Assembly: GCA_965221775.1 (NCBI GenBank)
Contig: CBDCSU010000005.1
Location: forward strand, 224,001-288,000
Reading direction: 5' to 3'
Length of the DNA stretch: 64,000 nt
DNA from: Candidatus Latescibacterota bacterium
GTDB taxonomy: Bacteria > Latescibacterota > UBA2968 > UBA8231
This document shows positions 1-64,000 of this stretch, one piece after another (within the stretch, counting starts at the first letter, position 1; each line of letters begins with the position of its first letter). The position numbers and the translations under genes are program-made. Under the pieces are notes generated by a model that had not been told where the DNA came from, did no database searches, and worked only from the letters and a program-made list of their open reading frames with translations.

Positions 1-738
1 CGCCGCGACTCCCCCGCCGTCCTCGAGGCCCGGCTCGCCGGCCGCGAGTACGTCGTCCTCGAGGACTTCTCCTTCTCCGAGCCGGGCGGCCTGCCCATGG
101 GCTGGGGCTGGCGGGACCGGGACGACGACGCGGAGAAGCCCTACCGGGTGCGCCGGCACGGCCGCGACGCCTTCGTCGAGGCCCGGGTGTCGGACTCGTC
201 GATCCTGATCCTGAGCCTGGCCCAGTGGAACCCGCGCCGGTATCCGATCCTGACCTGGTGCTGGCGGGCGGACCAGTTGCCGGAGGGCGGGGACGAGCGC
301 TTCGGGGCCACCAACGACAGCGCCGCGGGTTTGTACGTGTTCTACTCGCTGACCTGGCTGGGCGCGCCCCGGCACGTCAAGTACGTGTGGAGCACGACCC
401 TGCCCCTCGACACGGTGGGGCGCCGGAACCGCATCTTCCGTCCCTGGTACATCGTCGCCGAGAGCGGCGCCGAGAACCTGGGGCGGTGGACCTTCGAGAC
501 CGCCGACCTCGAGCGCGACTACGGCCGCACCTACGGGGGCGACCCGAAGGACCGGACCGTGGGGCTCGGCCTGCTGACCGACGCCAACAACACCGGGACT
601 CGGGCCGAGGCCTGTTACGGGGAGCTGCGCGCCTGGACCCGCCAGGCCTGGGAGCAGGGCCGCGTCGTCGACCACTGCGGCGGCCTCCGGGGCCCCCCCG
701 CCCTCACCGGCTCCACCTCACGGGAGGTCACGCCATGA
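1..738 (+). CDS. DUF3047-family protein (5' truncated by window edge)
   Basis: Frame open from base 1; motifs W.W..DQLPEGGDER..TNDSAA.LYV, KYVWS, GLLTDANNT are typical of DUF3047. Confidence 0.75.
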   Translation, partial: RRDSPAVLEARLAGREYVVLEDFSFSEPGGLPMGWGWRDRDDDAEKPYRVRRHGRDAFVEARVSDSSILILSLAQWNPRRYPILTWCWRADQLPEGGDERFGATNDSAAGLYVFYSLTWLGAPRHVKYVWSTTLPLDTVGRRNRIFRPWYIVAESGAENLGRWTFETADLERDYGRTYGGDPKDRTVGLGLLTDANNTGTRAEACYGELRAWTRQAWEQGRVVDHCGGLRGPPALTGSTSREVTP

Positions 739-1349
739 AGACCGTCATCTGCCTGCTCATGGCGCAGGCGCCCCTCGCCCTGCTCGCCGAGACGCCGCCC
801 GCCGGCACGGCCACCGACTTCCTGCGGAGCCACGACGCCCGCGTGCGGGAGGTCGTCCTCGCCGGCCCGGACACCTTGTCCGGCGAAGACCGGACCCGGG
901 TGCAGGACCTGATCGCCGAGGCCTTCGACTTCCGCGAGCTGGCGCGGCTCTCCCTCGGGGACCACTGGCGGGAACGCACCGCCGAGGAGCGCGGCGAGTT
1001 CGTGGACATCTTCCGCCGCATCATCGAGAGGCAGAACTTCGACCTCTTCGTGCGCTATCACCGGGAGGGACGGATCACCTACACCTCCGAGGAGGTCGAC
1101 GAGGAGGGGCGGGCGGTGGTCCTCGGCGAGGTGCCGCTGAAGCAGGAGACCCGGCGGATCGCCTACTACCTGCACCGGCCATCGACGGGGGCCGGGGGAG
1201 GCTGGCGCATCTACGACCTCGCCGTGGACGGGGCCGGCACGGCCGAGGCCAACCGCCGCACCTACACCCGCTACATCGGCCGCCACTCGTACCCGGCCCT
1301 CCTCGACGCCCTGCGCCGCAAGCTGGACCGGCTCGAAGGGCGGGGCTGA
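735..1349 (+). CDS. MlaC/Ttg2D (HpnM-like) periplasmic lipid-binding protein
   Basis: ATGA overlap with upstream stop; signal peptide; FDFRELARLSLGDHW..RT.EER.EF and WRIYDLAVDG motifs. Confidence 0.85.
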   Translation: MKTVICLLMAQAPLALLAETPPAGTATDFLRSHDARVREVVLAGPDTLSGEDRTRVQDLIAEAFDFRELARLSLGDHWRERTAEERGEFVDIFRRIIERQNFDLFVRYHREGRITYTSEEVDEEGRAVVLGEVPLKQETRRIAYYLHRPSTGAGGGWRIYDLAVDGAGTAEANRRTYTRYIGRHSYPALLDALRRKLDRLEGRG

Positions 1350-1355
1350 GAGCCG

Positions 1356-3797
1356 GTGGTCAGCGGCGGGCGCATGCGGATCAGCTACGAGCGCATCGTC
1401 CACTACGTCTTCCATCACCACCTGGGGATCATCCTCGTCTCCCTTGTGGTCTCCCTCCTCGCCGGATCGCTGGCGGCGCGCCTGAAGATCAAGGCCGACT
1501 CGGCCGACCTGCTGCCGGACGACTACGTGAGCGTCCGCGAGCTGAACCGCATCAAGGAGCGCGTCGGCGGCGCCGCGCCGCTGATGGTGATCGTCACCGG
1601 CCACGACCTGGCGGCCTGCGTGGAGTTCATGCACGTCCTGGCCGACTCCCTCGAGGGCAGTCCGATGCTGAGCTCCATCGTGCGCGGGCGCATGGCCCAG
1701 GCCGACTTCCTGAGCCGCAACCGCCTGCTCTACATGGACTTGGCCGACCTGCGGGAGCTGGAGGCGCGGGTGGAGGAGCAGGTCGAGCTGGAGAAGCTGC
1801 GGCGGTCCCCCCTGTACATCGGCCTGGACGACGAGGAGGATCCCCTCGAGCTCGACGACCTGGAGGCCCGCTACGCCGGCGCCAGCGAGGGCTTTCACCG
1901 CGACTACTACCTGACCAAGGAGGGCAACGGCGTCATCCTGCGGGTCTACCCGGCGGGGGTGATCACCGACATGACCTTCAGCCGGCGCCTCCTGTCGGGC
2001 ATCCGCTCGACGATCGACGCCATCGATCCCCAGCGCTTCCACGCCAGCACCGAGGTCTCCTTCTCGGGCAGCTTCAACAACGCCTTCACCCAGTACGACG
2101 TGATCGTGCAGGACCTGCGGTCGACGGCGCTCTACGCCTTCCTCGGCGTCCTCCTGCTCATCTCCCTCTACTTCCGCCAGGTCCTGTCGCCGCTCTTCGT
2201 CGTCGTCCCCCTGCTCATGAGCCTGTCGTGGACCTTCGCCCTCACCTGGCTCGTCATCGGCAACCTCAACCAGATCACCGTCTGTCTCTTCGCCATCCTC
2301 TTCGGACTCGGCATCGACTTCGGCATCCACATCTTCGCCCGTTACCGCGAGGCCCGCCGCAGGGGGCTGGAGACCGAAGCCGCCCTCGTGGAGACGGTCT
2401 GCCAGACAGGCAGCGCCCTGACCACCACGGCGGTGACCACGGCGGTGGCCTTCTTCTCGCTGCTGTTCTCCGACTTCAAGGGGTTCAGCGAGTTCGGCTT
2501 CATCGTCGGCGTGGGGATCCTGTTCTCGCTGGTGGCCATGGTCGTCATCTGCCCGGCCTTCCTCGTCCTGGCCGAGAGACTGCGGCTGATCCGCCTGGGG
2601 CAGCCGGAGGTCCCCGGCCACCTGCTGCGGCGCGGCCGCTACCCCGTGCCCCACCTCACCATGATCCTGGCCGTGGCGGCCACGGGCTACTCGTTGCTGC
2701 ACCTGGCCGACCTGCGCTTCGAGTACGACTTCAAGAAGCTCCGTCCGGACACCTCCGCCGGGGGGCCGAAGGCGAGCCTGCCCGACGAGCTGAAGGAGAC
2801 TCGCGCGCCGGCCATCGTCCTCACCGAGAACGAGGAGCAGGCGATGGCGGTGGTGGCCGAGGTCGAGAGGCGGCGCGCCGCCCACGGCGACAGCTCCACC
2901 ATCCGCTCGGTGCGCAGCGTCTACTCCCTGCTGCCCGCCGATCAGGAGGAGAAGCTGGCCATCCTCGCCGGCCTGCGGCACACCCTGGAGGAGAACGAGG
3001 ACCTCCTCGACAGCGGCACCCGCGCCCGCGTCGACTCCCTGCGGCGTTACCTGGAGGTCTCCCGGCTGCGGCTGGAGGACCTGCCCGGGGAGATGACCAA
3101 GAGCTTCTCCGGCAAGAACGGCGAGATCCTCAGCTTCGTGCAGATCAACGCCGCCGTGCCCCTGCGCGACGGGCGCAACGCCATCGCCTTCGCCCGGCAG
3201 ATCAAGGAGATCGAGACGCCCGGCGGCGGCACCTTCTTCGCCTCGAGCGCCCACATCATCTTCGCCGAGATGCTGGAGCTGATGCTCGACGACGCCGTCA
3301 AGGCGGTGGCCGTCTCGCTCATCGCCGTCACCCTGGTGCTGCTCATCGACCTGGGCAGTCTCGGGCGGAGCCTGCTCGTCCTCACGCCCCTGCTCACGGC
3401 GCTGGCCTGGGTCACGGGGTTGATGTACGTCTTCGATTTCAAGGTCAACATCTACAACATGGTCGCCTTCCCCACGATCATCGGCATGGGGATCGACAAC
3501 GCCGTGCACATGTTCCACCGCTACCGCGAGGCCGGCCCGGGATCGATGCGCCTCGTGCTGCGCACGACGGGCACGGTGCTGATGGCCACGACGCTGACGA
3601 CCATGGTCGGCTTCGCCGGCCTCGTGCCCGCCCATCACCCGGCCCTCTACTGGGTCGGCGCGGTCACGCTTCTGGGACTGGGATCCTGCTTCGTCTCAGC
3701 CGTCACCTTGTTGCCGGCGCTGCTGCAGATGCTCGAGGGGCCAAGAGAAACGGCCCGCCCCGGGAAGGCGGGGCTGCCTTCGGGGACGGGCCGCTGA
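1356..3797 (+). CDS. MMPL/RND family transporter (HpnN-like)
   Basis: Two repeats with GLGIDFGIH and GMGIDNAVH motifs, about 12 TM helices; alternative ATG at 1374. Confidence 0.9.
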   Translation: MVSGGRMRISYERIVHYVFHHHLGIILVSLVVSLLAGSLAARLKIKADSADLLPDDYVSVRELNRIKERVGGAAPLMVIVTGHDLAACVEFMHVLADSLEGSPMLSSIVRGRMAQADFLSRNRLLYMDLADLRELEARVEEQVELEKLRRSPLYIGLDDEEDPLELDDLEARYAGASEGFHRDYYLTKEGNGVILRVYPAGVITDMTFSRRLLSGIRSTIDAIDPQRFHASTEVSFSGSFNNAFTQYDVIVQDLRSTALYAFLGVLLLISLYFRQVLSPLFVVVPLLMSLSWTFALTWLVIGNLNQITVCLFAILFGLGIDFGIHIFARYREARRRGLETEAALVETVCQTGSALTTTAVTTAVAFFSLLFSDFKGFSEFGFIVGVGILFSLVAMVVICPAFLVLAERLRLIRLGQPEVPGHLLRRGRYPVPHLTMILAVAATGYSLLHLADLRFEYDFKKLRPDTSAGGPKASLPDELKETRAPAIVLTENEEQAMAVVAEVERRRAAHGDSSTIRSVRSVYSLLPADQEEKLAILAGLRHTLEENEDLLDSGTRARVDSLRRYLEVSRLRLEDLPGEMTKSFSGKNGEILSFVQINAAVPLRDGRNAIAFARQIKEIETPGGGTFFASSAHIIFAEMLELMLDDAVKAVAVSLIAVTLVLLIDLGSLGRSLLVLTPLLTALAWVTGLMYVFDFKVNIYNMVAFPTIIGMGIDNAVHMFHRYREAGPGSMRLVLRTTGTVLMATTLTTMVGFAGLVPAHHPALYWVGAVTLLGLGSCFVSAVTLLPALLQMLEGPRETARPGKAGLPSGTGR

Positions 3798-3802
3798 TTC
3801 GG

Positions 3803-3878
3803 TGGAGCGGGAGACGAGACTCGAACTCGCGACAACCACGTTGGCAACGTGGGGCTCTACCAACTGAGCTACTCCCGC
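3803..3878 (-). tRNA. tRNA-Gly(GCC)
   Basis: Reverse complement GCGGGAGTAGCTCAGTTGGTAGAGC-CCACG TTGCCAA CGTGG-TTGTCGCGAGTTCGAGTCTCGTCTCCCGCTCCA; 76 nt with encoded CCA. Confidence 0.97.
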
Positions 3879-3891
3879 GATCGGGAGGAGG

Positions 3892-3921
3892 AATATAGAG
3901 AGTGGAAAAAAAGAGCGTCAA
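3892..3921 (-). promoter_or_regulatory. sigma70-type promoter for tRNA-Gly
   Basis: TTGACG-N18-TATATT on the minus strand just upstream of the tRNA 5' end. Confidence 0.65.
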
Positions 3922-6900
3922 GGCCGTGGGCGCCGCCTGCATCGCCCTGGCGGCAGGGCTCGGCTGCGGCGGCGACGGCGGCCGCGTCCTGCCGCCGCAG
4001 GCGCGCTGGCACAACAACCAGGGCGTCGTCTACATGGACCAGCACAACTACGTCCGGGGCCGCGAGCACTTCGAGGAGGCCGCCCGGCTCGCCCCGGGTT
4101 ACGCCACGGCCCGCGCCAATCTCGGCATCGCCCTCTACAGCCTGGGGAAGTACGACAGCGCCCGCGTCGCCCTGGGCCAGGCCCTGGAGCGCGACGGCGG
4201 TCACCTGCACGCCCTCTACACCCTGGGCCTCATCGACCACGCCCAGGGTCGTGACTACGCCGCCGCCCTCGACCGCTTCCGGAAGGTGGCCGCCCGCGAC
4301 GGCGAGGACCCCCTCGTGTGGTACTTCCTCGGCCGGACCCATGCCAAGGTCGGCCGGGCGGACTCCGCGGTGGCCGCCTACGAGCGCGCCATCGCCCTGG
4401 ACCCCACCCACCTGTCGGCCCACTACGCCCTCGCCCAGGAGCTGCGCCAGCAGGGCGACCTGGAGGCCTGGCGGCGGACCCTGGACCGCTTCGACCAGCT
4501 GAGCCGGGCCGGCGTCGAGGGCGTCTCCTCCGCCTACCAGGGTCAGGGCAAGTACGCCGAGGCCCTGGCCGAGGGCCGCTTCGGAGGCGGCGGCGCCGGA
4601 AGCGGCGGCGGCCTGCGCTTCCGGGCGGCGGCGGACCTGGCCGCCGGTGAAGGTCCCCTGCTCTTCCTCACCCCCGTCGACGCCGACGGCGACGGGGACG
4701 CCGACGTGGTGGCCGGCACCGGCCGCGGGCCGCTGCTGCTGAACAACGGCGACGACGGCCTCCTGGCGGGCGCGGCCTGGGACCTCGAAGGGGTTCCGGC
4801 GGCCCGGGGCCTGGTCTTCGCCGACGTCGATGACGACGGCGACGCCGACGCCGCCTGGTCCGGCGACGGTCTGCGCCTCCTCCGGCAGGACGAGGGCGGG
4901 CGCTTCCGGCTCTCGGACGAGTCCCTGGCGCCGGCCCCGGGGACGGCGCTCTTCGGGGATGTCGATCACGACGGCGACGCCGACCTGATCGCCGCCGGTC
5001 CCGGCCTGGTCCTGTGGGCCAACGACGGCACGGGAGCCTTCGCCGACGCCACCGCCGCCGCCCGCCTGGCCGTCCCCGGCGTCGAGGCGGCTGTCCTGTC
5101 CGACTTCGACGACGACCGCGACGTCGACATCCTCGCCGGGGGCCGGTCCCTCGGCCTCTACGGCAACAACCGCGACGGCACCTTCACCGACGCGGCCGGC
5201 CGCCGGGGCCTGGAAGCGGGCGGGGTCACCGGCCTCGCCGTGGCCGACCTCGACCCGGACGGGCGCATGGACGTGCTGGTGGTGACCGCCGACGGCGCCC
5301 GCCTGCACGCCAACCGCGGCACCGCCTTCGAGGCGGTCCCGGTGCCGGCTCCGGACGGCGCCCGCCAGGTCCTGCCCGCCGACTTCGACAACGACGGCGA
5401 CCTCGACCTGCTGTGGGTCGGTCCCGAGGGCGCCCGGACCGCCGTTGGCCAGGGCTCCGACTTCCAGCCCGCGGGCGCGGATCTCGGACCGGGGCCGTGG
5501 GCCATCCTCGACGCCGACAGCGACGGCCGCCTCGACGTGCTCGCCGGCCGCAAGAGGTGGCTCAACGACAGCGACGCCGGGAACTGGCTCGCCGTCGACC
5601 TGTCGGGCCGCAACAGCAACCCCGACGGCTTCGGCGCCAAGGTGGTGGTCTCCACCGCCCTCGGTCAGCAGAAGCGGGAGCTGCGCGGCGGCGCCGGGGA
5701 CCCGCCGCTGCTGCACTTCGGCCTGGCCGGGTCCGACTCGGTGGAGTTCGTCAGCGTCCTCTGGCCCAGCGGCGTGCGTCAGACCGAGCTGGCCTCCGCC
5801 GCCGGCCGGCGCCTGGAGCTGATGGAGCTCGACCGCAAGGGCACCTCCTGCCCCGTCCTCTACGCCTGGGACGGCAGCGGCTTCGGCTTCGTCTCCGACT
5901 TCCTCGGAGGCGCCATCATCGGCTACCTGACCGCCCCCGGGCAGTACTACACGCCGGACACGGACGAGTACCTCCCCCTGCGCCGCCTGGAGGCCAAGGA
6001 CGGGAGCTACGTGCTGCAGGTGGCCAACCAGCTCGAGGAGATCGTCTACCTCGACGCCGCGGAACTGGTCGCCGTCGACCACCCCGCCGGCCTGCGCCTG
6101 GAGCCGAACGAGCGCCTGTTGTCCGCACCCCCCTACCCCCCCTTCCGGACCTATGCCGTGTCGCGGACCCGCCCGCTGGCGAGCGCGCGCGACGGCGAGG
6201 GCCGCGACGCGGGGGCGGAGCTGGCCCGCATCGACGACATCTGGTACGAGGGGTTCGCGCGCAGCGACATCCACGGCTACGCCGGCGAGTCCACCCTGAT
6301 CCTGGATCTGGGCGACTTGAGGGACTGGCCGCACCCGGTCCTGCTGGCCCACGGCTGGGTCGACTACGCCCATTCCAGCAGCAACTGGGCAGCTTCCCAG
6401 CGCGGCCTGGGGCGGGCGCCGCCGCGGCTGGAGGTCGACCACGGCGAGGGCTGGCGCCTGGCGACCGCCGACATGGGCACCCCCGCCGGACTGCCGAAGA
6501 CGATGCTCGTCGATCTGGACGGGCTCTTCCCGGCCGGCACGGAGACGGCGCGTCTGCGCATCACCACCCGGGCCTGCGTCTACTGGGACCAGTTCCTCCT
6601 CGGGCAGGCGGAGCCGGAGGCGCCGCGCCGCGTCCACCGGCGCCGGTTCGAGGCCGACCTGCACTGGCGCGGTTACCCCGCCCACGAGTCGGTCCGCGGC
6701 ACCTTCGCCTTCCGCTACCACTACGAGCGGCTGCGCACCGAGGCCCTCTGGGGGACCCACGCCGGCGCCTTCACGCGCCACGGCGACGTGACCGAGCTGG
6801 TGGCCGCCGTGGACGACCGCTTCGCCATCCTGCGCCACGGCGACGAGCTGACCCTCGAGGTCGAAGCCGGCGCCTTCCCGCCGGTGCCGGCGGGCTGGGA

Positions 6901-7102
6901 GCGGACCTTCCTGCTCTACGCCGACGGCTTCGGCAAGGACATGGACTTCCACTCCGCCCACTCCCTCACCGTCGAGCCCCTGCCTTTCCACGGCATGTCC
7001 CGCTACCCCTACGGCCCGGACGAGAGCTACCCCGCCACGCCGGAGCACGTGCGCTACGTGCTCGACTACAACACGAGATGGGTGAAGGGCTACTACCGCT
7101 AG
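3902..7102 (+). CDS. TPR + FG-GAP/VCBS repeat + ASPIC/UnbV lipoprotein
   Basis: SD GGAGGAGG; lipobox LGC; TPR helices; many DxDxDGDxD repeats; LHFGL...V.WPSG ASPIC/UnbV motif; C-terminal SCP.LYAWDG domain. Confidence 0.85.
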   Translation: MEKKSVKAVGAACIALAAGLGCGGDGGRVLPPQARWHNNQGVVYMDQHNYVRGREHFEEAARLAPGYATARANLGIALYSLGKYDSARVALGQALERDGGHLHALYTLGLIDHAQGRDYAAALDRFRKVAARDGEDPLVWYFLGRTHAKVGRADSAVAAYERAIALDPTHLSAHYALAQELRQQGDLEAWRRTLDRFDQLSRAGVEGVSSAYQGQGKYAEALAEGRFGGGGAGSGGGLRFRAAADLAAGEGPLLFLTPVDADGDGDADVVAGTGRGPLLLNNGDDGLLAGAAWDLEGVPAARGLVFADVDDDGDADAAWSGDGLRLLRQDEGGRFRLSDESLAPAPGTALFGDVDHDGDADLIAAGPGLVLWANDGTGAFADATAAARLAVPGVEAAVLSDFDDDRDVDILAGGRSLGLYGNNRDGTFTDAAGRRGLEAGGVTGLAVADLDPDGRMDVLVVTADGARLHANRGTAFEAVPVPAPDGARQVLPADFDNDGDLDLLWVGPEGARTAVGQGSDFQPAGADLGPGPWAILDADSDGRLDVLAGRKRWLNDSDAGNWLAVDLSGRNSNPDGFGAKVVVSTALGQQKRELRGGAGDPPLLHFGLAGSDSVEFVSVLWPSGVRQTELASAAGRRLELMELDRKGTSCPVLYAWDGSGFGFVSDFLGGAIIGYLTAPGQYYTPDTDEYLPLRRLEAKDGSYVLQVANQLEEIVYLDAAELVAVDHPAGLRLEPNERLLSAPPYPPFRTYAVSRTRPLASARDGEGRDAGAELARIDDIWYEGFARSDIHGYAGESTLILDLGDLRDWPHPVLLAHGWVDYAHSSSNWAASQRGLGRAPPRLEVDHGEGWRLATADMGTPAGLPKTMLVDLDGLFPAGTETARLRITTRACVYWDQFLLGQAEPEAPRRVHRRRFEADLHWRGYPAHESVRGTFAFRYHYERLRTEALWGTHAGAFTRHGDVTELVAAVDDRFAILRHGDELTLEVEAGAFPPVPAGWERTFLLYADGFGKDMDFHSAHSLTVEPLPFHGMSRYPYGPDESYPATPEHVRYVLDYNTRWVKGYYR

Positions 7103-7115
7103 GGGAGCTGCGCGG

Positions 7116-9299
7116 ATGAGCCCCCGCCTGCCGCCGGTCCCGAGGCCGTCCCTGCGGGGCGTCTGCAGGATCGCCGCCGTGTGCCTCGCCTGCCTGTTTC
7201 TCTACGCGGCGGGCTTCGGCGCGGTCTACCTCCTGTTCAGCGACAACCTGCCCGACATCGACGAGCTGGAGACCTTCCAGCCCAAGCGGGTCACCCGCGT
7301 CTACTCGGCCGACGGCCGCCACCTGTACGACTTCAAGCTGGAGAACCGCGAGCTGATCCGCAGCTTCGACGAGATCCCCGCGGCGATGAAGGATGCCCTG
7401 ATCTCGGTGGAGGACCGCCGCTTCTTCAGCCACTGGGGCATCGACCTGCACCGCATCCTCGGGGCCGTCCTGGAGAACGTGAAGCGCAGGGATCCCACCG
7501 CCCAGGGGGCCAGCACCCTCACCCAGCAGCTGGCCCGCAACCTCTACCGGAAGGTCGGCACGCAGCGCTCATCGGAATCCGTCGGGGACCTCCTCGCCAC
7601 CTACGCCCGCAAGATCCGCGAGCAGATCACCGCGGTCCACGTGGAGCGGCTCTACACCAAGCGCGAGATCCTGGTGATGTACCTCAACACCGTGTTCTTC
7701 GGGTACGACGCCTACGGCCTGAAGTCGGCGGCGCGCCTGTACTTCGACAAGGAGGCCGGCGAGCTGGAGGTGGAGGAGTGCGCCATGCTCGCGGGCCTGC
7801 TGAAGGCGCCGAACAGCTACAGCCCCTTCAACCACCCGGAGAAGGCCCTCGGCCGCCGCAATCTCGTGCTGGAGGAGATGGTCAAGGCGGGGAAGCTCGA
7901 CGCCGAAGAGGCCGAACGCCTGTCGCGGGAGCCGGCCCGCATCCGCCGCGGGCGCCGCTCCGAGACCTACGGGCTGGCCCCCTACTTCGTGGAGTTCGTC
8001 CGCCAGCAACTGGACGCCGAGCACGGCGGCAAGCTCTACCGCGAGGGCTACTCGGTGCACACCACCCTCGACGCCACCCTGCAACGCATCGCCGAGGAGC
8101 ACTTCAACACCCAGATCGCCGCGGTCCAGGCCAAGGTCGACGCCTGGGTGGCGCGGCAGGCCCCGGCCCACCGTCCCGACAGCGACCGGGCCGTCGTGCA
8201 AGGCGCCTTCATCGCCATCGATCCGGCCACCGGCGACATCCTGGCGATGATCGGAGGCCGGGACTTCTCGGAGAGCAAGTTCAACCGGGCCCACCAGGCC
8301 CTGCGCCAGGCGGGCTCCGCCTTCAAGCCCTTCGTCTACACCGCGGCGATCGACAACAACCGCTTCCCCATCGACGTCTACGACGACAACTCCATCGTCG
8401 TCGAGGAATGGGACGGCACCATCTGGACCCCCGAGAACTACGATCACAAGTTCAAGGGCCCCGTCACCCTCCGCCAGGGTCTCAAGGAGTCGCGCAACAT
8501 CATCGCCCTGAAGCTGGCCCAGGACCTCGGCCCCGACCGGGTGGCCCAATACGCCGAGACCATGGGCATCAGCACGCCGATCGACCCGTACTACGCCATC
8601 GGCATCGGCTCGAGCGACGTCAGGCTCCTGGACATGGTGGCCGCCTACTCGGTCTTTCCCAACCGCGGGATCTACGTCAGGCCGGTCCCCGTCTCCCGGA
8701 TCGAGGACTCCGAGGGCAGCGTCATCTTCGAGTCGAGCCCGGAGCGGCACGCGGTGCTGCGTCCGGCCGTGGCCGTGGTCATGACCGACCTGATGCGCTC
8801 GGTGATGGACGAGTTCGGCGGCACCGGCCGCTCGGCTCGCTTCCGCCACGGCTTCCGCTGGGCGGCGGCCGGCAAGACGGGTACCACCAACGACTACCGC
8901 GACGCCTGGTTCCTCGGCTTCACGCCCCACCTGGTGGCCGGCGTCTGGGTCGGTGTCGACGATCCCAGCATCGGACTGGCCTCCCAGGCCGGCGCCGCCG
9001 CCGCCCTGCCGGTCTGGGCCCGCTTCATGAAGCAGGTCTACGACGAGGTCGAGCCCTACCGCGGGCGGCGCCGCGACCGGTTCGAGTTCCCGGAGGCGCT
9101 GGTGGAGTTCCGCTCCGTGTGCATGGACACGTACAAGCTGGCGACGCGCTACTGTCCGAACCGGTCGAAGGAGCGCGACCCCGACGTGATCAGACGCCAG
9201 CAGGAGGATCCCGAGATCTTCATCCGCGGAGGCGCCATGCCGGAGCCCTGCCCCCGCCACGGCGTCGACTCCGGCGGACGGCGGCGGCGGCGGTTCTGA
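7116..9299 (+). CDS. mrcA: Penicillin-binding protein 1A (bifunctional transglycosylase/transpeptidase)
   Basis: EDRRFFSHWGID, GASTLTQQLARN, RKIRE; SAFK (SxxK), SRN, KTGT motifs. Confidence 0.92.
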   Translation: MSPRLPPVPRPSLRGVCRIAAVCLACLFLYAAGFGAVYLLFSDNLPDIDELETFQPKRVTRVYSADGRHLYDFKLENRELIRSFDEIPAAMKDALISVEDRRFFSHWGIDLHRILGAVLENVKRRDPTAQGASTLTQQLARNLYRKVGTQRSSESVGDLLATYARKIREQITAVHVERLYTKREILVMYLNTVFFGYDAYGLKSAARLYFDKEAGELEVEECAMLAGLLKAPNSYSPFNHPEKALGRRNLVLEEMVKAGKLDAEEAERLSREPARIRRGRRSETYGLAPYFVEFVRQQLDAEHGGKLYREGYSVHTTLDATLQRIAEEHFNTQIAAVQAKVDAWVARQAPAHRPDSDRAVVQGAFIAIDPATGDILAMIGGRDFSESKFNRAHQALRQAGSAFKPFVYTAAIDNNRFPIDVYDDNSIVVEEWDGTIWTPENYDHKFKGPVTLRQGLKESRNIIALKLAQDLGPDRVAQYAETMGISTPIDPYYAIGIGSSDVRLLDMVAAYSVFPNRGIYVRPVPVSRIEDSEGSVIFESSPERHAVLRPAVAVVMTDLMRSVMDEFGGTGRSARFRHGFRWAAAGKTGTTNDYRDAWFLGFTPHLVAGVWVGVDDPSIGLASQAGAAAALPVWARFMKQVYDEVEPYRGRRRDRFEFPEALVEFRSVCMDTYKLATRYCPNRSKERDPDVIRRQQEDPEIFIRGGAMPEPCPRHGVDSGGRRRRRF

Positions 9300-9309
9300 A
9301 CCGAAGGAG

Positions 9310-11016
9310 TCAGGGAGCGAAGAAGATGAACAGCAGGCCGCCCACGATCGCCCCGGACAGGCCGAGCTCCAGGTAGCGGTGGTCCGCCTCGACCCGTGAC
9401 TGGGGGAATCCGTCGCCGGAGCTCAGCCAGCCGGCCGGCTGGGAGACGGCCGGGTCCCTGATACGGCCCTCCAGCCGATGGACCCACAGCACCCGCTCGC
9501 CGGCGTCCTCGAGGCGCAGGTAGACGACGGCGCGGGCCTCGCGACCCAGGGCGCCTCCGAAGGGTCCGAAGGACAATCCCCCCGAGCTGTAGACGACGCG
9601 GGCGTCGGCGACGCGGTAGCGCAGCACGTGGACGGCGCCGCCGGTCAGCACGCGCACCCCTCGACTCAGCAGGCCCCGTGTCAGCAGGCCTTCCACCACC
9701 CAGTCGGCATCGTCCTCCTCGGCGCTGACCAGGCTCACCGTGGAGCCTCTGGGCAAGGGGATGTCGTCGAGGACGCTCTCCAACTCGGCGGCCAGTCCCT
9801 GGTCCACGAGCTCGAGGTCGGTGACCTCCGCCAGCAGCCCTCCCCTCGGCCCCTCCGGGGCTGCAACCCTAACCACCGAGAGGCCGAGATCCACGGCGCC
9901 CTCGCGCGCCGGAGGCCGGAACCCCCCGGTCCAGGCGAAGGGCCCGGTGCCGGTGGGCCGCAGATCCAGCTCCACCGACCGATCCTCGCCCGCGGCCAGC
10001 TCTCCGGGGCCGGGGACCCGGACCTCCACGGCTCGCTCCTCGATGTCGACCTGCACCCCGGAAACGCCGGGAGCCCCCTCCAGGGCCTCGAAGCCGGCGG
10101 AGGCCCGGGCGGCGAGCTCCTCGTAGGGAATCGCGGTGGGGCCCGGATTCGACCAGACCAGCCTCAGCCGGAGGGGTTCGCCCCGCACCGCCTCGCCCTC
10201 GGCCACGTGGGCCGCGAAGTCGGGCACCGGCCGCACCCCCAGGGGCGCCACCGCCACCGGAGAGGCCCGGAGTCCGCCGCCCTCGGCGCGGATCACCAGG
10301 GGGAGGGCGCCGTCCGCGCCCGGCTCCAGGCGGACCTGCCAGCGGTGTTCAGAGGTCTCTCCCGCCCCGACCGGCGGCCCCGGGTCCGCCTCGGCTGCGG
10401 TGAGGCCCGCCGGCCAGTCCACCGTCAGGGCTTCGACAGTGCGGTCGTCTTCGTTGGTCACGGACAGGACCAGCTCCACATCCTCGCCGGGGAAGGCCTC
10501 CCGCGGGCTCAGGGCAGCGCGCAGACGCAGGGGCGGCACGACGGACAGCACCGCCCGGGCGCGATGGGCCTCCTGCCCGGGGGTGTCTACATTGGACGAC
10601 AGGGTCGCCTCCACCGGGACCGGCCCGATGGAGGCGGCGCGCAGGACCACCGTGAGGGTGTCGCTGGATCTCTCGCCGACGGGATGCCCGGTGTAGTCGA
10701 GGTCGACGCGGCCGTCCGCGACCTCGGCGCGCCCCAGGGCGCAGACGGCGGACTCGACCTGCACGCTCCCCCGGGGGAAGGAGACCGCCGCTCCGATGAC
10801 CGCCTCCCCGTCCCCGGGGAACAGGTCGAGGACCAACTCCGCCCGCTGCTCGAGACCGGGACCGGCCACCGGGGCCCCGAACCTGGCCGTCAGGCTCGAC
10901 CGGGCCTCGGCGGCGGAGGCCGTCACGGCAAGGGCCAGGAGGATCGAGAGGCCCGTCCCGCGGGCTCGCGGGAGGGCCGCGAGGGGGCCTGGAAGGTATC
11001 TGTGCAATTCGCCCAA
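9310..11016 (-). CDS. Secreted/membrane-anchored protein with Ig-like beta domains and a C-terminal TM helix
   Basis: Signal-like LSILLALAVTASAAEA; repeated PGE.V.L.L.V.N-type beta segments; hydrophobic C-terminus; start uncertain. Confidence 0.6.
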   Translation of the reverse strand: MGELHRYLPGPLAALPRARGTGLSILLALAVTASAAEARSSLTARFGAPVAGPGLEQRAELVLDLFPGDGEAVIGAAVSFPRGSVQVESAVCALGRAEVADGRVDLDYTGHPVGERSSDTLTVVLRAASIGPVPVEATLSSNVDTPGQEAHRARAVLSVVPPLRLRAALSPREAFPGEDVELVLSVTNEDDRTVEALTVDWPAGLTAAEADPGPPVGAGETSEHRWQVRLEPGADGALPLVIRAEGGGLRASPVAVAPLGVRPVPDFAAHVAEGEAVRGEPLRLRLVWSNPGPTAIPYEELAARASAGFEALEGAPGVSGVQVDIEERAVEVRVPGPGELAAGEDRSVELDLRPTGTGPFAWTGGFRPPAREGAVDLGLSVVRVAAPEGPRGGLLAEVTDLELVDQGLAAELESVLDDIPLPRGSTVSLVSAEEDDADWVVEGLLTRGLLSRGVRVLTGGAVHVLRYRVADARVVYSSGGLSFGPFGGALGREARAVVYLRLEDAGERVLWVHRLEGRIRDPAVSQPAGWLSSGDGFPQSRVEADHRYLELGLSGAIVGGLLFIFFAP

Positions 11017-11051
11017 CCTGCTTTTCCTGCTTGTACTTGCGAAGATCGGTA

Positions 11052-11132
11052 GAGTTACGGGCGCGGTTCCCGGCTGTCAAGAGACGGGGGCCGCGGGGAT
11101 CACCTTGACGCCTCCCCGGATGGGGGTAGCTT
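11052..11132. promoter_or_regulatory. Divergent sigma70-type promoters
   Basis: Minus: TTGACA(11080-11075)-N17-TAACTC; plus: TTGACG(11105)-N16-TAGCTT. Confidence 0.4.
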
Positions 11133-11215
11133 CTCGCATGAGGACTGAGGAACTCTCGCGAAGGTTCCGCGTTGCCCGCTCCCGGGGGTGAGCCGTCATC
11201 TGGCCGGATCTCCTG

Positions 11216-11926
11216 ATGCTGCTGGCGGCCGGGCTCGCACTGGCCGCCATCGCCTTCCTGCTGCTCCCGGTCGTGGTCGCCGTCACCGGCGCGCGCCGGC
11301 ACGAGGACGGCGGTTTCGACATGAGCGCCCAGGCGGCGGCCTGGGCCGGGTTGCTCGGCGTCCGGCTGCGGCGGCGCGATCCCTCGTGGGAGCTGGTGCC
11401 AACCCTCGCCGGGCGTGCCGTCGGCCCGGGGATGCGGCTGGGGCAACCGGAGGTCCAGGCCGGGGCGGCAGGCATCCCCGCCGCCGAAGCCCCGGCGGCG
11501 GCGGACGTCGCCGGAGGGCGAGGGCCGCGGATCGCCGCCGCCGGCCTCCGCGAGCGCCTCCGTTCCCAGTCCCCCCTCGCCAGGCCCGCGCTGCGCCTGG
11601 CGCGCTCCCTGCCCGGCGCCTTCCGCCTTCGCCGGATGCGCCTCGACGGCGTCGTCGGCCTTGCCGACCCCGAGGCCACGGGCCGGCTCTTCGGCCTCGT
11701 CCACGCCCTCGCGCCGGCGGCGCCGGAGAGAGTGGCCCTGACCCTCACGCCCGACTTCACCCACCCCTGTCTCCACGGCCGCGCCGAGGTCCGTCTGCAC
11801 CTCCGGCTGGCGCGCCTGCTCTACATGGCCGCTCGCTTCGGCCTCGCCGCCGGACGGGTCCGGGCCGCGGCCCGGCTGCGCTCCTGGCTGGCGGCCCGGG
11901 GCGCCGGACGGAAAGGAAACCGATGA
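11216..11926 (+). CDS. DUF2953-like membrane protein
   Basis: N-terminal TM; G.ADPEATG.LFG...PDF motif; usual neighbour of ytfJ. Confidence 0.7.
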   Translation: MLLAAGLALAAIAFLLLPVVVAVTGARRHEDGGFDMSAQAAAWAGLLGVRLRRRDPSWELVPTLAGRAVGPGMRLGQPEVQAGAAGIPAAEAPAAADVAGGRGPRIAAAGLRERLRSQSPLARPALRLARSLPGAFRLRRMRLDGVVGLADPEATGRLFGLVHALAPAAPERVALTLTPDFTHPCLHGRAEVRLHLRLARLLYMAARFGLAAGRVRAAARLRSWLAARGAGRKGNR

Positions 11927-12324
11927 CATCCTCCGTGGAGGCCCTGATCGAGCGGGTCCTGGGAGAGCTGCACACCATCGTCCAGACCCGCACCGTCGTC
12001 GGCGAGCCGGTCACGGCCGGTGAGGTGACCCTGATCCCGGTCTCCAGGATCTCCCTGGGATTCGGCGCCGGCGGCGGCCAGGAGGGCAGCGGCAGGAGCG
12101 GCACCGGCGGCGGCGCCTCGGTCGAGCCCATCGGTTTCGTCGTCATCGACGCCAGGGGCAAGGTGCAGGTCCTGACGCTGAAGGAGAAGGAAGTCAGCTG
12201 GGGCCAGCTCGTGGAGCTGGTGCCCGAAGCCGTCTCCAAGGTCCGGGAGTTCGTCGAGCGCCGACGCGGCGACGACGAGGAAGGGGGGGAGGAGGAGGAC
12301 GTGGACGAGGGGAAGGACCGCTGA
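11923..12324 (+). CDS. ytfJ: GerW/YtfJ family protein
   Basis: SD GAAAGGAA, ATGA overlap; TVVGEP....TLIPVSRISLGFGAGGG...GGGASVEPIGFVVI signature. Confidence 0.9.
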   Translation: MTSSVEALIERVLGELHTIVQTRTVVGEPVTAGEVTLIPVSRISLGFGAGGGQEGSGRSGTGGGASVEPIGFVVIDARGKVQVLTLKEKEVSWGQLVELVPEAVSKVREFVERRRGDDEEGGEEEDVDEGKDR

Positions 12325-12359
12325 GAGGCCGCTGAAGGGCCGGGCCTGCGCCCGGGAGC

Positions 12360-12866
12360 CTACCGGGCGTCGCCCGGAAAGAGGCGGAAGCGACCGTCGA
12401 GGAGCAGGTGGGTGTACCAGCCGGCCAGGGCCGCCCCGAGCAGCACGAGGTCGGCGGACGGGACCGAGGCGCCGGCGCTCGCCCACGCCGACGCCAGGTC
12501 TCCCCGCCACCACAGGCATCCCGCCCCCAGCGCGCCGGTGGCGAGGACGGGCGTCAGGCGCCCGTGAGTCCAGCCGCGGTGGTGATCGACGAGGGGCAGG
12601 GTCGAGAGCACGGCCAGGAGCGTCGCCATCTGCCAGAGGCCGTTCCACGCCAGCCACAGCAGCGCCGCCAGCACACCCCGGTAGAACCAGCGCCGCGGCA
12701 GCGAATCGGTGTCGACATCCGGAAAGAGGGCGAAGAACAGGGTGGTTGCGAAGACCGCCCACCACACCGGATCGGCCGCCCCGGGGATGGCGCCGGCGGC
12801 CCCCGCCGTCCCGGCCACGGCGGCGCCGGCGAGGCAGCCTCCGGCCAGGTGGCCGGCCGCCTTCAC
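12360..12866 (-). CDS. Membrane metal-dependent hydrolase (YdjM-like)
   Basis: GTG overlapping rlmN stop; GH, FPDVD, HRGWTH and GWYTHLLLD motifs. Confidence 0.8.
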   Translation of the reverse strand: MKAAGHLAGGCLAGAAVAGTAGAAGAIPGAADPVWWAVFATTLFFALFPDVDTDSLPRRWFYRGVLAALLWLAWNGLWQMATLLAVLSTLPLVDHHRGWTHGRLTPVLATGALGAGCLWWRGDLASAWASAGASVPSADLVLLGAALAGWYTHLLLDGRFRLFPGDAR

Positions 12867-13999
12867 GTGGGGCGGCGGTAGAGCTGCCCGCAGGCCGCGT
12901 CGATGTCGCGGCCCCGGCTCTCCCGCAGGCGGACGGTCCGCTTCGTCCGCGATTCCAGGCGGCGCCGGAAGGCCTCGATCCGCTTCCTCCCAGGTCGGCG
13001 AAAGACCGGCGCCTCCGGGTCCCCGGGGGCCAGCTCGTTGTAGGGGATCAGGTTGATCTTGCAGGGCACCTCGGCCGTCAGCTCCGCCAGGCGCACGGCG
13101 TCTTCCTCGGTGTCGGTGACGCCGCGCAACAGCACGTACTCGAAGGTGACCCTGCGGCCCTGCCGGTGGAAGTAGTAGCGCGCCGCCTCCAGCAGGTCGG
13201 CGATGGTCCACTTGCGGTTGATCGGCATCAGCCCCTCCCGGACCTCGTCGGTGGTGGCGTTGAGGGAGATCGCCAGGCCGACGTTGAGATCGTCCTCTGC
13301 CAGCCGGCGGATCCCCGGCAGGTACCCCGCCGTGGAGACGGTGATGCGCCGGCCGCCGACGGAGGCGCCCCCGGGCCGCTGGATCAGCCTCAGGGCGGTG
13401 GTGACGGCGTCGTAGTTCAGCAGGGGTTCCCCCATGCCCATCATGACGACGTTGGTGATCCGTCCGAGGCCTTCGGCGGCAGCGGCGGCGTGCACCTGCA
13501 GCAGCTGGTCGACGATCTGCGCCGCCGTCAGGTTGCGGACGAAACCCATGCGCCCCGTGGCGCAGAAACTGCAGTCGAGGGGGCAGCCCACCTGAGAGGA
13601 CAGGCAGAGGGTGCGCCGCCGGCCGTCGAGGATGAGGACCGACTCGAACTGCGCCCCCTCCCCGTCGCCGAAGATGAACTTCACCGCCATCCCCGTGTCC
13701 GAATCGCGGCGCTCCAGCAGCTGCAGGCGGGTCACGCGGACCCCGGCCTCGGCCAGGGACCGGCGCAGGCGCAGGGGCAGGTTGGACATCGACTCCAGGC
13801 GGGTCTCCCCGCGTCCGTGGACCCAGGCGAAAAGCTGGTCGCCGCGGTACGCCGGCTCCCCCATCTCCACGGCCAAGTGCCGGAGTTGCTCCGGAAGCAG
13901 ACCCTTGAGATCGAGGGCTCCGGCGGGCCCGGGTGGAGTCACCGAGACCTCGGGAGGTTGGCCGGGGGACCGGTGGCTCTGGTGGCTTGACTCTCCCAT
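12863..13999 (-). CDS. rlmN: 23S rRNA m2A2503/tRNA m2A37 radical SAM methyltransferase
   Basis: CLSSQVGCPLDCSFCATG, MGMGEPLLN, ISLNA, NLIPYN, DIDAACGQL. Confidence 0.96.
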   Translation of the reverse strand: MGESSHQSHRSPGQPPEVSVTPPGPAGALDLKGLLPEQLRHLAVEMGEPAYRGDQLFAWVHGRGETRLESMSNLPLRLRRSLAEAGVRVTRLQLLERRDSDTGMAVKFIFGDGEGAQFESVLILDGRRRTLCLSSQVGCPLDCSFCATGRMGFVRNLTAAQIVDQLLQVHAAAAAEGLGRITNVVMMGMGEPLLNYDAVTTALRLIQRPGGASVGGRRITVSTAGYLPGIRRLAEDDLNVGLAISLNATTDEVREGLMPINRKWTIADLLEAARYYFHRQGRRVTFEYVLLRGVTDTEEDAVRLAELTAEVPCKINLIPYNELAPGDPEAPVFRRPGRKRIEAFRRRLESRTKRTVRLRESRGRDIDAACGQLYRRPT

Positions 14000-14038
14000 G
14001 ACGCCTGTTTAGCATAGGAGACACCCCCATCTGGTCAA
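13987..14038. promoter_or_regulatory. Overlapping divergent sigma70 promoters (M23 gene / rlmN)
   Basis: Plus: TTGACT(13987)-N17-TAGCAT(14010); minus: TTGACC(14038)-N16-TATGCT(14016). Confidence 0.55.
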
Positions 14039-14082
14039 GCGCGGCCCCCTCCGCGTCTTCCCGCCCGAACTACTGGAGTCGC

Positions 14083-15375
14083 ATGAGCCTGCCGCCGCGC
14101 TCTTCTTTGGGGTTCTGGGGTTTCCTCACCGCTCTCACAGCCCTGACTCTCGTGCGCATCGACCTCCATGCGCGCCCCTCCGCCGTCTCCGAGCCCGGCC
14201 AAGGCCTGGCCGCCGCCGTCCCCGTCGCGGCCAGCCTCGCGGCGCCCGACCCGCACCGCCACGTCATCGCCGACACCCTGGGGCCGGACGAGTCGATCTA
14301 CCTGGCTCTCAAGCGGCACCGGGTTTCCGACCTCCAGATCACCCTCCTGAGCACCGCCCTGTCCCCGGTCTTCGAGGTGCGGAGAGACCCGAAGCCGGGC
14401 GACTACTTCCAACTGGAGCTGGACAGCCTGCGCGCCGTGGCCCGCTTCGAGTACACCCCGGTGAAGGCGCCGGACAGGCCCGTGCTGGTAGAGCGCCGGG
14501 CGGATGAGCTGATCGCCCGGCGGTGGCAGCGCCCGGTGACGGAGACCACCGAGACCCTTCGGGTCTTCATCGAGGACAACCTGTTCAACGCCATCGCCGC
14601 CACCGGGGAGAGCGATGCCCTCACCGACCTGGTGGTGGACGATGTCTTCGGCTCGGTCATCGACTTCCACACGGTTCCGCGCCACGGCGACCGTCTCGGC
14701 CTGGTATTCACGCGGCAGTCGGTGGACGGCCGGTTCCTGCGCTACGGGAAGATCCTCCTGGCCCACTACGAGGGCGAGTCTCTCTCCCGCGTCGGTCTCT
14801 ACTACGAGGACCCCACCGGCGCCGGCGACTACTACGACGAGTCCGGCGAGTCCCTCGAGCGCATGTTCCTCCTCAAGCCGATGTCCTTCCGCCGCATCAG
14901 CTCGCCCTTCTCCCGCCGCCGCTTCCATCCCATCCTCAAACGCTCCCTGCCCCACCTCGGCACCGACTACGCCGCCGCCCCCGGCACGCCCGTATGGTCG
15001 ACGGCCCACGGCGTGGTGACCCAGGCCGGCTGGAACGGCGGCTACGGCAAGATGGTCGAGATCAAGCACGCCAACGGCTACAGGACGCGCTACGCCCACC
15101 TGAGCCGCATCCTCGTGCGCAAGGGGCAGCGGGTGAGCAAGTCGGACCACGTGGGCCACGTGGGGGCCACCGGCCGCGCCACCGGCCCCCACCTCCACTA
15201 CGAGCTCATCCAGAACGGGCGGCACATCAACCCGTCCAGCGTCAACCGCGGCGGCGGGCGCCCCCTGGCCGCCGAGTACGGCCCCGCCTTCCAGGAGCAC
15301 TACCGAACCCTTCGGGAGCGTCTCGACAAGGCCGACGGTGCCATGGGGCCCCTGCTGGCCGCCAACGGTCCTTGA
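14083..15375 (+). CDS. M23 family peptidoglycan DD-endopeptidase (MepM-like)
   Basis: HLGTDYAA (HxxxD), YAHL, TGPHLHYE (HxH); N-terminal anchor. Confidence 0.92.
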   Translation: MSLPPRSSLGFWGFLTALTALTLVRIDLHARPSAVSEPGQGLAAAVPVAASLAAPDPHRHVIADTLGPDESIYLALKRHRVSDLQITLLSTALSPVFEVRRDPKPGDYFQLELDSLRAVARFEYTPVKAPDRPVLVERRADELIARRWQRPVTETTETLRVFIEDNLFNAIAATGESDALTDLVVDDVFGSVIDFHTVPRHGDRLGLVFTRQSVDGRFLRYGKILLAHYEGESLSRVGLYYEDPTGAGDYYDESGESLERMFLLKPMSFRRISSPFSRRRFHPILKRSLPHLGTDYAAAPGTPVWSTAHGVVTQAGWNGGYGKMVEIKHANGYRTRYAHLSRILVRKGQRVSKSDHVGHVGATGRATGPHLHYELIQNGRHINPSSVNRGGGRPLAAEYGPAFQEHYRTLRERLDKADGAMGPLLAANGP

Positions 15376-15447
15376 CAGCCGGGGGAGGGCCGTTGACTTT
15401 GGCCCTCCGAGCTGCCCCCGCACTGCCAACTCCGGACCCGACTCCAA

Positions 15448-15858
15448 GTGGACCAGGACTTCGACAAGCTGGAAGAGCTGGTCGACCGGGACCGCCGCTA
15501 CAAGCAGGCCGCCTACCTCTTCGTGCACGACGCTCTGCAGCACACCGTGGAAAAGCTCGGCAAGGCCGATCTGCCCCGGGACCAGCGCAACGTCTCGGGA
15601 CGCGACCTGGCCTTCGGCATCAGCGAGCACGCCCTCGACCGTTTCGGTCCCCTCGCCCGCTCGGTCTTCGAGCACTGGGGCATCCGCAAGACCCGCGACT
15701 TCGGAGAGATCGTCTTCAATCTGGTGGAGATCCAGAGCCTGAGAACCACCGAGGACGACCGCATCGAGGACTTCGACGACGTTTTCGATCTCGACGAGGA
15801 GCTGGACTGGAAGCGCCGGCGGGCCGAGTTCCGCCGCCCCCGGACCTCCGGCACGTGA
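15448..15858 (+). CDS. Minf_1886 family protein
   Basis: D.RY..AAY.FV..AL, VSG..L, FGPLA..V..HWGI..T.DFGEIVFNLV, D..EDF motif. Confidence 0.8.
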   Translation: MDQDFDKLEELVDRDRRYKQAAYLFVHDALQHTVEKLGKADLPRDQRNVSGRDLAFGISEHALDRFGPLARSVFEHWGIRKTRDFGEIVFNLVEIQSLRTTEDDRIEDFDDVFDLDEELDWKRRRAEFRRPRTSGT

Positions 15859-17060
15859 CCACCGCCTACTTCGACTGTCTCTCCGGCGTCAGCGGCGACA
15901 TGGTCCTCGGCGCCGTGGTCGACGCGGGCCTCGAGCCGGACCGCTTGCAGCGGGAGGTCGACCGCCTCGCCGTGGGCGCGCGTCTTCGTTGCGAGAGCGT
16001 CAGCCGCTGCGGCCTGCAGGCCACCCGCGTGCGGGTGGAGATCGACGGCCAGGCCCCGGAGTCGGAGCACCACCTCGACCCCGGTCATCCACCTCACACC
16101 CACCTGAAGGATCTGCTCGCCCGGATCGACGGCAGTGCTCTCGACGAGGCCGACAAGGCCTGCGCGCGCCGGGTCTTCCGCCGCCTGGCCGAGGCCGAGG
16201 CCGAGGTCCACGGCGTCGACGTGGAGGCTGTCGGCCTCCACGAGGCCGGCAGCCTCGACGCCGTCGTCGACATCGCCGGAGCCGTCGCCGGTCTGCGGCT
16301 CCTCGGCGTCACGCGGGTGTACTCCTCCGCCCTGCACTGCGGGACCGGCACCGTGGAGTGCGCCCACGGACGCTACCCGCTTCCGGCGCCGGGGGTCCTG
16401 GCCCTGTGCCGGGGCGTTCCCCTGGTGCAGACCGATGTGAAGGCCGAGCTCGTGACCCCCACGGGGGCCGCCCTGATCACGACCCTGGCCGAGGGCTTCG
16501 GTCCGGCGCCGGCCATGCGTCTCGACGCCGTCGGCTACGGCGCCGGCGCCCGCGACCTGGCGCAGGCCCCCAACGTCCTGCGTCTGAGGCTGTCGCACCC
16601 GGCGGCGACCGACTCCGACGGGCAGCGCTGCGTCGTGCTCGAGGCCAACGTGGACGACATGAACCCCGAGGTCTACGGCTACCTCTTCGAGCGCCTCCTC
16701 GAGGCCGGGGCCCGCGATCTCTACGTCACCCCGGTGCTGATGAAGAAGAACCGCCCCGGCCACCTGCTCAGCGTCCTCGTCGATCCGGCCCACCTCGAGG
16801 CCGTCTCCGACGTCGTCCTCGGGGAGACCACCAGCCTCGGCGTGCGCCACTACGAGGTGGAGCGCCGCGTGCTGGAGCGTTCCACCCTCTCGGTGGAGAC
16901 CGAGTTCGGTCCGGTGCGCGTGAAGGTGGCCCGCCTGAACGGCCGGCGGCGCGTGGCCCCCGAGTACGAGGACTGCGCCGGACTGGCGCGGAGCCGCCGC
17001 GTCCCCATCCTCAGCGTGTACGGGGCCGCGGTCTCCGCCGCCACGGAGGAACCCGCATGA
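15855..17060 (+). CDS. larC: Nickel-pincer cofactor biosynthesis protein LarC
   Basis: AYFDCLSGVSGDM.LGA, His-rich patch, AEAEVHG, ELVTPTGAA, EANVDDMNPE, MKKNRPG, ETTSLGVR, PEYEDC. Confidence 0.93.
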   Translation: MTTAYFDCLSGVSGDMVLGAVVDAGLEPDRLQREVDRLAVGARLRCESVSRCGLQATRVRVEIDGQAPESEHHLDPGHPPHTHLKDLLARIDGSALDEADKACARRVFRRLAEAEAEVHGVDVEAVGLHEAGSLDAVVDIAGAVAGLRLLGVTRVYSSALHCGTGTVECAHGRYPLPAPGVLALCRGVPLVQTDVKAELVTPTGAALITTLAEGFGPAPAMRLDAVGYGAGARDLAQAPNVLRLRLSHPAATDSDGQRCVVLEANVDDMNPEVYGYLFERLLEAGARDLYVTPVLMKKNRPGHLLSVLVDPAHLEAVSDVVLGETTSLGVRHYEVERRVLERSTLSVETEFGPVRVKVARLNGRRRVAPEYEDCAGLARSRRVPILSVYGAAVSAATEEPA

Positions 17061-17830
17061 GACCCCTCGCCCTCGCCATCGCCATCGGAATGGCCTGCTC
17101 CCGGGCGGCGTCCGCGCCGGCTCCCGAACTCTCGGAGATCCCCGGCCGGGGCGCCTTCGACGAGTTCGACAGCGTCCTGCCCCTGCCCCCCGGCAAGGAC
17201 GGCGTGGAGCGCTTCGCCCTCGGCGACATCCATGGCTTCGTGCACGTCTACGAAGGCCGGGACGGCGCCTACGCCGAGGTCTGGATCAGCGAGTACCTGG
17301 AGAGCTCCGTCTCCGGACTGGTGCTGGCCGACGCCGACCTCGACGGCCTTCGGGAGATCCTCGTGTATACCGAAGGCGGGCGCATTCACCTCCTCGACCT
17401 CGGCGACTACCACTTCCTGTGGAGCAATCCCGCCACCGACTACGAGCAGATCTCGGCCCTGGCGGTGCACGACGTCGACGACGACGAGCAGCCGGAGCTG
17501 CTCTTCGTGGCCGACGGACGGCTGGTCATCTACGACGGCCGCGACCGCTTCGAGGAGTGGCGCAGCGACCAGGACAACCTGACCTCCACCGACCTCCTCG
17601 TGGGCGACGTGGACGGCGACGGCGCCGACGAGATCGTCCTCAACGACGGTTTCGTCTTCGACGCCCGCTACCGCGACCTGGAGTGGCAGTCGCCGGAGAG
17701 CTTCGGCGAGCGCATCGGCCTCCTCGACGTCGACGACGACGAGATCCCGGAGGTGGTGGGCGAGTTCGGCGGCAGGTTCCTGCGCATCTTCGACATCGAC
17801 CTGCGAAGGATGAAGTCCGCGCGCCAATAG
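17057..17830 (+). CDS. Exported FG-GAP/VCBS-like repeat protein
   Basis: ATGA overlap; signal peptide/lipobox-like MAC; repeats DADLDG, DVDDDE, DVDGDG, DVDDDE. Confidence 0.7.
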
Positions 17831-17870
17831 GCCGAAGCGCGGGCCCACCGACACAAGAAGAGAGGGAGAA

Positions 17871-18863
17871 ATGGCCAGACCCGTTACCTTGTTCACCGGC
17901 CAGTGGGCCGACCTCGACACCCCGACCATGTGCGAGAAGGCGCGCAGCTTCGGTTACGACGGCCTCGAGCTGGCCTGCTGGGGAGACCACTTCGAGGTGC
18001 CGAAGGCCGACGACGCCTACTGCGCCGGCCGGCGGGCCCTCCTCGAGGAGCACGACCTGCAGCTGTTCTCGATCTCCGCCCACCTCGTGGGGCAGGCCGT
18101 GTGCGACAACATCGACGGCCGCCACCAGGCGATCCTCCCGGAGTACGTGTGGGGCGACGGCGACCCCGAGGGCGTGCGCCAGCGCGCCGCCGCCGAACTG
18201 GTGGCCACGGCGCAGGCCGCCGCCCGCCTCGGCGTGGAGGTGGTCAACGGCTTCACGGGCAGCTCCATCTGGCACCTGCTCTACTCCTTCCCCCCAACCT
18301 CCGACGAGATGATCGACGCCGGCTTCACCGACTTCGCCGACCGCTTCCGGCCGATCCTCGACGAGTTCCAGGAGGCGGGCGTCAAGTTCGCCCTCGAGGT
18401 GCATCCCACGGAGATCGCCTTCGACATCGCCTCGGCGGAGCGCGCCGTCGACGCCCTCGACGGCCATCCCGCCTTCGGCTTCAACTACGATCCCAGCCAC
18501 CTCGGCTACCAGGGCGTCGACTACGTGGAGTTCATCCACCGCTTCGCCGACCGCATCTTCCACGTGCACATGAAGGACGTGGGCTGGTCGGCGATCCCCA
18601 CCGAGGCCGGCGTCTTCGGCGGCCACACCGCCTTCGGAGACCGGCGCCGCTACTGGGACTTCCGCTCCCTCGGCCGCGGCAACATCGACTTCGAGGAGAT
18701 CATCCGCGCCCTCAACCAGATCCGCTACGGCGGCCCCCTCTCGGTGGAGTGGGAGGACGGCGGCATGGACCGCGAGCACGGCGCCGCCGAGGCCTGCGCT
18801 TTCGTCAAGGAGGTCGACTTCGAGCCCTCCGAAGCGGCCTTCGACGCGGCCTTCTCGGAGTAG
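17871..18863 (+). CDS. Sugar phosphate isomerase/epimerase (xylose isomerase-like TIM barrel)
   Basis: [45 protein letters not shown]. Confidence 0.9.
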
Positions 18864-18867
18864 TCCC

Positions 18868-20448
18868 GTGGCCCCTGCCCGCCTGGCCGCGGCCCTCGGC
18901 GCCCTGCTGCTGCTGGGCGCCTGCGGCGGCGGCCCCGCCCCCGAGGCGCAGAAGGTGCTGGTCTTCGGACGCGGCGCCGACTCCGTCGGCCTCGACCCGG
19001 CCCTGGAGAACGACGGCGAGTCCTTCAAGGTCTGCGACAACATCTACGAGACCCTGGTCACCTACGAGGCGGAGTCGACCCAGGTACTCCCTCAGCTGGC
19101 CCGCCGTTGGGAGGTCAGCGACGACGGCCTGCGCTGGACCTTCCACCTGCGCACCGACGTGCGCTTCCACGACGGCACGCCCTTCACCGCCCAGGCGGTT
19201 CTGTTCTCCCTCGGCCGCCAGTTCTTCCCCGACCATCCCCGGTACCGGCCCGCCGCCGGCAACTACAAGTACTGGAAGGACATGGGCATGGACGACATCG
19301 TCGCCCACATGTCCGCCCCCGACGACTCGACCTTCGTCATGGAGCTGGCCGCCCCCAGCGCCCCCTTCCTGTCGACCCTGGGCATGAACTTCTGCGGCAT
19401 CGTCTCGCCGGCGGCGGTGGAGCGCCACGGCGCCGACTACTTCAAGAACCCGGTGGGCACCGGTCCCTTCCGTTTCGTCGAGTGGCGCAAGGACGAGCGC
19501 ATCGTCCTCGAGCGCTTCGACGGCTACTGGGGCGAGGCTCCGCGGATCGACCGCCTCGTCTTCAAGTACATCCAGGACGCCTCGGTGCGCTTCCTCGAGC
19601 TGCGCGCCGGCGACGTCCACGGCGTCGACAACCTCAACCCGGAGTTCATCGAGAGCATCCGCTCCGACCCCGAGATCCAGCTCCTCACCCAGCCCGGGAT
19701 GAACGTGGGCTACCTGGCGATGAATCTCGACAAGGAGCCCTTCGGCGACCTGCGGGTCCGCCGCGCCGTCAACCACGCGGTGAACAAGCAGTCCCTGGTG
19801 GACAACTTCTACGCCGGCCTGGCGGTGCCGGCCAAGAACCCGATCCCGCCCGTCATGTGGAGCTACAACGACGACGTGGCCGCCTACGAGTACGACCCGG
19901 AGCGCGCCCGGGAGCTGCTCGCCGAGGCGGGGCTGGCCGGCGGGTTCTCCACCGAGCTGTGGGTGCCCCTGGCGACGCGGCCGTACATGCCGCAGCCGGA
20001 GAAGATCGCCCAGGCCCTGCAGGCCGACCTGGGCCGCGTCGGCATCGAGGTGGAGCTGGTGACCACCGAGTGGGCCACCTACCTCGACAAGGTCTTCGAC
20101 GGGCAGCACGACATGTGCCTGCTGGGATGGACGGGCGACAACGGCGATCCCGACAACTTCCTCTACGTCCTGCTGGACAAGACGGCGGCGGTGAAGCCGG
20201 CCCAGAACGTGGCCTTCTACCGCTCCGACGAGCTCCACGAGGTGCTCGTCGAGGCCCGCCACAGCGTCGACCCCGCCGAGCGCACCCGGCTCTACCGCCA
20301 GGCCCAGGAGATCGTCCACCGGGACGCGCCGTGGGTGCCGCTGGTGCACGCCACGCAGACAGCCGCCTTCCGCAGCGACGTGGGCGGCTTCGCCCTGCAC
20401 CCCACCGGCAGCAAGTGGTTCCAGCCCGTCTACTTCGCGCCGCGGTGA
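18868..20448 (+). CDS. dppA: Dipeptide ABC transporter substrate-binding lipoprotein
   Basis: Lipobox LGAC; family 5 SBP signature (F.LR.DV.FHDGTPF), GTGPF, GWTGDNGDPDNF. Confidence 0.88.
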   Translation: MAPARLAAALGALLLLGACGGGPAPEAQKVLVFGRGADSVGLDPALENDGESFKVCDNIYETLVTYEAESTQVLPQLARRWEVSDDGLRWTFHLRTDVRFHDGTPFTAQAVLFSLGRQFFPDHPRYRPAAGNYKYWKDMGMDDIVAHMSAPDDSTFVMELAAPSAPFLSTLGMNFCGIVSPAAVERHGADYFKNPVGTGPFRFVEWRKDERIVLERFDGYWGEAPRIDRLVFKYIQDASVRFLELRAGDVHGVDNLNPEFIESIRSDPEIQLLTQPGMNVGYLAMNLDKEPFGDLRVRRAVNHAVNKQSLVDNFYAGLAVPAKNPIPPVMWSYNDDVAAYEYDPERARELLAEAGLAGGFSTELWVPLATRPYMPQPEKIAQALQADLGRVGIEVELVTTEWATYLDKVFDGQHDMCLLGWTGDNGDPDNFLYVLLDKTAAVKPAQNVAFYRSDELHEVLVEARHSVDPAERTRLYRQAQEIVHRDAPWVPLVHATQTAAFRSDVGGFALHPTGSKWFQPVYFAPR

Positions 20449-20504
20449 GCCGCCCGCCGGCGGCCGCCGGCGCCGGCCCCCTCCGGTGAAAGCCCCGCCG
20501 GGCC

Positions 20505-21509
20505 GTGACCGCCTTCATCCTCCGGCGCCTGACGCTCCTGGTCCCGACGGTGCTCGGGATCTCGGTCCTCGTCTTCCTGATGATCTACTTGGTGCCGGGG
20601 GACCCGGCCCAGGTGATGCTCGGCGAGCGCGCCAACGCCGAGACCCTGGCGGCCCTGCGCCAGGAGCTGGGCCTCGACCAGCCCTTCCACGTGCAGCTCG
20701 GCCGGTTCTTCGCCGATCTGATGCGCGGCGACCTGGGCCGCTCTTTCCGCACCCACGAGCTGGTCACGGTGGAGATCTTCGACCGCTTTCCGGCCACCTG
20801 CGAGCTGACCCTGGCGGCGATGTGCTTCGCCATCGCCGGCGGTCTCGCCCTCGGCATGGTCGCCGCCGTGCGCCGCGGCGGCTTTCTCGACCACCTGAGC
20901 ATGACCGCGGCCACCGCCGGCATCTCCATGCCCGTGTTCTGGCTGGCCCTCGTCCTCATCCTGCTGCTGGCCGTGCAGCTGCCCCTGTTCCCCATCTCCG
21001 GCCGCATCTCCGCCCACACCTACATCGAGGCGCGCACCGGCTTCTACATCCTCGACGCGCTCCTGGCCGGCGACCTGGCGGCCCTCGGCGACGCCCTGCG
21101 CCACCTCGTGCTGCCGGCCCTGGCCCTGGGGACGATCCCCCTGGCCGTCATCGCCCGCATGACCCGCTCCAGCCTGCTGGAGGTGCTGGGCGAGGACTAC
21201 ATCCGCACGGCCCGCGCCAAGGGCCTGGCGCCGATGCCGGTGCTGGTGCGCCACGCCCTGCGCAACGCCTTCATCCCCACCCTGACGGTGATCGCCCTGG
21301 AGTTCGGCTACCTTCTCGGCGGCGCCATCATCACCGAGACGATCTTCGCCTGGCCCGGCATCGGCCGCTGGCTCTACCTGGCGGTCCTGGCCCGGGACTT
21401 CCGCGCCGTCCAGGGCGGGGTGCTGCTGCTGGCGACGCTCTTCATCCTCATCAACCTCGCCGCCGACGTGCTCTACGCCTGGCTCGACCCGCGCATCCGC
21501 TATGACTGA
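20505..21509 (+). CDS. dppB: Dipeptide ABC transporter permease
   Basis: PGDPA, GDLG.S, EAA loop DYIRTARAKGL, DPRIR end. Confidence 0.92.
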   Translation: MTAFILRRLTLLVPTVLGISVLVFLMIYLVPGDPAQVMLGERANAETLAALRQELGLDQPFHVQLGRFFADLMRGDLGRSFRTHELVTVEIFDRFPATCELTLAAMCFAIAGGLALGMVAAVRRGGFLDHLSMTAATAGISMPVFWLALVLILLLAVQLPLFPISGRISAHTYIEARTGFYILDALLAGDLAALGDALRHLVLPALALGTIPLAVIARMTRSSLLEVLGEDYIRTARAKGLAPMPVLVRHALRNAFIPTLTVIALEFGYLLGGAIITETIFAWPGIGRWLYLAVLARDFRAVQGGVLLLATLFILINLAADVLYAWLDPRIRYD

Positions 21510-22755
21510 GACGAGGAGGGAACCCGTGGCACAGGACCAGGAGATCAAGGTGGGTGTCGTCGGGGTGCGGCGCGGCGAGAGCTTCATCAAGGGAGCCACC
21601 GGCGCCGTGGGCATGAGGCTGACGGCGATCTGCGACGTATGGGAGGAGCGCCTGGCGGCGGCGGGGCGCAACTACGGGGTGGCCACCTTCACCGACTACG
21701 GCGCCTTCCTCGACAGCGGCCTGGACGCGGTGATCCTGGCCAACTACTTCCACGAGCACGCCCCTTTCGCGGTGCGCGCCCTGGAGGCCGGCAAGCACGT
21801 CCTCTCCGAGACGGCGGCCAACGGCACCCTCGCCGACGGCGTCGCCCTCTGCCGCGCCGTGGAACGGTCGGGATGCATCTACATGCTCGCCGAGAACTAC
21901 TGCTACACCCTCTTCAGCCAGGAGATGCGCCGCCTCTACCAGACCGGGGAGATCGGCCGGGTGACCTACGCCGAGGGCGAGTACAACCACCCCATGGCCC
22001 CCGAGGCGCGCCTGCGCCTGGCCCCCGGCGAGGACCACTGGCGCAACCGGATCCCCTCGACCTACTACTGCACCCACGCCCTGGCGCCGCTGGTCTACAT
22101 CACCGGCTCCCTGCCCCGCATGGTGAACGGCCTGTCCATCTCCGCCCCCGAGGTCGAGGAGGAGACCGTGCGCCGGGGGGACGCCGGCTCGGTGATCCTG
22201 TGCCGCACCGACGACGGCGCCGTGTTCCGCATCTTCGGGCTGAGCCTGCCCGGCCACAGCAACTGGTACCGCGTCCACGGCACGGGCGGAGCGATGGAGA
22301 TCGCCCGCGGACCGGGTTACTTCGGACCGGGCCACGTGCGGGTGTGGCACGAGCCGTGGAACCAGTGGCCCGGGCAGCCCCTGGAGCGGTCCTACCTGCC
22401 GGAGTGGCCGGAGCACGCCGAGCTGGCCGAGCAGGCCGGCCACGGCGGCGGCGACTTCTGGACCAACTTCCATTTTGCCCGGGCGATCCGCTCGGGCGAG
22501 GCGCCATTCCTCGACGTGTACCGGGCCGTGGCCATGAGCTCCGTCGGCATCCTCGCCTGGCGCAGCGCCCTGCAGGAGGGGCAACCGGTGGAAGTCCCGG
22601 ACTTCCGCGACGAGGCGCAGAGGGCGCCCCTCGAGGACGACACCTGGTCGCCCTGGCCGGGAGGGGATCCGCGGGCGCCGTCGAGCATCCACCCGGCCCG
22701 GGAGCCGAGCGCCGAGGCCCTGGAGCGCGCCCGGCGGATCTGGGAGGAGCTGTGA
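21502..22755 (+). CDS. Gfo/Idh/MocA family oxidoreductase
   Basis: Rossmann VGVVG, AGKHVLSE, YAEGEY.H, YCTH, GHGGGD. Confidence 0.88.
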   Translation: MTETRREPVAQDQEIKVGVVGVRRGESFIKGATGAVGMRLTAICDVWEERLAAAGRNYGVATFTDYGAFLDSGLDAVILANYFHEHAPFAVRALEAGKHVLSETAANGTLADGVALCRAVERSGCIYMLAENYCYTLFSQEMRRLYQTGEIGRVTYAEGEYNHPMAPEARLRLAPGEDHWRNRIPSTYYCTHALAPLVYITGSLPRMVNGLSISAPEVEEETVRRGDAGSVILCRTDDGAVFRIFGLSLPGHSNWYRVHGTGGAMEIARGPGYFGPGHVRVWHEPWNQWPGQPLERSYLPEWPEHAELAEQAGHGGGDFWTNFHFARAIRSGEAPFLDVYRAVAMSSVGILAWRSALQEGQPVEVPDFRDEAQRAPLEDDTWSPWPGGDPRAPSSIHPAREPSAEALERARRIWEEL

Positions 22756-22833
22756 CCCTGCCGACGGCCGCTTGACCATCTGTCGGCGGCTCCCGTACTT
22801 GCACCCTTCCCTCGACCCCGCGCACAGACGACG

Positions 22834-23529
22834 ATGGAACCCGAACTGACCCCGGAAGAGCTGCGGATCCTCGGTGCCCTGATCGAGAAGGGGATCACGA
22901 CACCGGACTACTACCCCATGACCCTGAACGCCCTGACGGCGGCCTGCAACCAGAAGTCCAACCGCGACCCGGTGCTCGAGTACGGCGAGAAGACCGTCGT
23001 GCGCGCCCTGGACTCGCTGCGCGACAAGGGGCTGGCGCGCGTCGTCAGCGGCCCCGACATGAGGGTGCCCAAGTACTATCACCGCTTCACCGAGGTCCGG
23101 GAGTTCTCCGCTCCCGAGGTGGCGGTGCTCTGCGAGCTGATGCTGCGGGGGCCGCAGACGCCCGGCGAGTTGCGCAGCCGCGGCAGCCGGATGCACCCCT
23201 TCGAGAGCCTCGCCGAGGTCGAGGCCGTGCTCGAGTCCCTGATGGAGCGGCCGGCGGGGGCTGCCGTCGTCCGCCTGCCGCGGCAGCCCGGGTTCAAGGA
23301 GTCCCGCTTCGCCCACCTCCTCGGCGCTGCCCCCGTGATCGAGGAGCCCGCCGCGGACGGCCCGGACGGGGCCGGTGACTCCGGGGGGGGCCGGCCGGAG
23401 GCCGCCCGCCTGGCGGCAGCGGCCGAGGACGAGAGACTCGAGCGCCTCGAGGCCGCCGTCGCCGGCCTCGTCGAGGAGATCGCTTCTCTGCGCTCGGAGT
23501 TGAAGGAGTTCAGGGGGCAGTTCGAGTAG
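22834..23529 (+). CDS. yceH: YceH/DUF480 family protein
   Basis: LIEK..TTPDYYPMTLNAL..ACNQKSNRDPV, LMLRGPQTPGELR, coiled-coil tail. Confidence 0.9.
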   Translation: MEPELTPEELRILGALIEKGITTPDYYPMTLNALTAACNQKSNRDPVLEYGEKTVVRALDSLRDKGLARVVSGPDMRVPKYYHRFTEVREFSAPEVAVLCELMLRGPQTPGELRSRGSRMHPFESLAEVEAVLESLMERPAGAAVVRLPRQPGFKESRFAHLLGAAPVIEEPAADGPDGAGDSGGGRPEAARLAAAAEDERLERLEAAVAGLVEEIASLRSELKEFRGQFE

Positions 23530-23540
23530 GGTTGCAGCGG

Positions 23541-24398
23541 ATGACCAGTACCTCCAGGAGCCCCATCACCGACGCCATGCCGGAGGTCGACCGGGAGCTG
23601 CGGTTCCACCCCGTCCACCACGACCGGCCCCGATGCCTGACCCCCGCGCAGCTGCGGCAGTTCGACGAGCTGGGGTACATCTTCCCACTGCACGTCTTCA
23701 CCCCCGCCGAGGCCGCGGCCAACCGCGCCTACTTCGACGACTTGATGGACCGCGCCGCCGCCGCCGGCTGGGACGCGTACTCCATCAACGGCTGGCAGCG
23801 CCACTGCGCCGGCATGTGGGACCTGTGCGCGGAGCCGCGCATCCTCGACTACGTGCAGGACCTGCTCGGCCAGGACCTGGTCTGCTGGGGGGCGCACTTC
23901 TTCTGCAAGCAGCCCGGGGACGAGCGCCGGGTGAGCTGGCACCAGGACGCCTCGTACTGGCCCCTGACCCCGAGCCGCACCGTCACCGTGTGGCTGGCCA
24001 TCGACGACGCCGACGAGGAGAACGGCGCCATGGCCGTGGTGCCGGGCTCCCACCTGCACGGCCAGATCCCCTTCGCGCGCAGCGAGGCCGGCGAGCGCAA
24101 CGTGCTCAACCAGACCGTCGTCGATCCCCGCCGCTACGGCGGCGATCCGGTGTCCTTCGTCATGAGAGCGGGGCAGATCTCCCTGCACACCGACCTGCTG
24201 CTCCACGGCTCCAACCCCAACCTCTCCGACCGGCGGCGCTGCGGCCTGACCATGCGCTTCGTGCCTCCCGAGGTTCGCGCCCACAAGGGCTGGAACCGGG
24301 GCGCCATCATCTGCCGCGGAGCGGACCCGGACGGCCACTGGCACCACCACCCGCGGCCCGAGGGTGAGGTGATCCCGAGGAGGGGGGATGGCGGGTGA
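23541..24398 (+). CDS. Phytanoyl-CoA dioxygenase (PhyH) family Fe(II)/2OG enzyme
   Basis: WHQD (HxD), WLAIDDA..ENG.M.V.PGSH, LHGS.PN...RR. Confidence 0.88.
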   Translation: MTSTSRSPITDAMPEVDRELRFHPVHHDRPRCLTPAQLRQFDELGYIFPLHVFTPAEAAANRAYFDDLMDRAAAAGWDAYSINGWQRHCAGMWDLCAEPRILDYVQDLLGQDLVCWGAHFFCKQPGDERRVSWHQDASYWPLTPSRTVTVWLAIDDADEENGAMAVVPGSHLHGQIPFARSEAGERNVLNQTVVDPRRYGGDPVSFVMRAGQISLHTDLLLHGSNPNLSDRRRCGLTMRFVPPEVRAHKGWNRGAIICRGADPDGHWHHHPRPEGEVIPRRGDGG

Positions 24399-24416
24399 GC
24401 CCGAGGGGATCGACCG

Positions 24417-24722
24417 ATGAGGAAACACCTGCTGCACTGGACCACCGGGCTCGGCCCGACCCTGCTGTCGTCCCAGGCGGCGGCGCAGGACGACCTGACC
24501 GAGGTGCCGCTGGTTCCCAGCCCGTCAATGACCCCGGTCGCCTCGCCGGCCACCTCGGGCCGCGCCGGGTCACGTCCATGCCCGAGGGCATGACCTGGAG
24601 ATCGACGGCGCGACGACGCGGTACCGCCTGCGCGGGCAGGAGCGCGATCCCGGCCTGCTGCCGGGGGCGCTGATCCTGGCGGGCGGGCTCAACGGCATCC
24701 AGGTGATGGAGGTTCCGAGATG
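24417..24722 (+). pseudogene. Probable frameshifted remnant of an exported protein
   Basis: SD + ATG with a signal-like start (MRKHLLHW...AAAQDD) closing at 24593; coding-like segments continue in the other two frames. Confidence 0.35.
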
Positions 24723-25463
24723 GAGATCGCCGCCCGCGGCCTGGCCAAGCGCTTCGCCTCCGGCGTCGAGGCACTGAGCGGCGTCGATCTGGCCGTCGGG
24801 CGCGGGCGGTTCGCCTCCGTCGTCGGGCCTTCCGGCTGCGGCAAGTCCACCCTGCTGCGGCTGGTGGCCGGCCTCGAGGAACCATCGGGCGGGGCCCTCT
24901 CCGTCAACGGGCGAGCCCCGCGGGCACGCGGCGCCGACGACTTGGGATTCGTCTTTCAGGACCCCACCCTTCTGCCCTGGCGCTCGGTGGCCGGCAACGT
25001 CGGGCTGCCCCTGCAACTGCGCCGCACTCCCGACCCGGGGCGGGTCCGTGAACTCCTCGAGCTGGTGGGCCTCGCCGACTTCGCCGACGCCTTTCCGGCG
25101 CAGCTCTCCGGCGGCATGCGCATGCGCGCCGCCATCGCCCGGGCCCTCGCCATCGGCCCCCGGCTGCTGCTCCTCGACGAGCCCTTCGGCGCCCTCGACG
25201 AGATCACCCGGCAGCGCCTCAACGAGGAACTGCTGCGTCTGTGGCAGGCGGACGGCTGGACCGGCCTCTTCGTCACCCACAACGTGGCGGAGGCGGTCTT
25301 CCTCGGCCAGCAGGTCCTGGTCATGAGCGCCCGGCCGGGGCGGATCCTGGCCGACATCGACGTTCCCTTCGAGTACCCGAGAGATCCGCTCCTGCGCACG
25401 GCGCCGGAGTTCATCGGCCTGGCGGGAGAGATCTCACGCCGGCTGGCCGAGGCGGACGCCTGA
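24720..25463 (+). CDS. NitT/TauT family ABC transporter ATP-binding protein
   Basis: GPSGCGKST, LSGGM, LLLDEPFGALD, VTH. Confidence 0.93.
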   Translation: MEIAARGLAKRFASGVEALSGVDLAVGRGRFASVVGPSGCGKSTLLRLVAGLEEPSGGALSVNGRAPRARGADDLGFVFQDPTLLPWRSVAGNVGLPLQLRRTPDPGRVRELLELVGLADFADAFPAQLSGGMRMRAAIARALAIGPRLLLLDEPFGALDEITRQRLNEELLRLWQADGWTGLFVTHNVAEAVFLGQQVLVMSARPGRILADIDVPFEYPRDPLLRTAPEFIGLAGEISRRLAEADA

Positions 25464-26245
25464 TGCAACGCCTGCGCGCCCTCGCCTCCGGCGGCCTGCC
25501 TCCCCTGCTGTTCTTCCTCCTCGTACTCTGCGCCTGGCAGGGCGCCGTGACCCTCTTCGACATCAAGCCCTTCCTGCTCCCCGGCCCGCTGCTCGTGGCC
25601 CGCGCCGCGGCCGAGAACCTGCCCCGCCTGCTCTCCGCGGCCCTGCTGACCGCCGTCGGGGCTCTCCTCGGCCTCTGCCTCAGCCTCGCCTTCGGCTTCC
25701 TGGTCTCCCTGCTGTTCTCGCAGTCGCGGCTCATCGAGCGCAGCCTCTACCCCTACGCCATCTTCCTGCAGACGGTGCCCATCGTCGCCGTGGCGCCCCT
25801 CATCGTCCTCTGGATCGGCTACGGGCTGCCGGGTGTGGTGGCCGTCGCCTTCATCCTCTCCCTGTTCCCGGTCATCGCCAACACCACCGCCGGCCTGACG
25901 CGCGTCGACCCCCGTCTCCTCGACCTCTTCGCCCTCAACAACGCCAGCCGCTGGCAGGTCCTCTTCCGGCTGCGCGTCCCCGGGGCGGTGCCGCAGATGC
26001 TCACCGGCGCCCGGATCTCCAGCGGCCTCTCCGTCATCGGCGCCATCGTCGGCGAGTTCTTCGCCGGCTACGGCACCCGGGACTTCGGCCTCGGCTACCT
26101 GATCATCCTCACCAACGGGCAGGCGCGGACCGACTACCTCTTCGCCTGCATCCTGTTCTGCACGCTCCTGGGCCTGTCGATCTTCACCGCCGTGGGCGCC
26201 CTGAGCGGCTTCCTGCTCAGGCGCTGGACCGGCACCACGAACTGA
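25463..26245 (+). CDS. NitT/TauT family ABC transporter permease
   Basis: TGATG coupling; QTVPIVAVAPL, GAIVGEF, GLGY. Confidence 0.9.
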   Translation: MQRLRALASGGLPPLLFFLLVLCAWQGAVTLFDIKPFLLPGPLLVARAAAENLPRLLSAALLTAVGALLGLCLSLAFGFLVSLLFSQSRLIERSLYPYAIFLQTVPIVAVAPLIVLWIGYGLPGVVAVAFILSLFPVIANTTAGLTRVDPRLLDLFALNNASRWQVLFRLRVPGAVPQMLTGARISSGLSVIGAIVGEFFAGYGTRDFGLGYLIILTNGQARTDYLFACILFCTLLGLSIFTAVGALSGFLLRRWTGTTN

Positions 26246-26255
26246 GAGCGACCCC

Positions 26256-27221
26256 ATGTCCCTTCCGATGCTCGCGCTTCTCGCCGGCCTCCTCGCCGCC
26301 TGCTCGCCCCGGGAAGAGGAGCCCGCCGCCGGCGCCCTCCCCCGGGTCCAGCTCGCCCTCAACTGGTTCCCCGAAGCCGAGCACGGCGGGTTCTACGCCG
26401 CCCGGGTCCACGGCCTCTACGAGGCCCGCGGCGTCGACGTCGACATCCTCGGCGGCGGGCCCGACGCCCCGGTGATCCAGCGCGTCGCCACCGGCGAGGT
26501 CGCCTTCGGCGTGACCAATGCCGACGACGTCCTCTACGCCCGGGCCCGCCAGGCCCCCGTGGTGGCCCTCATGGCCTCCTACCAGGTCAACCCGCGCTGC
26601 ATCATGGTCCACCGCGCCTCGGGCATAGAAGAGATCGGACGGATCGAGGGGATCACCCTCGCCATGTCGCAGCGCCCGGCCTACTCCCACTACCTGCGCT
26701 GGAAGTACCCCTTCAAGGACGTCCGCATCGTCCCCTACCCCGGCAACGTGACCCGGTTCCTCATGGACGAGGACTTCGCCCAGCAGGGCTACGTCACCAG
26801 CGAGCCCTTCGTGGCCCGGGCCCGCGGCGCCGACCCCAGGGCCCTGCTGGTGGCCGACATCGGCTTCAACCCCTACGCCACGGTCCTCGTCGCCAGCGAG
26901 GAGACGATCGCCGGGAATCCGGGGCTCGTCGCCGCCGTGGTCGGCGGCAGCGTCGAGGGCTGGGAGAAGTATCTGGATGATCCGGGGCCCACGAACCGCC
27001 GCATCCACGCCCTCAACCCCGAGATGAGCCTCGAGGTCCTCGCCTACGGCGCCGAGGCCTCGACGCCCCTGGTCCTCGACGAAGTGGCCCGCGAGAAGGG
27101 CATCGGTGTCATGACCCTGGAGCGCTGGCGGGAGTTGTGCTCGCAGATGAGCGACGCCGGGCTGATCGAGGCGGAGGAGGTCGCGGTCGAGGCTGCCTTC
27201 ACGCTGCGCTTCCTGCAGTGA
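26256..27221 (+). CDS. NMT1/THI5-like ABC substrate-binding lipoprotein
   Basis: Lipobox LAAC; LNWFPEAEHGGFYAA...G.Y, GGP motifs. Confidence 0.88.
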   Translation: MSLPMLALLAGLLAACSPREEEPAAGALPRVQLALNWFPEAEHGGFYAARVHGLYEARGVDVDILGGGPDAPVIQRVATGEVAFGVTNADDVLYARARQAPVVALMASYQVNPRCIMVHRASGIEEIGRIEGITLAMSQRPAYSHYLRWKYPFKDVRIVPYPGNVTRFLMDEDFAQQGYVTSEPFVARARGADPRALLVADIGFNPYATVLVASEETIAGNPGLVAAVVGGSVEGWEKYLDDPGPTNRRIHALNPEMSLEVLAYGAEASTPLVLDEVAREKGIGVMTLERWRELCSQMSDAGLIEAEEVAVEAAFTLRFLQ

Positions 27222-27260
27222 CGCGAGGGCGCGCCGGGGCGGAGACGCCAGCCGAGCCGG

Positions 27261-28019
27261 CTAACGCAGACCCGTGAAGAACGCGGCCCTCTCCAGGCCG
27301 CGGCCGGTGCGCACCTTGCCGTACTCCAGCTCCAGGGTGCGGCCGCCGCTCTCGATGATCACCAGGCGGGGCAGGTAGAGGTCGGTTCCGGGCAGCCGGC
27401 GGAAGCGCTGCAGGCGGCGCGACCACAGCACCCCGCCCCCCGGGGTGAGGACCTCCTCGCCGACCACGAAGCCGCGGTTCAGGTCCAGGGTCAGGCGGCG
27501 CGGCGGCAGGTCGGCGGTCTTTATGGGGACGACGGCGAGGCCGCCCAGCGGATGGGTGACCCTCGAGGTGTCCGGGTCTCCGGGCACGACCACCCCGAGC
27601 AGGAGCCACCGGGGATCGTAGCCTCCGGTGTCGATCCCCAGGAAGTAGTCGAGACCGTCCTCGGCCTGAAGGACCATGGAGCGCCCCTCCACCACGGCCA
27701 GCAGGCTGTCGGCCTCGACCACGGCGGAGAGGACGTGAACGAACAGCGGGCCCTGCACGTCGAGGCGCATCAGGTCCGGGGGCCGGAAGAGGATGGAGGC
27801 GTCGAGGCCGTTGCGGCCCTGCTCGTGGGTGAGGGTGAGCCGGGCCTCGGCGGTCAGGTCGTCCAGAGCCTGCACCGCGGCGAAGTCCGCCCCCAGGAGG
27901 GCGGAGACCTCGCCGGCGCCGCCCGGCCAGCCGTCGCGGGTCACGGGCGGCGGGGGCCCGCAGGCGTTGGTGACCGCCGCCGCGATCAAGGCGGCGACCG
28001 CGGCTCGACCGGCCCTCAA
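27261..28019 (-). CDS. LolB-like/DUF4292-like lipoprotein
   Basis: TTG start overlapping upstream TGA; lipobox-like TNAC; RPPD.MRLDV.GP.F pattern; follows a TPR gene. Confidence 0.6.
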   Translation of the reverse strand: MRAGRAAVAALIAAAVTNACGPPPPVTRDGWPGGAGEVSALLGADFAAVQALDDLTAEARLTLTHEQGRNGLDASILFRPPDLMRLDVQGPLFVHVLSAVVEADSLLAVVEGRSMVLQAEDGLDYFLGIDTGGYDPRWLLLGVVVPGDPDTSRVTHPLGGLAVVPIKTADLPPRRLTLDLNRGFVVGEEVLTPGGGVLWSRRLQRFRRLPGTDLYLPRLVIIESGGRTLELEYGKVRTGRGLERAAFFTGLR

Positions 28020-29923
28020 GGCGACGGACGGGCCTCCAGCTTTTCCCGGACCTCCTCGTTCTCCGGCGTCAGGTCCAGGACCCGGCGCCAGTGGACCTCG
28101 GCCTCGTCGCGCTTGCCGAGGGCGTCGGCGATGTCCCCGGCGTGGTCGAGGATCACCGCCTGCTCCTCGGTGTCGTGGTCGTCCATCGCCTCCAGGGCCC
28201 GGGAGAGATAGCGCTCCGCCTCCTCCAGCTCCCCGAGGCGGTAGTAGGCCCAGCCCAGGCTGTCGAAGAAGGCGCCGTTGTCGGGCTCGATCGCCACCGC
28301 CCGGGTGAGGAGCTGCACCGCCTCCTCGAGGTGGACGCCGCGGTCGGCGAAGCTGTAGCCCAGGTAGTTGAGGGCGTAGGCGTCGTCGGGCTGCAGGGCC
28401 AGGACCTGCCGGAAGCAGTCGACGGCGCGCTCGAAGTAGCCGGCCCCCGGCGATTCCCGCGAGGCCTCCTCCAGGAGGCTGCCGAGGTAGAACAGGGCAC
28501 GGGTCCCGCCGGCGTCCAGGTCGACGGCCCGGGTCATGCGCGCGATCGCCTCGTCCCAGCGGCCGAGATTCTGCAGCGCCACGCCCCAGCGCAGGTGGAC
28601 CCTCATCAGCGTGGAGTCGGCCTCGACGGCCTGGCGGTAGCGCTCGATCGCCTCCGTCCAGAGTTGCTGCCGCCCGAGGACGAGGCCCCAGCGGCCGTAC
28701 AGCGGAGCCTCGGGGCCACCGGCGGCGAGGCCCCGCCGGTAGACGCCGATCGCCTCGTCCCAGAGACGGCGGCTCTCGAGGTTGCCGCCCCAGGCGAGGT
28801 ACACGTCGAGCGATTCGGGCAGCCGCCCGGCGGCCTGCTCGTACACGGCGAGGGCCTCCTCCGGGCGGTCCTCCTCCTCGAGGGCGGCGCCCCAGAAGAG
28901 GTAGAGCTCGAGACTGTCGGGCATCGCCTCCACGGCTTCCCGCAGGATCCCCTCCGCCCGTTCGGGGCGGCCCACGTGCAGGTAGTAGCGGGCCGGGTCG
29001 AGCCAGCCGTCGACCCGGGCGGGCCGGCCGCCGACGATGCGCTCGAAGACGGCGGCGGCGAGGGGGTACTTCTCCATCTCGGACAAGGCGATGCCCAGGC
29101 GGTAGAGGTAGGCGGCGTCCTCGGCTTCGAGGATCGGCGTCAGCTGCTCCACCGTCTCCAGCAGGCGCCCGAGCTCGTACATGAGCGACGAGCTGTCGGG
29201 GACGTGCCGCGCCCCCGCCTGGAGCGAGGTCAGCGCCGCCGGCCCGTCGCCTCGCGCCACCTGCAGCTCGCCCAGTCCCAGCCAGGCGTCCTCCACCCCG
29301 GGGTCGGCGGCCAGGATCTGGCGGAAGACCGCCTCCGCGCGCTCGCGCCGGCCGCTGCGGGAGAGCACGTAGCCCACGTTGACGCGCACGTCGACGGGCG
29401 TCTCCTCCTGGTCGAGGAGGCGGTCGAAGAGAGGGTCGATGCGGGCCTCGCGGCCGGTCTCCATGTAGATGCGCGCCAGGTACGAGTAGAGCTGCCAGTT
29501 GTGCGGGTCCCGGTCGATCAGCTCTTCGAGCTGCTCCCCCACCTCGGGCGGAGTGCCCACCGAGTCCAGCCAGCGCAGGAGCTGGTAGCGCAGGGCCGTG
29601 AGCTCCGGGTCGAGGGCCAGGGCCCTGCGCGCGAAGTGAGCGGCCATGCGGTAGTCGCGGATGCGGTCGTAGTTGCGCGCCAGCTGGGCGTGGATCGTCG
29701 GCGACGAGGGATCGAGGTCGGCGGCCGAGCGCAGGGCCACGATGGCGCCCAGGGGGTTGCCCTGGGACTCGAAGACCTTGGCGCTCACGAAGTACTGCAT
29801 CGCCTCCCGGCGGGCCTCCTCGGAGGGCTCGGTCCCGGAGGGCCGGCCCTGCATCACCCCGGCGCACGACCCGGTCAGGGCGACGACGGCCACGAGGCCG
29901 GCGCAACGCGGGAGGAGGGCCAT
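28016..29923 (-). CDS. TPR-repeat lipoprotein
   Basis: Lipobox TGSC; many TPRs; ALNYLGYS.AD, DSLGWAYY, ILDH.GD C-terminal motifs. Confidence 0.88.
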   Translation of the reverse strand: MALLPRCAGLVAVVALTGSCAGVMQGRPSGTEPSEEARREAMQYFVSAKVFESQGNPLGAIVALRSAADLDPSSPTIHAQLARNYDRIRDYRMAAHFARRALALDPELTALRYQLLRWLDSVGTPPEVGEQLEELIDRDPHNWQLYSYLARIYMETGREARIDPLFDRLLDQEETPVDVRVNVGYVLSRSGRRERAEAVFRQILAADPGVEDAWLGLGELQVARGDGPAALTSLQAGARHVPDSSSLMYELGRLLETVEQLTPILEAEDAAYLYRLGIALSEMEKYPLAAAVFERIVGGRPARVDGWLDPARYYLHVGRPERAEGILREAVEAMPDSLELYLFWGAALEEEDRPEEALAVYEQAAGRLPESLDVYLAWGGNLESRRLWDEAIGVYRRGLAAGGPEAPLYGRWGLVLGRQQLWTEAIERYRQAVEADSTLMRVHLRWGVALQNLGRWDEAIARMTRAVDLDAGGTRALFYLGSLLEEASRESPGAGYFERAVDCFRQVLALQPDDAYALNYLGYSFADRGVHLEEAVQLLTRAVAIEPDNGAFFDSLGWAYYRLGELEEAERYLSRALEAMDDHDTEEQAVILDHAGDIADALGKRDEAEVHWRRVLDLTPENEEVREKLEARPSP

Positions 29924-30780
29924 CAGGCGGCCGCCGGGGGCGCCGTCCGGCGCGGATCGAGGGCGTCGCGCAGGCCGTCGCCGACGAGGTTGAGGGCGAG
30001 GGCCACGGCGAAGATCGCCAGGCCGGGGAAGGTCATCACCCACGGCGCCTTGAGGAGCAGCTCGCGGCCGCTGTTGAGCATCGCCCCCCACTCCGGCGTC
30101 GGCGGCTGGGCGCCGAGGCCGAGAAAGCTCAGGCCCGCCGCGTCGAGGATCGCCGTGGCCAGGCTCAGGGAGGTCTGCACGATCAGCGGGGCCACGCAGT
30201 TGGGCAGCAGGCTGAAGGCGACGATGCGCAGGTGGCCGGCGCCGAGGGCGCGCGCCGCCTCGACGTAGGCCAGCTCGCGGAGGGAGAGGACCTGGGCCCG
30301 CACCAGGCGGGCGAACTGGGGGATGAGGACGATGCTCACGGCGATCATGACGTTGTCGATGCCGGGGCCGATGACGGCGACGATGGCGATGGCCAGCAGG
30401 ATCGAGGGAAAGGCGAGCATCATGTCCACGAGGCGCATGATGAGGGTGTCGGTGAGGCCGCCGCGGTACCCGGCCGCCAGGCCGAGGGCGGTGCCCAGGG
30501 TCAGGGAGATGCCGATGCAGATGCCGCCGATACGCAAAGAGATGCGGGAGCCGTGGATCACCCGGCTGAGGATGTCCCGCCCGAACTCGTCGGTGCCCAT
30601 GGGATGTTGCCACGACGGCGGCTGCAGGCGCTGGTAGAGGTCCTGTTCCAGCGGGTCGAAGGGCGCCAGCAGGGGCGCCAGGATCGCCACGATCACCAGG
30701 CCGGCGAGGACGGCGGTGCCGGCCAGCGGCAGGGGCCGCGACCGCAGATGGCGCGCGGCCCCGGTGAGGACGTCGATGAT
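29923..30780 (-). CDS. dppC: Dipeptide ABC transporter permease (start uncertain: ATC 30780 or GTG 30696)
   Basis: HPMGTDEFGRDILSR, YVEAARALGA, LSFLGLGAQPPTPEWG, GDGLRDALDPR. Confidence 0.9.
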   Translation of the reverse strand: MIDVLTGAARHLRSRPLPLAGTAVLAGLVIVAILAPLLAPFDPLEQDLYQRLQPPSWQHPMGTDEFGRDILSRVIHGSRISLRIGGICIGISLTLGTALGLAAGYRGGLTDTLIMRLVDMMLAFPSILLAIAIVAVIGPGIDNVMIAVSIVLIPQFARLVRAQVLSLRELAYVEAARALGAGHLRIVAFSLLPNCVAPLIVQTSLSLATAILDAAGLSFLGLGAQPPTPEWGAMLNSGRELLLKAPWVMTFPGLAIFAVALALNLVGDGLRDALDPRRTAPPAAA

Positions 30781-30826
30781 GGCTCTATCCGCCTTTCTCG
30801 TTGCGGGGAATATAAGCAGGCCCCGC

Positions 30827-32737
30827 TCAGGCCGGCGGCACCAGGACCAGGGCGGCCAGGGGGGGCAGGGTGAGGACCGCCGACCAGCGGCGCCCGTGGC
30901 AGGGCTCCTCGCGGGACTCCACGATGCCGAGGTTGCCCGCCCCCGAGCCGCCGTAGTCGACGGCGTCGGTGTTGAGCCGTTCCCGCCAGCGCCCGGGGCG
31001 GGGCAGGCCCAGGCGGAAGCCGCGGCGCGGCTCCGGCGTGAAGTTGCAGACCGCCGCCAGGACGCCGCCCTCCGGCGAGCGGCGCTCGAAGGCGAGGACG
31101 GCGCTCTCGCTGCCGCCGCCCTCGATCCACTCGAACCCGTCCTCGTCGCAGTCGCTGGCGTGCAGCCCCGGATGGCTCCGGTAGAGGCCGTTGAGGTCGC
31201 GCACCAGGTCCTGCACCCCCCGGTGCCAGCCGTGCTCCAGGCTCGACCACTCCAGACCCTGGAGATGGTCCCACTCCGGCCGCTGGCCGAACTCCCCCCC
31301 CATGAAGAGCAGCTTCTTGCCGGGGAAGGCGAACATCCAGGCGAGGAGCAGCCGCAGGTTGGCGAACCGCTGCCAGTCGTCGCCCGGCATCTTCTCCAGC
31401 AGCGACCGCTTCCCGTGGACGACCTCGTCGTGGCTCAGGGGCAGGAGGAAGCTCTCGGCGTGGGCGTAGTGGGCGGCGAAGGTGAGGTCCGCCATGTGAC
31501 ACCGCCGGTCCCCGGGACCGCGGCCCATGTAGCGCAGCGCGTCGTTCATCCAGCCCATGTTCCACTTGAAGCCGAAACCGAGCCCCCCCGCCTCTGCCGG
31601 GCGGGTCACCCCGGGCCAGGCCGTCGACTCCTCGGCGAGCATCAGGGCCCCGGGATGGTGCTCGTGGACCAGCCGGTTGGTCTCCCGCAGGAACTCGATG
31701 GCCTCCAGGTTCTCCCGTCCCCCGCGGCGGTTCGGCGTCCATTCCCCTTCCTTGCGCGAGTAGTCCAGGTAGAGCATGGAGGAGACCGCGTCGACCCGCA
31801 GCCCGTCCACGTGGAAGCGCTCCAGCCAGAACAGGGCGTTGGACTGCAGGAAGGCCCTCACCTCCGGGCGCCCGAAGTCGAAGGTCAGGGTGCCCCAGTC
31901 GGGATGGAGCCCGAGATCGGCGGACTCGTAGAGGGGGGTTCCGTCGAACCGCGCCAGGCCGTGGGCGTCCTCCGGGAAATGGCCGGGCACCCAGTCGAGG
32001 ATCACCCCGAGGCCGCGGCCGTGGAGGTGATCGACGAAGTACGCGAAGTCTTCCGGCGGTCCGAGGCGGGCCGTGGGCGCGAAGTAGCCGGTGACCTGGT
32101 ATCCCCAGGAGCCGTCGAAGGGATGCTCGGCCACGGCCATCAGCTCGACGTGGGTGAAGCCCAGGCCGGCGGCGTACTCGGCCAGCTCGTGGGCCAGCCG
32201 GCGCCAGCCGAGGGGCTCGCCCCCGGGGCCGCGCCGCCACGAGCCGGGGTGGACCTCGTAGATGGACAGGGGCTCCCGCGCCCACCGGCGCTCCTCCCGG
32301 CGCTCCATCCACTCGGCGTCGGTCCACTCGAAGTCGTGCCCGGCGGAGACGACGGAGGCCGTGCGCGGCGGCGCCTCGGCGGCGAAGGCCACCGGGTCGG
32401 CCTTGTGCAGCAGGTCCCCGGCGGCGGTCAGGATCTCGTACTTGTAGAGGGCGCCGGCGCCCACGCCGGGGAGGAAGAGCTCCCATACCCCGCGGGACCC
32501 CGCCCGGGCCATGGGGTGGCGGAGTCCGTCCCAGTCGTTGAAGTCCCCCACCACGCTGACCCGTTCCGCGGCCGGGGCCCACACGGCAAAGTGCACCCCG
32601 TCGCGACCTTGCACGATCCGCGGATGGGCGCCGAGGAGATCGTGGATCCGGTAGTGCCGGCCGGCGGCACGGCCCCCGGCGTCGACCCCGGGCGAAGAAG
32701 GCGGCGCGGCTCCCGGAGAGGATGGGGCCGCATCCAT
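30827..32737 (-). CDS. glgB: 1,4-alpha-glucan branching enzyme (short form)
   Basis: [53 protein letters not shown]. Confidence 0.95.
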
Positions 32738-34650
32738 CAGGTGGAGGCTCTCTCGCGGTCCCCTGTCTCGAGTGCAGCCGTCGAGGCGCCGCAGCAGCCG
32801 GCCTCGGGCTCGGGTTCGGACGGCGCTCCACAGCAGTCCGGCTCGGGCTCCGACGCCCCCACGCAGCAGTCCGGCTCGGGCTCCGACTCGCAGCAGGAGT
32901 GGGCGGCCTCGCCGGCAGGCTCCGCGGTGCCGGCTTCGAGGATCTCGCCCACGAAGGCCCGCGGTCCCCGGCGCACCATCGAGGCCAGCATCAGCGCCCC
33001 GAGCGCGGCCAGGCAGAGGTCCCGCCACCCGGCCCCGTGGCCGGCGTGCTCCAGGTCCGGCACGACGCCGGCCACCTCGGTCAGGCCGTTGACGGCGCGC
33101 CCGAGGAGCACGGTGATGACGACCACGCAGGCGGCGAAGAGCAGGGCGATGCGGCGGCCGTGGAGCCGCGTGAGCACGCCGAGGGTGGTGACGTTGGTCG
33201 CCGGCCCGGTGATCAGGAAGGCCAGGGCCGCCCCCGGCGAGACGCCGTTGAGGACCAGGACCGCCACCAGGGGCGTGGCCCCGGCGGCGCAGACGTAGAC
33301 CGGCATGCCCACCAGGGCCATGATCTCCACCTCCAGCCCGGGCGGCACCAGCTCCGACCACCGGGTACCGACGAGACCGTGGACCAGCGCGGCGAGGGTC
33401 AGCCCCACGAGGATCCAGGGCGCCGTGGAGTCCACCACCTCGCCCAGGCCCTGGGACAGTCCCGTGCGCAGGCGCGCCGTCAGGGGCGCCTTGCCCGCGC
33501 CGGCGTCGGCCGCCGCCCCCTGGGGCACCAGCCGCGAGGCGAAGCGGCCCACGAACCACCCCGTGCCGAGGGCGACGGCGGCCGCCGCCGCCACCCGGGC
33601 GACGGTGAACTCGCCTCCCAGCAGGGGCAGGGTGATGAGGACGGCGTCGAGGCTCAGCTCGGGCGTGGCGATGAGGAAGGCCATGGCCGCCGTGGGCGGG
33701 ACCCCGGCGACCACGATCGAGCGGTAGAGGGGGACGACGCCGCAGGAGCAGACGGGCAGAGGCAGGCCGAAGGCCATGCCCCGGGCGGCCTGGGAGAGCC
33801 GGGAACCGCGCCTCATCCAGTCCACTGTGCCCTGGGGCAGCAGGGCGTACACCAGGCCGGCACCGACGTAGGCGATCAGCAGGGCGGGCGCCGACTCGCG
33901 GGCCAGGGTGTAGAACACCCCCGCCATCCCGCCCAAGGCCGCGGGAACCCCCTGGGCGGCGGTGACCACCCCCAGCAGCACCAGGGCGGCCAGGGCTCCC
34001 AGGCCCGAGGGCCACCGCCGGAGGGCTGCATCTTCGGCTCCGGCCACCGGATAGCGGCGGCGCAGCACGACGTGCAGCAGGGCGCCCGCCGTCAGCGCCT
34101 GGAACAGCCCCCAGCCGAGCCCGCCCGGGGCCGTCCCGCCCGGGATGAAGCCGAGGAAGCCGCCCGCGGTGGCCGCCGCCACCGCTCCCAGGGCGGCCAG
34201 GGCGGGCGCCAGCCCGTAGAGCGGCCGCAGGAGAAACCAGAGGGCCAGCCCCAGCGGCAGGCGGTGCAGGAGGCCGGCCGCGTGCCAGTCACCGCCGCCG
34301 GCCCCCCCGGACAGAGCAAGGCCGTCGAGGCAGGCGTGGGCACCGATGGCGGCCAGGGCGAGGAGGAGGGCGACGACGCGGACGGTGGACTTGAGGGGCG
34401 GCAGATAGCGCCCGATCAGCGCCGGCAGCCACAACCCGGCGGCCACGGCCGCCGCCGCCGGCGCCCAGCCGGCTACGGCGGCGCTTCCCGGAACCATCTG
34501 CAGAAGGACGAAGCCGCCGACGCCGACGAAGAGAAAACCGTCGAGGAAGGCCGTCAGACGGCCCGAGGCCCGTGCGGCCCCGTAGGCCAGGGGGCCCGCC
34601 GCGAGGGCGAGCAGAGTGAGCGCCAGCAGGGTCCAGGCGGATGGATTCAT
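32737..34650 (-). CDS. ZIP-like + ArsP/DUF318 fused metal permease with Cys-Cys repeat tail
   Basis: N-half HACLDG / LHRLP / GALLH; C-half [30 protein letters not shown]; tail with four CC pairs. Confidence 0.8.
32792..32897. repeat. Imperfect tandem repeat encoding (SEPEPDCC)n
   Basis: CAGCAGTCCGGCTCGGGCTCCGAC exact at 32831-32854 and 32864-32887, with degenerate flanking copies. Confidence 0.8.
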
Positions 34651-34770
34651 GACGAGATCGAATGTACTGGGCCCGCCAGCCCCCGGCTACCTGGCTCCTT
34701 GCCAGGAAAGGGAGCGGGGGTTACCTAGGGACACCTGCGGTATCCATCCGGCTCCCGGGACAAGGCCTGC

Positions 34771-36081
34771 GTGAAGACCGAACCACTGCACGGCTGGGGG
34801 CGCCACCCACGCCTCCACGGCGCCGTGCACCGCGCCCGCGACCTCGACGACCTGCGGCGGCTCGCCCGGTCGACCCGCGCCGGCATCGGCCGCGGCGCCG
34901 GCCGCAGCTACGGAGACGCGGCCGTCGGCGCCCATGTGATCTCGGCCCTGCCGCTGCGTCACCTGCTCGACTTCGATGGCCAGAGCGGGGTCCTGAAGGC
35001 CCAGGCCGGCGTCACCCTCGACGACGTGATCCGCTTCGCCCTCCCCCGCGGCTGGTTCCCCCCGGTCACCCCCGGGACCCGGCACTGCACCCTGGGCGGC
35101 TGCGTCGCCGCCGACGTCCACGGCAAGAACCACCACCGCGTCGGCGCCTTCGGGGCCTTCGTCGACGAGCTGGAGATGGTGCTCGCCGGCGGCGACGTGG
35201 TGCGCTGCTCGCGGACCGAGCTCCCCGACCTGTTCTGGGCGACCCTGGGGGGCATGGGGCTGACGGGGCTGATCCACGCCGTCACCCTGCGGCTGGCGCC
35301 GGTATCCTCCGCCTTCATCGACAACCTCGGCGTGCGCACCGGGAACCTGGGAGAGACCTGCCGGCTCCTCAGGGAAACCCAGGATGACCACGCCTACTCC
35401 GTGGCCTGGATCGATCTGCTGCCCCGGGGCGGGCGCCGGGGGCGGGGGCACGTGCTCCTCGGCGACCCCGCCGACGGGCCCGCGCTGGCCCCCCTGCACC
35501 GGGATCCGCGGTGGAAGCTGCCCGCCCTGCCGGCCAACCTCGTGCGCGGCACCGGGCTGCGCCTGCTCAACGCCCTCTGGTACCGCCGGCAGCTCCGGAA
35601 GCGCAGCCGTCGGCGGGTCCACTACGGCCCCTACTTCCATCCCCTCGACGGCGTCGCCCACTGGAACCGGGCCTACGGCCCCCGGGGCTTCCTGCAGTTC
35701 CAGTTCGCCGTCCCCTTCGACAGCGGCGAGGAGGTGATGGCCGACGTGGTCGAGCGCACCCGGCGTGCAGCGCCCTGCTCGCTGGCGGTGCTCAAGACCT
35801 TCGGCGACCACCCCGGCGGGCCCCTCGGTTTCCCCATGCCGGGATACACCCTGGCCCTCGACTTCCCGCGCACCTCGCGGATCGAGGAAGCTCTGGGCGC
35901 CGCCGCCGGCACGGTGGCCGCCGCCGGGGGCCGCGTCTACCTGGCCAAGGACGCCCTCCTCACGCCGGATCAGACCGAGGCCATGTACCCGCGCCTCGAC
36001 GAGTTCCGCGCCGCCCGCCGCCGCTACGACCCCGGGGGCCGCTTCCGGTCGGCTCTCTCCGACCGCACGGGGCTGACGTGA
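34771..36081 (+). CDS. dprE1: DprE1-like FAD-dependent decaprenylphosphoryl-ribose oxidase
   Basis: GWG start, RG.GRSYGDAA, PVTPGT...TLGG..A.DVHGKNHH, YSVAWID, WNR.YG..GFLQ.Q, LAVLK.FG, TLALDFP, GR.YLAKD. Confidence 0.85.
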   Translation: MKTEPLHGWGRHPRLHGAVHRARDLDDLRRLARSTRAGIGRGAGRSYGDAAVGAHVISALPLRHLLDFDGQSGVLKAQAGVTLDDVIRFALPRGWFPPVTPGTRHCTLGGCVAADVHGKNHHRVGAFGAFVDELEMVLAGGDVVRCSRTELPDLFWATLGGMGLTGLIHAVTLRLAPVSSAFIDNLGVRTGNLGETCRLLRETQDDHAYSVAWIDLLPRGGRRGRGHVLLGDPADGPALAPLHRDPRWKLPALPANLVRGTGLRLLNALWYRRQLRKRSRRRVHYGPYFHPLDGVAHWNRAYGPRGFLQFQFAVPFDSGEEVMADVVERTRRAAPCSLAVLKTFGDHPGGPLGFPMPGYTLALDFPRTSRIEEALGAAAGTVAAAGGRVYLAKDALLTPDQTEAMYPRLDEFRAARRRYDPGGRFRSALSDRTGLT

Positions 36082-36818
36082 GCGGCCGCGCCCTGATCCT
36101 GGGGGCCCGCTCGGCCATCGCCGCGGCCCTGGCCCAACGGCTGGCCGGGGACGGCTGGGACCTGGTGCTGGCGGCGCGCGATTGCCGGAGGCTGGAGCCG
36201 GTGGCCGCCGACCTGCGCCTGCGCCGGCAGCGGCAGGTGGACCTGCTGGAGTTCGACGCCCTCGACCTGGCGTCGCACGCCTGTCTCGCCGACCGGGTGC
36301 GCGCCGCCGCCGGCCCCTTCGACCTCGTGGTCTGCGTCTTCGGCTACGCCGGCGATCCCGACGCGGCGCGCCGCGACACCGGGGAGATGACGGCCACCCT
36401 GGGCATCAACTTCACCGCCGCCGCCGTCTGCCTCGGACACCTGGCCAACGACCTGGAGGAGCGGCGCGAAGGCGGCCTCATCGCCGTGAGCTCCGTCGCC
36501 GGCGACCGGGGGCGGCAGTCCAACTACGTGTACGGCGCATCCAAAGGCGGGCTGAACGTCTTCCTCCAGGGCCTGCGGAACCGTCTGGCACCCGCCGGGG
36601 TGCACGTGATGACCGTGAAGCCGGGCTTCGTGGACACGCCGATGACGGAGGGCCGCGAGGGGCTGTTCCTGGTGGCCTCGCCGGAGCGGGTGGCCGGCGA
36701 TGTCCTGCGCGCCTGGAAGAGGCGGCGGAACGTGGTCTACACGCCCTGGTTCTGGCGCTGGATCATGCTCCTGATCCGCCTGGTGCCGGAGGGGTTGTTC
36801 AAGCGGCTGAGGCTGTAG
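36078..36818 (+). CDS. dprE2: DprE2-like short-chain reductase
   Basis: GTGA overlap; ILGA.SAIA, SSVAGDRGR.SNYVYGASK, VKPGFVDTPMT. Confidence 0.8.
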   Translation: MSGRALILGARSAIAAALAQRLAGDGWDLVLAARDCRRLEPVAADLRLRRQRQVDLLEFDALDLASHACLADRVRAAAGPFDLVVCVFGYAGDPDAARRDTGEMTATLGINFTAAAVCLGHLANDLEERREGGLIAVSSVAGDRGRQSNYVYGASKGGLNVFLQGLRNRLAPAGVHVMTVKPGFVDTPMTEGREGLFLVASPERVAGDVLRAWKRRRNVVYTPWFWRWIMLLIRLVPEGLFKRLRL

Positions 36819-39033
36819 GCGCCGGGCCTGGGGGGCCGTCCAGGGCTTGGCGCAGGCGCGAGGCCAGGTTGGTGTTCCGCCGGGCGGGGCGGTCGTTCTC
36901 GATGGCCCGCCGCAGGGCGCGCTGGCTGCCGATGAGGACGAAGAGCTCCCGGGCCCGGGTGACGGCGGTGTAGAGCAGGTTGCGCTGCAGCATCGGGTAG
37001 TGCTGGGTCGTCAGGGGCAGGACGACGGCCGGGAACTCCGAGCCCTGGGAACGGTGGATGCTGATGGCGTAGGCCATGCTCAGCTGGTCGAGCTCGGCCA
37101 GCTCGTAGCGCTGCACGCCGCCGTCGTCGAAGACGACCTCGGCGAAGGACTCCTCCCCCGTCTCCAGGCGGCCGATGCGCCCCAGGTCGCCGTTGAAGAC
37201 CCCCTTGTCGTAGTTGTTGCGCACCTGCATCACCCGGTCCCCCTCGCGCAGCTCGCGATCGCCGATGGCGTGGGCCTTGCGCCCCGGGTTCAGGCGCTCC
37301 TGGAGCTGGCGGTTGAGCTGCAGGGCGCCGGTCTCGCCGCGGTACATCGGGGTCAGGACCTGGACCTGCCGCATGGGGTCGAGGTCCCGGCCCTGCGGCA
37401 GGCGGCGGGCCACGAGGTCCACGAGGCGCTCGGCGGCGCGGGCGGGGTCGTCCTCCTCGACGAAGTAGAAGCCGGAGTCGGCGCGGTTGTCGATCCGGGG
37501 CCACTGGCCCCCGTTGATGCGGTGGGCGTTGCCGACGATGAGGTTGTCGCCGGCCTGGCGGTAGATGTGGCGCAGGCGCGCCACGGGCACGACGCCGGAG
37601 TCGATGACGTCCCCGAGGAGGTTGCCGGGGCCGACCGAGGGCAGCTGGTCGGCGTCGCCCACCAGGACCAGCCGCGCCGCGTCGGGGACGGCCCGCAGCA
37701 GCGCGTTCATCAGGTTGATGTCGATCATGGAGCTCTCGTCGACGATGACCGCCTCCGCCTCGAGGGGCAGGTTGTCGTCGCGGCGGAAGCCGCCCTCCCG
37801 GGGCGCGAACTCGAGGAGCCGGTGGATGGTGCGGGCCTCGCGGCCGGTGGCCTCGGTGAGGCGCTTGGCGGCCCGCCCCGTGGGCGAGCACAGGGCCACC
37901 CGCAGGCCGGAGGCCTCCAGGCGCCCCACGATCTGGCGGGTGATGGTGGTCTTGCCCGTGCCGGGGCCGCCGGTGACGACCAGGACCTTCCCCGCACCCA
38001 CCTGCTCCAGGGCCCATCGCTGGTCCTCTCCCAGGGACGCTTCCTCCTCGGCATCCGCCTCCCCCGCCTCCTTGGCCAGAGGCGGCCCCGGCGAGGTGAG
38101 AAGCCGCTCCAGGGCCCTGGCCACCCCCCGCTCCGCCCGGTGCAGGCGGCGCGGATAGCAGTCCCGCCCCTCCACGACGACGTCCCCCGATTCCCGGAGG
38201 GCCGCAAGCGCCTCCGGCACGCGCCCGGGGTCCACGCCGAGCAGCTCGGCAGCCGCCGGGGCCAGCTCCTCCTCGGGCAGGAAGAGATGGCCCTCGTCGG
38301 CGGCCTCCTCCAGCAGGTAGCGGAGGCCGGCGCGCACGCGCTCCGGGGCGTCGTGCGCGATGCCGAGATCGCCGGCGATGCGGTCCGCCGTCTGGAAGCC
38401 GATGCCGCGCACGTCGCGCTGCAGCCGGTAGGGATCCTGCCGGACGCTGTGGATCGCCTCCTCGCCGTACTGCTGGTAGATGCGCACCGCGTGCCCCGTG
38501 CCGACGCCGTGGGACTGGAGGAAGACCATGACGTCGCGGATGCGCCGCTGCTCCTTCCAGGCCTCGGCGATGGCCCGCGCCCGCTTGCGCCCCAGGCCCT
38601 CGATCTCCAGCAGCCGCCGCGGCTGGGCGTCGATCACCGTGAGGGAGGAGTCGCCGAAACGGGCGACGATGCGCCCCGCCATGACCGGACCGATCCCCTT
38701 GATCAGCCCTGAGCCGAGGTAGCGCTCGATGCCTTCGGCGGTGGCGGGATACGCGGGGATGCACGACTCCACTTGAAGCTGGCGGCCGAAGCGGGGGTGG
38801 AGGTCCCAGCTCCCCTCCAGCTGCACGCTCTCGCCGGCGGAGACGGCCATGGTGCCGACGACGGTGACCGGCTCCCCCTCGCCTTCCGGTTGCAGCCGGG
38901 CGATGGTGTAGCCGTTCTCCGGGTTCTGGAAGGTGATGTGGTCGATGAGCCCCTTGAGACGCACTCCCGTCCCGGGTGCCGGGTCCTCCCGCGCCGCTCT
39001 CCCGGCGCCCTCGAAGAGATCCCCTTCGCTCAC
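36799..39033 (-). CDS. recD2: ATP-dependent RecD2 helicase
   Basis: N-terminal OB and HhH (YL.SGLIKGIG); GGPGTGKT, DESSM, GDADQLPSVG, YAISIHRSQGSE, LYTAVTRA. Confidence 0.93.
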   Translation of the reverse strand: MSEGDLFEGAGRAAREDPAPGTGVRLKGLIDHITFQNPENGYTIARLQPEGEGEPVTVVGTMAVSAGESVQLEGSWDLHPRFGRQLQVESCIPAYPATAEGIERYLGSGLIKGIGPVMAGRIVARFGDSSLTVIDAQPRRLLEIEGLGRKRARAIAEAWKEQRRIRDVMVFLQSHGVGTGHAVRIYQQYGEEAIHSVRQDPYRLQRDVRGIGFQTADRIAGDLGIAHDAPERVRAGLRYLLEEAADEGHLFLPEEELAPAAAELLGVDPGRVPEALAALRESGDVVVEGRDCYPRRLHRAERGVARALERLLTSPGPPLAKEAGEADAEEEASLGEDQRWALEQVGAGKVLVVTGGPGTGKTTITRQIVGRLEASGLRVALCSPTGRAAKRLTEATGREARTIHRLLEFAPREGGFRRDDNLPLEAEAVIVDESSMIDINLMNALLRAVPDAARLVLVGDADQLPSVGPGNLLGDVIDSGVVPVARLRHIYRQAGDNLIVGNAHRINGGQWPRIDNRADSGFYFVEEDDPARAAERLVDLVARRLPQGRDLDPMRQVQVLTPMYRGETGALQLNRQLQERLNPGRKAHAIGDRELREGDRVMQVRNNYDKGVFNGDLGRIGRLETGEESFAEVVFDDGGVQRYELAELDQLSMAYAISIHRSQGSEFPAVVLPLTTQHYPMLQRNLLYTAVTRARELFVLIGSQRALRRAIENDRPARRNTNLASRLRQALDGPPGPAPTASAA

Positions 39034-39656
39034 ATCAAGGCAGGTCGCAGCAGCAGGGTGACGGCCGCCCCGAGGGCGGCGCCGGCCACCAGCTGCGCCG
39101 GTGAGTGGGCCTGCCGCCGCCACCGGGCCCACCCCGCCGCCAGGGGCAACAGCGCGCACAGGGGCCACCACGCGGCTTCCACGAGGGTGGCCGCCAGCGC
39201 CGCCCCCCCTCCGGCGCCGGTGGTGTGGATGCTGATCTTCCAGCGGCGGTTCACCAGGCCGACGCCGGCGGCGCCCACGGCGAAGGAGGCCGCCGCCCAG
39301 CGCTGCACCGGCGGCATCTGCAGCCCCTGGAGGAGCGCGAAGCCCACCGCGTAGCAGAGGGTCCCGACGAGCAGGAACCGCCTGCGCAGAGGGCGGGGGG
39401 GATCGTAGATGTCGTCGACTCCCCCGCCCCTGGCCAGCCAGCCGAGGAGGGCCGCGGGGCCGATGGAGAACAGCAGGATGGCCAGGGCCTTGCCCCACGC
39501 CGCCGACAGGGGATCGTCCCCGGCGGGCAGCCACAGGAAGACGATCAGGGCGAGGGCCGGCGGACTGAGGAGATGGGTGATCCAGCGCGCGGCCCCGTCG
39601 GCCCCGGTCTCCCGGCGGGCCGTTCCCGGGCGCGATCGATCGGCCGCGGCTCTCAC
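39030..39656 (-). CDS. PAP2-like membrane protein
   Basis: About 6 TM helices; WKISIH and WAR....HS..QL..G motifs; GTG start inferred. Confidence 0.65.
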   Translation of the reverse strand: MRAAADRSRPGTARRETGADGAARWITHLLSPPALALIVFLWLPAGDDPLSAAWGKALAILLFSIGPAALLGWLARGGGVDDIYDPPRPLRRRFLLVGTLCYAVGFALLQGLQMPPVQRWAAASFAVGAAGVGLVNRRWKISIHTTGAGGGAALAATLVEAAWWPLCALLPLAAGWARWRRQAHSPAQLVAGAALGAAVTLLLRPALM

Positions 39657-39691
39657 ACCTCCGTCCCCGCCGTCACCCCCGGGCCGGGCCC

Positions 39692-40129
39692 TCACCGCTT
39701 CCACTTCTTGCCGCTGGCATCCTTCCCTCTCCTGGCACCCCCGGAACCCGCTTTCCGGGCGCTCTCCACGAGGAAGCCGATGAACCGCTTCTGACCGAGG
39801 GTCTTCAGGTAGGAGAGCAGGGAAACCTCCGCCTCCTTGCGGTCGAGCTTGTAGCGGTCCCGGAGGCCTTCGATCATGTCGGCCACGGAGTTGCGGCCGT
39901 CGCACATCTGCCAGACCTGGGCGCCCACCTCATCGAGGGTGATGGTCCGCTTCTCGGGGATGTAGAAGAGCTTCGACAGGAGTCGGGTCTTCCAGGTCTC
40001 CTGCCGGGTCACCGTGATCCGGACCTCACCCTCCTCGGTCTTCTCCCACGCCAGCAACTCGTTGCGGGCCGGCCGCGACTCCAGCATGGCGTCCCGCGTC
40101 AGCCGCGGCTTCTTCTTCGTGGCAAACAT
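39692..40129 (-). CDS. Stand-alone PqqD-family (RiPP recognition element) protein
   Basis: LDEVGAQVWQMCDG..SV..MI..L...Y......AE.SL..YL..L..K.FI winged-helix signature; ATG at 40129. Confidence 0.85.
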   Translation of the reverse strand: MFATKKKPRLTRDAMLESRPARNELLAWEKTEEGEVRITVTRQETWKTRLLSKLFYIPEKRTITLDEVGAQVWQMCDGRNSVADMIEGLRDRYKLDRKEAEVSLLSYLKTLGQKRFIGFLVESARKAGSGGARRGKDASGKKWKR

Positions 40130-41144
40130 ATCCGTCAATGACCTCGTCGAGGGTGTCGCCGCCCTGCTCGCTCTTCTTGAACAGATGCTCGACGATGCAG
40201 ATGCGATTCTGGTCGGGGCAGTGCCACACGGCGCCCCGCAGGTGGCGCCTCGGCCTCGGGTTGACGAAGGGCAGGGGCCGCAGCACCTGGCGCCAGCGGC
40301 TCTGGGGCCGCCCGGTGACACTCAGGCCTTCGTGGCCCCGGAAGTCGGACCGGGCGATCTCGTGGTTCACGTCGCGCAGGTCCTTGCGGAAGAAGGAGGG
40401 GTACCAGTCGGAAAGGTTGGTCCCCTTCAGCAGCATGTGGGCCATGCTCAGCCGGTGCACGCGCAGGACCTGGGCGCCGCCGTCCTTCTCGAAGGTCATC
40501 TTCACGTGGCCCGACTTCAACTCCTTCTCGGTGAGCTCGAAGTCGGCGGGGGCGTGGAAGGTGAGGCCGTACAGGCTCCAGTACTGCAACTTGCCGCGCG
40601 GGTGGTCCTCGAGGGTGGGCAGGACCTCGTTCACCAGGCCGATCGCGCCGACGCCGTCGTCCTTTGCCGCCAGCACCCGCAAAAGCACGATGCGGCCGCA
40701 GTCCGGACAGGCGCGGGCCAGGTTGTAGGCCCGGTAGTCGGCCTCCCAGATGAAGGTCTCGTACTCGCTTCCCTCGAGCCAGCGCTTGTCCTGGAGGAAC
40801 TTGGCGCGCCGCTCGACGCGCAACTCCATGCCCGCCTTGTCGGCCTTCTTCTGCAGCTGGGAGATATAGCGGCTTACGAGATCCTCCACGGGCCGGCGGA
40901 TGCCCCGCTTGGGAGGCGCCCGCCACTCGACCTCGGCCCGCACCATGCGCGTGTCGTCGAGGCGGGCGTAGCCGCTGGCGGCGTCGCCGTCGACCCGGCC
41001 CATCTCCCACTCCTCCGGGACGCGCAGACGGATCCCCTGCCAGCCGAAGTCGTAACGCCGGCCCCCCCCGGCCTGGGATGTCCCCGCAGGCTGCCGGGCC
41101 GGGGCCCCGCCTTCCACGGCCGGCAGTCCGTCGCTCGCGGACAT
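40026..41144 (-). CDS. Conserved hypothetical protein with internal duplication (PsbP/DcrB-like halves)
   Basis: Two halves: WQGIRLRVPEEWE...CPDCGR...EDH and LYGLTFHAPADFE...CPDQNR...VCH. Confidence 0.7.
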   Translation of the reverse strand: MSASDGLPAVEGGAPARQPAGTSQAGGGRRYDFGWQGIRLRVPEEWEMGRVDGDAASGYARLDDTRMVRAEVEWRAPPKRGIRRPVEDLVSRYISQLQKKADKAGMELRVERRAKFLQDKRWLEGSEYETFIWEADYRAYNLARACPDCGRIVLLRVLAAKDDGVGAIGLVNEVLPTLEDHPRGKLQYWSLYGLTFHAPADFELTEKELKSGHVKMTFEKDGGAQVLRVHRLSMAHMLLKGTNLSDWYPSFFRKDLRDVNHEIARSDFRGHEGLSVTGRPQSRWRQVLRPLPFVNPRPRRHLRGAVWHCPDQNRICIVEHLFKKSEQGGDTLDEVIDGYVCHEEEAAADAGRHAGVAAGPQRVAGVGEDRGG

Positions 41145-41168
41145 GGACCCTTTCCGACCCGGGCCCGG

Positions 41169-43649
41169 CTAGAAGATGAGGACCGACACCGACTTCTGGA
41201 TCAGGGCGATGGAGATCGACGCCATGCCCATGAGCGCCATGCCGCAGGCGAAGCCGACGGCGAGGACGGGCGCATAGGTGCGCCACTGTTGTCGTCCGTA
41301 GCGGTTCCAGAAGTAGTACCGGGCCAGCATGGCGCCGATGACTTCGGTGATCATCCAGTGGGGGATCGTCGTCAGGGCGCGCACGTAGCCGAAGACGAGG
41401 AGGATGGGCAGCCCGAAGGCCGACAGGAGGATGTAGCTGCCCAGGCCGACGACGGTCCCGGCGACGATGAGGTTCGGCTTGATGGCGCGGAAGAGCCAGG
41501 GCTCGTCGGTGGAGCGCTGGATCCAGGGGCTGGTGAAGTTCGGGTCGGTGTCGACGGCGAAGTAGTACTCCCAGCCGGCGGGCAAGGTCTGGGCGCTGGA
41601 GGCGAGGAGGGCTGGGCGAGGCGTGTCGACGACGCCGATCACCGGTTTCTCGCCCTCGACCAGCTCGGGGATGCGGTCCGGCGTGGCCACGGCGTCGCGG
41701 ATCAGGTCGGCGGCGTGGGGCAGGCCCGCGGCAGCCGGGCCTTCGGCGCGCACCTCGTAGCCTCCGGCCGGCGCCGCCTTCTCCAGGGCGCCGGGAGGCA
41801 GGGTCGGAACGTCTTCGGGCATACCCTCGCCGAAATGGGTGTAGAAGGCGCGCTTCTCGGACCAGGGGCCGGCCTCGCCGAGCTTGCCCTGCGACTCGAT
41901 CCACTTGCTGTCGGCGGCGCGCACGCGCCAGTACCACCACTCCCCCTCCACCAGGTTCGACGGCACCCAGGTGGCGCTGTTGCGCTCCGGCGACTCCTTC
42001 AGCTCGCTCTTCAGGGTGCCGGTGAACCAGATGCAGGTCTGCAGGGCCCGCAGGCGCCACATGACCTGGGCATAGGGGTACGAGGCCGAGGGGATGGGCG
42101 CCAGCTTCCAGATGTAGGAGGAGTAGAGGAATGTGGCGAAGAGGACGATGGGCACCATCACCAACTCGGCCTTGATGATGCTCGTGAACTTGGTGCCCGT
42201 GAGCTCGATCTCGCGGAACTTCTGGGTCTGGGAGCCGTAGTTGCCCAGCGGGAAGGGCATGAACCAGATGTCCACGCCCTGGTACCCGGAGAGGATGATC
42301 GTCGCCTCGCGCACGTAGGGGATCTCGATCGTCTGCCCCACCATGCCCACGAGGCGCGCGTTGACGAAGGACTGGAACGGCGTCAGCACGAACCCGAAGA
42401 ACAGGAAGAACCAGATGAACTGGTGGAAGGCGGGCAGGAAGATCCAGGCGATGACGATGAGGCCGGCGGCGGTCAGCCCGTACAGGGTCAGGGCGATCCA
42501 CATGGGGAAGTCGCCGCGCCCTTCGGGCACCGCCCAGGAACCGCCCCCTCCGCCGGAGGCCCTGGCGGCGGCGGCGTTTCGCAGCCCCTGCACGACCTGC
42601 CAGATGCCGATGAGGGCGATGGCGATGGTCGTGCCGATGCCGAAGCTCATCCAGAAGTCGACGGAGTTGACGAAGAAGGTCTCGATGGCGCCCATGCCGG
42701 GCTGCCAGATCTGCAGGTAGCCGAGGTCGTAGAGGATCGGGTTGGCCACCGAGTGGGCGACGACGCCGAGGAAAGTGCCCATGACCCCCCAGAAAGGCAT
42801 GACGAGGCCGGCGAAGATCGGCCCCAGGTGGGCGGTGAACCCGAGGGGGGTGGCGGGGATGAAGTTGCCCGTGACCTGCGTGAAGTCGACGAAGGGAATG
42901 GGGATCAGCTGGATCGGCTTGGTGAGCAGGGAGCCGGAGATCGCCGGGATCGCCACGTACAAGGTGCCGAAGACGAGGCCGATCATGGCCCCGGCGGAGA
43001 ACGCCCTCCAGCGCCACGACTCCACCCCCTGGGTGGTCTCGGCCAGGGCCGTGGCCCCCTGGGCGGCGACGGGCGCGAAGGGGAAGGGCAGGCGCTCGTA
43101 GTCGGAGTTCAGCCGGAAGAGGGCATAGGCCATGGTGAACCACGAGACCCGCGAGATCACGAACTGCGCCAGCAGCAGCGAGATGGGGATGATCCAGTCG
43201 GTGTGCAGGAAGGTCCGCTGCAGCAGCGCCGGCGACTCCAGGGGCGGCGCCCACCAGTCCGGGATCAGGTTGGCGATGCCGAACTGCTGCGCCGGCGGCG
43301 ACTGGCGCAGGTACTGGTTCCACAGCAGCCCCTCGAAGGCGCCGGTCTCGGCGGCGATCAGTCCCGCCGCCACGTAGTAGAGGACGTACACCTCCTGGCG
43401 CGTCAGGGAGGTGAAGGAGCGCTTGGTGATCTCGGCGAAGAGGATGATCGTCACCCACTCCGCCGCGGCGCCGAGGGAACCGCCCACCATGAGGCTGAGG
43501 TACATGTTCCCCGGGATCATGACGAAGGCGACGAAGAACACGCCGAGGATCGCCTTGCGCGTGAAGCCGTCCTCGAACTCGGTGGGCGTCTCGAGGAGGT
43601 CGCGGTACTCTTCGACTTCCTGGTTGGCGTTGCTCTTGCGTCTCAGCAT
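41169..43649 (-). CDS. OPT-like (oligopeptide transporter superfamily) membrane protein with inserted soluble domain
   Basis: Many TM helices; N-terminal GFT.KAILG..F...MIPGNMYL.L..G, L.FP.APV.A, WKLAPIPSA.YP; hydrophilic insert near the C-terminus. Confidence 0.7.
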   Translation of the reverse strand: MLRRKSNANQEVEEYRDLLETPTEFEDGFTRKAILGVFFVAFVMIPGNMYLSLMVGGSLGAAAEWVTIILFAEITKRSFTSLTRQEVYVLYYVAAGLIAAETGAFEGLLWNQYLRQSPPAQQFGIANLIPDWWAPPLESPALLQRTFLHTDWIIPISLLLAQFVISRVSWFTMAYALFRLNSDYERLPFPFAPVAAQGATALAETTQGVESWRWRAFSAGAMIGLVFGTLYVAIPAISGSLLTKPIQLIPIPFVDFTQVTGNFIPATPLGFTAHLGPIFAGLVMPFWGVMGTFLGVVAHSVANPILYDLGYLQIWQPGMGAIETFFVNSVDFWMSFGIGTTIAIALIGIWQVVQGLRNAAAARASGGGGGSWAVPEGRGDFPMWIALTLYGLTAAGLIVIAWIFLPAFHQFIWFFLFFGFVLTPFQSFVNARLVGMVGQTIEIPYVREATIILSGYQGVDIWFMPFPLGNYGSQTQKFREIELTGTKFTSIIKAELVMVPIVLFATFLYSSYIWKLAPIPSASYPYAQVMWRLRALQTCIWFTGTLKSELKESPERNSATWVPSNLVEGEWWYWRVRAADSKWIESQGKLGEAGPWSEKRAFYTHFGEGMPEDVPTLPPGALEKAAPAGGYEVRAEGPAAAGLPHAADLIRDAVATPDRIPELVEGEKPVIGVVDTPRPALLASSAQTLPAGWEYYFAVDTDPNFTSPWIQRSTDEPWLFRAIKPNLIVAGTVVGLGSYILLSAFGLPILLVFGYVRALTTIPHWMITEVIGAMLARYYFWNRYGRQQWRTYAPVLAVGFACGMALMGMASISIALIQKSVSVLIF

Positions 43650-43668
43650 GCTCGAGAGGGGGCGCGGT

Positions 43669-46600
43669 TCAGGCGGAGACGGAGCCGGCGGGGGCGCCGG
43701 AGAGCAGTTCCTGTCCCTGGCTCCGGTAGGCCTCCTTGGCCTCGGCGTCGACGGTGCGCCAGATGAGGAACTGCTTGCGGATGACGTTCATGAAACGCTG
43801 GTTGACGCGCCGCCACGAGGCGTCCTCGCCGCTCAGGCGCCGGATGTCGAGCTGGATCTGGTAGATGTTGTGCTCGGACTCGGGCAGGGCGCGGATGACG
43901 ACGTGCTGGCTCACCCCCAGGTCGAAGGGCGCCAGCCAGATGTTCATGTCGATGGTGTAGCCCTCGCCGTACTCGGAGTCGAGGCGGCCCAGCTTGGCGC
44001 CGTCGGTGTAGAAGGTCCCGATCGACTCCTCGGAGTAGGAGTCGAAGTAGCCGATGAGGAAGACCGACAGGCCGAGGACGTCGCGCCCCGCCACGGTGAA
44101 GGGGAACTCGAAGTGCCAGTCGTCCCCTTCGGGCCGCGGCAGCCGCCAGCGGCGGGTCACGTCGGGGACCGCCATCTGCGACGCCCGGCGCGCCGGGTAG
44201 ATGGTGGAGAGCATGACCACCGCCATCACCAGGATGCAGGAGAGCACCGCCGACAGGGACGAGTAGTTGAGGGTGAAGCCGGTGACCACCCCGAGCTGGG
44301 TGAGCAGGGTCGCCGTGATCTGACCGACGAGGTAGCCGGCCACCACCCCGAGGACCGAGTAGACGCAGGACTCGGCCATGAACAGCCAGGCGATGTGCCC
44401 CGGCGCCAGGCCCACGGAGGAGTAGATGCCGATCTCGCGGAAGCGCTCGTAGACGCTGCCCATCATCGTGTTGAGGACGATGAGGGCGGCGATGAGGATC
44501 GGCACGAAGAGGTTGGCCACCCCCGACAGCGAGGTCATGCCCAGGGAGCTGTAGATCGACACCTTGATGTAGTCGTCGCCCGGCTCCTGGATGCCGGCGA
44601 AGAGGGTCACCGCCAGGCGCGACAGGAACTGCTCGATCTCGGCGCGCTCGTCGACGCCCTCGTCGAAACGGATCGCCACCGACTGCAGGGGATTGCCGCT
44701 GCCCACGTTGCGCAGCGTGTGGTACGGCAGGATCAGGGTGTTGGCCGGCTCCAGGTGGACGAAGGGCTTGATCACCACCTGCGCGTCCTCGAGGCCCTGC
44801 TTCTCCCGCTGCTCCTCCTCGGCGATCTCCTGCACCGCCTGGCCGCCGGTGACGGCGAAGTCGGCGGGCGTCATCGTCTCGTCGTCGAGATCCTTCAGCT
44901 CCTTCATGCGCGTGGAGTTGATGATGCCGATGACGGTGAACCGCTCGCCGAAGACGCGCACCGTGACGCCGCCGGCGTCGACCTCGCCCATGTCGATGCC
45001 GAGCTTGTCGGCCCCGAGCATGTCGTTCGGCAGGATGCAGACCCTCTCTTCGCCCTCCCGGAACCAGCGCCCCGCCAGCAGGGCCTGGTCGAGGCCGGTC
45101 ACATCGGTCTCGGACGGGGTCAGGCCGAGGACGCCGAGGGCGTTATGGGCATCCTCGCCGTACTTGATCTTGATGTGGGCCTTCTTCTGGTTGTCGTACC
45201 AGCTCCGCGGCGCGATGGCGGCCCGGCCGCCGAAGTTGCTGTGGGCGTACTCGAGGACCGACTCCTCCAGCGGCGTCCACGCCTTGCTGCGGATCAGCAG
45301 GCCCTCGTAGAGCCCCTCGTTGTCGCGCTCGATCTGGTTGTAGCGCAGCGCCGTCTGGATGGACGTGAAGGACAGGACCGTGAAGGTGAGCAGCAGCAGG
45401 GTGACGAAGGTCAGCGCCGTGCGCAGCTTGCGGCGCTTCATGTTGGAGATGCCCAGGAGGAAGGCGGTGAGGGAGGCGCTGGAGCGGCTCACGTCGGTGT
45501 CGTGAATGACCGCCACCTCGGTGCGCAGCTTCTTCATCTGCTCGTTGAAGCGGCCGGAGATGATCCACATGACGAGGGCCGCGAGGACGAGGATGACGAA
45601 GGCCAGGAGAATGACGAAGGGGTTGGACAGCTCGAAGGCCGGGTGGACGAAGGAGAGGACGATCCAGATGACGAGGAAGATGCCGGCGAAGCCCATGATC
45701 TGGCGCTGGATCGTGGCGGCGGTGATCAGCAGGCGCTCGGCGAAGTAGGCGCAGGGCAGGACCAGGGCCATGAAGAAGATGATGCCCTGGATCACGTCGT
45801 TCTGGGTCGACTTGACGTCGGGATAGGCCCGCGACTCCAGGCCGATGGCGGAGCGCGTGTGGCGCACGAACTCGCTCCACTCCTTGCGCTCCAGGGCCGC
45901 CGCCGCCCGTTCCAGCTCCCCCCGGGCGCGTTCGTGCAGGTCGTTCAGACGCTGGTTCTCGATGGCGAAACTCCGCAGCTCGCGCATGCGGGCCTCGTCG
46001 AGGGTCCACATGTCACGGGCCGACTGGTAGGAGGTTCGCGCGAAGGAGGACCCCGGCTCCATGGCGAAACCCGCCCCCAGGGCCTCCTCCTTGTCGTCCG
46101 GGTTCTCGGAGTTCAGCAGCAGGGAGCGGAAGCCGAGAATGCCGGCGCCGAAGCCCATTTTCACCAGGGCCCCCGGACGGGCGAAGAGCACGCCCACCGG
46201 CTCGTCCTTGGCCGAGGGGCCCTCCCCGATGGTGTATCCGTACTCCACGGGGGAGGCGTTGGTCTCGTCGAAGACGGTGACCTCGGAGAGCTTGGTGAGG
46301 TAGCGGGGGTCGACGATGTCGAAGAAGTTGAAGGCGTGACACGGGAAGAGGACGACCATCCACTCCTTGTCGCGCCAGTCCATCTTGATCAGCATCGGGT
46401 AGGCCTGGTCGCCCTGGATGCCGCGGTCGGGCGCGTAGCTGACCCGTCCGGTGGCCGGGTCCATGCGGTAGCCCTCCACCTGGACCTGCTCGACGCGGAT
46501 GCGGTTGACGAAAAAGGCGCCGTCGCCGTCGACGACCTCGAAGTACTCGCCGCGCACGCCCTTGTAGGACTTCTTCTTGCCGTTGCGCACGACGCCGACG

Positions 46601-48480
46601 GCGCCGGTGCGCGGCAGGTCCGGCACGATGCTGCGCCTCGGGAAGACCATGGTCCGGGCCTTCAGGGAGCGCATCGTGTCCTTGAGGCGCATCTTGAAGT
46701 CGGGGAACAGCTCCGGGTCCTCGAAGGCCATGTGGAACATCCCCGCCAGGGCCCGGATCTGCCGCGAGAGGTTGTCGTAGCGGATGTGGTGCGCGCGGTC
46801 GAGAGGGGTGTCGACGAGGAACCGGGCGTCGTTCACGGTGACGAAGGCCAGGGCCGGTGTCCCCGTGGTCAGCACCAGCTCGCTGTTCACGGAGATCTCG
46901 CCGGGGACGAAGGTCTCCCAGCTCTTGCCCCCCTCGGGGCTGATGCCGTTCACCAGGACGTCGCGGAAGCTGTAACCGAGCTCGCGGCTCACCTTTCGCG
47001 AGTAGCCCATGAAGTTCTTGCCGAAGGGCGCGAAGTAGCGCTTGTAGTAGAAGCTCGAGTTGCTGTTCCAGATGCCGAGCTCGTCGGTCTGCGTCGACAG
47101 GTCGAGGCTGATGAACAGGTTCACGTCGAGGGAATCGACCTTCGGATCGACCCACTCGCGGTAGAAGCCCAGGCGCAGGTCCTCGTCGTCGCCGAGCTTC
47201 CTAAGCAACTCGTCGGAGGAGTCGAAGGAAGCCTGGCGGAGCTCGGACCCCTTCCTGTACCGGAGCCGCCAGTCGTCGCCGTCGCGGATGATCAGGTCTT
47301 CGCCGTCCGCCATGGAGGCCCTGGCCACGGCGCGCACGAGAAGGGTGTCGGTCTCGGCCACGGAGCGAACCAGCGCTTCCTTGCCGCTGAAGGTCTCCTC
47401 GCCGAGAAGGTAGGTGACCCCGTCCTCTCCCTCGCCGATCAGCCCGCGGGCCAGGGACGCTTCGATGACTCGGCGCAGGACCATGCGGTCGATGAAGGGG
47501 TTCTCGTCGCGCAGGTAGCGCTGGATGAAGTCGTCGATGCCGCGCAGGGCGAGGTGGTGGGCGGAGGTGGCGAGGAACAGGACCGAGCGCGCCGGGGGAT
47601 GCTCGCGGAAGTACCGGGCCAGCTCGAGCAGGGCCGTGATCCCCGCCGCCTGCTCGGCGCCGGGCGCGAGGGAGGGCACCACCGACATGGCGTCGTAGTA
47701 CGACTCCAGGACGATCACATCGTCCTGGAGCAGGGGGTCGTAACCGGGGATGAAGCCCATGACGTTCCAGGCCGGGCGCCGCTCCCAGTCCATGCGGTAC
47801 TCGAGGTGGGCCGAGGGCGGCCCGCCCGCGCCCTCGATCGCCTCCCGCAACAGTCCGCCATCCGGGCCGCTCACCCAGAACCGGGGCAGGTCGAGGGGCA
47901 TGGTGAGGAACTTCTTCTCGCCCTCCAGGTAGACGGTCGAGTCGGGCTCGATGAAGACGACGGCGGCGGCGCCCAGATAGGCGCCGTTGAGCCAGTTGTC
48001 GCCGGAGTTGAAGTCGAGGACGACGACGGCCCCCTCCACGTCCTGGCCGTCGAACTCCACGAACTCCCCCCGTCCGCCGTAGATCAGGGGCCCGTGGATG
48101 CCGCCGTCGGGCAGGGTCGAGGTGCGCACCAGGTTGGGCCACAGTCCGTGGAGCTCCACGGAGGGCCCTCCCGCGATCCTGAGACGTCCTCCCTGGTCGA
48201 CGGGCACGGAGACGTCGTACTTGTGGAAGGTGATGTCGTGCAGGCCGATCTGCCGGAACTGGCGGTGCACGTGCAGGGCCGCCTCCTCGGCTCCGGGATA
48301 GCCGGCCACGCGCGAACCGAGGCCCGAGAAGAACCCCACGGTCCGGCGCAGACGGTCCTCCGGCGCCAGCTGGCGGAGGGCCTCGAAGTCGACTTCGGCC
48401 GCCGCCGGCGCCGCCGCGAGGACGGCGAGCAGGCCGAGGGACCCCGCGCGCAGACGGAGAAACGGGCGCATATCGGTCAT
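43669..48480 (-). CDS. Giant fusion: signal peptide + PA/M28-like (nicastrin/nicalin-like) ectodomain + TM bundle + MacB/FtsX permease
   Basis: SRVAGYPG, PA domain, ESYYD...APGAEQAAG..ALLELAR; ISNMKRRKLRTALT; NTMMGSVYER.REIGI..SVG; YPARRAS. Alternative ATGs at 48471 and 48507. Confidence 0.85.
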   Translation of the reverse strand: MTDMRPFLRLRAGSLGLLAVLAAAPAAAEVDFEALRQLAPEDRLRRTVGFFSGLGSRVAGYPGAEEAALHVHRQFRQIGLHDITFHKYDVSVPVDQGGRLRIAGGPSVELHGLWPNLVRTSTLPDGGIHGPLIYGGRGEFVEFDGQDVEGAVVVLDFNSGDNWLNGAYLGAAAVVFIEPDSTVYLEGEKKFLTMPLDLPRFWVSGPDGGLLREAIEGAGGPPSAHLEYRMDWERRPAWNVMGFIPGYDPLLQDDVIVLESYYDAMSVVPSLAPGAEQAAGITALLELARYFREHPPARSVLFLATSAHHLALRGIDDFIQRYLRDENPFIDRMVLRRVIEASLARGLIGEGEDGVTYLLGEETFSGKEALVRSVAETDTLLVRAVARASMADGEDLIIRDGDDWRLRYRKGSELRQASFDSSDELLRKLGDDEDLRLGFYREWVDPKVDSLDVNLFISLDLSTQTDELGIWNSNSSFYYKRYFAPFGKNFMGYSRKVSRELGYSFRDVLVNGISPEGGKSWETFVPGEISVNSELVLTTGTPALAFVTVNDARFLVDTPLDRAHHIRYDNLSRQIRALAGMFHMAFEDPELFPDFKMRLKDTMRSLKARTMVFPRRSIVPDLPRTGAVGVVRNGKKKSYKGVRGEYFEVVDGDGAFFVNRIRVEQVQVEGYRMDPATGRVSYAPDRGIQGDQAYPMLIKMDWRDKEWMVVLFPCHAFNFFDIVDPRYLTKLSEVTVFDETNASPVEYGYTIGEGPSAKDEPVGVLFARPGALVKMGFGAGILGFRSLLLNSENPDDKEEALGAGFAMEPGSSFARTSYQSARDMWTLDEARMRELRSFAIENQRLNDLHERARGELERAAAALERKEWSEFVRHTRSAIGLESRAYPDVKSTQNDVIQGIIFFMALVLPCAYFAERLLITAATIQRQIMGFAGIFLVIWIVLSFVHPAFELSNPFVILLAFVILVLAALVMWIISGRFNEQMKKLRTEVAVIHDTDVSRSSASLTAFLLGISNMKRRKLRTALTFVTLLLLTFTVLSFTSIQTALRYNQIERDNEGLYEGLLIRSKAWTPLEESVLEYAHSNFGGRAAIAPRSWYDNQKKAHIKIKYGEDAHNALGVLGLTPSETDVTGLDQALLAGRWFREGEERVCILPNDMLGADKLGIDMGEVDAGGVTVRVFGERFTVIGIINSTRMKELKDLDDETMTPADFAVTGGQAVQEIAEEEQREKQGLEDAQVVIKPFVHLEPANTLILPYHTLRNVGSGNPLQSVAIRFDEGVDERAEIEQFLSRLAVTLFAGIQEPGDDYIKVSIYSSLGMTSLSGVANLFVPILIAALIVLNTMMGSVYERFREIGIYSSVGLAPGHIAWLFMAESCVYSVLGVVAGYLVGQITATLLTQLGVVTGFTLNYSSLSAVLSCILVMAVVMLSTIYPARRASQMAVPDVTRRWRLPRPEGDDWHFEFPFTVAGRDVLGLSVFLIGYFDSYSEESIGTFYTDGAKLGRLDSEYGEGYTIDMNIWLAPFDLGVSQHVVIRALPESEHNIYQIQLDIRRLSGEDASWRRVNQRFMNVIRKQFLIWRTVDAEAKEAYRSQGQELLSGAPAGSVSA

Positions 48481-48518
48481 GACCGGGTAATGATCGGCAA
48501 ACGGCATGGGCCCCGCAA

Positions 48519-49049
48519 TCACCGACCGGGGGCGGGGCCTCCCCCGTAGCCCGCCCTGGCCAGGGCCCGCACCGCGTAGTAGGTGATCAGCCCCGTCATC
48601 GCCCCGGAGAGGACGCCGCCCACCAGGAAGAGGGGCAGCAGCCGCAACAGACCCGCCTGGGCGAGATAGACCTCGGCCACCAGGAGCTGCGTCACCTGGT
48701 GGACGACGGCCCCCGCGACGCTCAGCCCCACGGGGCTCAACAGGCCGGGCAGGTATCGCCGCAGTCCGATCATCGCGGCCAGGCTCGTGAGGGCGGCGCT
48801 GCCCCCGATGACCGACGCCGGGCCGGCCAGACCGCCGCTCAACAGACCGCCGACGACGACCTTCACGGCGCTCACCGCCGCCCCCGGGCCGCCGCCGAAG
48901 AGGAGCAGCGTCGACAGGACGGCGGCGTTTCCGAGTCCGAGCTTCATCCACGGCAGGGGGCGCGGCACGACCGTCTCGAAGACGAAGAGGATCAGGGCGG
49001 CGGCGGACATCAGCCCCAGGAAGGCGACGCGCTTTGCGGGCGAGAGCAT
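48519..49049 (-). CDS. Gx transporter / heptaprenyl diphosphate synthase component I family membrane protein
   Basis: E...P.PLPWMKLGLGN, S.VG.SVAGA..H...QL motifs. Confidence 0.85.
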   Translation of the reverse strand: MLSPAKRVAFLGLMSAAALILFVFETVVPRPLPWMKLGLGNAAVLSTLLLFGGGPGAAVSAVKVVVGGLLSGGLAGPASVIGGSAALTSLAAMIGLRRYLPGLLSPVGLSVAGAVVHQVTQLLVAEVYLAQAGLLRLLPLFLVGGVLSGAMTGLITYYAVRALARAGYGGGPAPGR

Positions 49050-49543
49050 CAGCGGCTGACCCCGTCGAAGGAGGGACCGCCCTCCCCTTCGACCCGGACC
49101 ACCAGATGGTTGGGGACACAGACCGCCACGTCGCCCACCGCCCGCAGCCAGCCGCGGCGGACGCAGATCCGCCGGGCGCAGGGAGAGTCCACAACGCGGG
49201 CACGGCCGCCGTCGACCTCCACCGCGCTCACCCCGGCGGGGCCGGGCACCTCGATCCGCGCCGCCTCGTGCAGCGGCAGGAGACGCACGACCTCGCCTCC
49301 CACCTGCACGCTCGCCGCCCGGGGGGTCCCACCGCCGGGCCTCGCCACGAGCAGGGCCGCCGCCGACAGCAGCACCACCGCCGCGAGAACGATGTCGCCC
49401 GGGCTGGGAGGCAGGGGCCGGTACGGCTTGACACTCCCCCTGGGGCTGATTACACTGGCGAGAGCGCCGCGCAATGACGTATCTCGTTGTCGGCTATGGA
49501 GTAACCGCCGTTTCGCCGGGCCTGTTTCGAGGCCTCCGGACAC
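49049..49543 (-). CDS. NusG domain II (DUF1312) protein; true start probably nearer 49400
   Basis: GDI.L TM helix; SPC...ICV..GW......CVPN motif; TGATG coupling to the Gx gene. Confidence 0.8.
   Translation of the reverse strand: MSGGLETGPAKRRLLHSRQRDTSLRGALASVISPRGSVKPYRPLPPSPGDIVLAAVVLLSAAALLVARPGGGTPRAASVQVGGEVVRLLPLHEAARIEVPGPAGVSAVEVDGGRARVVDSPCARRICVRRGWLRAVGDVAVCVPNHLVVRVEGEGGPSFDGVSR
49428..49456 (+). promoter_or_regulatory. sigma70 promoter for relA/spoT
   Basis: TTGACA-N17-TACACT. Confidence 0.7.
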
Positions 49544-49592
49544 CCCGTGCCCGTCGAGCCCGCACCGGCTTCACCGGGCTTGTGAGCCCCTC

Positions 49593-51869
49593 TTGACGAC
49601 CTCCCGGACCGCCGTCGAAGAAGCGCCCCCCCGCGACGGGGAAGACCTGCCGGAGCGCCCGGGCCCCACCAATCTCGAGGCGCTGCTCGAGGACTCGCGG
49701 GACCACCTGCAGCTGCAAATGCTGCTCATCGAGGTCGCCTCGTGCAACGAGTCCGCCGACTTCGACCTGGTGGCCCGCGCCTACCACTTCGCCCACGAGG
49801 CCCACGCCGGGCAGATCCGCAAGTCGGGGGAACCCTACCTCCAGCACATCGTCGAGGTGGCCCGGATCCTCGCCCAGCTGCGCCTCGACACGACCACCGT
49901 CGCCGCCGGCCTGCTCCACGACGTGGTGGAGGACACGGCGGTCACGCAGGACCAGATCGAGTCCCGGTTCGGGTCCAAGATCTCGGCCCTCATCGACGGG
50001 GTCACCAAGATCGAGCGCTTCCAGCTCGAGAGCCGCGAGGCCCGCCAGGCCGAGACCTTCCGCAAGATGCTGCTGTCCATGGTCGAGGACATCCGGGTCA
50101 TCCTGGTCAAGTTCGCCGACCGGCTGCACAACATGCGCACCCTGGACGCCCTCGACGACGACCAGCGCCAGCGCATCTCCCACGAGACCCTCGAGGTCTA
50201 TGCGCCCCTGGCCCACCGGCTGGGCCTGGCCCGGATCCGCTGGGAGCTGGAGGACCGCAGCCTCAAGCATCTCGAGCCCGCCTTCTACCGCGAAATCCGC
50301 GAGAAGGTGGCCATGCGGCGCGAGGAGCGGGAGCGCCTGATCGACGGCTTCAAGACGCCCCTGGCCGAGGAGCTGGCTCGCAGCGGCATCGAGGCCGAGA
50401 TCACCGGGCGTCCGAAGAACTTCTACAGCATCTACAACAAGATGCGCAGCCGGGTGAAGCCCTTCGAGGAGATCTACGACCTCACGGCGGTGCGCATCAT
50501 CGTCGGCACCGCGCGCGAGTGCTACCACACCCTCGGCCTGGTGCACACCCTCTACCGCCCGATCCCGGACCGCTTCAAGGACTACATCGCCACGCCCAAG
50601 ACCAACATGTACCAGTCGCTGCACACCACGGTCATCGGCCCTCAGGGCATGCCGGTGGAGGTGCAGATCCGCACCTGGGAGATGCACCACACGGCGGAGA
50701 TCGGCATCGCCGCCCACTGGCGCTACAAGGGGGGGGGAGCCGGGGAGAGCAGCGACCTCGACCAGCAGATGAACTGGCTGCGCCAGGTCCTCGACTGGCA
50801 GCGGGACTCCACCGACCCGGCGGAGTTCATGGAAAACCTGAAGATCGAGCTCTTCCAGGACGAGATCTTCGTCTTCACCCCCAAGGGCGACCTCCACCAG
50901 CTGCCGAAGGAGGCGACCCCCATCGACTTCGCCTTCGCCATCCACACCGACATCGGCCTCCACTGCCTGACCGCCAAGGTGGACGGCCAGATCGTTCCCC
51001 TGAGCACGCCCCTGACGAGCGGCGCCACCGTGCAGATCATCACCTCGCCCCACCAGAAGCCGAATCCGTCCTGGCTCGAGATGGTCAAGACCGCCAAGGC
51101 CCGCCAGGCGATCCGCCGATGGGTGAAGGAGGAGCGATTCTCCCAGAGCGTGCGCCTCGGCCAGGAGATCCTCGAGCACGAGCTGAAGCGCTACCGCCAC
51201 CGCGCCGGCAGCGAGGCCCTCGAGGAGCTGGCGGCGGAGATGAAGCTCGCCGACACCGAGCACCTCTACGCGGCCATCGGCGCCGGCGACCTGTCGGTGA
51301 GCCGCGCCGTCAACCGCCTCGTGCCGAATCCGCCGAAGCGTCGGGTGCGGCCGCTGATCCGCGACCGGCGGGGCATCCGCATCCAGGGCATGAACGACAT
51401 GATGATCCACTTCGGGAAGTGCTGCACGCCGATTCCCGGAGACCCGATCATCGGCCTCATCACCCGGGGCCGGGGGCTGTCGGTGCATCGCACGGACTGT
51501 CCCAACTTCGCCGACCTGGCCGAGGATCCGGAGCGCCTCACGCCGGTGGCCTGGGACCTCGAGGAGGAGCAGGCCTTCACGGTGCAGCTCCTCGTGTGCG
51601 GGCATGACCGCAGGTACTTCCTCTCCGACGTGACCCGCATCATCTCCGACACGGGTGCCAACATCGTCAGCTGCGAGACCCGGACCCTGGCCCACGTCGT
51701 GGAGGAGACGTTCCGGATCGACGTCCACGATTCCCGGCAATTGCAGAAGATGGTGAAGAAGCTGCGCGGCGTGGAAGGCGTCACCGAGGTGCAGCGCGTC
51801 GACGAAGTGGCCGTGGAGGGACCGGACCTCCGCGGCGAGGAGGGACGGGGGTCCGCCGAGCCCCGGTGA
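49593..51869 (+). CDS. relA: Bifunctional (p)ppGpp synthetase/hydrolase (long RSH)
   Basis: RKSGEPY..H, LHDVVED (intact HD), KFADRLHNMRT, YQSLHT, EVQIRT, TGS, CC.PIPGD, ACT; TTG start approximate. Confidence 0.95.
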   Translation: MTTSRTAVEEAPPRDGEDLPERPGPTNLEALLEDSRDHLQLQMLLIEVASCNESADFDLVARAYHFAHEAHAGQIRKSGEPYLQHIVEVARILAQLRLDTTTVAAGLLHDVVEDTAVTQDQIESRFGSKISALIDGVTKIERFQLESREARQAETFRKMLLSMVEDIRVILVKFADRLHNMRTLDALDDDQRQRISHETLEVYAPLAHRLGLARIRWELEDRSLKHLEPAFYREIREKVAMRREERERLIDGFKTPLAEELARSGIEAEITGRPKNFYSIYNKMRSRVKPFEEIYDLTAVRIIVGTARECYHTLGLVHTLYRPIPDRFKDYIATPKTNMYQSLHTTVIGPQGMPVEVQIRTWEMHHTAEIGIAAHWRYKGGGAGESSDLDQQMNWLRQVLDWQRDSTDPAEFMENLKIELFQDEIFVFTPKGDLHQLPKEATPIDFAFAIHTDIGLHCLTAKVDGQIVPLSTPLTSGATVQIITSPHQKPNPSWLEMVKTAKARQAIRRWVKEERFSQSVRLGQEILEHELKRYRHRAGSEALEELAAEMKLADTEHLYAAIGAGDLSVSRAVNRLVPNPPKRRVRPLIRDRRGIRIQGMNDMMIHFGKCCTPIPGDPIIGLITRGRGLSVHRTDCPNFADLAEDPERLTPVAWDLEEEQAFTVQLLVCGHDRRYFLSDVTRIISDTGANIVSCETRTLAHVVEETFRIDVHDSRQLQKMVKKLRGVEGVTEVQRVDEVAVEGPDLRGEEGRGSAEPR

Positions 51870-51896
51870 CCGCCGCGTCTCCGCACGGTGAGGCCG

Positions 51897-51926
51897 TTGA
51901 CACTGTGCGCGAGGCCCGGGTATTTT
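51897..51926 (+). promoter_or_regulatory. sigma70 promoter for hisC
   Basis: TTGACA-N18-TATTTT. Confidence 0.55.
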
Positions 51927-51954
51927 GCCGCCGGCCCCGCCTCGCCACCGGCCC

Positions 51955-53010
51955 ATGACCCCCTTCCTCCCCCACATCGCCGGCATGGCCGGTTACCTCC
52001 CCGGCGAGCAGCCCGCCGACGGGGAGTACCTCAAGCTCAACACCAACGAGAACCCCTACCCGCCTTCGCCGCTGGTCCTGGCGAGGCTGCGCGCCGCCCT
52101 CGACGGCCGCCTGCGCCGCTATCCCGACGCCGCCGCCGCCGGGGTTCGCCGGCGACTGGCGGCCCTCTTCGGCTACGACGAGGAACACTACCTCGTCGGC
52201 AACGGCTCCGACGAGCTGCTCAACGTCGCCGTGCGCTGCTTTGCCGGCGCCGGAGACGAGGTCGCTTTCGCCACGCCCACCTACCCGTACTACGCCAAGC
52301 TCGTGGAGCTGCAGGACGCCCGCCGCGTGGCCATCGAGTTCGACGGTGACTTCGCCCTGCCGGCGTCCCTCGCCGCCGCCGATGCCCGGCTGACCCTGGT
52401 GCCCAACCCGAACTCTCCCTCGGGGACGGTCGTGATCTGCGAAGATCTCGATCACCTGGCCGCCAGGCTGTCCGGAATCCTCCTCATCGACGAGGCCTAC
52501 GTCGACTTCGCCCGCGGCGGCGCCCTCGATCTCGTGGGCCGCCACGCCAACGTGATCGTCGCCCGCACCCTGTCCAAGTCCTTCTCCCTCGCCGGACTCC
52601 GCATCGGCTTCTGCGTCGCCTGCCCCGAGGTGGTCCGGGGGATGGGCAAGGTGAAGGAGCACTACAACATCAACACGCTGAGCCAGGTCGCCGGCGAAGC
52701 CGCCCTCGACGATGTCGACTGGATGCGGAGAAACGCCCGCCGGGTCGCCGCCACTCGTTCGCGCCTGACCGGAGCCCTCCGCGGGCACGGCTGTCACGTC
52801 TGGGACTCGGAGGCCAACTTCGTCCTCGCCCGAATGCCTGCCGGCGCCGAGGCGGGGCGGATCGCCTCGGAGCTGAGGCGGCGCCGCATCCTGGTCCGCT
52901 ACTTCGGCGGCGATCCGAGGCTCAGCGACTGCCTGCGCATCTCCATCGGCACCGACCCGGAGATCGACCGGCTGCTGGAAGAGCTCCGCGGGTTGCTGGG
53001 CAAGGACTGA
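51955..53010 (+). CDS. hisC: Histidinol-phosphate aminotransferase
   Basis: KLNTNENPY, GNGSDE, PNSPSG, DEAYVDF, RTLSKSFSLAGLRIG. Confidence 0.93.
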   Translation: MTPFLPHIAGMAGYLPGEQPADGEYLKLNTNENPYPPSPLVLARLRAALDGRLRRYPDAAAAGVRRRLAALFGYDEEHYLVGNGSDELLNVAVRCFAGAGDEVAFATPTYPYYAKLVELQDARRVAIEFDGDFALPASLAAADARLTLVPNPNSPSGTVVICEDLDHLAARLSGILLIDEAYVDFARGGALDLVGRHANVIVARTLSKSFSLAGLRIGFCVACPEVVRGMGKVKEHYNINTLSQVAGEAALDDVDWMRRNARRVAATRSRLTGALRGHGCHVWDSEANFVLARMPAGAEAGRIASELRRRRILVRYFGGDPRLSDCLRISIGTDPEIDRLLEELRGLLGKD

Positions 53011-53026
53011 GCCGCCCCTCCCGGTG

Positions 53027-53548
53027 CTACCGCCGCCCGGCCTCCCGCATCCGCATCAGGGCATTCACGTCCGAAACCCTCAGACCGACGCGGCGCGAGA
53101 TCTCGGCCGCTGACAGGCCCTGCGCGAGCATCTCGCGGGCCCTGCGGTAGGCCTCCCTGCCGGGGTCGGGGAATCCCTCCTCCCGGCGCGGATCGGCGGC
53201 GGCAGACCCGGCGGTCCGGCCCTCCCCCGAGGCTCCCACCTGGCGAAGCCCGGTCTCGGCCGGCCTCGGAGCCGGGACGGTGCCGGCGGCCTTCGGAGGG
53301 GCCGTCGATCCGGCGACCCGGGCCGCGGCGGCGGGAGCTGGTTGCTCGAGGGTCCGGCAAAGGTCGGCCAGGCGCTGGCCCAGCTTGTGCAGGCTCCGTT
53401 GCTGATCCTCCAGGAGGGTCAACCGCCGGTCCAGCTCGCGCTTCTGTTCCCTCAACCAGGACCGGAACCAGAAAGCCAGGGTCCCGGCGAGGACCAGGAA
53501 CAGCAGATCGAGGAGGATCTGGCGCAGGGCGGAGTCAGGAAGGCTCAC
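53027..53548 (-). CDS. Membrane-anchored coiled-coil protein with C-terminal HTH-like domain (DUF2802-like)
   Basis: N-terminal TM, coiled coil, low-complexity linker, Y..A..M...G.S..EI...GL end. Confidence 0.6.
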   Translation of the reverse strand: MSLPDSALRQILLDLLFLVLAGTLAFWFRSWLREQKRELDRRLTLLEDQQRSLHKLGQRLADLCRTLEQPAPAAAARVAGSTAPPKAAGTVPAPRPAETGLRQVGASGEGRTAGSAAADPRREEGFPDPGREAYRRAREMLAQGLSAAEISRRVGLRVSDVNALMRMREAGRR

Positions 53549-53588
53549 GGGACCAATATACCCCCGTACCCCGCAAACCCGCTATCGA

Positions 53589-54590
53589 TCATCGGCTGGA
53601 GGGATCCTCCCGGGGGGCTGCCGCAGGTCCGATGCGGTCCCGCACCGGCGGCGTCCGGCCGCCCCGCTGATGGAGGCTGGCCAGCATGTCCCCCAACAGG
53701 CCGGTGGAGAACAACTGGAATCCCACGATGATCAGCAGGATGGCGAGCATCAACAGGGGATGGCGGTTCTGGATCGTGCCGGTCTGCCACCACAGGTTCG
53801 TGATGTACGCGCCGATGGCGCCGCCCGCGATCGTGCTCAGCAGCCCGAGGGAGCCGAAGAGATGCATGGGCGTCGACATGAAGCGGACCACGAAGGTGAT
53901 GGACAACAGGTCGAGGAGGCCGTTCAGAAGCCGCCGGGTGCCGAACTTGGAACGCCCGAAGCGGCGGGGATGGTGGGTCACCGGCAGCTCGGCGACGCGG
54001 TATCCGGCCCAGTGGGCGATGGCGGGCAGGAACCGGTAGAGCTCCCCGTACAGGTAGGGCAGGGCCTCCTCCACCACCTCGCGCCGGTACACCTTGAGGC
54101 CGCAGTTGAAGTCGTGCAGGCGGATGCCGGAGACGGCCGACGTGATCAGGTTGAAGAGCTTCGAGGGCAGGGTCTTGGTGAGGGGATCGCGGCGCTTCCT
54201 CTTCCATCCCGACACCAGGTCCCGGCCGCCCTCCGCCTCGAGGGCGGACAGCAGGTTGGGGATCTCCGCCGGATCGTCCTGGAGGTCCGCGTCCAGGGTC
54301 GCCACCAGCCGGCCCCTGGCTTCCTTGAAGCCGAGGGCCAGGGCCGCCGCCTTGCGGTAGTTGCGGCGGAAGCGGACCGCCCGCAGCCACCCGTAGCTTC
54401 CGGAGAGCCGTGCGAGCACCTCGAAGGAGCCGTCGGTGCTGCCGTCGTCGACGAAGACCACCTCGAAGGCCAGGCCCTGGCCCGAGAGGGCGGCTTCGAT
54501 CTGCTCGCACAGCGGCTCGAGGCTCTCCTCCTCGTTGTACAGGGGGACCACGATCGTCAGATCGATGGGGCCATCCGCAGACATCGCCAC
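53589..54590 (-). CDS. GT2 polyprenol-phosphate glycosyltransferase (ArnC/DPM1-like)
   Basis: VVPLYNEE, VDDGSTD, DADLQDDP, HDFNCG.K, two C-terminal TM helices. Confidence 0.9.
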   Translation of the reverse strand: MAMSADGPIDLTIVVPLYNEEESLEPLCEQIEAALSGQGLAFEVVFVDDGSTDGSFEVLARLSGSYGWLRAVRFRRNYRKAAALALGFKEARGRLVATLDADLQDDPAEIPNLLSALEAEGGRDLVSGWKRKRRDPLTKTLPSKLFNLITSAVSGIRLHDFNCGLKVYRREVVEEALPYLYGELYRFLPAIAHWAGYRVAELPVTHHPRRFGRSKFGTRRLLNGLLDLLSITFVVRFMSTPMHLFGSLGLLSTIAGGAIGAYITNLWWQTGTIQNRHPLLMLAILLIIVGFQLFSTGLLGDMLASLHQRGGRTPPVRDRIGPAAAPREDPSSR

Positions 54591-54744
54591 TCCTCTTCGA
54601 GCCGGCCTCCCGGCCGCGAGACCTCCCGGGGCTCCGTGCTGGTTCCAAGATAAGGCCGGAGAGAGTGCGGGTCTCCCATGGGACCAGACCCCTTCGGCCT
54701 CCCGTCATTATACTCTCTCACCTCCTCGCCTCTCCCGGAATGAC

Positions 54745-56163
54745 GTGATCCCCCTCACCCCCGACGCTCACATCCACCTGATCGCCGCCTGCGGAACGGC
54801 CATGGGCTCCCTGGCCGGAATGCTGAAGAGCCGGGGCTACCGCGTAACCGGATCCGACCGCAACGTCTACCCGCCCTTGAGCGACTTCCTCCGCGCCGAG
54901 GGCATCCGCCTCTTCGAGGGATTCGACCCGGGGAACATCGATCCCGCGCCCGACCTCGTCGTCGTGGGCAACGCCGTCTCCCGGGGCAATCCCGAGCTGG
55001 AGGCGGTCCTCGACGCCGGACTTCCCTACACCAGTCTTCCCGAGATCCTGCGCGACCTGTTCCTGGAGGGCCGCCGGCCGATCGTCGCCACGGGCACCCA
55101 CGGGAAGACCACGACGACGGCGATGGCCGCCTTTCTGCTGCGGGCCGGGGGGCTCGATCCCTCCTGGCTCGTGGCCGGCCTGCCGCGGGACCTCGATCGT
55201 CCCTACCACCTGGGAGCCGATCCCTGGTTCGCCATCGAGGGAGACGAGTACGACAGCGCCTACTTCGCCAAGTCGGCCAAGTTCCTCTACTACCGTCCCC
55301 GTGTGCTCATCATCAACAACATCGAGTTCGACCACGCCGACATCTACCGCGACCTGGACGAGATCCGCCGGGCCTTCCGGCAGGTCGTCAACCAGGTGCC
55401 GCGCACCGGCGTGATCCTGGCCAACGGGGACGACCCGGTCGTCGGCGAGAGCGTGGCCGAAGCCCTGGCTCCGGTGCAGACCTTCGGCCTGGGGCCCCAC
55501 AACCACTGGCGGGCCTGCGAGGTGGAGACCGGTGAGCGCGGGCAGTCCTTCGACCTCGTCCGTGACGGACAGCCCTCCGGCCGCCTGCGGCTGTCCCTCG
55601 TCGGCGAGCACAACCTGCGCAATGCCCTGGGAGCGCTGGCGGCGGCGGCCTTCACCGGAGCCGACCTGGAACTCTGCGGCGCAGCCCTGTCCGGCTTTGT
55701 CGGCGTGAGCCGCAGGCAGGAGCACCTCGGCACCATCGGCGGGGTCCGGCTCGTCGACGACTTCGCCCACCATCCGACGGCGGTGGCCCAGACCCTGGCC
55801 GGCCTTCGGCGGTCCTTTCCACAGGGCCGGCTCTGGGCCGTCTTCGAGCCCGCCAGCGCCTCGAATGCGCGGGCCACCTTCGAGGCCCTCTACGTGCAGG
55901 CTTTTGCCGAGGCCGACGCCGTCATCCTCGGGGCGGTTCCGCGTCCCGAGCGCAGCGGCGAGGAGGAACCATTCTCACCGGATCGTCTCGCGAGTCATCT
56001 TCGGTCCCGAGGCCTCGAGGCCCGGCACCTGCCCTCGCCCGAGACGATCGCCGAGCACCTGGCCGGCCACGCGGCCCGGGGCGATACAGTGCTGTTCATG
56101 AGCAACGCCGGCTTCGGAGGCGTGCAGCGGCTCACGGCGGAAGCCCTGCGCCGCCGGAGCTGA
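54745..56163 (+). CDS. mpl: UDP-MurNAc:L-Ala-gamma-D-Glu-meso-DAP ligase (murein peptide ligase)
   Basis: CGTAMGSLA, GSD..VYPP.S, GTHGKTTT, EGDEYDSAYF.K..KF, EFDHADIY, DDFAHHPTA. Confidence 0.9.
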   Translation: MIPLTPDAHIHLIAACGTAMGSLAGMLKSRGYRVTGSDRNVYPPLSDFLRAEGIRLFEGFDPGNIDPAPDLVVVGNAVSRGNPELEAVLDAGLPYTSLPEILRDLFLEGRRPIVATGTHGKTTTTAMAAFLLRAGGLDPSWLVAGLPRDLDRPYHLGADPWFAIEGDEYDSAYFAKSAKFLYYRPRVLIINNIEFDHADIYRDLDEIRRAFRQVVNQVPRTGVILANGDDPVVGESVAEALAPVQTFGLGPHNHWRACEVETGERGQSFDLVRDGQPSGRLRLSLVGEHNLRNALGALAAAAFTGADLELCGAALSGFVGVSRRQEHLGTIGGVRLVDDFAHHPTAVAQTLAGLRRSFPQGRLWAVFEPASASNARATFEALYVQAFAEADAVILGAVPRPERSGEEEPFSPDRLASHLRSRGLEARHLPSPETIAEHLAGHAARGDTVLFMSNAGFGGVQRLTAEALRRRS

Positions 56164-56203
56164 TCCCCCCTTCCTTCCACGCCATCAAGGACCAACCCGG
56201 GGG

Positions 56204-56241
56204 ACTCCCGGCGGAGGATGGGTACCTCCGTCGCCGGGAGT
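56204..56241. terminator. Long GC hairpin after mpl
   Basis: ACTCCCGGCG-GAGG...CCTC-CGT-CGCCGGGAGT inverted repeat; no U-tract. Confidence 0.4.
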
Positions 56242-56337
56242 GTGAGCAGAGGGCCACAGCCAGGTGCCTGCCTCCAGGGTTCGAGTACCCCGCAAGCCTC
56301 GCTGCAGCACAAGGAGTTGCACCATCACGGCCAAAGC

Positions 56338-56353
56338 CGGCACGGGAGTTGCA
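56338..56353 (+). promoter_or_regulatory. Putative sigma54 (-24/-12) promoter
   Basis: CGGCACG-GGAG-TTGCA matches YGGCACG-N4-TTGCW, about 65 bp before the ATG. Confidence 0.6.
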
Positions 56354-56417
56354 CCGAGGCGGGCCCGGCAGGCGGAAGACTTCGCCCGCCCCCCCACCCT
56401 ATCCCGGGAGGCATCCC

Positions 56418-57089
56418 ATGCTGACTCGAGTGTTGCGCAAATCCCCCTGGCTGGCCGGCTGGCTCTTCCTCACAGGCGCCGGCTCCGCTGCCGGCGAGCC
56501 GGGGCCCGTCGTCGTGAGCGAGCTGATGTGGGCCGGAAGCTCCGCTTCCAGCTCCGATGAGTGGATCGAGCTCTACAACCGTGGTTCCGACACCGTGGAC
56601 CTCACCGGCTGGACGATCACCCGGGGCGAGGGCGAGGACGAGAGCGTGATGGTCCTCATCGAGTCCGGCCAGCTGCGGCCGGGCGAGGTCTATCTGATCT
56701 CCAATTACGGCCACGAAGACGAACGATCCCGCCTTGCGGCGGAGCCCTCCCTCGTGGACCCGCAGGTCTCCCTGCCCAACAGCAAGCTCCGTCTCCGCCT
56801 CTACGACGGGGACCCCGAGTCAGGATCCGTCATCGACCTGGTCGATGATGGCAAAGGTGCGCCCTTCGGGGGCCTGAGCGGCGATACGAAGGCGGCCATG
56901 GTGCGGACCGACCTCGAGGCTCCGGGGGACGAGAAGAGTTCGTGGACCACCGCCACGGCGGCCAGCGGATGGGACCCGGGGGCCACCGAGCTCGGCACTC
57001 CCGGTACCATGCCCGGCGAGCAGTCCTCGACGGAGATGCCCACCCACGTATGGGCTGTCGCCTGGGGGACGATCAAGCACGGGCTCTGA
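56418..57089 (+). CDS. Secreted lamin-tail domain protein with C-terminal WGxIK motif
   Basis: SD GGAGG; signal peptide; VVVSELMWAG....DEWIELYN...VDL.GW; GTPG; ends AVAWGTIKHGL. Confidence 0.85.
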   Translation: MLTRVLRKSPWLAGWLFLTGAGSAAGEPGPVVVSELMWAGSSASSSDEWIELYNRGSDTVDLTGWTITRGEGEDESVMVLIESGQLRPGEVYLISNYGHEDERSRLAAEPSLVDPQVSLPNSKLRLRLYDGDPESGSVIDLVDDGKGAPFGGLSGDTKAAMVRTDLEAPGDEKSSWTTATAASGWDPGATELGTPGTMPGEQSSTEMPTHVWAVAWGTIKHGL

Positions 57090-57132
57090 GCGCCGCGTTG
57101 GTCCACAGGTTCGTATCTTCTGGTCGGCATCC

Positions 57133-57165
57133 GCCCCGCCGCCGCAACCCAGACGGCGGCGGGGC
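57133..57165. terminator. GC hairpin between lamin-tail and CRTAC1-like genes
   Basis: GCCCCGCCGCCG-N9-CGGCGGCGGGGC. Confidence 0.45.
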
Positions 57166-57185
57166 CAGCACGACCTATCCGGACC

Positions 57186-58901
57186 ATCTCTCTGTCCCCT
57201 CTCTCCACCCTCCGCGGCTTCATCCTCCTGCTGGCCTGCCTCGGCTGCGGCGCTCCCGGAAGCCCTCCCCGGGCTGCGCCCGGAGTCTTCTCCGACGTTA
57301 CCGAGGCTTCGGGGATCGACTTCGTCCACGAGAGCGCCGCCGACGGCCGCTACGCCTACCCCGAGACGTTTGGCGCCGGAGCGGCCTGGGTCGACTACGA
57401 CGGAGACGGATGGCTCGATCTCTACCTGATCCAGGGCGGCAACCTGCTGCGCTCGGGAGGAACCCGCCCCCCTCCGACCAACCGGCTCTACCGGAACCTG
57501 GGTCGGAGGCCAGGCTCCGGCCTTCGGTTCACCGATGTCACCGAAGCCTCCGGAGCCGGGGACGAGGGCTACGGCATGGGGGGTGCCGCCGCCGACGTCG
57601 ATGGGGACGGCAGTGTCGATCTGTTCGTCACCAACGTCGGCCCGAACTCCCTGCTTCTTCAGAGGGATCGGCGGTTCCAGGAGCGATCGGCAGCCGCTGG
57701 CGTCGCCGATGCCCGCTGGGGCACGGGAACGGGCTTCGCCGACGTCGACCTCGACGGCGACCTCGACCTCCTCGTCGTCAACTACGTCCCTTTCGACGCA
57801 GAGCTCATCCCCGTCTGCCGGCGGGGCTCGATCCGCACCTACTGCGACCCGGACCGCTTTCCGGGAACCCTGGACATCCTTTACCTCAACGAAGGTGGTA
57901 CGGGGAAACCGGGATTCAGCGACGTAACCCTTCAGGCTGGCCTCAACGGCGTCGGACGCGGACTCGGGCTGGCCATGGCCGACATCGACCTCGACGGCGA
58001 CACGGACTGGTTCGTGGCCAACGACGGCGAGGCAAACTTCCTCTATCGGAACGACACCGGGAGCGGCGATCCCCCCCGCGTGACGGAGACGGGCCTGGCA
58101 TGGGGAGTGCGGTTCAACGCCGATGGCCGCGCCGAGGCCGGCATGGGCGCGGACTTCGGCGACGTGGACGGGGACGGCTGGCCGGACCTGGTGGTGGCCA
58201 ACTTCTCACGCGAGACCAACACCCTCTACCGCCATGGCGGCCCGGGGGACCCGGGTTACACGGACGAGACCCGGCCCCGCGGACTGGCTTCGCCCAGCTT
58301 CCTGCCCCTCGGCTTCGGCGCCGCCTGGTTCGACCCCGACGGCGACGGCGACCTCGACCTGGCGGTGGCCAACGGTCACGTCCTCGACCGCATCGCCGAC
58401 ATCGACAGCGGCCTGTCCCATGCCCAACCCGACCAGCTGCTGGTCAACGACGGCAGCGGACGCTTCAGCGAAGATCCGTCCTGGACTACCGGGCTCCCGC
58501 CTCTCGTGAGCCGCGCCCTGGCCGTCGCAGATTTCGACAACGACGGCGACGAGGATCTGATCGTCACCGCCAACGGGGCAGGTCCCCGCCTGCTGCGCAA
58601 CGAGCGAAGCGGGGGAACCTCGCTGAGCCTGACCCTGGTAACGATGGAGCCGGGCAACCGGAGCGGGCTGGGGGCCCTGGTCGAGGTCCGGACCGGCGGG
58701 CGCCTGCTCCGCCGCCAGGTTCAGGGCGCCGGCAGCTACCTCTCCGCCTCGGACCCGAGGGTCCACATTGGACTGGACGGTGCTCCCGGGGCGGCGGTCA
58801 CCGTGAACTGGCCCGGAGGCGGCCGCGAGCGCTGGGAGCTGGCCGCCGGCGCCCACACCCTGAGACAGGGAACCGGGTCCCCGGAGCACGGGCACCGGTG
58901 A
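57186..58901 (+). CDS. CRTAC1-family FG-GAP/ASPIC-UnbV lipoprotein (non-canonical start inferred)
   Basis: Frame open upstream of ATG 57576 with lipobox LACLGC, FSDVTEASGIDFVH, G.GAAW.DYDGDGWLDLY; AGMG.DFGD; GSYLS.SD.RVHIGL. Confidence 0.8.
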   Translation: MSLSPLSTLRGFILLLACLGCGAPGSPPRAAPGVFSDVTEASGIDFVHESAADGRYAYPETFGAGAAWVDYDGDGWLDLYLIQGGNLLRSGGTRPPPTNRLYRNLGRRPGSGLRFTDVTEASGAGDEGYGMGGAAADVDGDGSVDLFVTNVGPNSLLLQRDRRFQERSAAAGVADARWGTGTGFADVDLDGDLDLLVVNYVPFDAELIPVCRRGSIRTYCDPDRFPGTLDILYLNEGGTGKPGFSDVTLQAGLNGVGRGLGLAMADIDLDGDTDWFVANDGEANFLYRNDTGSGDPPRVTETGLAWGVRFNADGRAEAGMGADFGDVDGDGWPDLVVANFSRETNTLYRHGGPGDPGYTDETRPRGLASPSFLPLGFGAAWFDPDGDGDLDLAVANGHVLDRIADIDSGLSHAQPDQLLVNDGSGRFSEDPSWTTGLPPLVSRALAVADFDNDGDEDLIVTANGAGPRLLRNERSGGTSLSLTLVTMEPGNRSGLGALVEVRTGGRLLRRQVQGAGSYLSASDPRVHIGLDGAPGAAVTVNWPGGGRERWELAAGAHTLRQGTGSPEHGHR

Positions 58902-58910
58902 GAACGGAAA

Positions 58911-58941
58911 CGAGCCCGGCCGCAAGGCGCGGCCGGGCTCG
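58911..58941. terminator. Hairpin between convergent genes
   Basis: CGAGCCCGGCCGC-AAGGC-GCGGCCGGGCTCG perfect 13-bp stem. Confidence 0.6.
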
Positions 58942-58962
58942 TCACGCAGGAAGTATGGTTGC

Positions 58963-60303
58963 CTACTGGGCGTACTGACCGACGTTGGCGATACCGCCGG
59001 GCTGGGTCAGGGCGAAGACGATCAGGTTGACCCCGAACTGCAGGCCGCGCTCCCGGGCATCGGCATTCGGATCGCCCCAGAACCAGCTGATGTTGAGGTC
59101 GGAGAAGATCACCGCCACCCGGCCCCGGATCTCGAGCATCTCGAGGTCGAAGACGTTGCCGCCGGGCGCCCCTCCCTTGGGGGGTCCGTCGCCGAAGTCG
59201 TAGAAGCTGGAGAACAGGGAGTGGGTCTTCTCGACTCGCTGCCAGCGGGCGCCGTCGCCGGAGAGGACTTTCTCGTCCTTCATGAGCGCCTTGAACTGGC
59301 GGTCGAAGATGGTGCCCGCCGTGCCCGCGCCCGAGCCCTCCAGGCTGCCCTCGGAGTTGGCGTGGCGGATCTCCTCCGCAAAGAGGAAACCGCCCTGCCG
59401 GAGGTACTCGCCCAGGTTCTGCTTTTCCGTGGAGGAGAACTGGAAGATGGCGTTGTTCCCGGTCATGTAGAGGAACGGTTCCTTGAAGATCTGCGAGTCG
59501 CTCAAGCGTAACGTCACCCCCTCGATGCGGGCGTTGATGCGCGTATGGTCGCGCATGTAGCGCATCAACTCCTCCACGGCGGTGGGGAAGCGGTCCGTGC
59601 TCTTGTTGGCCAGATCGTAGTCCATGACGCTCATGTTGAAGAACCCGCGGATGTTGCGCTTGTTCTCCGGGTCCTGGATCAGGATCGCCTGGTAGCGGCC
59701 GAAGTCGAGGTCCTGGACGTTGAGCAGCTCCTGCTTCAGGCTCAGGGCCTCCTGGACGGGGGCCGCGGTCTCCGTGAGCTCGATCATCTCGACCTCGTCG
59801 AAGGCCAGATCCTCCGCCTTGGCGCCGGAGAACGTGCCCAGCACCTGGCTCCCGGGCAGCACCGCACCGAGGAGGTCGGATCCGATGGCACTCACGTCGG
59901 CGATGGCGTTGATGTCGGTGGGCAGATCCGGCGGCGACAACGACGCCAGCATTTCCATCTGCACCTCCGAGATCTCAGGCTGCTTGGCCAGGTCGAAGTT
60001 CTTCTCGAGGATCGGCGGCGGCGCCTGGAAGCGGATCAGCTTCGCCTCCTCCTCTGTGACCTGCTGCTCGTAGTACCAAGCGACGCCCCAGGCGATGGCC
60101 TCGATGACTATGGCCACCGCCAGACTCACGAACAGGGCCGCCCGCCGGCCCGCCGTGGCCCGCCAGAGGACGTAGACCAGCACGGCACCAACGAGAGCGT
60201 TGAGCCCCAGCACCTGGGTCTTCGAGAAGAACCCGATGATGACGACATGAAGGAAGACAGCGATCCCGAAGGAGCCGTACAGTATCTTTCTGCGCTCTTC
60301 CAC
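58963..60303 (-). CDS. Membrane protein with TonB-like N-terminus and C-terminal DUF4159-like domain
   Basis: TM with AVFLH, Pro-rich linker; PFLYMTG....FS..E..NL.EYL..GGFLFAE, G.N...FALT. Confidence 0.75.
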   Translation of the reverse strand: MEERRKILYGSFGIAVFLHVVIIGFFSKTQVLGLNALVGAVLVYVLWRATAGRRAALFVSLAVAIVIEAIAWGVAWYYEQQVTEEEAKLIRFQAPPPILEKNFDLAKQPEISEVQMEMLASLSPPDLPTDINAIADVSAIGSDLLGAVLPGSQVLGTFSGAKAEDLAFDEVEMIELTETAAPVQEALSLKQELLNVQDLDFGRYQAILIQDPENKRNIRGFFNMSVMDYDLANKSTDRFPTAVEELMRYMRDHTRINARIEGVTLRLSDSQIFKEPFLYMTGNNAIFQFSSTEKQNLGEYLRQGGFLFAEEIRHANSEGSLEGSGAGTAGTIFDRQFKALMKDEKVLSGDGARWQRVEKTHSLFSSFYDFGDGPPKGGAPGGNVFDLEMLEIRGRVAVIFSDLNISWFWGDPNADARERGLQFGVNLIVFALTQPGGIANVGQYAQ

Positions 60304-60332
60304 TTTCCGTTCCCCGTGGCTTGTTCAACTGG

Positions 60333-60357
60333 GCCCCGCCGGCAAGGCCGGCGGGGC
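60333..60357. terminator. Intergenic hairpin after exbD
   Basis: GCCCCGCCGGC-AAG-GCCGGCGGGGC. Confidence 0.45.
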
Positions 60358-60368
60358 GTTGGGGTCGA

Positions 60369-60776
60369 TTACTTCCCTCGCTGCGGCTCGGTGGCGATGA
60401 TCTGGTCGACCACCCCCACCTGACGAGCGATATCCATGATCTGCACGATCTGCCCATGGGTGGCGCGCTCGTCGCCCTGGATGATGATCATCGTCGTGTT
60501 GTCCAGGATCTGACGCTTCTCCTGGATCCGGTCCTTCAGGTTGGCGAAGGTCACGGTCTGGTGATTCAGCTTCATGTTGCCGTCCTGATCGACGACGATG
60601 AACAGGTTCTCCTTCTCGGGCGCCTGCGCCTCCTCCGCCTCGGGCAGCTTGATGTCGAGACCCGGGGTGATGGCGAAGACCGCCGTCACCATGAAGAAGA
60701 TCAGCAGCTGGAACACCACGTCGATCATCGGCGTGAGATCCGGCTTCTCGTCGTAGCGCCTCTTTTCCTGTGCCAT
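60369..60776 (-). CDS. exbD: Biopolymer transport protein ExbD/TolR
   Basis: LTPMIDVVFQLLIFFMV, I.GD....HG..V..MD. Confidence 0.92.
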   Translation of the reverse strand: MAQEKRRYDEKPDLTPMIDVVFQLLIFFMVTAVFAITPGLDIKLPEAEEAQAPEKENLFIVVDQDGNMKLNHQTVTFANLKDRIQEKRQILDNTTMIIIQGDERATHGQIVQIMDIARQVGVVDQIIATEPQRGK

Positions 60777-60797
60777 TTCGGCCTCCGAGCCCCCCGG

Positions 60798-61448
60798 TTA
60801 GGCGGTCTGGCTCTGCCAGCGGCGCAGCAGGGCGTCCACGAACCCGTGCCCGTAGGGCTCGAACTGGATCCCCTTGCCCTCGGCGCGCTGTGCGAAATAG
60901 GTGTAGATGGCCAGCGAAGGCACGGCGATGACGAGACCGGTCACCGTCGTGATCAGCGCCTCGGAGATACCGGCGGCGACGATCGTCGGCTCGCCCAGTC
61001 CCTTCTCGGCGATGCCCTCGAAGGCGCGGATCATTCCGTTCACCGTTCCCAGCAGGCCGAGGAGCACGACCGAGCTGGCGACGAACTGGATCACCGACAG
61101 GTAGCGCTCGAGGTAGCTGCTCGCGGCGCGCTCTACCGTGCCGTTCATCTCGGCGCGCATCTCCTCGATGCTGCGCTGCTCGCGGGAGAGGTGCTCGAAG
61201 CGCTCGATGCCCTCGGCGTAGACATCACCCTCCAGCCGGCCGATCTCCCTGCAGTACTCCTGGAGCTGGTCGAAGGAAGCCCCGGAGTCGATCCGGCCGG
61301 TGACGTCGTTGGTCACCTCGGACAGTTCATCCTCCGACCGCATCCGCGCGTAGGTGACGATGCGCTCGATGAAGAAGCCGAGGGCCATGATCGACCACAG
61401 GCCGAGGGGCCACATGAACGGTCCACCATCCTGAAAGAACTCCAGCAT
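60798..61448 (-). CDS. exbB: MotA/TolQ/ExbB proton channel
   Basis: GGPFMWPL, LLGLLGTV.GMI.AF, GISEALITT..GL.IA.P. Confidence 0.92.
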   Translation of the reverse strand: MLEFFQDGGPFMWPLGLWSIMALGFFIERIVTYARMRSEDELSEVTNDVTGRIDSGASFDQLQEYCREIGRLEGDVYAEGIERFEHLSREQRSIEEMRAEMNGTVERAASSYLERYLSVIQFVASSVVLLGLLGTVNGMIRAFEGIAEKGLGEPTIVAAGISEALITTVTGLVIAVPSLAIYTYFAQRAEGKGIQFEPYGHGFVDALLRRWQSQTA

Positions 61449-61534
61449 GATCGCTGATCCTCCTTGAGTTAGGGCTCAGATCTCTCGGCCCGTATCGCTG
61501 AGTAAAGGTTCATTGCGCTGCCATGGTTCCGGCG

Positions 61535-64000
61535 TTAGAGAACACGCGCTTCCTCCAGCGCCTCCAACTGCTGCTTCGAGAAGTCCACCTGCGGCGAGAA
61601 GCGCTGGATGCTGCCGTACTTCTGCACCACCTGCTGGAATTCCTCGGCCGCCTTGCGGTATTCCTCGAGAGCCATGTACGCCGAGGCGATGTTGACGGCT
61701 GCGTTGACCGCCTGGTCGCTCTCCGGGAAGCGCTCGATCACCTCCTTGAAGATCTCGATGGACTCCACGTACTGCTCGCCGTCGAACAAGGACTCGCCGG
61801 CGGCGTAGACGTTGTAGGCCTCGATCTCCGACAGGTGGCCGAGGAGGACCGACGCCTTGCGGCGCAGGGGCCGGTCCTTGGCTTTCAGACGCTGCTCGGG
61901 GAACATCTCCAGGAACTTCCGGTAACTCGCCGAGGCGAGATCGTACTCCTTCTCGCCGTAGTAGTAGTCGCCCAGGGTGAACTGGCTGGCGGCGCCGAAA
62001 TCACCGTCGGGGTGCTCGGCGACGATCCGCTCGAAGAAGGGAAGGGCGTCGGCCTTGGTGTACTCCTCCCCCAGGTCGGAGAGGTGGATGATGGCCCACG
62101 CCTTGTTGTAGAGGGCGTCGTCGACGACGTCCGACCGCGAATAACGGCCCAGGACGGCGTCGTACTTGCGCATGGCCTCCCTGAAGATCCCCTTCTTGTT
62201 TTCCCGCGTCTCGCCCTGGGCCAGGTTGAAGACCGCCTCCCCCGCCCGGAACAGGGACTGGGCCGCGAATTCGGAGCGCGGGAACTTCGAGGCGAGATCT
62301 TGGAAGGTCTCGCTGGACTCGCGCCACTTGCCCATGCGGTACTCGGCAAAGGCGGCGTAGTAGTAGGCATAGACCGCCTTCTCGTCGTCGGGGTAGGCCA
62401 TGTAGTAGGTCCTGAAGGCCTCGGCCACGTAGGGCAGGTACTGCACGTTGCCGTCCCCCGACATCTTGTTGTAGGCGGCTCCGATCTGGAACTGCGCGTT
62501 TCGCGCCCAGCCGATCTGCGGGTAGTTGTCGACGATGGTCTGGTAGGTCTGCACCGCCTTCTCCAGCTCGCCGGCGCGGAAGTGGCTGTTGCCCTGCACG
62601 AAGAGGGCGTTGGCGATGTCCTCCGCGTCGACGGCCAGATCGAGAAGCTGCTGAGAGGCGGCGACGCTCTGCTCGTAACGCCCGAGACGGAAGTAGGCGC
62701 TGGCCATGCGGATCAGCACCCGCACCTTGTCCTCCTGAGTGGTCAGGCGGGTGAGCATGTCCTCGTAGGTGCGGATCGCGTCTTCCGGATCCTGCTTCTC
62801 CGCCATGGAGATCAGCTGCAACTGGGCATTGCGGGCCAGAGTCTCGTCGCCGGACTCGATCACCTGCGTCAACAGCTTCGTGGCCTCCGCGTCCTGCCCC
62901 TGGGCGGCGAAGGAGAGAGCCATGGCGAAGTTGACCTTCAGCTGCATGCTCTCGGGGAGATCCTGGTCGAGGAGCCACTGGTAGTCGGCCAGGGCCCTGG
63001 AGAACCGGTTGGCCTTGTGGTAGGCCAGGGCGCGACCGTAACGGACCTCCCGGATCACCTTCGCCTCGGGGTATTCGTCGATGACCTTCGTGTATCGATT
63101 GATGGCGTCCACGTAGTTGTCGTTGTTGAGGTCGAGCTGGGCGATCTGGTAGTGGGCCTGGGCCTCCAGCGCCCGGTCACCCGTGACTCCCTTCAGCAGT
63201 TGGTCGAGGACCTGGCGGCCCTCTTCGGAGCGGCCGGCGCCGATGTGGATGTTGGCTGCCTCGATCAGGGATGCCACGTAGACCTCGCCGGCCTCGCGGC
63301 CGACGCGGGAGAAGGCGTCGATGGCGCCGTCCAGCTCACCCCTCTGCTTGTAGAGCAGCCCGAGCCCGTAGTTGGCATCGGCGGCATGGCGGGTCTCGCC
63401 GTAGTTGTCGGCGATGATGCGATAGGCCTCGATGGCCTCGTCGAAGCGCTGCTGCTCGGTGTTGACGCGGCCTATCCGCAACAGGCAGAGAGGTGCCTGA
63501 TCGGACCGTGGGAAGCTCTCCACCACCTGTCCGTAGACATCCAGGGCCGTCTCGAAGTCCTCCAGCTTCTCGGAGGACCAGCCGGCGCTGTACAGGGCGT
63601 TGGCCCGCAGGCCGGTGTCGCTGTCGGGATAGAGGGTGGCGACGGCGGAGTACTCCTGACGGGCCTCTTCGAAGTCCCCTGCGAAGTAACGGGCCTCGCC
63701 CTTGTTGTACTGGGCGATGGGCGGGTACGGCGTGTCTCCGTAGAGCTCGATCACCTGGTTGTAGGTGGTGTACGCTTCTTCGAAGCGCTCCTGCTTACCC
63801 GCCGGTTCCTCGGAGCGCTGGCCCCATTCCATGAAGTTGTCGCCGAGGCGCATCTGCACCTTGGCCTTGTAGAACCGCTCCTCGGCCGTCTCCTGGGCCG
63901 TGATCAGCTCCTCGTAGGCCTCCTCGAAGGCGCCCCCCCGCCGATAGATCTCGGCAACGCGTAGAGAGGAGGTCTCGAAGAGCTGCCGGTAGTTGTCGAA
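61535..64000 (-). CDS. Large TPR protein (BamD/CpoB-like repeats), 5' truncated by window edge
   Basis: Frame open from 64000; many repeats A...Y..V...YP.S..A..A.Y. Confidence 0.88.
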   Translation of the reverse strand, partial: FDNYRQLFETSSLRVAEIYRRGGAFEEAYEELITAQETAEERFYKAKVQMRLGDNFMEWGQRSEEPAGKQERFEEAYTTYNQVIELYGDTPYPPIAQYNKGEARYFAGDFEEARQEYSAVATLYPDSDTGLRANALYSAGWSSEKLEDFETALDVYGQVVESFPRSDQAPLCLLRIGRVNTEQQRFDEAIEAYRIIADNYGETRHAADANYGLGLLYKQRGELDGAIDAFSRVGREAGEVYVASLIEAANIHIGAGRSEEGRQVLDQLLKGVTGDRALEAQAHYQIAQLDLNNDNYVDAINRYTKVIDEYPEAKVIREVRYGRALAYHKANRFSRALADYQWLLDQDLPESMQLKVNFAMALSFAAQGQDAEATKLLTQVIESGDETLARNAQLQLISMAEKQDPEDAIRTYEDMLTRLTTQEDKVRVLIRMASAYFRLGRYEQSVAASQQLLDLAVDAEDIANALFVQGNSHFRAGELEKAVQTYQTIVDNYPQIGWARNAQFQIGAAYNKMSGDGNVQYLPYVAEAFRTYYMAYPDDEKAVYAYYYAAFAEYRMGKWRESSETFQDLASKFPRSEFAAQSLFRAGEAVFNLAQGETRENKKGIFREAMRKYDAVLGRYSRSDVVDDALYNKAWAIIHLSDLGEEYTKADALPFFERIVAEHPDGDFGAASQFTLGDYYYGEKEYDLASASYRKFLEMFPEQRLKAKDRPLRRKASVLLGHLSEIEAYNVYAAGESLFDGEQYVESIEIFKEVIERFPESDQAVNAAVNIASAYMALEEYRKAAEEFQQVVQKYGSIQRFSPQVDFSKQQLEALEEARVL

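Follow-up and report, generated by a model that had tools for sequence, protein, structure and literature searches.

A phylum-wide inner-membrane system has its best-conserved copy in the 64,000-nucleotide stretch of a Latescibacterota genome analyzed here (the window). We tentatively place at the core of this system a giant protein, which fuses a PA/M28-like ectodomain to a MacB/FtsX-type permease, and an OPT-fold permease; a 372-aa protein and a PqqD-family protein would belong to the same system, and a small FtsX protein and an ABC ATPase would complete it. The explanation we favor, at somewhat less than even confidence, is that a type VII ABC mechanotransducer acts together with the OPT-fold permease to capture peptides in the periplasm and import them.

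The genes of the window operon follow the order from NusG-II to the PAP2-like gene that an earlier sequence-only reading had described, and all open reading frames are on the same strand (Table 1). The tight packing it claimed, with gaps under 40 bp or overlaps, holds up to PqqD: from NusG-II to the 372-aa gene there is a 1-nt overlap followed by gaps of 14, 19, and 24 nt, and the 372-aa gene and PqqD overlap by 104 nt. It does not hold between PqqD and the PAP2-like gene, which are about 70–90 nt apart. A RecD2-like helicase gene lies downstream of the operon, and a divergent RelA/SpoT gene lies upstream. Contigs from four RNA-library runs covered 19–29 of 30 bins across the operon and bridged the 372-aa/OPT-like and PqqD/372-aa junctions.

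Table 1. Features of the operon, in window positions
Feature	Position	Strand	Basis
NusG_II gene	49049-49543	-	PF07009, E 2.4e-22
Gx/Hpre_diP_synt_I membrane protein gene	48519-49049	-	PF07456, E 1.3e-29
Giant, 1611 aa	43669-48504	-	FtsX 2.2e-15, Peptidase_M28 1.2e-6, MacB_PCD 9.5e-6
PA/M28-like part of giant	47485..48387	-	Alignment to YwaD 6hc6
MacB/FtsX-type four-helix permease module of giant	44170..45414	-	Pfam, PDB profile, hydropathy
Predicted OPT-fold polytopic membrane protein, 826 aa	41169-43649	-	AF2 model and Foldseek
372-aa protein, predicted cytoplasmic	40026-41144	-	Two tandem PsbP/Mog1/DcrB-like domains (model)
PqqD-family protein, 145 aa	39692-40129	-	PF05402, E 5.2e-13
PAP2-like membrane protein (weak match)	39030-about 39620	-	PF01569, 22.5 bits (cut-off 27.2)

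The seven genes do not form one conserved unit. Across 20 loci, NusG-II and Gx were beside the giant only in L031, L032, L033, and L050, and the PAP2-like gene, with five hydrophobic segments by hydropathy, was also restricted to these four. These three genes are neighbors only in the window's own family and are lineage-specific, outside the core; in other families, the giant is preceded by a DUF6785 gene, a TPR gene, or both. The giant and the OPT-like gene are the best conserved of the block in comparison with another genus, represented by L032 (73% and 67% identity, respectively, compared with 57% for RecD2 and 40% for NusG-II). Since the giant-to-OPT-like order recurs in several families, the arrangement is not due to chance.

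The giant is, as first suggested, a pseudo-M28/MacB protein, with a PA/M28-like part fused to a MacB/FtsX permease and altered M28 catalytic positions. Its Pfam match to M28 (28.8 bits) was over the cut-off, while that to MacB_PCD (26.5 bits) was just under the cut-off of 27. A signal or transmembrane segment (residues 20–38) is followed by the PA/M28-like ectodomain (about 40–340), an additional ectodomain with no family assigned (to about 900), three transmembrane helices (904–982), the MacB-type module placed by hydropathy (TM1 at 1031–1049, a periplasmic core, and TM2–4 at 1326–1435), and a conserved cytoplasmic domain of 165 aa. Searched against the PDB, the giants' profile matched aminopeptidase 2ek8 (2.3e-14), YwaD (2e-10), Nicalin (3e-5), and the transferrin-receptor apical domain (1e-4) on the peptidase side, and YtrF (2.3e-9), MacB (2.6e-9), and LolC (1.7e-5) on the permease side. 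TM2 and TM3 are linked by the ERFREIG loop, which we take from MacB and LolC structures to be the coupling helix; its residues E1353, R1354, E1357, and I1358 are invariant in 20 giants.

Compared with PA-domain M28 aminopeptidases (YwaD, 6hc6; 2ek8), nicalin, and the transferrin receptor, the giant is similar in sequence over the PA insert and the first M28 half, but its second M28 half is not alignable, and an ABC permease is joined to the peptidase-like part. Relative to YwaD 6hc6, Tyr-Tyr-Asp replaces His-x-Asp, with Tyr at the His position; Glu replaces the bridging Asp; and His-His replaces Glu-Glu. These replacements were present in 23 out of 23 alignable giants and paralogs, with the second His of the last pair varying (His in 16, Phe in 6, Tyr in 1); the count leaves out a 24th sequence that was misaligned owing to the chosen ORF start. 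Peptidase activity is therefore doubtful, as the canonical ligands are gone at all three alignable positions.

Nicalin and the transferrin-receptor apical domain are both non-catalytic M28-like receptors, and these matches are consistent with an extraction or biogenesis machine. Such a machine would either extract lipoproteins in the manner of LolCDE or, like nicalin and nicastrin, act as a receptor that holds protein termini during the release, folding, or insertion of membrane or secreted proteins, with the OPT-fold protein as a structural partner. A PPIase gene directly upstream of one paralogous giant in the genome under study (G000) would fit this role. However, the nicalin similarity spans only about 70 residues, and the constant OPT-fold partner is left unexplained. 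We consider this explanation very unlikely.

The 826-aa protein has an OPT fold in its AF2 model (pLDDT 74.7, pTM 0.73), so the transporter named from sequence is OPT-like by fold. Foldseek against the PDB returned barley Yellow Stripe 1 (7wst/7wsr) alone (E 3e-7, TM 0.60 by target), with the next match at E 0.05. Neither this protein nor the 372-aa protein had a Pfam family match, and the score against TIGR00728 was just 17.4 bits, with C-terminal helices matching weakly. Compared with OPT/YSL transporters such as 7wst, the predicted overall fold is the same, but identity is 11%, there is no Pfam OPT match, the protein is paired with the giant, and it carries an inserted beta-rich segment of about 170 aa (residues about 545–720) that deep-branching families lack. 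No significant relation was found between the OPT-like and DUF6785 profiles (hhalign probability 3%).

A Pfam scan found no ABC ATPase, radical SAM, or YcaO in the window operon. The reported lack of an ATPase is correct for the operon, but it is merely local. Our search for a co-occurring orphan ABC ATPase found a LolD/MacB-type ATPase after PqqD in three different families. The operons of L046 and L047 read DUF6785, TPR, giant, OPT-like, 372-aa homolog, PqqD, small FtsX, and ABC ATPase, and L041 has the same operon minus the upstream DUF6785. In G000, orthologs of the small FtsX (56% identity) and the ATPase (75%–80%) are on a different contig from the window (G000:C6:2503812-2505348). The next-best G000 ATPase in the first tblastn had about 44% identity; with the low-complexity filter off, a second ATPase paralog (C4:611863) was 54% identical to the ATPase of L046 and 49% identical to its G000 ortholog. 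The small FtsX and ATPase genes were adjacent in four out of four genomes inspected (G000, G052, G080, and G010). In three loci of family f3, a paralogous ATPase gene shares the strand and locus of the giant and OPT-like cluster, either just upstream of DUF6785 (L054, L056) or about 5.5 kb upstream of the giant (L055). G000 has 43 FtsX-domain matches, and therefore other ATPases could serve the giants.

Together, these parts resemble MacB, LolCDE, and FtsEX in the giant's FtsX C-terminal domain, the arrangement of TM1, periplasmic core, and TM2–4, the conserved TM2–TM3 loop, the LolD/MacB-type ATPase, and a large and a small permease that recall LolC and LolE. They differ in the giant's roughly 1000 extra N-terminal residues (PA/M28-like part and three transmembrane helices) and its added C-terminal domain, the short outer loop of the small FtsX (only about 57 aa by hydropathy), the ATPase encoded in trans in G000, and the constant OPT-fold partner. 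All curated equivalog cut-offs were missed. Among NCBIfam models, the ATPase scored highest against LolD (225 bits), and weak matches of the permeases were to MacB and lolCE, which would suit a lipoprotein extractor, but these scores are far below the cut-offs (307.75 for LolD; 21–56 against 362 bits for lolCE), and the ATPase is just the fifth-best LolD match in G000.

A serious rival to peptide import is an envelope-remodelling role. Known type VII ABC systems such as FtsEX and LolCDE have the envelope as their target; in FtsEX, a degenerate peptidase-like activator mediates the effect. An FtsEX-like controller would use its ABC module to switch the altered peptidase-like ectodomain, activating or positioning cell-wall enzymes; the 372-aa and PqqD proteins would couple it to SEDS/PBP peptidoglycan synthesis from the cytoplasm, and the OPT-fold protein would take up released stem peptides or have another envelope role. 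An S41 PDZ protease gene (G052, G010) or a GT2 gene (G080, G000) is directly upstream of the small FtsX gene, and the core is present as one highly conserved copy. LysM occurred in 19% of members of one Atlas cluster of giants, which we treat as a lead only. In five out of six Armatimonadota-type loci, a SEDS FtsW/RodA gene immediately precedes the 372-aa homolog (the sixth starts too near the homolog to judge), and the gene order in f13 is PBP2, SEDS, a 73-aa ORF, and the 372-aa homolog. The SEDS/PBP2 neighbors, the S41 gene, and the LysM domains favor an envelope role; the sequence-only reading had not anticipated the one to which the SEDS link points. However, both SEDS genes of G000 are far from the operon, and the 372-aa/PqqD pair in f2–f4 is next to LexA and DprA rather than envelope genes. 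The ATPase is also below the FtsE cut-off (201 versus 264.85 bits), with three better FtsE matches elsewhere in the genome, and we know of no M28-type wall hydrolase partner. We regard this role as possible but doubtful.

The system was present across most of our sample of 168 genomes from 14 families, assigned to Latescibacterota by source names. The giant was found in 155 genomes, the OPT-like gene in 154, the 372-aa gene in 149 (single copy), and the small FtsX gene in 148. Each was present in 13 out of 14 families and in none of the 13 genomes of f10, so the core genes co-occur with the same family-level absence; as this absence is confined to one family, it could reflect a single loss event. 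The giant and OPT-like genes were beside the 372-aa gene in 7 out of 20 loci, representing four families. In 12 further loci, the OPT-like gene was directly downstream of 8 out of 13 giants, and DUF6785 was directly upstream of 8 out of 13. G000 has five giants and five OPT-like genes, but one 372-aa gene, one PqqD gene, and one small FtsX/ATPase pair. Rather than a single system, the giant/OPT-like pair of the window is therefore one of five paralogous modules. Two of the other four are flanked by M42 and M20 peptidase genes, and this pattern suits nutrient uptake better than envelope remodelling. DUF6785 paralogs standing alone are found in catabolic clusters, a further hint of peptide or nutrient handling.

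It is unlikely, in our view, that the giant and OPT-like proteins are a transport unit and the 372-aa and PqqD proteins an unrelated cytoplasmic pair, placed together by chance. The two pairs are separate in f2, f3, f4, and f9, and 372-aa family loci in other phyla had no match to the giant or OPT-like queries, as this explanation would predict. However, the 372-aa and PqqD genes are between the OPT-like gene and the small FtsX/ATPase genes in three deep families and directly after the OPT-like gene in f1 (four genera) and f6. All parts also share family-level presence and absence, and the window operon has gaps of 14–24 nt with junctions bridged by RNA-library contigs.

The 372-aa protein is modeled as a cytoplasmic tandem of PsbP/Mog1-like domains of Zn type (residues 28–182 and 184–343; pLDDT 87.4, pTM 0.81; PsbP match E 3e-5). 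The earlier description of a duplicated Cys/His protein was right about an internal duplication, which is that of the domain, but the conserved CxxC...WHC...CH cluster looks like one site. VIA Z scores were 13.2 for CyanoP, 11–12 for Mog1/DcrB, and 9.7 for SciW. Each half shares the PsbP/Mog1/DcrB-DUF1795 fold (Z 11–13), whose two-domain relatives include the T6SS immunity proteins TplEi and Tli4. The fold also occurs in the Eag/SciW chaperones, which hold transmembrane helices and would fit a biogenesis machine. Compared with these proteins, the 372-aa protein is cytoplasmic, with no signal peptide, no transmembrane segment by hydropathy, and no sequence-family match; it has the Cys/His cluster, and its genomic partners are OPT-like and PqqD genes here and SEDS genes in other lineages. 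Its disordered tail overlaps the start of PqqD.

PqqD adjoins the 372-aa gene in 16 out of 20 loci and was not found there in the other four (f7, f13, f14). The PqqD fold is a peptide binder. The PF05402 match spans residues 58–117, after a 30-aa N-terminal extension in which R12, P20, R22, N23, and W28 are invariant in 15 sequences. The family match, weak hits to the lasso-peptide and GeoRSP models of PqqD, and an exporter-type ABC permease and peptidase-like domain within one operon could indicate RiPP maturation and export. In that case, PqqD would recognize the leader peptide, the M28-like domain would cleave it off, and the ABC module would carry out export. However, the protein is below every NCBIfam PqqD equivalog cut-off. 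It stands alone, as first described: no radical SAM, YcaO, lasso cyclase, or B2 protease gene was found in the window operon or the Pfam-scanned neighbors (L041, L046, L047, L034, L035, L037, and L039), and no precursor gene was seen near PqqD. The sole radical SAM gene we met was of lipoyl-synthase type, in L042. The conserved extension and the translational overlap with a PsbP/Mog1-like gene also differ from known RiPP recognition elements. Near-universal single copies with 37%–62% identity between families are unlike sporadic RiPP clusters, and the peptidase-like domain is periplasmic and without canonical ligands. RiPP maturation is thus highly improbable.

Under peptide import, the explanation we prefer, the giant would join the small FtsX and two copies of the ATPase in a LolCDE-like heteromeric mechanotransducer, in which cytoplasmic ATP hydrolysis would move the periplasmic core together with the PA/M28-like domain attached to it. 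This domain may capture peptide or protein termini, perhaps trimming them via a remodelled metal site, and pass them on to the neighboring OPT-fold permease, which would import them. Peptide-binding or regulatory adaptor roles in the cytoplasm could fall to PqqD and the 372-aa protein, and one ATPase/small-FtsX pair may serve several giant paralogs. Capture outside the cell, transport, and cytoplasmic hand-off, as the sequence-only reading had it, are plausible. That reading could name no matching pathway, and our literature search found no paper on a giant/OPT-like/372-aa/PqqD system. These little-known bacteria carry a conserved, unstudied membrane machine, whose motor would be encoded elsewhere in the genome of the organism under study.

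The genes around the giant, a 1611-aa PA/M28-like and MacB/FtsX fusion, form a block of seven minus-strand genes running from position 49543 to 39030, with spacings of 14–24 nt or overlaps except for the gap ahead of the PAP2-like gene. Because the window is about 70% G+C, we judged genes by their family matches and conservation and did not lean on ORF length, and on this footing the block was observed as the sequence-only reading had claimed it. The block contains no gene for an ATPase, a radical SAM enzyme or YcaO. G+C content was 0.67 across the giant and OPT-like genes (window 42000–48000), compared with 0.72–0.75 on both sides.

Genes of the operon in the window and the two genes beside it
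Feature	Place or position in window	Strand	Family match or note
NusG-II domain gene	first of block	-	PF07009, 2.4e-22
Gx/Hpre_diP_synt_I membrane protein	second of block	-	PF07456, 1.3e-29
Giant, 1611 aa	third	-	FtsX (PF02687) 2.2e-15; Peptidase_M28 1.2e-6; MacB_PCD 9.5e-6, just below cut-off
826-aa membrane protein (OPT-like)	fourth	-	no Pfam match
372-aa protein	fifth	-	no family match
PqqD protein	sixth	-	5.2e-13
PAP2-like protein	39030–39620	-	weak, 22.5 bits, below the Pfam cut-off of 27.2
RelA/SpoT-type (p)ppGpp synthetase/hydrolase	49700–51900	+	diverges from operon; read off translation alone
RecD2-like helicase	36799–39000	-	downstream of operon; read off translation alone

Near-identical DNA was found in runs labelled sponge or marine metagenome from several studies, covering 85–100% of the window's sampled words. 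Contigs of four RNA libraries (three studies) covered 19–29 of 30 operon bins, where bins uncovered in single runs do not mean silence. These contigs span both the 372-aa/OPT-like junction (40843–41510) and the PqqD/372-aa junction (39738–40397), which is not proof of a single transcript, and DNA carry-over may contribute. Two RNA-library runs (X15, X16) gave contigs that lack one base at window 41148, in the 24-nt spacer between the OPT-like and 372-aa genes.

Distribution and gene order suggest that the giant, OPT-like, 372-aa, PqqD, small FtsX and ATPase genes probably constitute a conserved, phylum-wide unit, whose motor is encoded in trans in the window's own genome. Among 168 Latescibacterota genomes in 14 families, the 372-aa gene was present in 149 at the default threshold (as a single match in 148 of these), the first 900 residues of the giant in 155 at the default threshold, the OPT-like profile in 154 (E <= 1e-30), and the small FtsX in 148 as a single copy (E <= 1e-25). 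Close relatives of the 372-aa protein were placed in the phylum by their source names. Each of these four genes occurs in every family but f10 (13 of 14), and all 13 f10 genomes lack it; this is one common absence, and it is therefore weak as statistics, though consistent. We inspected neighbourhoods of the 372-aa gene in 20 genomes, where contig ends truncate two of the loci. PqqD adjoins the gene in 16, and the giant and OPT-like genes together adjoin it in seven (families f1, f8, f11 and f12; f1 is the window's own). In a single f6 locus, which lies at a contig end, the OPT-like gene alone adjoins it, and NusG-II, Gx, PAP2-like and RecD2 genes are nearby in the four f1 loci only.

We also considered the possibility that the locus joins two unrelated gene pairs, to which we assign less weight than to the envelope role discussed below. 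The giant and OPT-like genes recur together elsewhere: of 13 additional giants, spread over 12 loci (f2, f3, f4, f6 and f7), eight have an OPT-like gene directly downstream, and eight have a DUF6785/DUF6784 membrane protein directly upstream. The window's own genome carries five giants and five OPT-like genes, four of the latter beside or near giants; the 372-aa gene, PqqD and the small-FtsX/ATPase pair of this type each occur there only once. Where a genome has just one giant (f8, f11 and f12), that giant sits in the full operon. M42 or M20 peptidase genes flank two of the four other giant modules of the window's genome, and a PPIase flanks one.

Loci in three different families contain a candidate motor in cis. 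In two of them (L046 and L047), the gene order is DUF6785, TPR, giant, OPT-like, 372-aa homologue, PqqD, small FtsX permease (228 aa) and ABC ATPase; the third (L041) has an identical order from TPR on, with no DUF6785 upstream. The window's genome encodes the orthologous pair on another contig (C6:2503812-2505348), 56% (small FtsX) and 75–80% (ATPase) identical to the counterparts in these loci, and its next-best ATPase was about 44% identical in the first tblastn. With the low-complexity filter off, a second ATPase paralog (C4:611863) emerged, which shares 54% identity with the L046 ATPase and 49% with the genome's own. The small FtsX and ATPase genes were adjacent in all four genomes examined, with the ATPases of the other three 77–82% identical to that of the window's genome. 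Additionally, three f3 loci carry a paralogous ATPase on the same strand as, and in the same locus as, a giant and OPT-like cluster, either just upstream of DUF6785 (L054 and L056) or about 5.5 kb upstream of the giant (L055). The earlier statement that there is no ATPase therefore holds for the window operon only.

The best models for the ATPase were LolD, MacB, YbbA, DevA and FtsE, all scoring below their cut-offs. Compared with the Lol models, the ATPase reached 224.9 bits (cut-off 307.75), and the small FtsX and giant reached 55.9 and 21.3 bits (cut-off 362.45); no ATPase in the window's genome reached the LolD cut-off. Compared with the FtsE and FtsX models, the ATPase scored 200.9–201 bits (cut-off 264.85) and the FtsX matches 20–32 bits (cut-offs 225–255). 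Neither FtsE nor LolD was established as the identity of the ATPase. Directly upstream of the pair, two genomes carry an S41 C-terminal processing protease with a PDZ domain (L092 in G052, 8884–10629; L094 in G010, 5021–6709), where G080 and the window's genome carry a GT2 glycosyltransferase. A 27-kb array of duplicated, ADOP-like FtsX-domain permease genes (C6:2131823-2159266) accounts for the majority of the window genome's 43 FtsX matches.

The giant combines a permease of recognizable type with an altered peptidase-like ectodomain. Its C-terminal three-helix FtsX domain scored 57.2 bits (cut-off 25.5), and a profile of 20 giants compared with the PDB matched YtrF, MacB, LolC and LolF at the C-terminus (2e-9 to 5e-5). 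The periplasmic core scored 26.5 bits against PF12704 (cut-off 27), and MacB (5lil) aligns with the profile over its chain residues 471–655. Hydropathy suggests a signal segment, about 860 periplasmic residues, three helices and a cytoplasmic linker, followed by TM1, a periplasmic core and TM2–4 in the MacB layout, with which the TM1 and core assignments are compatible. A 165-aa cytoplasmic tail with very high conservation completes the protein. At the N-terminus, the same profile matched PA-domain M28 aminopeptidases (2ek8, 2.3e-14; YwaD, 2e-10), with weaker matches to Nicalin (3e-5) and to the apical domain of the transferrin receptor (1e-4). A Lol- or nicalin-like role in biogenesis, towards which the Nicalin match points and against which the Lol cut-off scores count, receives less weight from us than the envelope role.

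Similarity to the M28 catalytic domain (PF04389, 28.8 bits, cut-off 21.3) is confined to profile positions 1–78 of 193. In the M28 family, His-x-Asp, a bridging Asp and Glu-Glu provide the metal ligands and the catalytic Glu. In alignment with YwaD, the window giant has Tyr-x-Asp, Glu and His-His at these positions, and the last two ligands fall outside the alignable part. All 23 giants and paralogs that could be aligned keep the replacements, with the second His present as His in 16, Phe in six and Tyr in one; a 24th sequence was misaligned owing to the chosen ORF start. Since the replacement is conserved, "pseudo-M28", as the sequence-only reading had it, is a fair name for the ectodomain. 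The conserved Asp/Glu/His set could nonetheless bind one metal. Residues 342–455 of the giant (window ~47140–47480) are a lineage-specific insertion skipped by tblastn matches to other families.

The 826-aa protein had been called OPT-like, a label that stands by fold and finds no backing in any curated sequence model. Its predicted structure (pLDDT 74.7, pTM 0.73) matched the barley OPT/YSL transporter Yellow Stripe 1 (7wst and 7wsr; E 3e-7, probability 1.00, TM 0.60 by target), and these were the only two Foldseek matches at E <= 0.001, with the next at 0.05. TIGR00728 scored 17.4 bits (cut-off 128.35), and profiles of neither the OPT-like family nor DUF6785 matched a PDB sequence. Residues 545–720 (window ~41490–42015) are a lineage-specific insertion, with residues ~546–722 absent in f11 and f12. 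Kinship between the OPT-like and DUF6785 proteins was not shown by BLASTP or hhalign (probability 3%, E 0.014); a common ERLxFP stretch is a hint only. DUF6785 had 21 matches in the window's genome, part of a paralog family of DUF6785/DUF6784 membrane proteins (e.g. L064–L076). Stand-alone copies there lie among SDR, BNR, enolase-type, GFO/IDH/MocA, xylose-isomerase-like, C25 peptidase and LacI genes, and this setting of catabolic enzymes and a LacI regulator is an importer-like context. Two DUF6785/DUF6784 genes adjoin PMT_2+TPR glycosyltransferase-like genes.

The 372-aa protein lacks a membrane segment by hydropathy and was modelled (pLDDT 87.4) as two tandem PsbP/Mog1/DcrB-like domains. 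Foldseek matched PsbP (3e-5) and the two-domain TplEi (7.5e-5), and the PsbP/Mog1/DUF1795-like alpha-beta-alpha sandwich was found twice (VIA Z 13.2 for residues 28–181, ~12 for residues 184–348). A CxxC...WHC...CH cluster is near-invariant across the wider family, and two members have lost all of it together. The reading frame overlaps PqqD by 104 nt in a different frame (window 40026–40129), so that PqqD starts within the disordered 372-aa tail. In most relatives, the 372-aa gene ends 12 codons sooner, at a TGA codon that reads CGA in the window. We rejected selenocysteine insertion there: the TGA is an ordinary stop, and conservation beyond it is due to the overlapping PqqD frame.

PqqD itself (PF05402, 49.6 bits, cut-off 23.4) has a conserved 30-residue N-terminal extension. 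A modelled complex of the 372-aa protein (residues 25–346) with PqqD (residues 1–125) scored 0.01 (mark 0.32), which speaks neither for nor against binding. A PqqD domain would also suit RiPP maturation or export, but neither the window operon nor the scanned neighbours of seven related loci contained a RiPP enzyme or precursor partner, and we weight this explanation below an envelope role.

Beyond the phylum, a search of 1.84 billion proteins with the 372-aa family profile gave 1857 metagenome cluster representatives (E <= 0.001), of which 1099 remain at 1e-10 and 263 at 1e-30. Two of ten clusters looked up bore taxon names, Armatimonadota and candidate division WS1. With a single Armatimonadota member as query, we found six outside-phylum loci (L082–L087). 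A SEDS FtsW/RodA gene lies directly upstream of the 372-aa homologue in five, and the sixth begins too near the homologue to judge. A 570–650-aa TPR-bearing protein follows the homologue in these loci. Within the window's phylum, one f13 locus (L042, in G031) has the order PBP2, SEDS, small ORF and 372-aa homologue. The link to SEDS genes, the S41 PDZ protease ahead of the small FtsX in two of four genomes, and LysM in 19% of members of one Atlas cluster of giants (a lead only) keep alive an FtsEX-like role in envelope remodelling. However, the SEDS genes of the window's genome lie far from the operon, and in f2–f4 the 372-aa/PqqD pair sits by LexA and DprA, and we regard this role as somewhat unlikely.

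Our preferred reading, which we hold tentatively and with somewhat less than even confidence, is that the giant, the small FtsX and two ATPase copies would form a type VII ABC mechanotransducer. The PA/M28-like ectodomain may catch the termini of periplasmic peptides or proteins and hand them to the OPT-fold permease, with PqqD and the PsbP-like protein as putative cytoplasmic adaptors. For the giant/OPT-like system, we infer both the substrate and the direction of transport. A broader version, which we consider unlikely, is a hybrid transporter class in which a shared small FtsX and ATPase would drive interchangeable giants, each acting on its own OPT-fold or DUF6785 channel, as one motor is common to many S components in ECF transporters. 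ATP-powered periplasmic mechanics would then be coupled to a secondary-transporter-type pore, with the tandem PsbP-like/PqqD pair gating from the cytoplasm and contacting the SEDS wall polymerase in other phyla.

Type VII ABC systems are known from few models, namely MacB, LolCDE, FtsEX and BceAB. Unlike these, the system in this phylum has a permease fused to a remodelled PA/M28 ectodomain, a constant OPT-fold partner, two cytoplasmic adaptor-type proteins and a motor perhaps common to paralogs. Each domain is of a known kind; no paper reached by our searches describes the fusion, the constant presence of an OPT-fold protein, the pairing of PsbP-like protein and PqqD, or the motor that paralogs may share. 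Searches on DUF6785, Latescibacteria FtsX, MacB with peptidase M28, and PsbP-like with RodA/SEDS returned no relevant paper. The main text of PMC12993501 contains no occurrence of M28, FtsX, oligopeptide, peptidase, PqqD or ABC transporter, and its supplements may list such genes. If the parts work together, they would represent a new coupling of ATP-driven periplasmic work to a secondary-transporter pore. They would also give first functional handles on the OPT-like, DUF6785/DUF6784 and tandem PsbP-like families, all unannotated, the last of which has the many metagenome representatives counted above and a link to SEDS genes in other lineages.

Follow-up and report, generated by a model that had tools for sequence, protein, structure and literature searches.

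Bacterial M28 aminopeptidases with a PA domain, such as those from Aneurinibacillus AM-1 (2ek8) and Bacillus subtilis (BSAP/YwaD; 6hc6), are soluble, active di-zinc enzymes, while glutaminyl cyclases, which have the common M28 fold, work with one zinc. In transferrin receptor 1 (TfR) and GCPII (family M28B), PA and M28 domains together form the ectodomain of a eukaryotic, single-pass membrane protein, and TfR is a non-peptidase receptor. Nicastrin and nicalin have the M28 fold but no peptidase activity, and both belong to membrane complexes as subunits: nicastrin, with a single C-terminal transmembrane (TM) helix, in gamma-secretase, and nicalin, together with NOMO and TMEM147, in the BOS complex. 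On the other hand, the type VII ABC proteins MacB, FtsX, and LolCDE have an FtsX four-helix domain in which a core domain separates TM1 from TM2, and the stretch between TM2 and TM3 of MacB is the contact for the ATPase. The acidobacterial duplicated orphan permeases (ADOP; TIGR03434) are FtsX-type proteins with two FtsX repeats, whose ATPase is not adjacent and which form large paralogous families. In FtsEX-EnvC, a degenerate metallopeptidase and an FtsX-type module regulate cell-wall hydrolases. A search of the literature found no type VII ABC member with an M28-fold domain.

The window analyzed here, a stretch of 64,000 nucleotides from Candidatus Latescibacterota bacterium (contig CBDCSU010000005.1), contains an open frame on the minus strand (43669-49203; all of the features below are on this strand). 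On the basis of the ORF listing, start codons, and translation, the whole gene was assigned to 43669..48507, with the stop codon at 43669-43671. The ATG at 48507 is the likely start codon, with alternatives at 48480 and 48471; the product is a membrane protein of 1612 aa from ATG 48507 or 1603 aa from ATG 48480, and the form analyzed (P0001) was the latter. The closest homologue (P0002) has 1612 aa and 97% identity. This is an inner-membrane protein with an M28-like head, in the order of signal peptide, head, stalk of ~300 residues, three TM helices, MacB/FtsX-type module, and cytoplasmic tail. A signal peptide or N-terminal hydrophobic segment (residues 1-28; 48397..48480), with a hydropathy peak at residues 12-30, is presumably cleaved. 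It is followed by the PA and M28-fold ectodomain (residues 29 to ~597; 46690..48396), assigned by Pfam, a profile search against PDB, the structure model, and VIA. The rest of the ectodomain (45796..46689) consists of a beta-rich part (~598-800) and long helices (~813-895), and no Pfam family was matched there. A beta-sandwich-like segment at 46450-46650 (residues 611-677), described in a sequence-only reading of this DNA, agreed with predicted strands, although these appear only in a stalk model (residues 596-940) with a pLDDT of only 53. Hydropathy gave seven TM segments after the ectodomain: three extra helices (residues 896-974; 45559..45795), TM1 of the FtsX-type module with a preceding cytoplasmic linker (residues 975-1041; 45358..45558), which has many invariant residues in alignment A1, and TM2-TM4 in the FtsX C-terminal transmembrane domain (residues 1318-1427; 44200..44529). 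A putative MacB-like periplasmic core domain (residues 1042-1317; 44530..45357) lies between TM1 and TM2. The C-terminal ~175 residues (43672..44199) form a cytoplasmic domain with invariant columns in A1, for which neither a Pfam match nor a usable ESM Atlas match was found.

Both the sequence profile and the alpha/beta fold of M28 were matched by the ectodomain (Pfam, PDB profile search, and VIA). Pfam Peptidase_M28 was detected at residues 239-320 with 28.8 bits (cut-off 21.3; E 1.2e-6), the match spanning only profile positions 1-78 of 193. When a profile of the family was searched against PDB, the best match was the aminopeptidase 2ek8 (E 9.4e-13, 50.6 bits), and other active aminopeptidases included YwaD (40.7 bits) and AAP from Vibrio (about 29-33 bits). 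The AlphaFold model of the ectodomain (pLDDT 78.9, pTM 0.81) gave the same picture: Foldseek ranked 2ek8 first (E 4.4e-22), and the VIA comparisons yielded Z 28.6 for BSAP (rmsd 5.3, 376 residues aligned), Z 27.6 for 2ek8, and Z 27.1 for AAP (1amp; rmsd 2.6 A, 264/291 residues), which itself has no PA domain. BSAP, 2ek8, AAP, and 3iib took the top places in three structure rankings (one by Foldseek and two by VIA). Alignments of 376-395 residues indicate that the PA domain is inserted where it is in the PA-aminopeptidases. Unlike these enzymes, the domain is anchored to a membrane module of the FtsX type, and its fold is split by a helical/beta insert of ~110 residues (about 330-445; 47146..47493), predicted to be mostly helical in the AlphaFold model and missing in a divergent clade (L008-L012 and L015; alignment A2). 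The M28-like domain resumes after this insert, its C-terminal half extending to ~46690, further than in the sequence-only reading, which had recognized the fold itself. VIA scores were also high for TfR (Z 24.4, 388 residues aligned, 21% identity) and glutaminyl cyclases (Z 24-25). The sequence similarity to TfR in the family profile was confined to the N-terminal/PA part (E 1.5e-4), and no Pfam match to the helical TFR_dimer domain was found in the protein at E <= 1.

The nearest relatives by sequence, and by fold among the structure matches listed, are thus active bacterial PA-aminopeptidases, and not nicastrin or nicalin, to which the sequence-only reading had compared the ectodomain; such a grouping with ordinary aminopeptidases is what that reading had itself named as evidence against the comparison. 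The match of nicalin to the family profile was marginal (21.8 bits, E 5e-4, 65 residues) and was exceeded by that of TfR (23.5 bits), while no nicastrin chain in PDB was matched at E <= 10. Neither protein was among the best 50 of the Foldseek ranking, of VIA on the top 1000 chains of Foldseek, or of VIA on 48,161 representatives, where the 50th place had Z 17.5; M20 enzymes and a GPI-transamidase chain (Z 19.7) did appear among the structure matches listed. A literature search on nicastrin, nicalin, and M28 aminopeptidases yielded nothing relevant.

The zinc ligands were mapped by HMMER alignments to 2ek8, YwaD, and AAP, and by MAFFT together with two canonical M28 proteins from the same genome. 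The motifs noticed from the sequence alone were all located: SYYD at residues 260-263 (47692-47703), GAEQAAG at 274-280 (47641-47661), SAHH at 306-309 (47554-47565), and the segment YDAMSVVPS...RSVLFL at 262-303. The five co-catalytic zinc ligands His, Asp, Glu, Asp, and His correspond to Y261, E276, H309, D460, and D557, respectively, and H308 stands where the general-base Glu would precede the ligand Glu. Y261-Y262-D263 (47692..47700) replaces H-x-D, the first zinc His being Tyr; among 151 distant relatives, position 261 is Y in 118, H in 14, and F in 8, and position 263 is D in 149. In the MAFFT alignment, E276-Q277 (47650..47655) takes the place of two residues of GAxD[DN]xSG, the bridging Asp and the Asp/Asn after it, in a motif shorter by one residue (position 276: E in 109 and D in 22 of the 151); the equivalence of E276 to the bridging Asp is only probable because HMMER sets the gap elsewhere than MAFFT. 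The alignments to AAP place H308-H309 (47554..47559) at the Glu-Glu pair of general base and zinc ligand. H308 is His in 145 of 147 residues read among the distant relatives; at position 309, the 151 include 79 with F, 21 with H, and 16 with Y. The second zinc-ligand Asp, D460 (47101..47103), is retained in the MAFFT alignment (D in 127/131 residues read), and D557 (46810..46812) replaces the last zinc His (VDTPLD in place of the canonical xHTxxD; D in 114/137). In close homologues (n=121), E276 (118/118), H308 (119/119), D460 (121/121), and D557 (121/121) are invariant, and H309 is kept in 115 of 119 sequences of the P0001 subfamily. The canonical ligand set was found in none of the 151 distant relatives. 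The spatial clustering of these residues in the model is assumed from homology.

As read from these alignments, the M28 head is without both of the zinc histidines and without the catalytic Glu-Glu pair. An M28-fold ectodomain with replaced ligand motifs, as the sequence-only reading had it, is confirmed by Pfam, the PDB profile, the fold, and the alignments. Since neither the usual co-catalytic zinc site nor the Glu base is present, this protein is not expected to be an ordinary M28 aminopeptidase. The replacements differ from decay because H308, D263, and D460 are almost invariant in the distant relatives.

The membrane part was assigned by Pfam FtsX (E 2.2e-15, 57.2 bits) and by MacB (5lil), which matched residues 1248-1436 (E 3.8e-11) in the PDB search. 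Pfam MacB_PCD between TM1 and TM2 gave 26.5 bits, just below the cut-off of 27, and PF12704 is precomputed for many close homologues. Although the four-helix domain is the same as in MacB, FtsX, and LolCDE, and the putative core domain would occupy the same position, this protein differs from them in the three extra TM helices, the N-terminal ectodomain of ~870 residues, the cytoplasmic tail, and the lack of a fused or neighboring ATPase. No ABC ATPase was found near this copy, the nearest ABC_tran being ~18.5 kb away in an unrelated cluster, and none adjoins the four paralogues; a separate MacB-type pair lies ~8 kb away in one region. In the lack of an adjacent ATPase, ADOP is similar, but it has no M28 head, and since the match to TIGR03434 (E 3.5e-8, 32 bits) was far below the cut-off of 622, the protein is not a member of ADOP.

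Docking of the core domain (residues 1042-1317) to the head (residues 29-605) was predicted with a score of 0.79, while the best of 3 controls scored 0.00. In the benchmark, this score is reached by 58/80 solved complexes and 2/110 mismatched pairs, counts that hold only roughly here because our own alignment was supplied. The contacts agreed between runs at >= 94%, and the pLDDT of the partner, the core domain, was >= 83. On the head, residues 464-467 and 550-554 are among the predicted contacts; these segments flank D460 and D557. The model supports, but is no proof of, binding of the core domain next to the region of the former active site, and the predicted interface is no more conserved than the rest of the domain (mean column entropy of 2.83 vs 2.23 in 151 relatives).

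The family is phylum-wide and multi-copy in Latescibacterota: there were 653 homologues at E <= 1e-3, at least 933 clusters (50% identity) at E <= 1e-30, 526 of 550 candidate stretches in GTDB species genomes, and members in 138 of 151 sampled Latescibacterota genomes, with five paralogues in the genome of the window. Directly downstream of the M28-FtsX gene is a polytopic membrane protein of 826 aa (mem826; 41169..43649), a syntenic partner at this position in 58 of 62 loci with enough flank. It has no Pfam family, and a PDB sequence search was empty at E <= 10. Assignment as an OPT oligopeptide transporter was rejected since the profile was not matched over its length (17.4 bits with the cut-off at 128, E 1.3e-3, over only 52 residues; 1/17 members of the 826-aa family matched Pfam OPT, E 1.6e-3). 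Homology to DUF6785 was not assigned either: the hhalign match (probability 46%, E 2e-4, 190 N-terminal columns) was too weak and BLASTP was empty. In the ESM Atlas, only the protein's own cluster was found, with the automatic name 'Peptide transporter family protein', which we regard as a lead and not as evidence. Further genes encode a conserved 372-aa protein (40026..41144; 56/61 loci), for which Pfam, NCBIfam, and PDB searches were negative, also with a profile of 15 sequences, and a PqqD-family peptide-binding protein of 143 aa (39692..40123; Pfam PqqD, E 5e-13; 56/61 loci).

The M28-FtsX family shows genetic linkage to polytopic DUF6785/DUF6784 proteins, and some of its members are fusions with them. 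DUF6785 is directly upstream in 37 of 60 loci, and P0140 (2120 aa) has FtsX, a weak MacB_PCD match (25.4 bits, cut-off 27), DUF6785, and DUF6784 in one chain according to Pfam; its M28-like head was matched by the A2 profile, but not by Pfam. The same 13 genomes, all belonging to one family, lack both M28-FtsX and DUF6785, and the occurrence of the two agrees in 150 of 151 genomes. This genome has 21 copies of DUF6785. In 12 other genome regions, DUF6785 genes were found amid catabolic genes (MR_MLE, GFO_IDH_MocA, LacI, SBP_bac_1, peptidase C25, amidohydrolase, lyase, and GH-like domains). Two paralogues of the M28-FtsX gene are flanked by M42/M20 peptidases, and a PPIase gene adjoins one. A PDB sequence search with a DUF6785 protein gave no significant match (best E 0.22), and a literature search found no papers on DUF6785/DUF6784.

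We infer, with a probability of roughly 0.55, that the protein is not a peptidase but acts in a nutrient-capture machine, as its receptor or coupling module. The head would be a ligand-binding and coupling module, no longer a co-catalytic zinc aminopeptidase, and a binding role, as suggested earlier from the letters alone, is plausible. The cleft region around the former active site would hold the periplasmic core domain of the same chain, and the FtsX module would be moved by an ABC ATPase encoded elsewhere; with the core domain in the cleft region, a mechanical coupling is proposed between the motions of this module and the state of the head. The unit would capture an extracytoplasmic substrate, most likely peptides, and pass it on to the neighboring polytopic permease, in this locus the 826-aa protein and elsewhere DUF6785 proteins. 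Synteny and fusion with permeases, the catabolic neighborhoods of DUF6785, the flanking M42/M20 peptidases, and PqqD in the operon were counted for uptake. On the other hand, no ABC ATPase accompanies this copy or the paralogues, the predicted interface is not unusually conserved, the OPT and hhalign matches tie the 826-aa partner only weakly to transporters, and a remodeled catalytic or metal site would be an equally good reading of the three conserved carboxylates and the near-invariant His in place of the general base. The most specific form of this proposal, in which an FtsX-type mechanotransducer with its core domain gripped in the cleft of the PA-M28 pseudo-peptidase drives or gates DUF6785 or a related polytopic importer, while the head captures peptides or other ligands, is distinctly unlikely to hold in all of its parts.

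An alternative is that the head has kept enzymatic activity through a rebuilt active site, trimming peptides or another polymer at the cell surface, with the products entering via the linked permease. Conservation of the replacing residues without drift argues for this, as does H309 within the P0001 subfamily, and the sequence-only reading of the domain as catalytically dead agreed with the loss of the zinc site and Glu base, but goes further than this conservation allows. An E151H mutant of AAP was deposited as 2anp under a title calling it 'functional', and the glutaminyl cyclases share the fold. Three arrangements may be imagined: a mononuclear site of E276, H309, and D557 (two carboxylates and one His, as in the canonical first zinc site) with H308 as the general base; a carboxylate-rich Mn/Fe/Ca site; or a metal-free His/Asp/Ser arrangement with the invariant S266. 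A metal site formed by the His-His pair, also raised in the sequence-only reading, is consistent with the near-invariance of H308; however, a site using position 309 cannot be general because F predominates there among the relatives. Both canonical histidines are gone in most members, no characterized clan MH peptidase is known to work without them, and the cleft region is covered by the core domain in the predicted docking. A rebuilt enzyme is therefore considered unlikely.

Regulation of envelope remodeling in the style of FtsEX-EnvC, in which the degenerate metallopeptidase domain and long helices would activate or position cell-wall hydrolases and nutrition would play no part, has a matching layout in its favor (degenerate peptidase domain, long helices before the membrane, and FtsX module), together with the N-terminal LysM and NMB0315 domain I of P0216, a distant member, and the PPIase gene beside one paralogue. 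This role is quite improbable given five paralogues per genome, the tight link to the expanded DUF6785 among catabolic genes, and a conserved operon without an amidase or M23 gene. A sensor of the BceAB type, in which a ligand at the PA/M28 head would be relayed to the cytoplasmic tail by the core domain and FtsX helices and regulate the neighboring transporter, is consistent with the conserved C-terminal domain of no known family, the orphan status with no ATPase nearby, and the predicted head-core contact; it is very improbable because the conserved operon has no kinase, response regulator, or transcription factor, and because the stretch between TM2 and TM3 aligns well with MacB, a sign of an ATPase partner and of work directed outward. 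A place in the nicastrin/nicalin lineage, as its prokaryotic member, is scarcely credible: the general M28 fold, ligand loss, membrane setting, and marginal nicalin match are shared, whereas active aminopeptidases were far ahead in the profile search, both proteins fell outside the best 50 of every structure ranking, and the seven TM helices with an FtsX module, the domain of life, and probably the partners differ.

The M28-like head has no bearing on the origin of nicastrin or nicalin. The protein joins two well-studied modules, the M28 fold and FtsX, in a combination absent from the literature searched, and its tie to DUF6785/DUF6784 by synteny, fusion, and co-occurrence connects it with a highly expanded membrane family in substrate-utilization loci. 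If the head-core contact is true, a peptidase cleft would here, in a bacterium, have been put to new use as a surface for coupling. If the uptake machine is also true, a type VII ABC-like module would function in import, a pseudoenzyme being its receptor, and a role would be assigned to DUF6785/DUF6784. Genome surveys of Latescibacterota tally M28 matches as 'nutritional' aminopeptidases (PMC4454575). Five M28-like matches in this genome are zinc-less heads of giant FtsX fusion proteins, and M28 counts that include such heads therefore overstate aminopeptidase capacity.

The product of the minus-strand gene at 43669-48507 joins a zinc-less head of the PA-M28 type to an orphan MacB/FtsX-type module; its family extends across the phylum and is linked to polytopic membrane proteins. 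In the six-frame listing, a single long frame (43669-49203) covered this region; since its upstream part overlapped another gene, the start was assigned to the ATG at 48507, or those at 48480 or 48471. The form analyzed here, P0001 (1603 amino acid residues; numbering used throughout), starts at 48480, while the length of the nearest database homologue (1612 residues) fits a start at 48507. The third-position G+C content (0.91) marked the minus-strand frame as coding. An opposite-strand open frame of 1712 amino acids (43411-48549, plus strand) was a by-product of the high G+C content (67-70%), and not a gene.

The Pfam Peptidase_M28 profile scored 28.8 bits (cut-off, 21.3) at residues 239-320, a match confined to its positions 1-78 of 193; the rest of the M28 fold lay beyond an insert of ~110 residues, which was absent from one divergent clade of the family (alignment A2). 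The motifs quoted in the sequence-only reading were all found: SYYD at residues 260-263 (47692-47703), GAEQAAG at 274-280 (47641-47661), and SAHH at 306-309 (47554-47565). When ligand positions were mapped by HMMER alignments and by an alignment with two canonical M28 proteins of the same genome, the first zinc-binding His corresponded to Y261, the bridging Asp to E276 (next to a one-residue deletion, the gap of which was placed differently by HMMER), the general-base Glu to H308, the ligand Glu to H309, and the last His to D557 (in VDTPLD); only the second Asp was retained, as D460. The proposed loss of the canonical M28 ligands was thus confirmed by alignment, whereas the lower bound proposed for the domain (47100) was not: it reaches ~46690.

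A profile of 42 family ectodomains, searched against PDB, matched the aminopeptidase 2ek8 (E = 9.4e-13), YwaD/BSAP (9e-10), the E151H mutant of Vibrio aminopeptidase (2anp; 1.5e-7) and its wild type (~4e-6), the PA part of the transferrin receptor (1.5e-4), and nicalin (5e-4), while nicastrin gave no match at E ≤ 10. The AlphaFold model of residues 29-605 (pLDDT 78.9; pTM 0.81) gave a concordant order in three structure rankings. Foldseek placed 2ek8, BSAP, 3iib, and PaAP on top, followed by the transferrin receptor and GCPII. VIA was run twice: among Foldseek's top 1000 chains, the Z values were 28.6 for BSAP (376 residues; rmsd 5.3), 27.6 for 2ek8, 27.1 for AAP (264 residues; rmsd 2.6), 24-25 for glutaminyl cyclases, and 24.4 for the transferrin receptor; among 48,161 representatives the order was unchanged, with GCPII (21.8), M20 enzymes (18-21.6), and a GPI-transamidase chain (19.7) lower down, and a Z value of 17.5 at row 50. 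Neither nicastrin nor nicalin was among the matches listed in the three rankings, which is an absence from lists and not a measured distance. By these sequence and structure results, the head groups with ordinary bacterial PA-aminopeptidases, and the kinship with nicastrin and nicalin suggested earlier was not borne out.

The REPLACEMENTS at the M28 ligand positions were conserved in both 121 close homologues and a wider set of 151 proteins (the query and 150 representatives of 50%-identity clusters). Among the close homologues, position 261 was Tyr in 114 and Phe in four; Y262, D263, and E276 were each found in 118 of 118, H308 in 119 of 119, H309 in 115 of 119, and D460 and D557 in 121 of 121. 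In the wider set, position 261 was occupied by Tyr (118), His (14), or Phe (8), position 263 by Asp (149), and position 276 by Glu (109) or Asp (22); Asp was read at position 460 in 127 of 131 and at position 557 in 114 of 137. None of the 151 proteins contained the canonical ligand set, and the canonical di-zinc site was missing in all relatives sampled. It is possible, if doubtful, that the site has been rebuilt as a catalytic one, in which E276, H309, and D557 would act together with H308. One new residue of the head, H308, was near-invariant (145 of 147 read in the wider set); on the other hand, H309 was confined to its own subfamily, position 309 being Phe in 79 of the 151 proteins, and His, Tyr, Cys, and Gly in 21, 16, 10, and 10, respectively. 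The "HH pair", suggested earlier as a possible alternative metal site, is conserved across the wider set in its first member only.

According to hydropathy and Pfam, the protein consists of a signal peptide (residues 12-30), an ectodomain (29 to ~895), three TM helices (896-974), a cytoplasmic linker (975-1022), TM1 of the FtsX-type module (1023-1041), a MacB-like periplasmic core domain (1042-1317; 26.5 bits against a cut-off of 27), FtsX TM2-4 (1318-1427; E = 2.2e-15), and a conserved cytoplasmic tail without a known family (1428-1603). MacB (5lil) matched residues 1248-1436 (E = 3.8e-11). The stalk (596-895), to which an earlier remark on a beta-sandwich applied, was modeled with low confidence (pLDDT 53). 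Some distant relatives carry extra N-terminal modules: LysM and NMB0315 domain I in P0216, and Big_5 Ig-like domains in P0194, P0211, P0236, and P0181; the three of these with both Big_5 and a Pfam FtsX match are up to ~3050 amino acids long. No ABC ATPase was found near the gene: the sole ABC_tran match of the window (24594-25460) belonged to an unrelated cluster, and none of the 73 in the genome adjoined the gene or its four paralogues, the exception being a separate MacB-type pair ~8 kb from one paralogue. A role as an envelope regulator resembling FtsEX-EnvC appears unlikely. An inward sensor, with the conserved tail on the cytoplasmic side, is more improbable still.

When the head (29-605) was submitted to complex prediction with the core domain (1042-1317), both taken from one chain, the docking score was 0.79, against 0.00 for the best of three controls; 58 of 80 solved complexes and 2 of 110 mismatched pairs attain this value, counts that apply approximately given that our own alignment was used. 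The runs shared at least 94% of contacts, with a partner pLDDT of at least 83. To our knowledge, there is no solved complex of this kind, and a docking pass by memorization therefore seems unlikely. The docking model supports but does not prove binding of the core domain to the head, with predicted head contacts at residues 183, 185-186, 464-465, 467, 504, 506-507, 518-520, 522-523, 526-528, 550-552, and 554, flanking D460 and D557; on the core domain, the predicted contacts fall within 1099-1111, 1175-1179, and 1258-1262. By homology, the head contacts would sit at the substrate entry of PA-M28 enzymes. However, conservation at the contact residues did not exceed that of the remaining head (mean entropy of 2.83 vs 2.23 in the 151 relatives), which counts against coupling.

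We found 653 homologues (E ≤ 1e-3) from Latescibacterota MAGs, named "FtsX-like permease family protein" or "M28 family peptidase" by their sources, and 8070, 1897, and 933 cluster representatives at E ≤ 1e-3, 1e-10, and 1e-30, respectively. Among the species genomes, 526 of 550 candidate stretches belonged to the family, which was present in 138 of the 151 sampled genomes of the phylum; the window's own genome encodes five paralogues. All 13 negatives were from one family (f10), in which 13 of 13 genomes searched (completeness of 64-97%) also lacked DUF6785. DUF6785 was found in 137 of the 151 genomes and was absent from the same 13; its presence agreed with that of the M28-FtsX family in 150 of 151, but, since the genomes are kin, the agreement counts as about a single evolutionary event.

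An 826-aa polytopic membrane protein (41169-43649, minus strand), with only faint transporter signals, was encoded directly downstream in 58 of 62 loci; a 372-aa protein of no detected family (40026-41144) and a PqqD protein (39692-40123) occurred in 56 of 61. The latter two genes (39692-41144, minus strand; L003:17190-18516 in a related locus) share ~50-100 bases, read in different frames, at many loci, as checked against ORF ends in L003, L027, and L028, suggesting tight coupling of the pair. Just upstream of the large gene are a Gx-transporter-like gene (Hpre_diP_synt_I) and a NusG_II-domain gene (48519-49543, minus strand); this position was kept in 54 of 60 related loci, often with DUF6785 between them and the large gene. 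Several FG-GAP/ASPIC-UnbV proteins, some with TPR repeats, occur in the window (3899-7099 and 57090-58898, plus strand) and near one paralogue (L086:346-3087 and 6835-8652).

In 37 of 60 loci, those of the divergent clade among them, the gene immediately upstream of the large gene encoded a DUF6785+DUF6784 membrane protein; the window contains no such gene. In the relative P0140 (2120 aa), FtsX, a weak MacB_PCD match, DUF6785, and DUF6784 occurred in a single chain, the M28-like head of which was matched by the A2 profile but not by Pfam; members of its cluster were named "DUF6785 family protein" by their sources. A 2215-aa open frame with a DUF6785 match, adjoining an M28-FtsX paralogue (L086:9955-16583; G000:C6:243955-250583), may be a similar fusion. 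DUF6785 had 21 matches in the window's 5.36-Mb genome, whereas 14 model genomes gave no match; DUF6785+DUF6784 proteins are highly expanded genome-wide (e.g., L104-L115), and related genomes contain as many as 88 first-look candidates. In 12 other genome regions, DUF6785 genes neighbored catabolic or utilization genes (MR_MLE, GFO_IDH_MocA, LacI, peptidase C25, amidohydrolase, lyase- and GH-like domains, and SBP_bac_1 directly downstream), suggesting that these proteins, which have no published function, are a family of nutrient importers. At L111:5926-9385 (G000:C4), an SBP_bac_1 solute-binding gene directly follows and overlaps the DUF6785/DUF6784 gene, with no ABC permease among the ORFs called, a hint that binding proteins may be partners of DUF6785 proteins.

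The M28-FtsX proteins are already predicted in databases and named by their domains, and the large protein is a variant on two kinds already known, pairing an M28 pseudo-peptidase with a type VII ABC-like permease; no paper on an M28-FtsX fusion or on DUF6785/DUF6784 was found in the literature searched. The head would function as a receptor and coupling module instead of a peptidase: its cleft region would hold the core domain, so that ATP-driven movement of the FtsX module may be coupled to ligand binding. The unit may capture a substrate for the adjacent permease, most likely peptides because of the aminopeptidase ancestry of the head, a carboxylate cluster to which an amino group could bind, an operon gene for a PqqD protein, and the M42/M20 peptidase genes adjoining two paralogues. 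The f10 genomes, which lack both families, can serve as natural negatives when further partners are sought by phylogenetic profiling. While the eukaryotic link falls away, what is of note is the architecture, the predicted contact between cleft and core, and the tie to a large uncharacterized family of membrane proteins.
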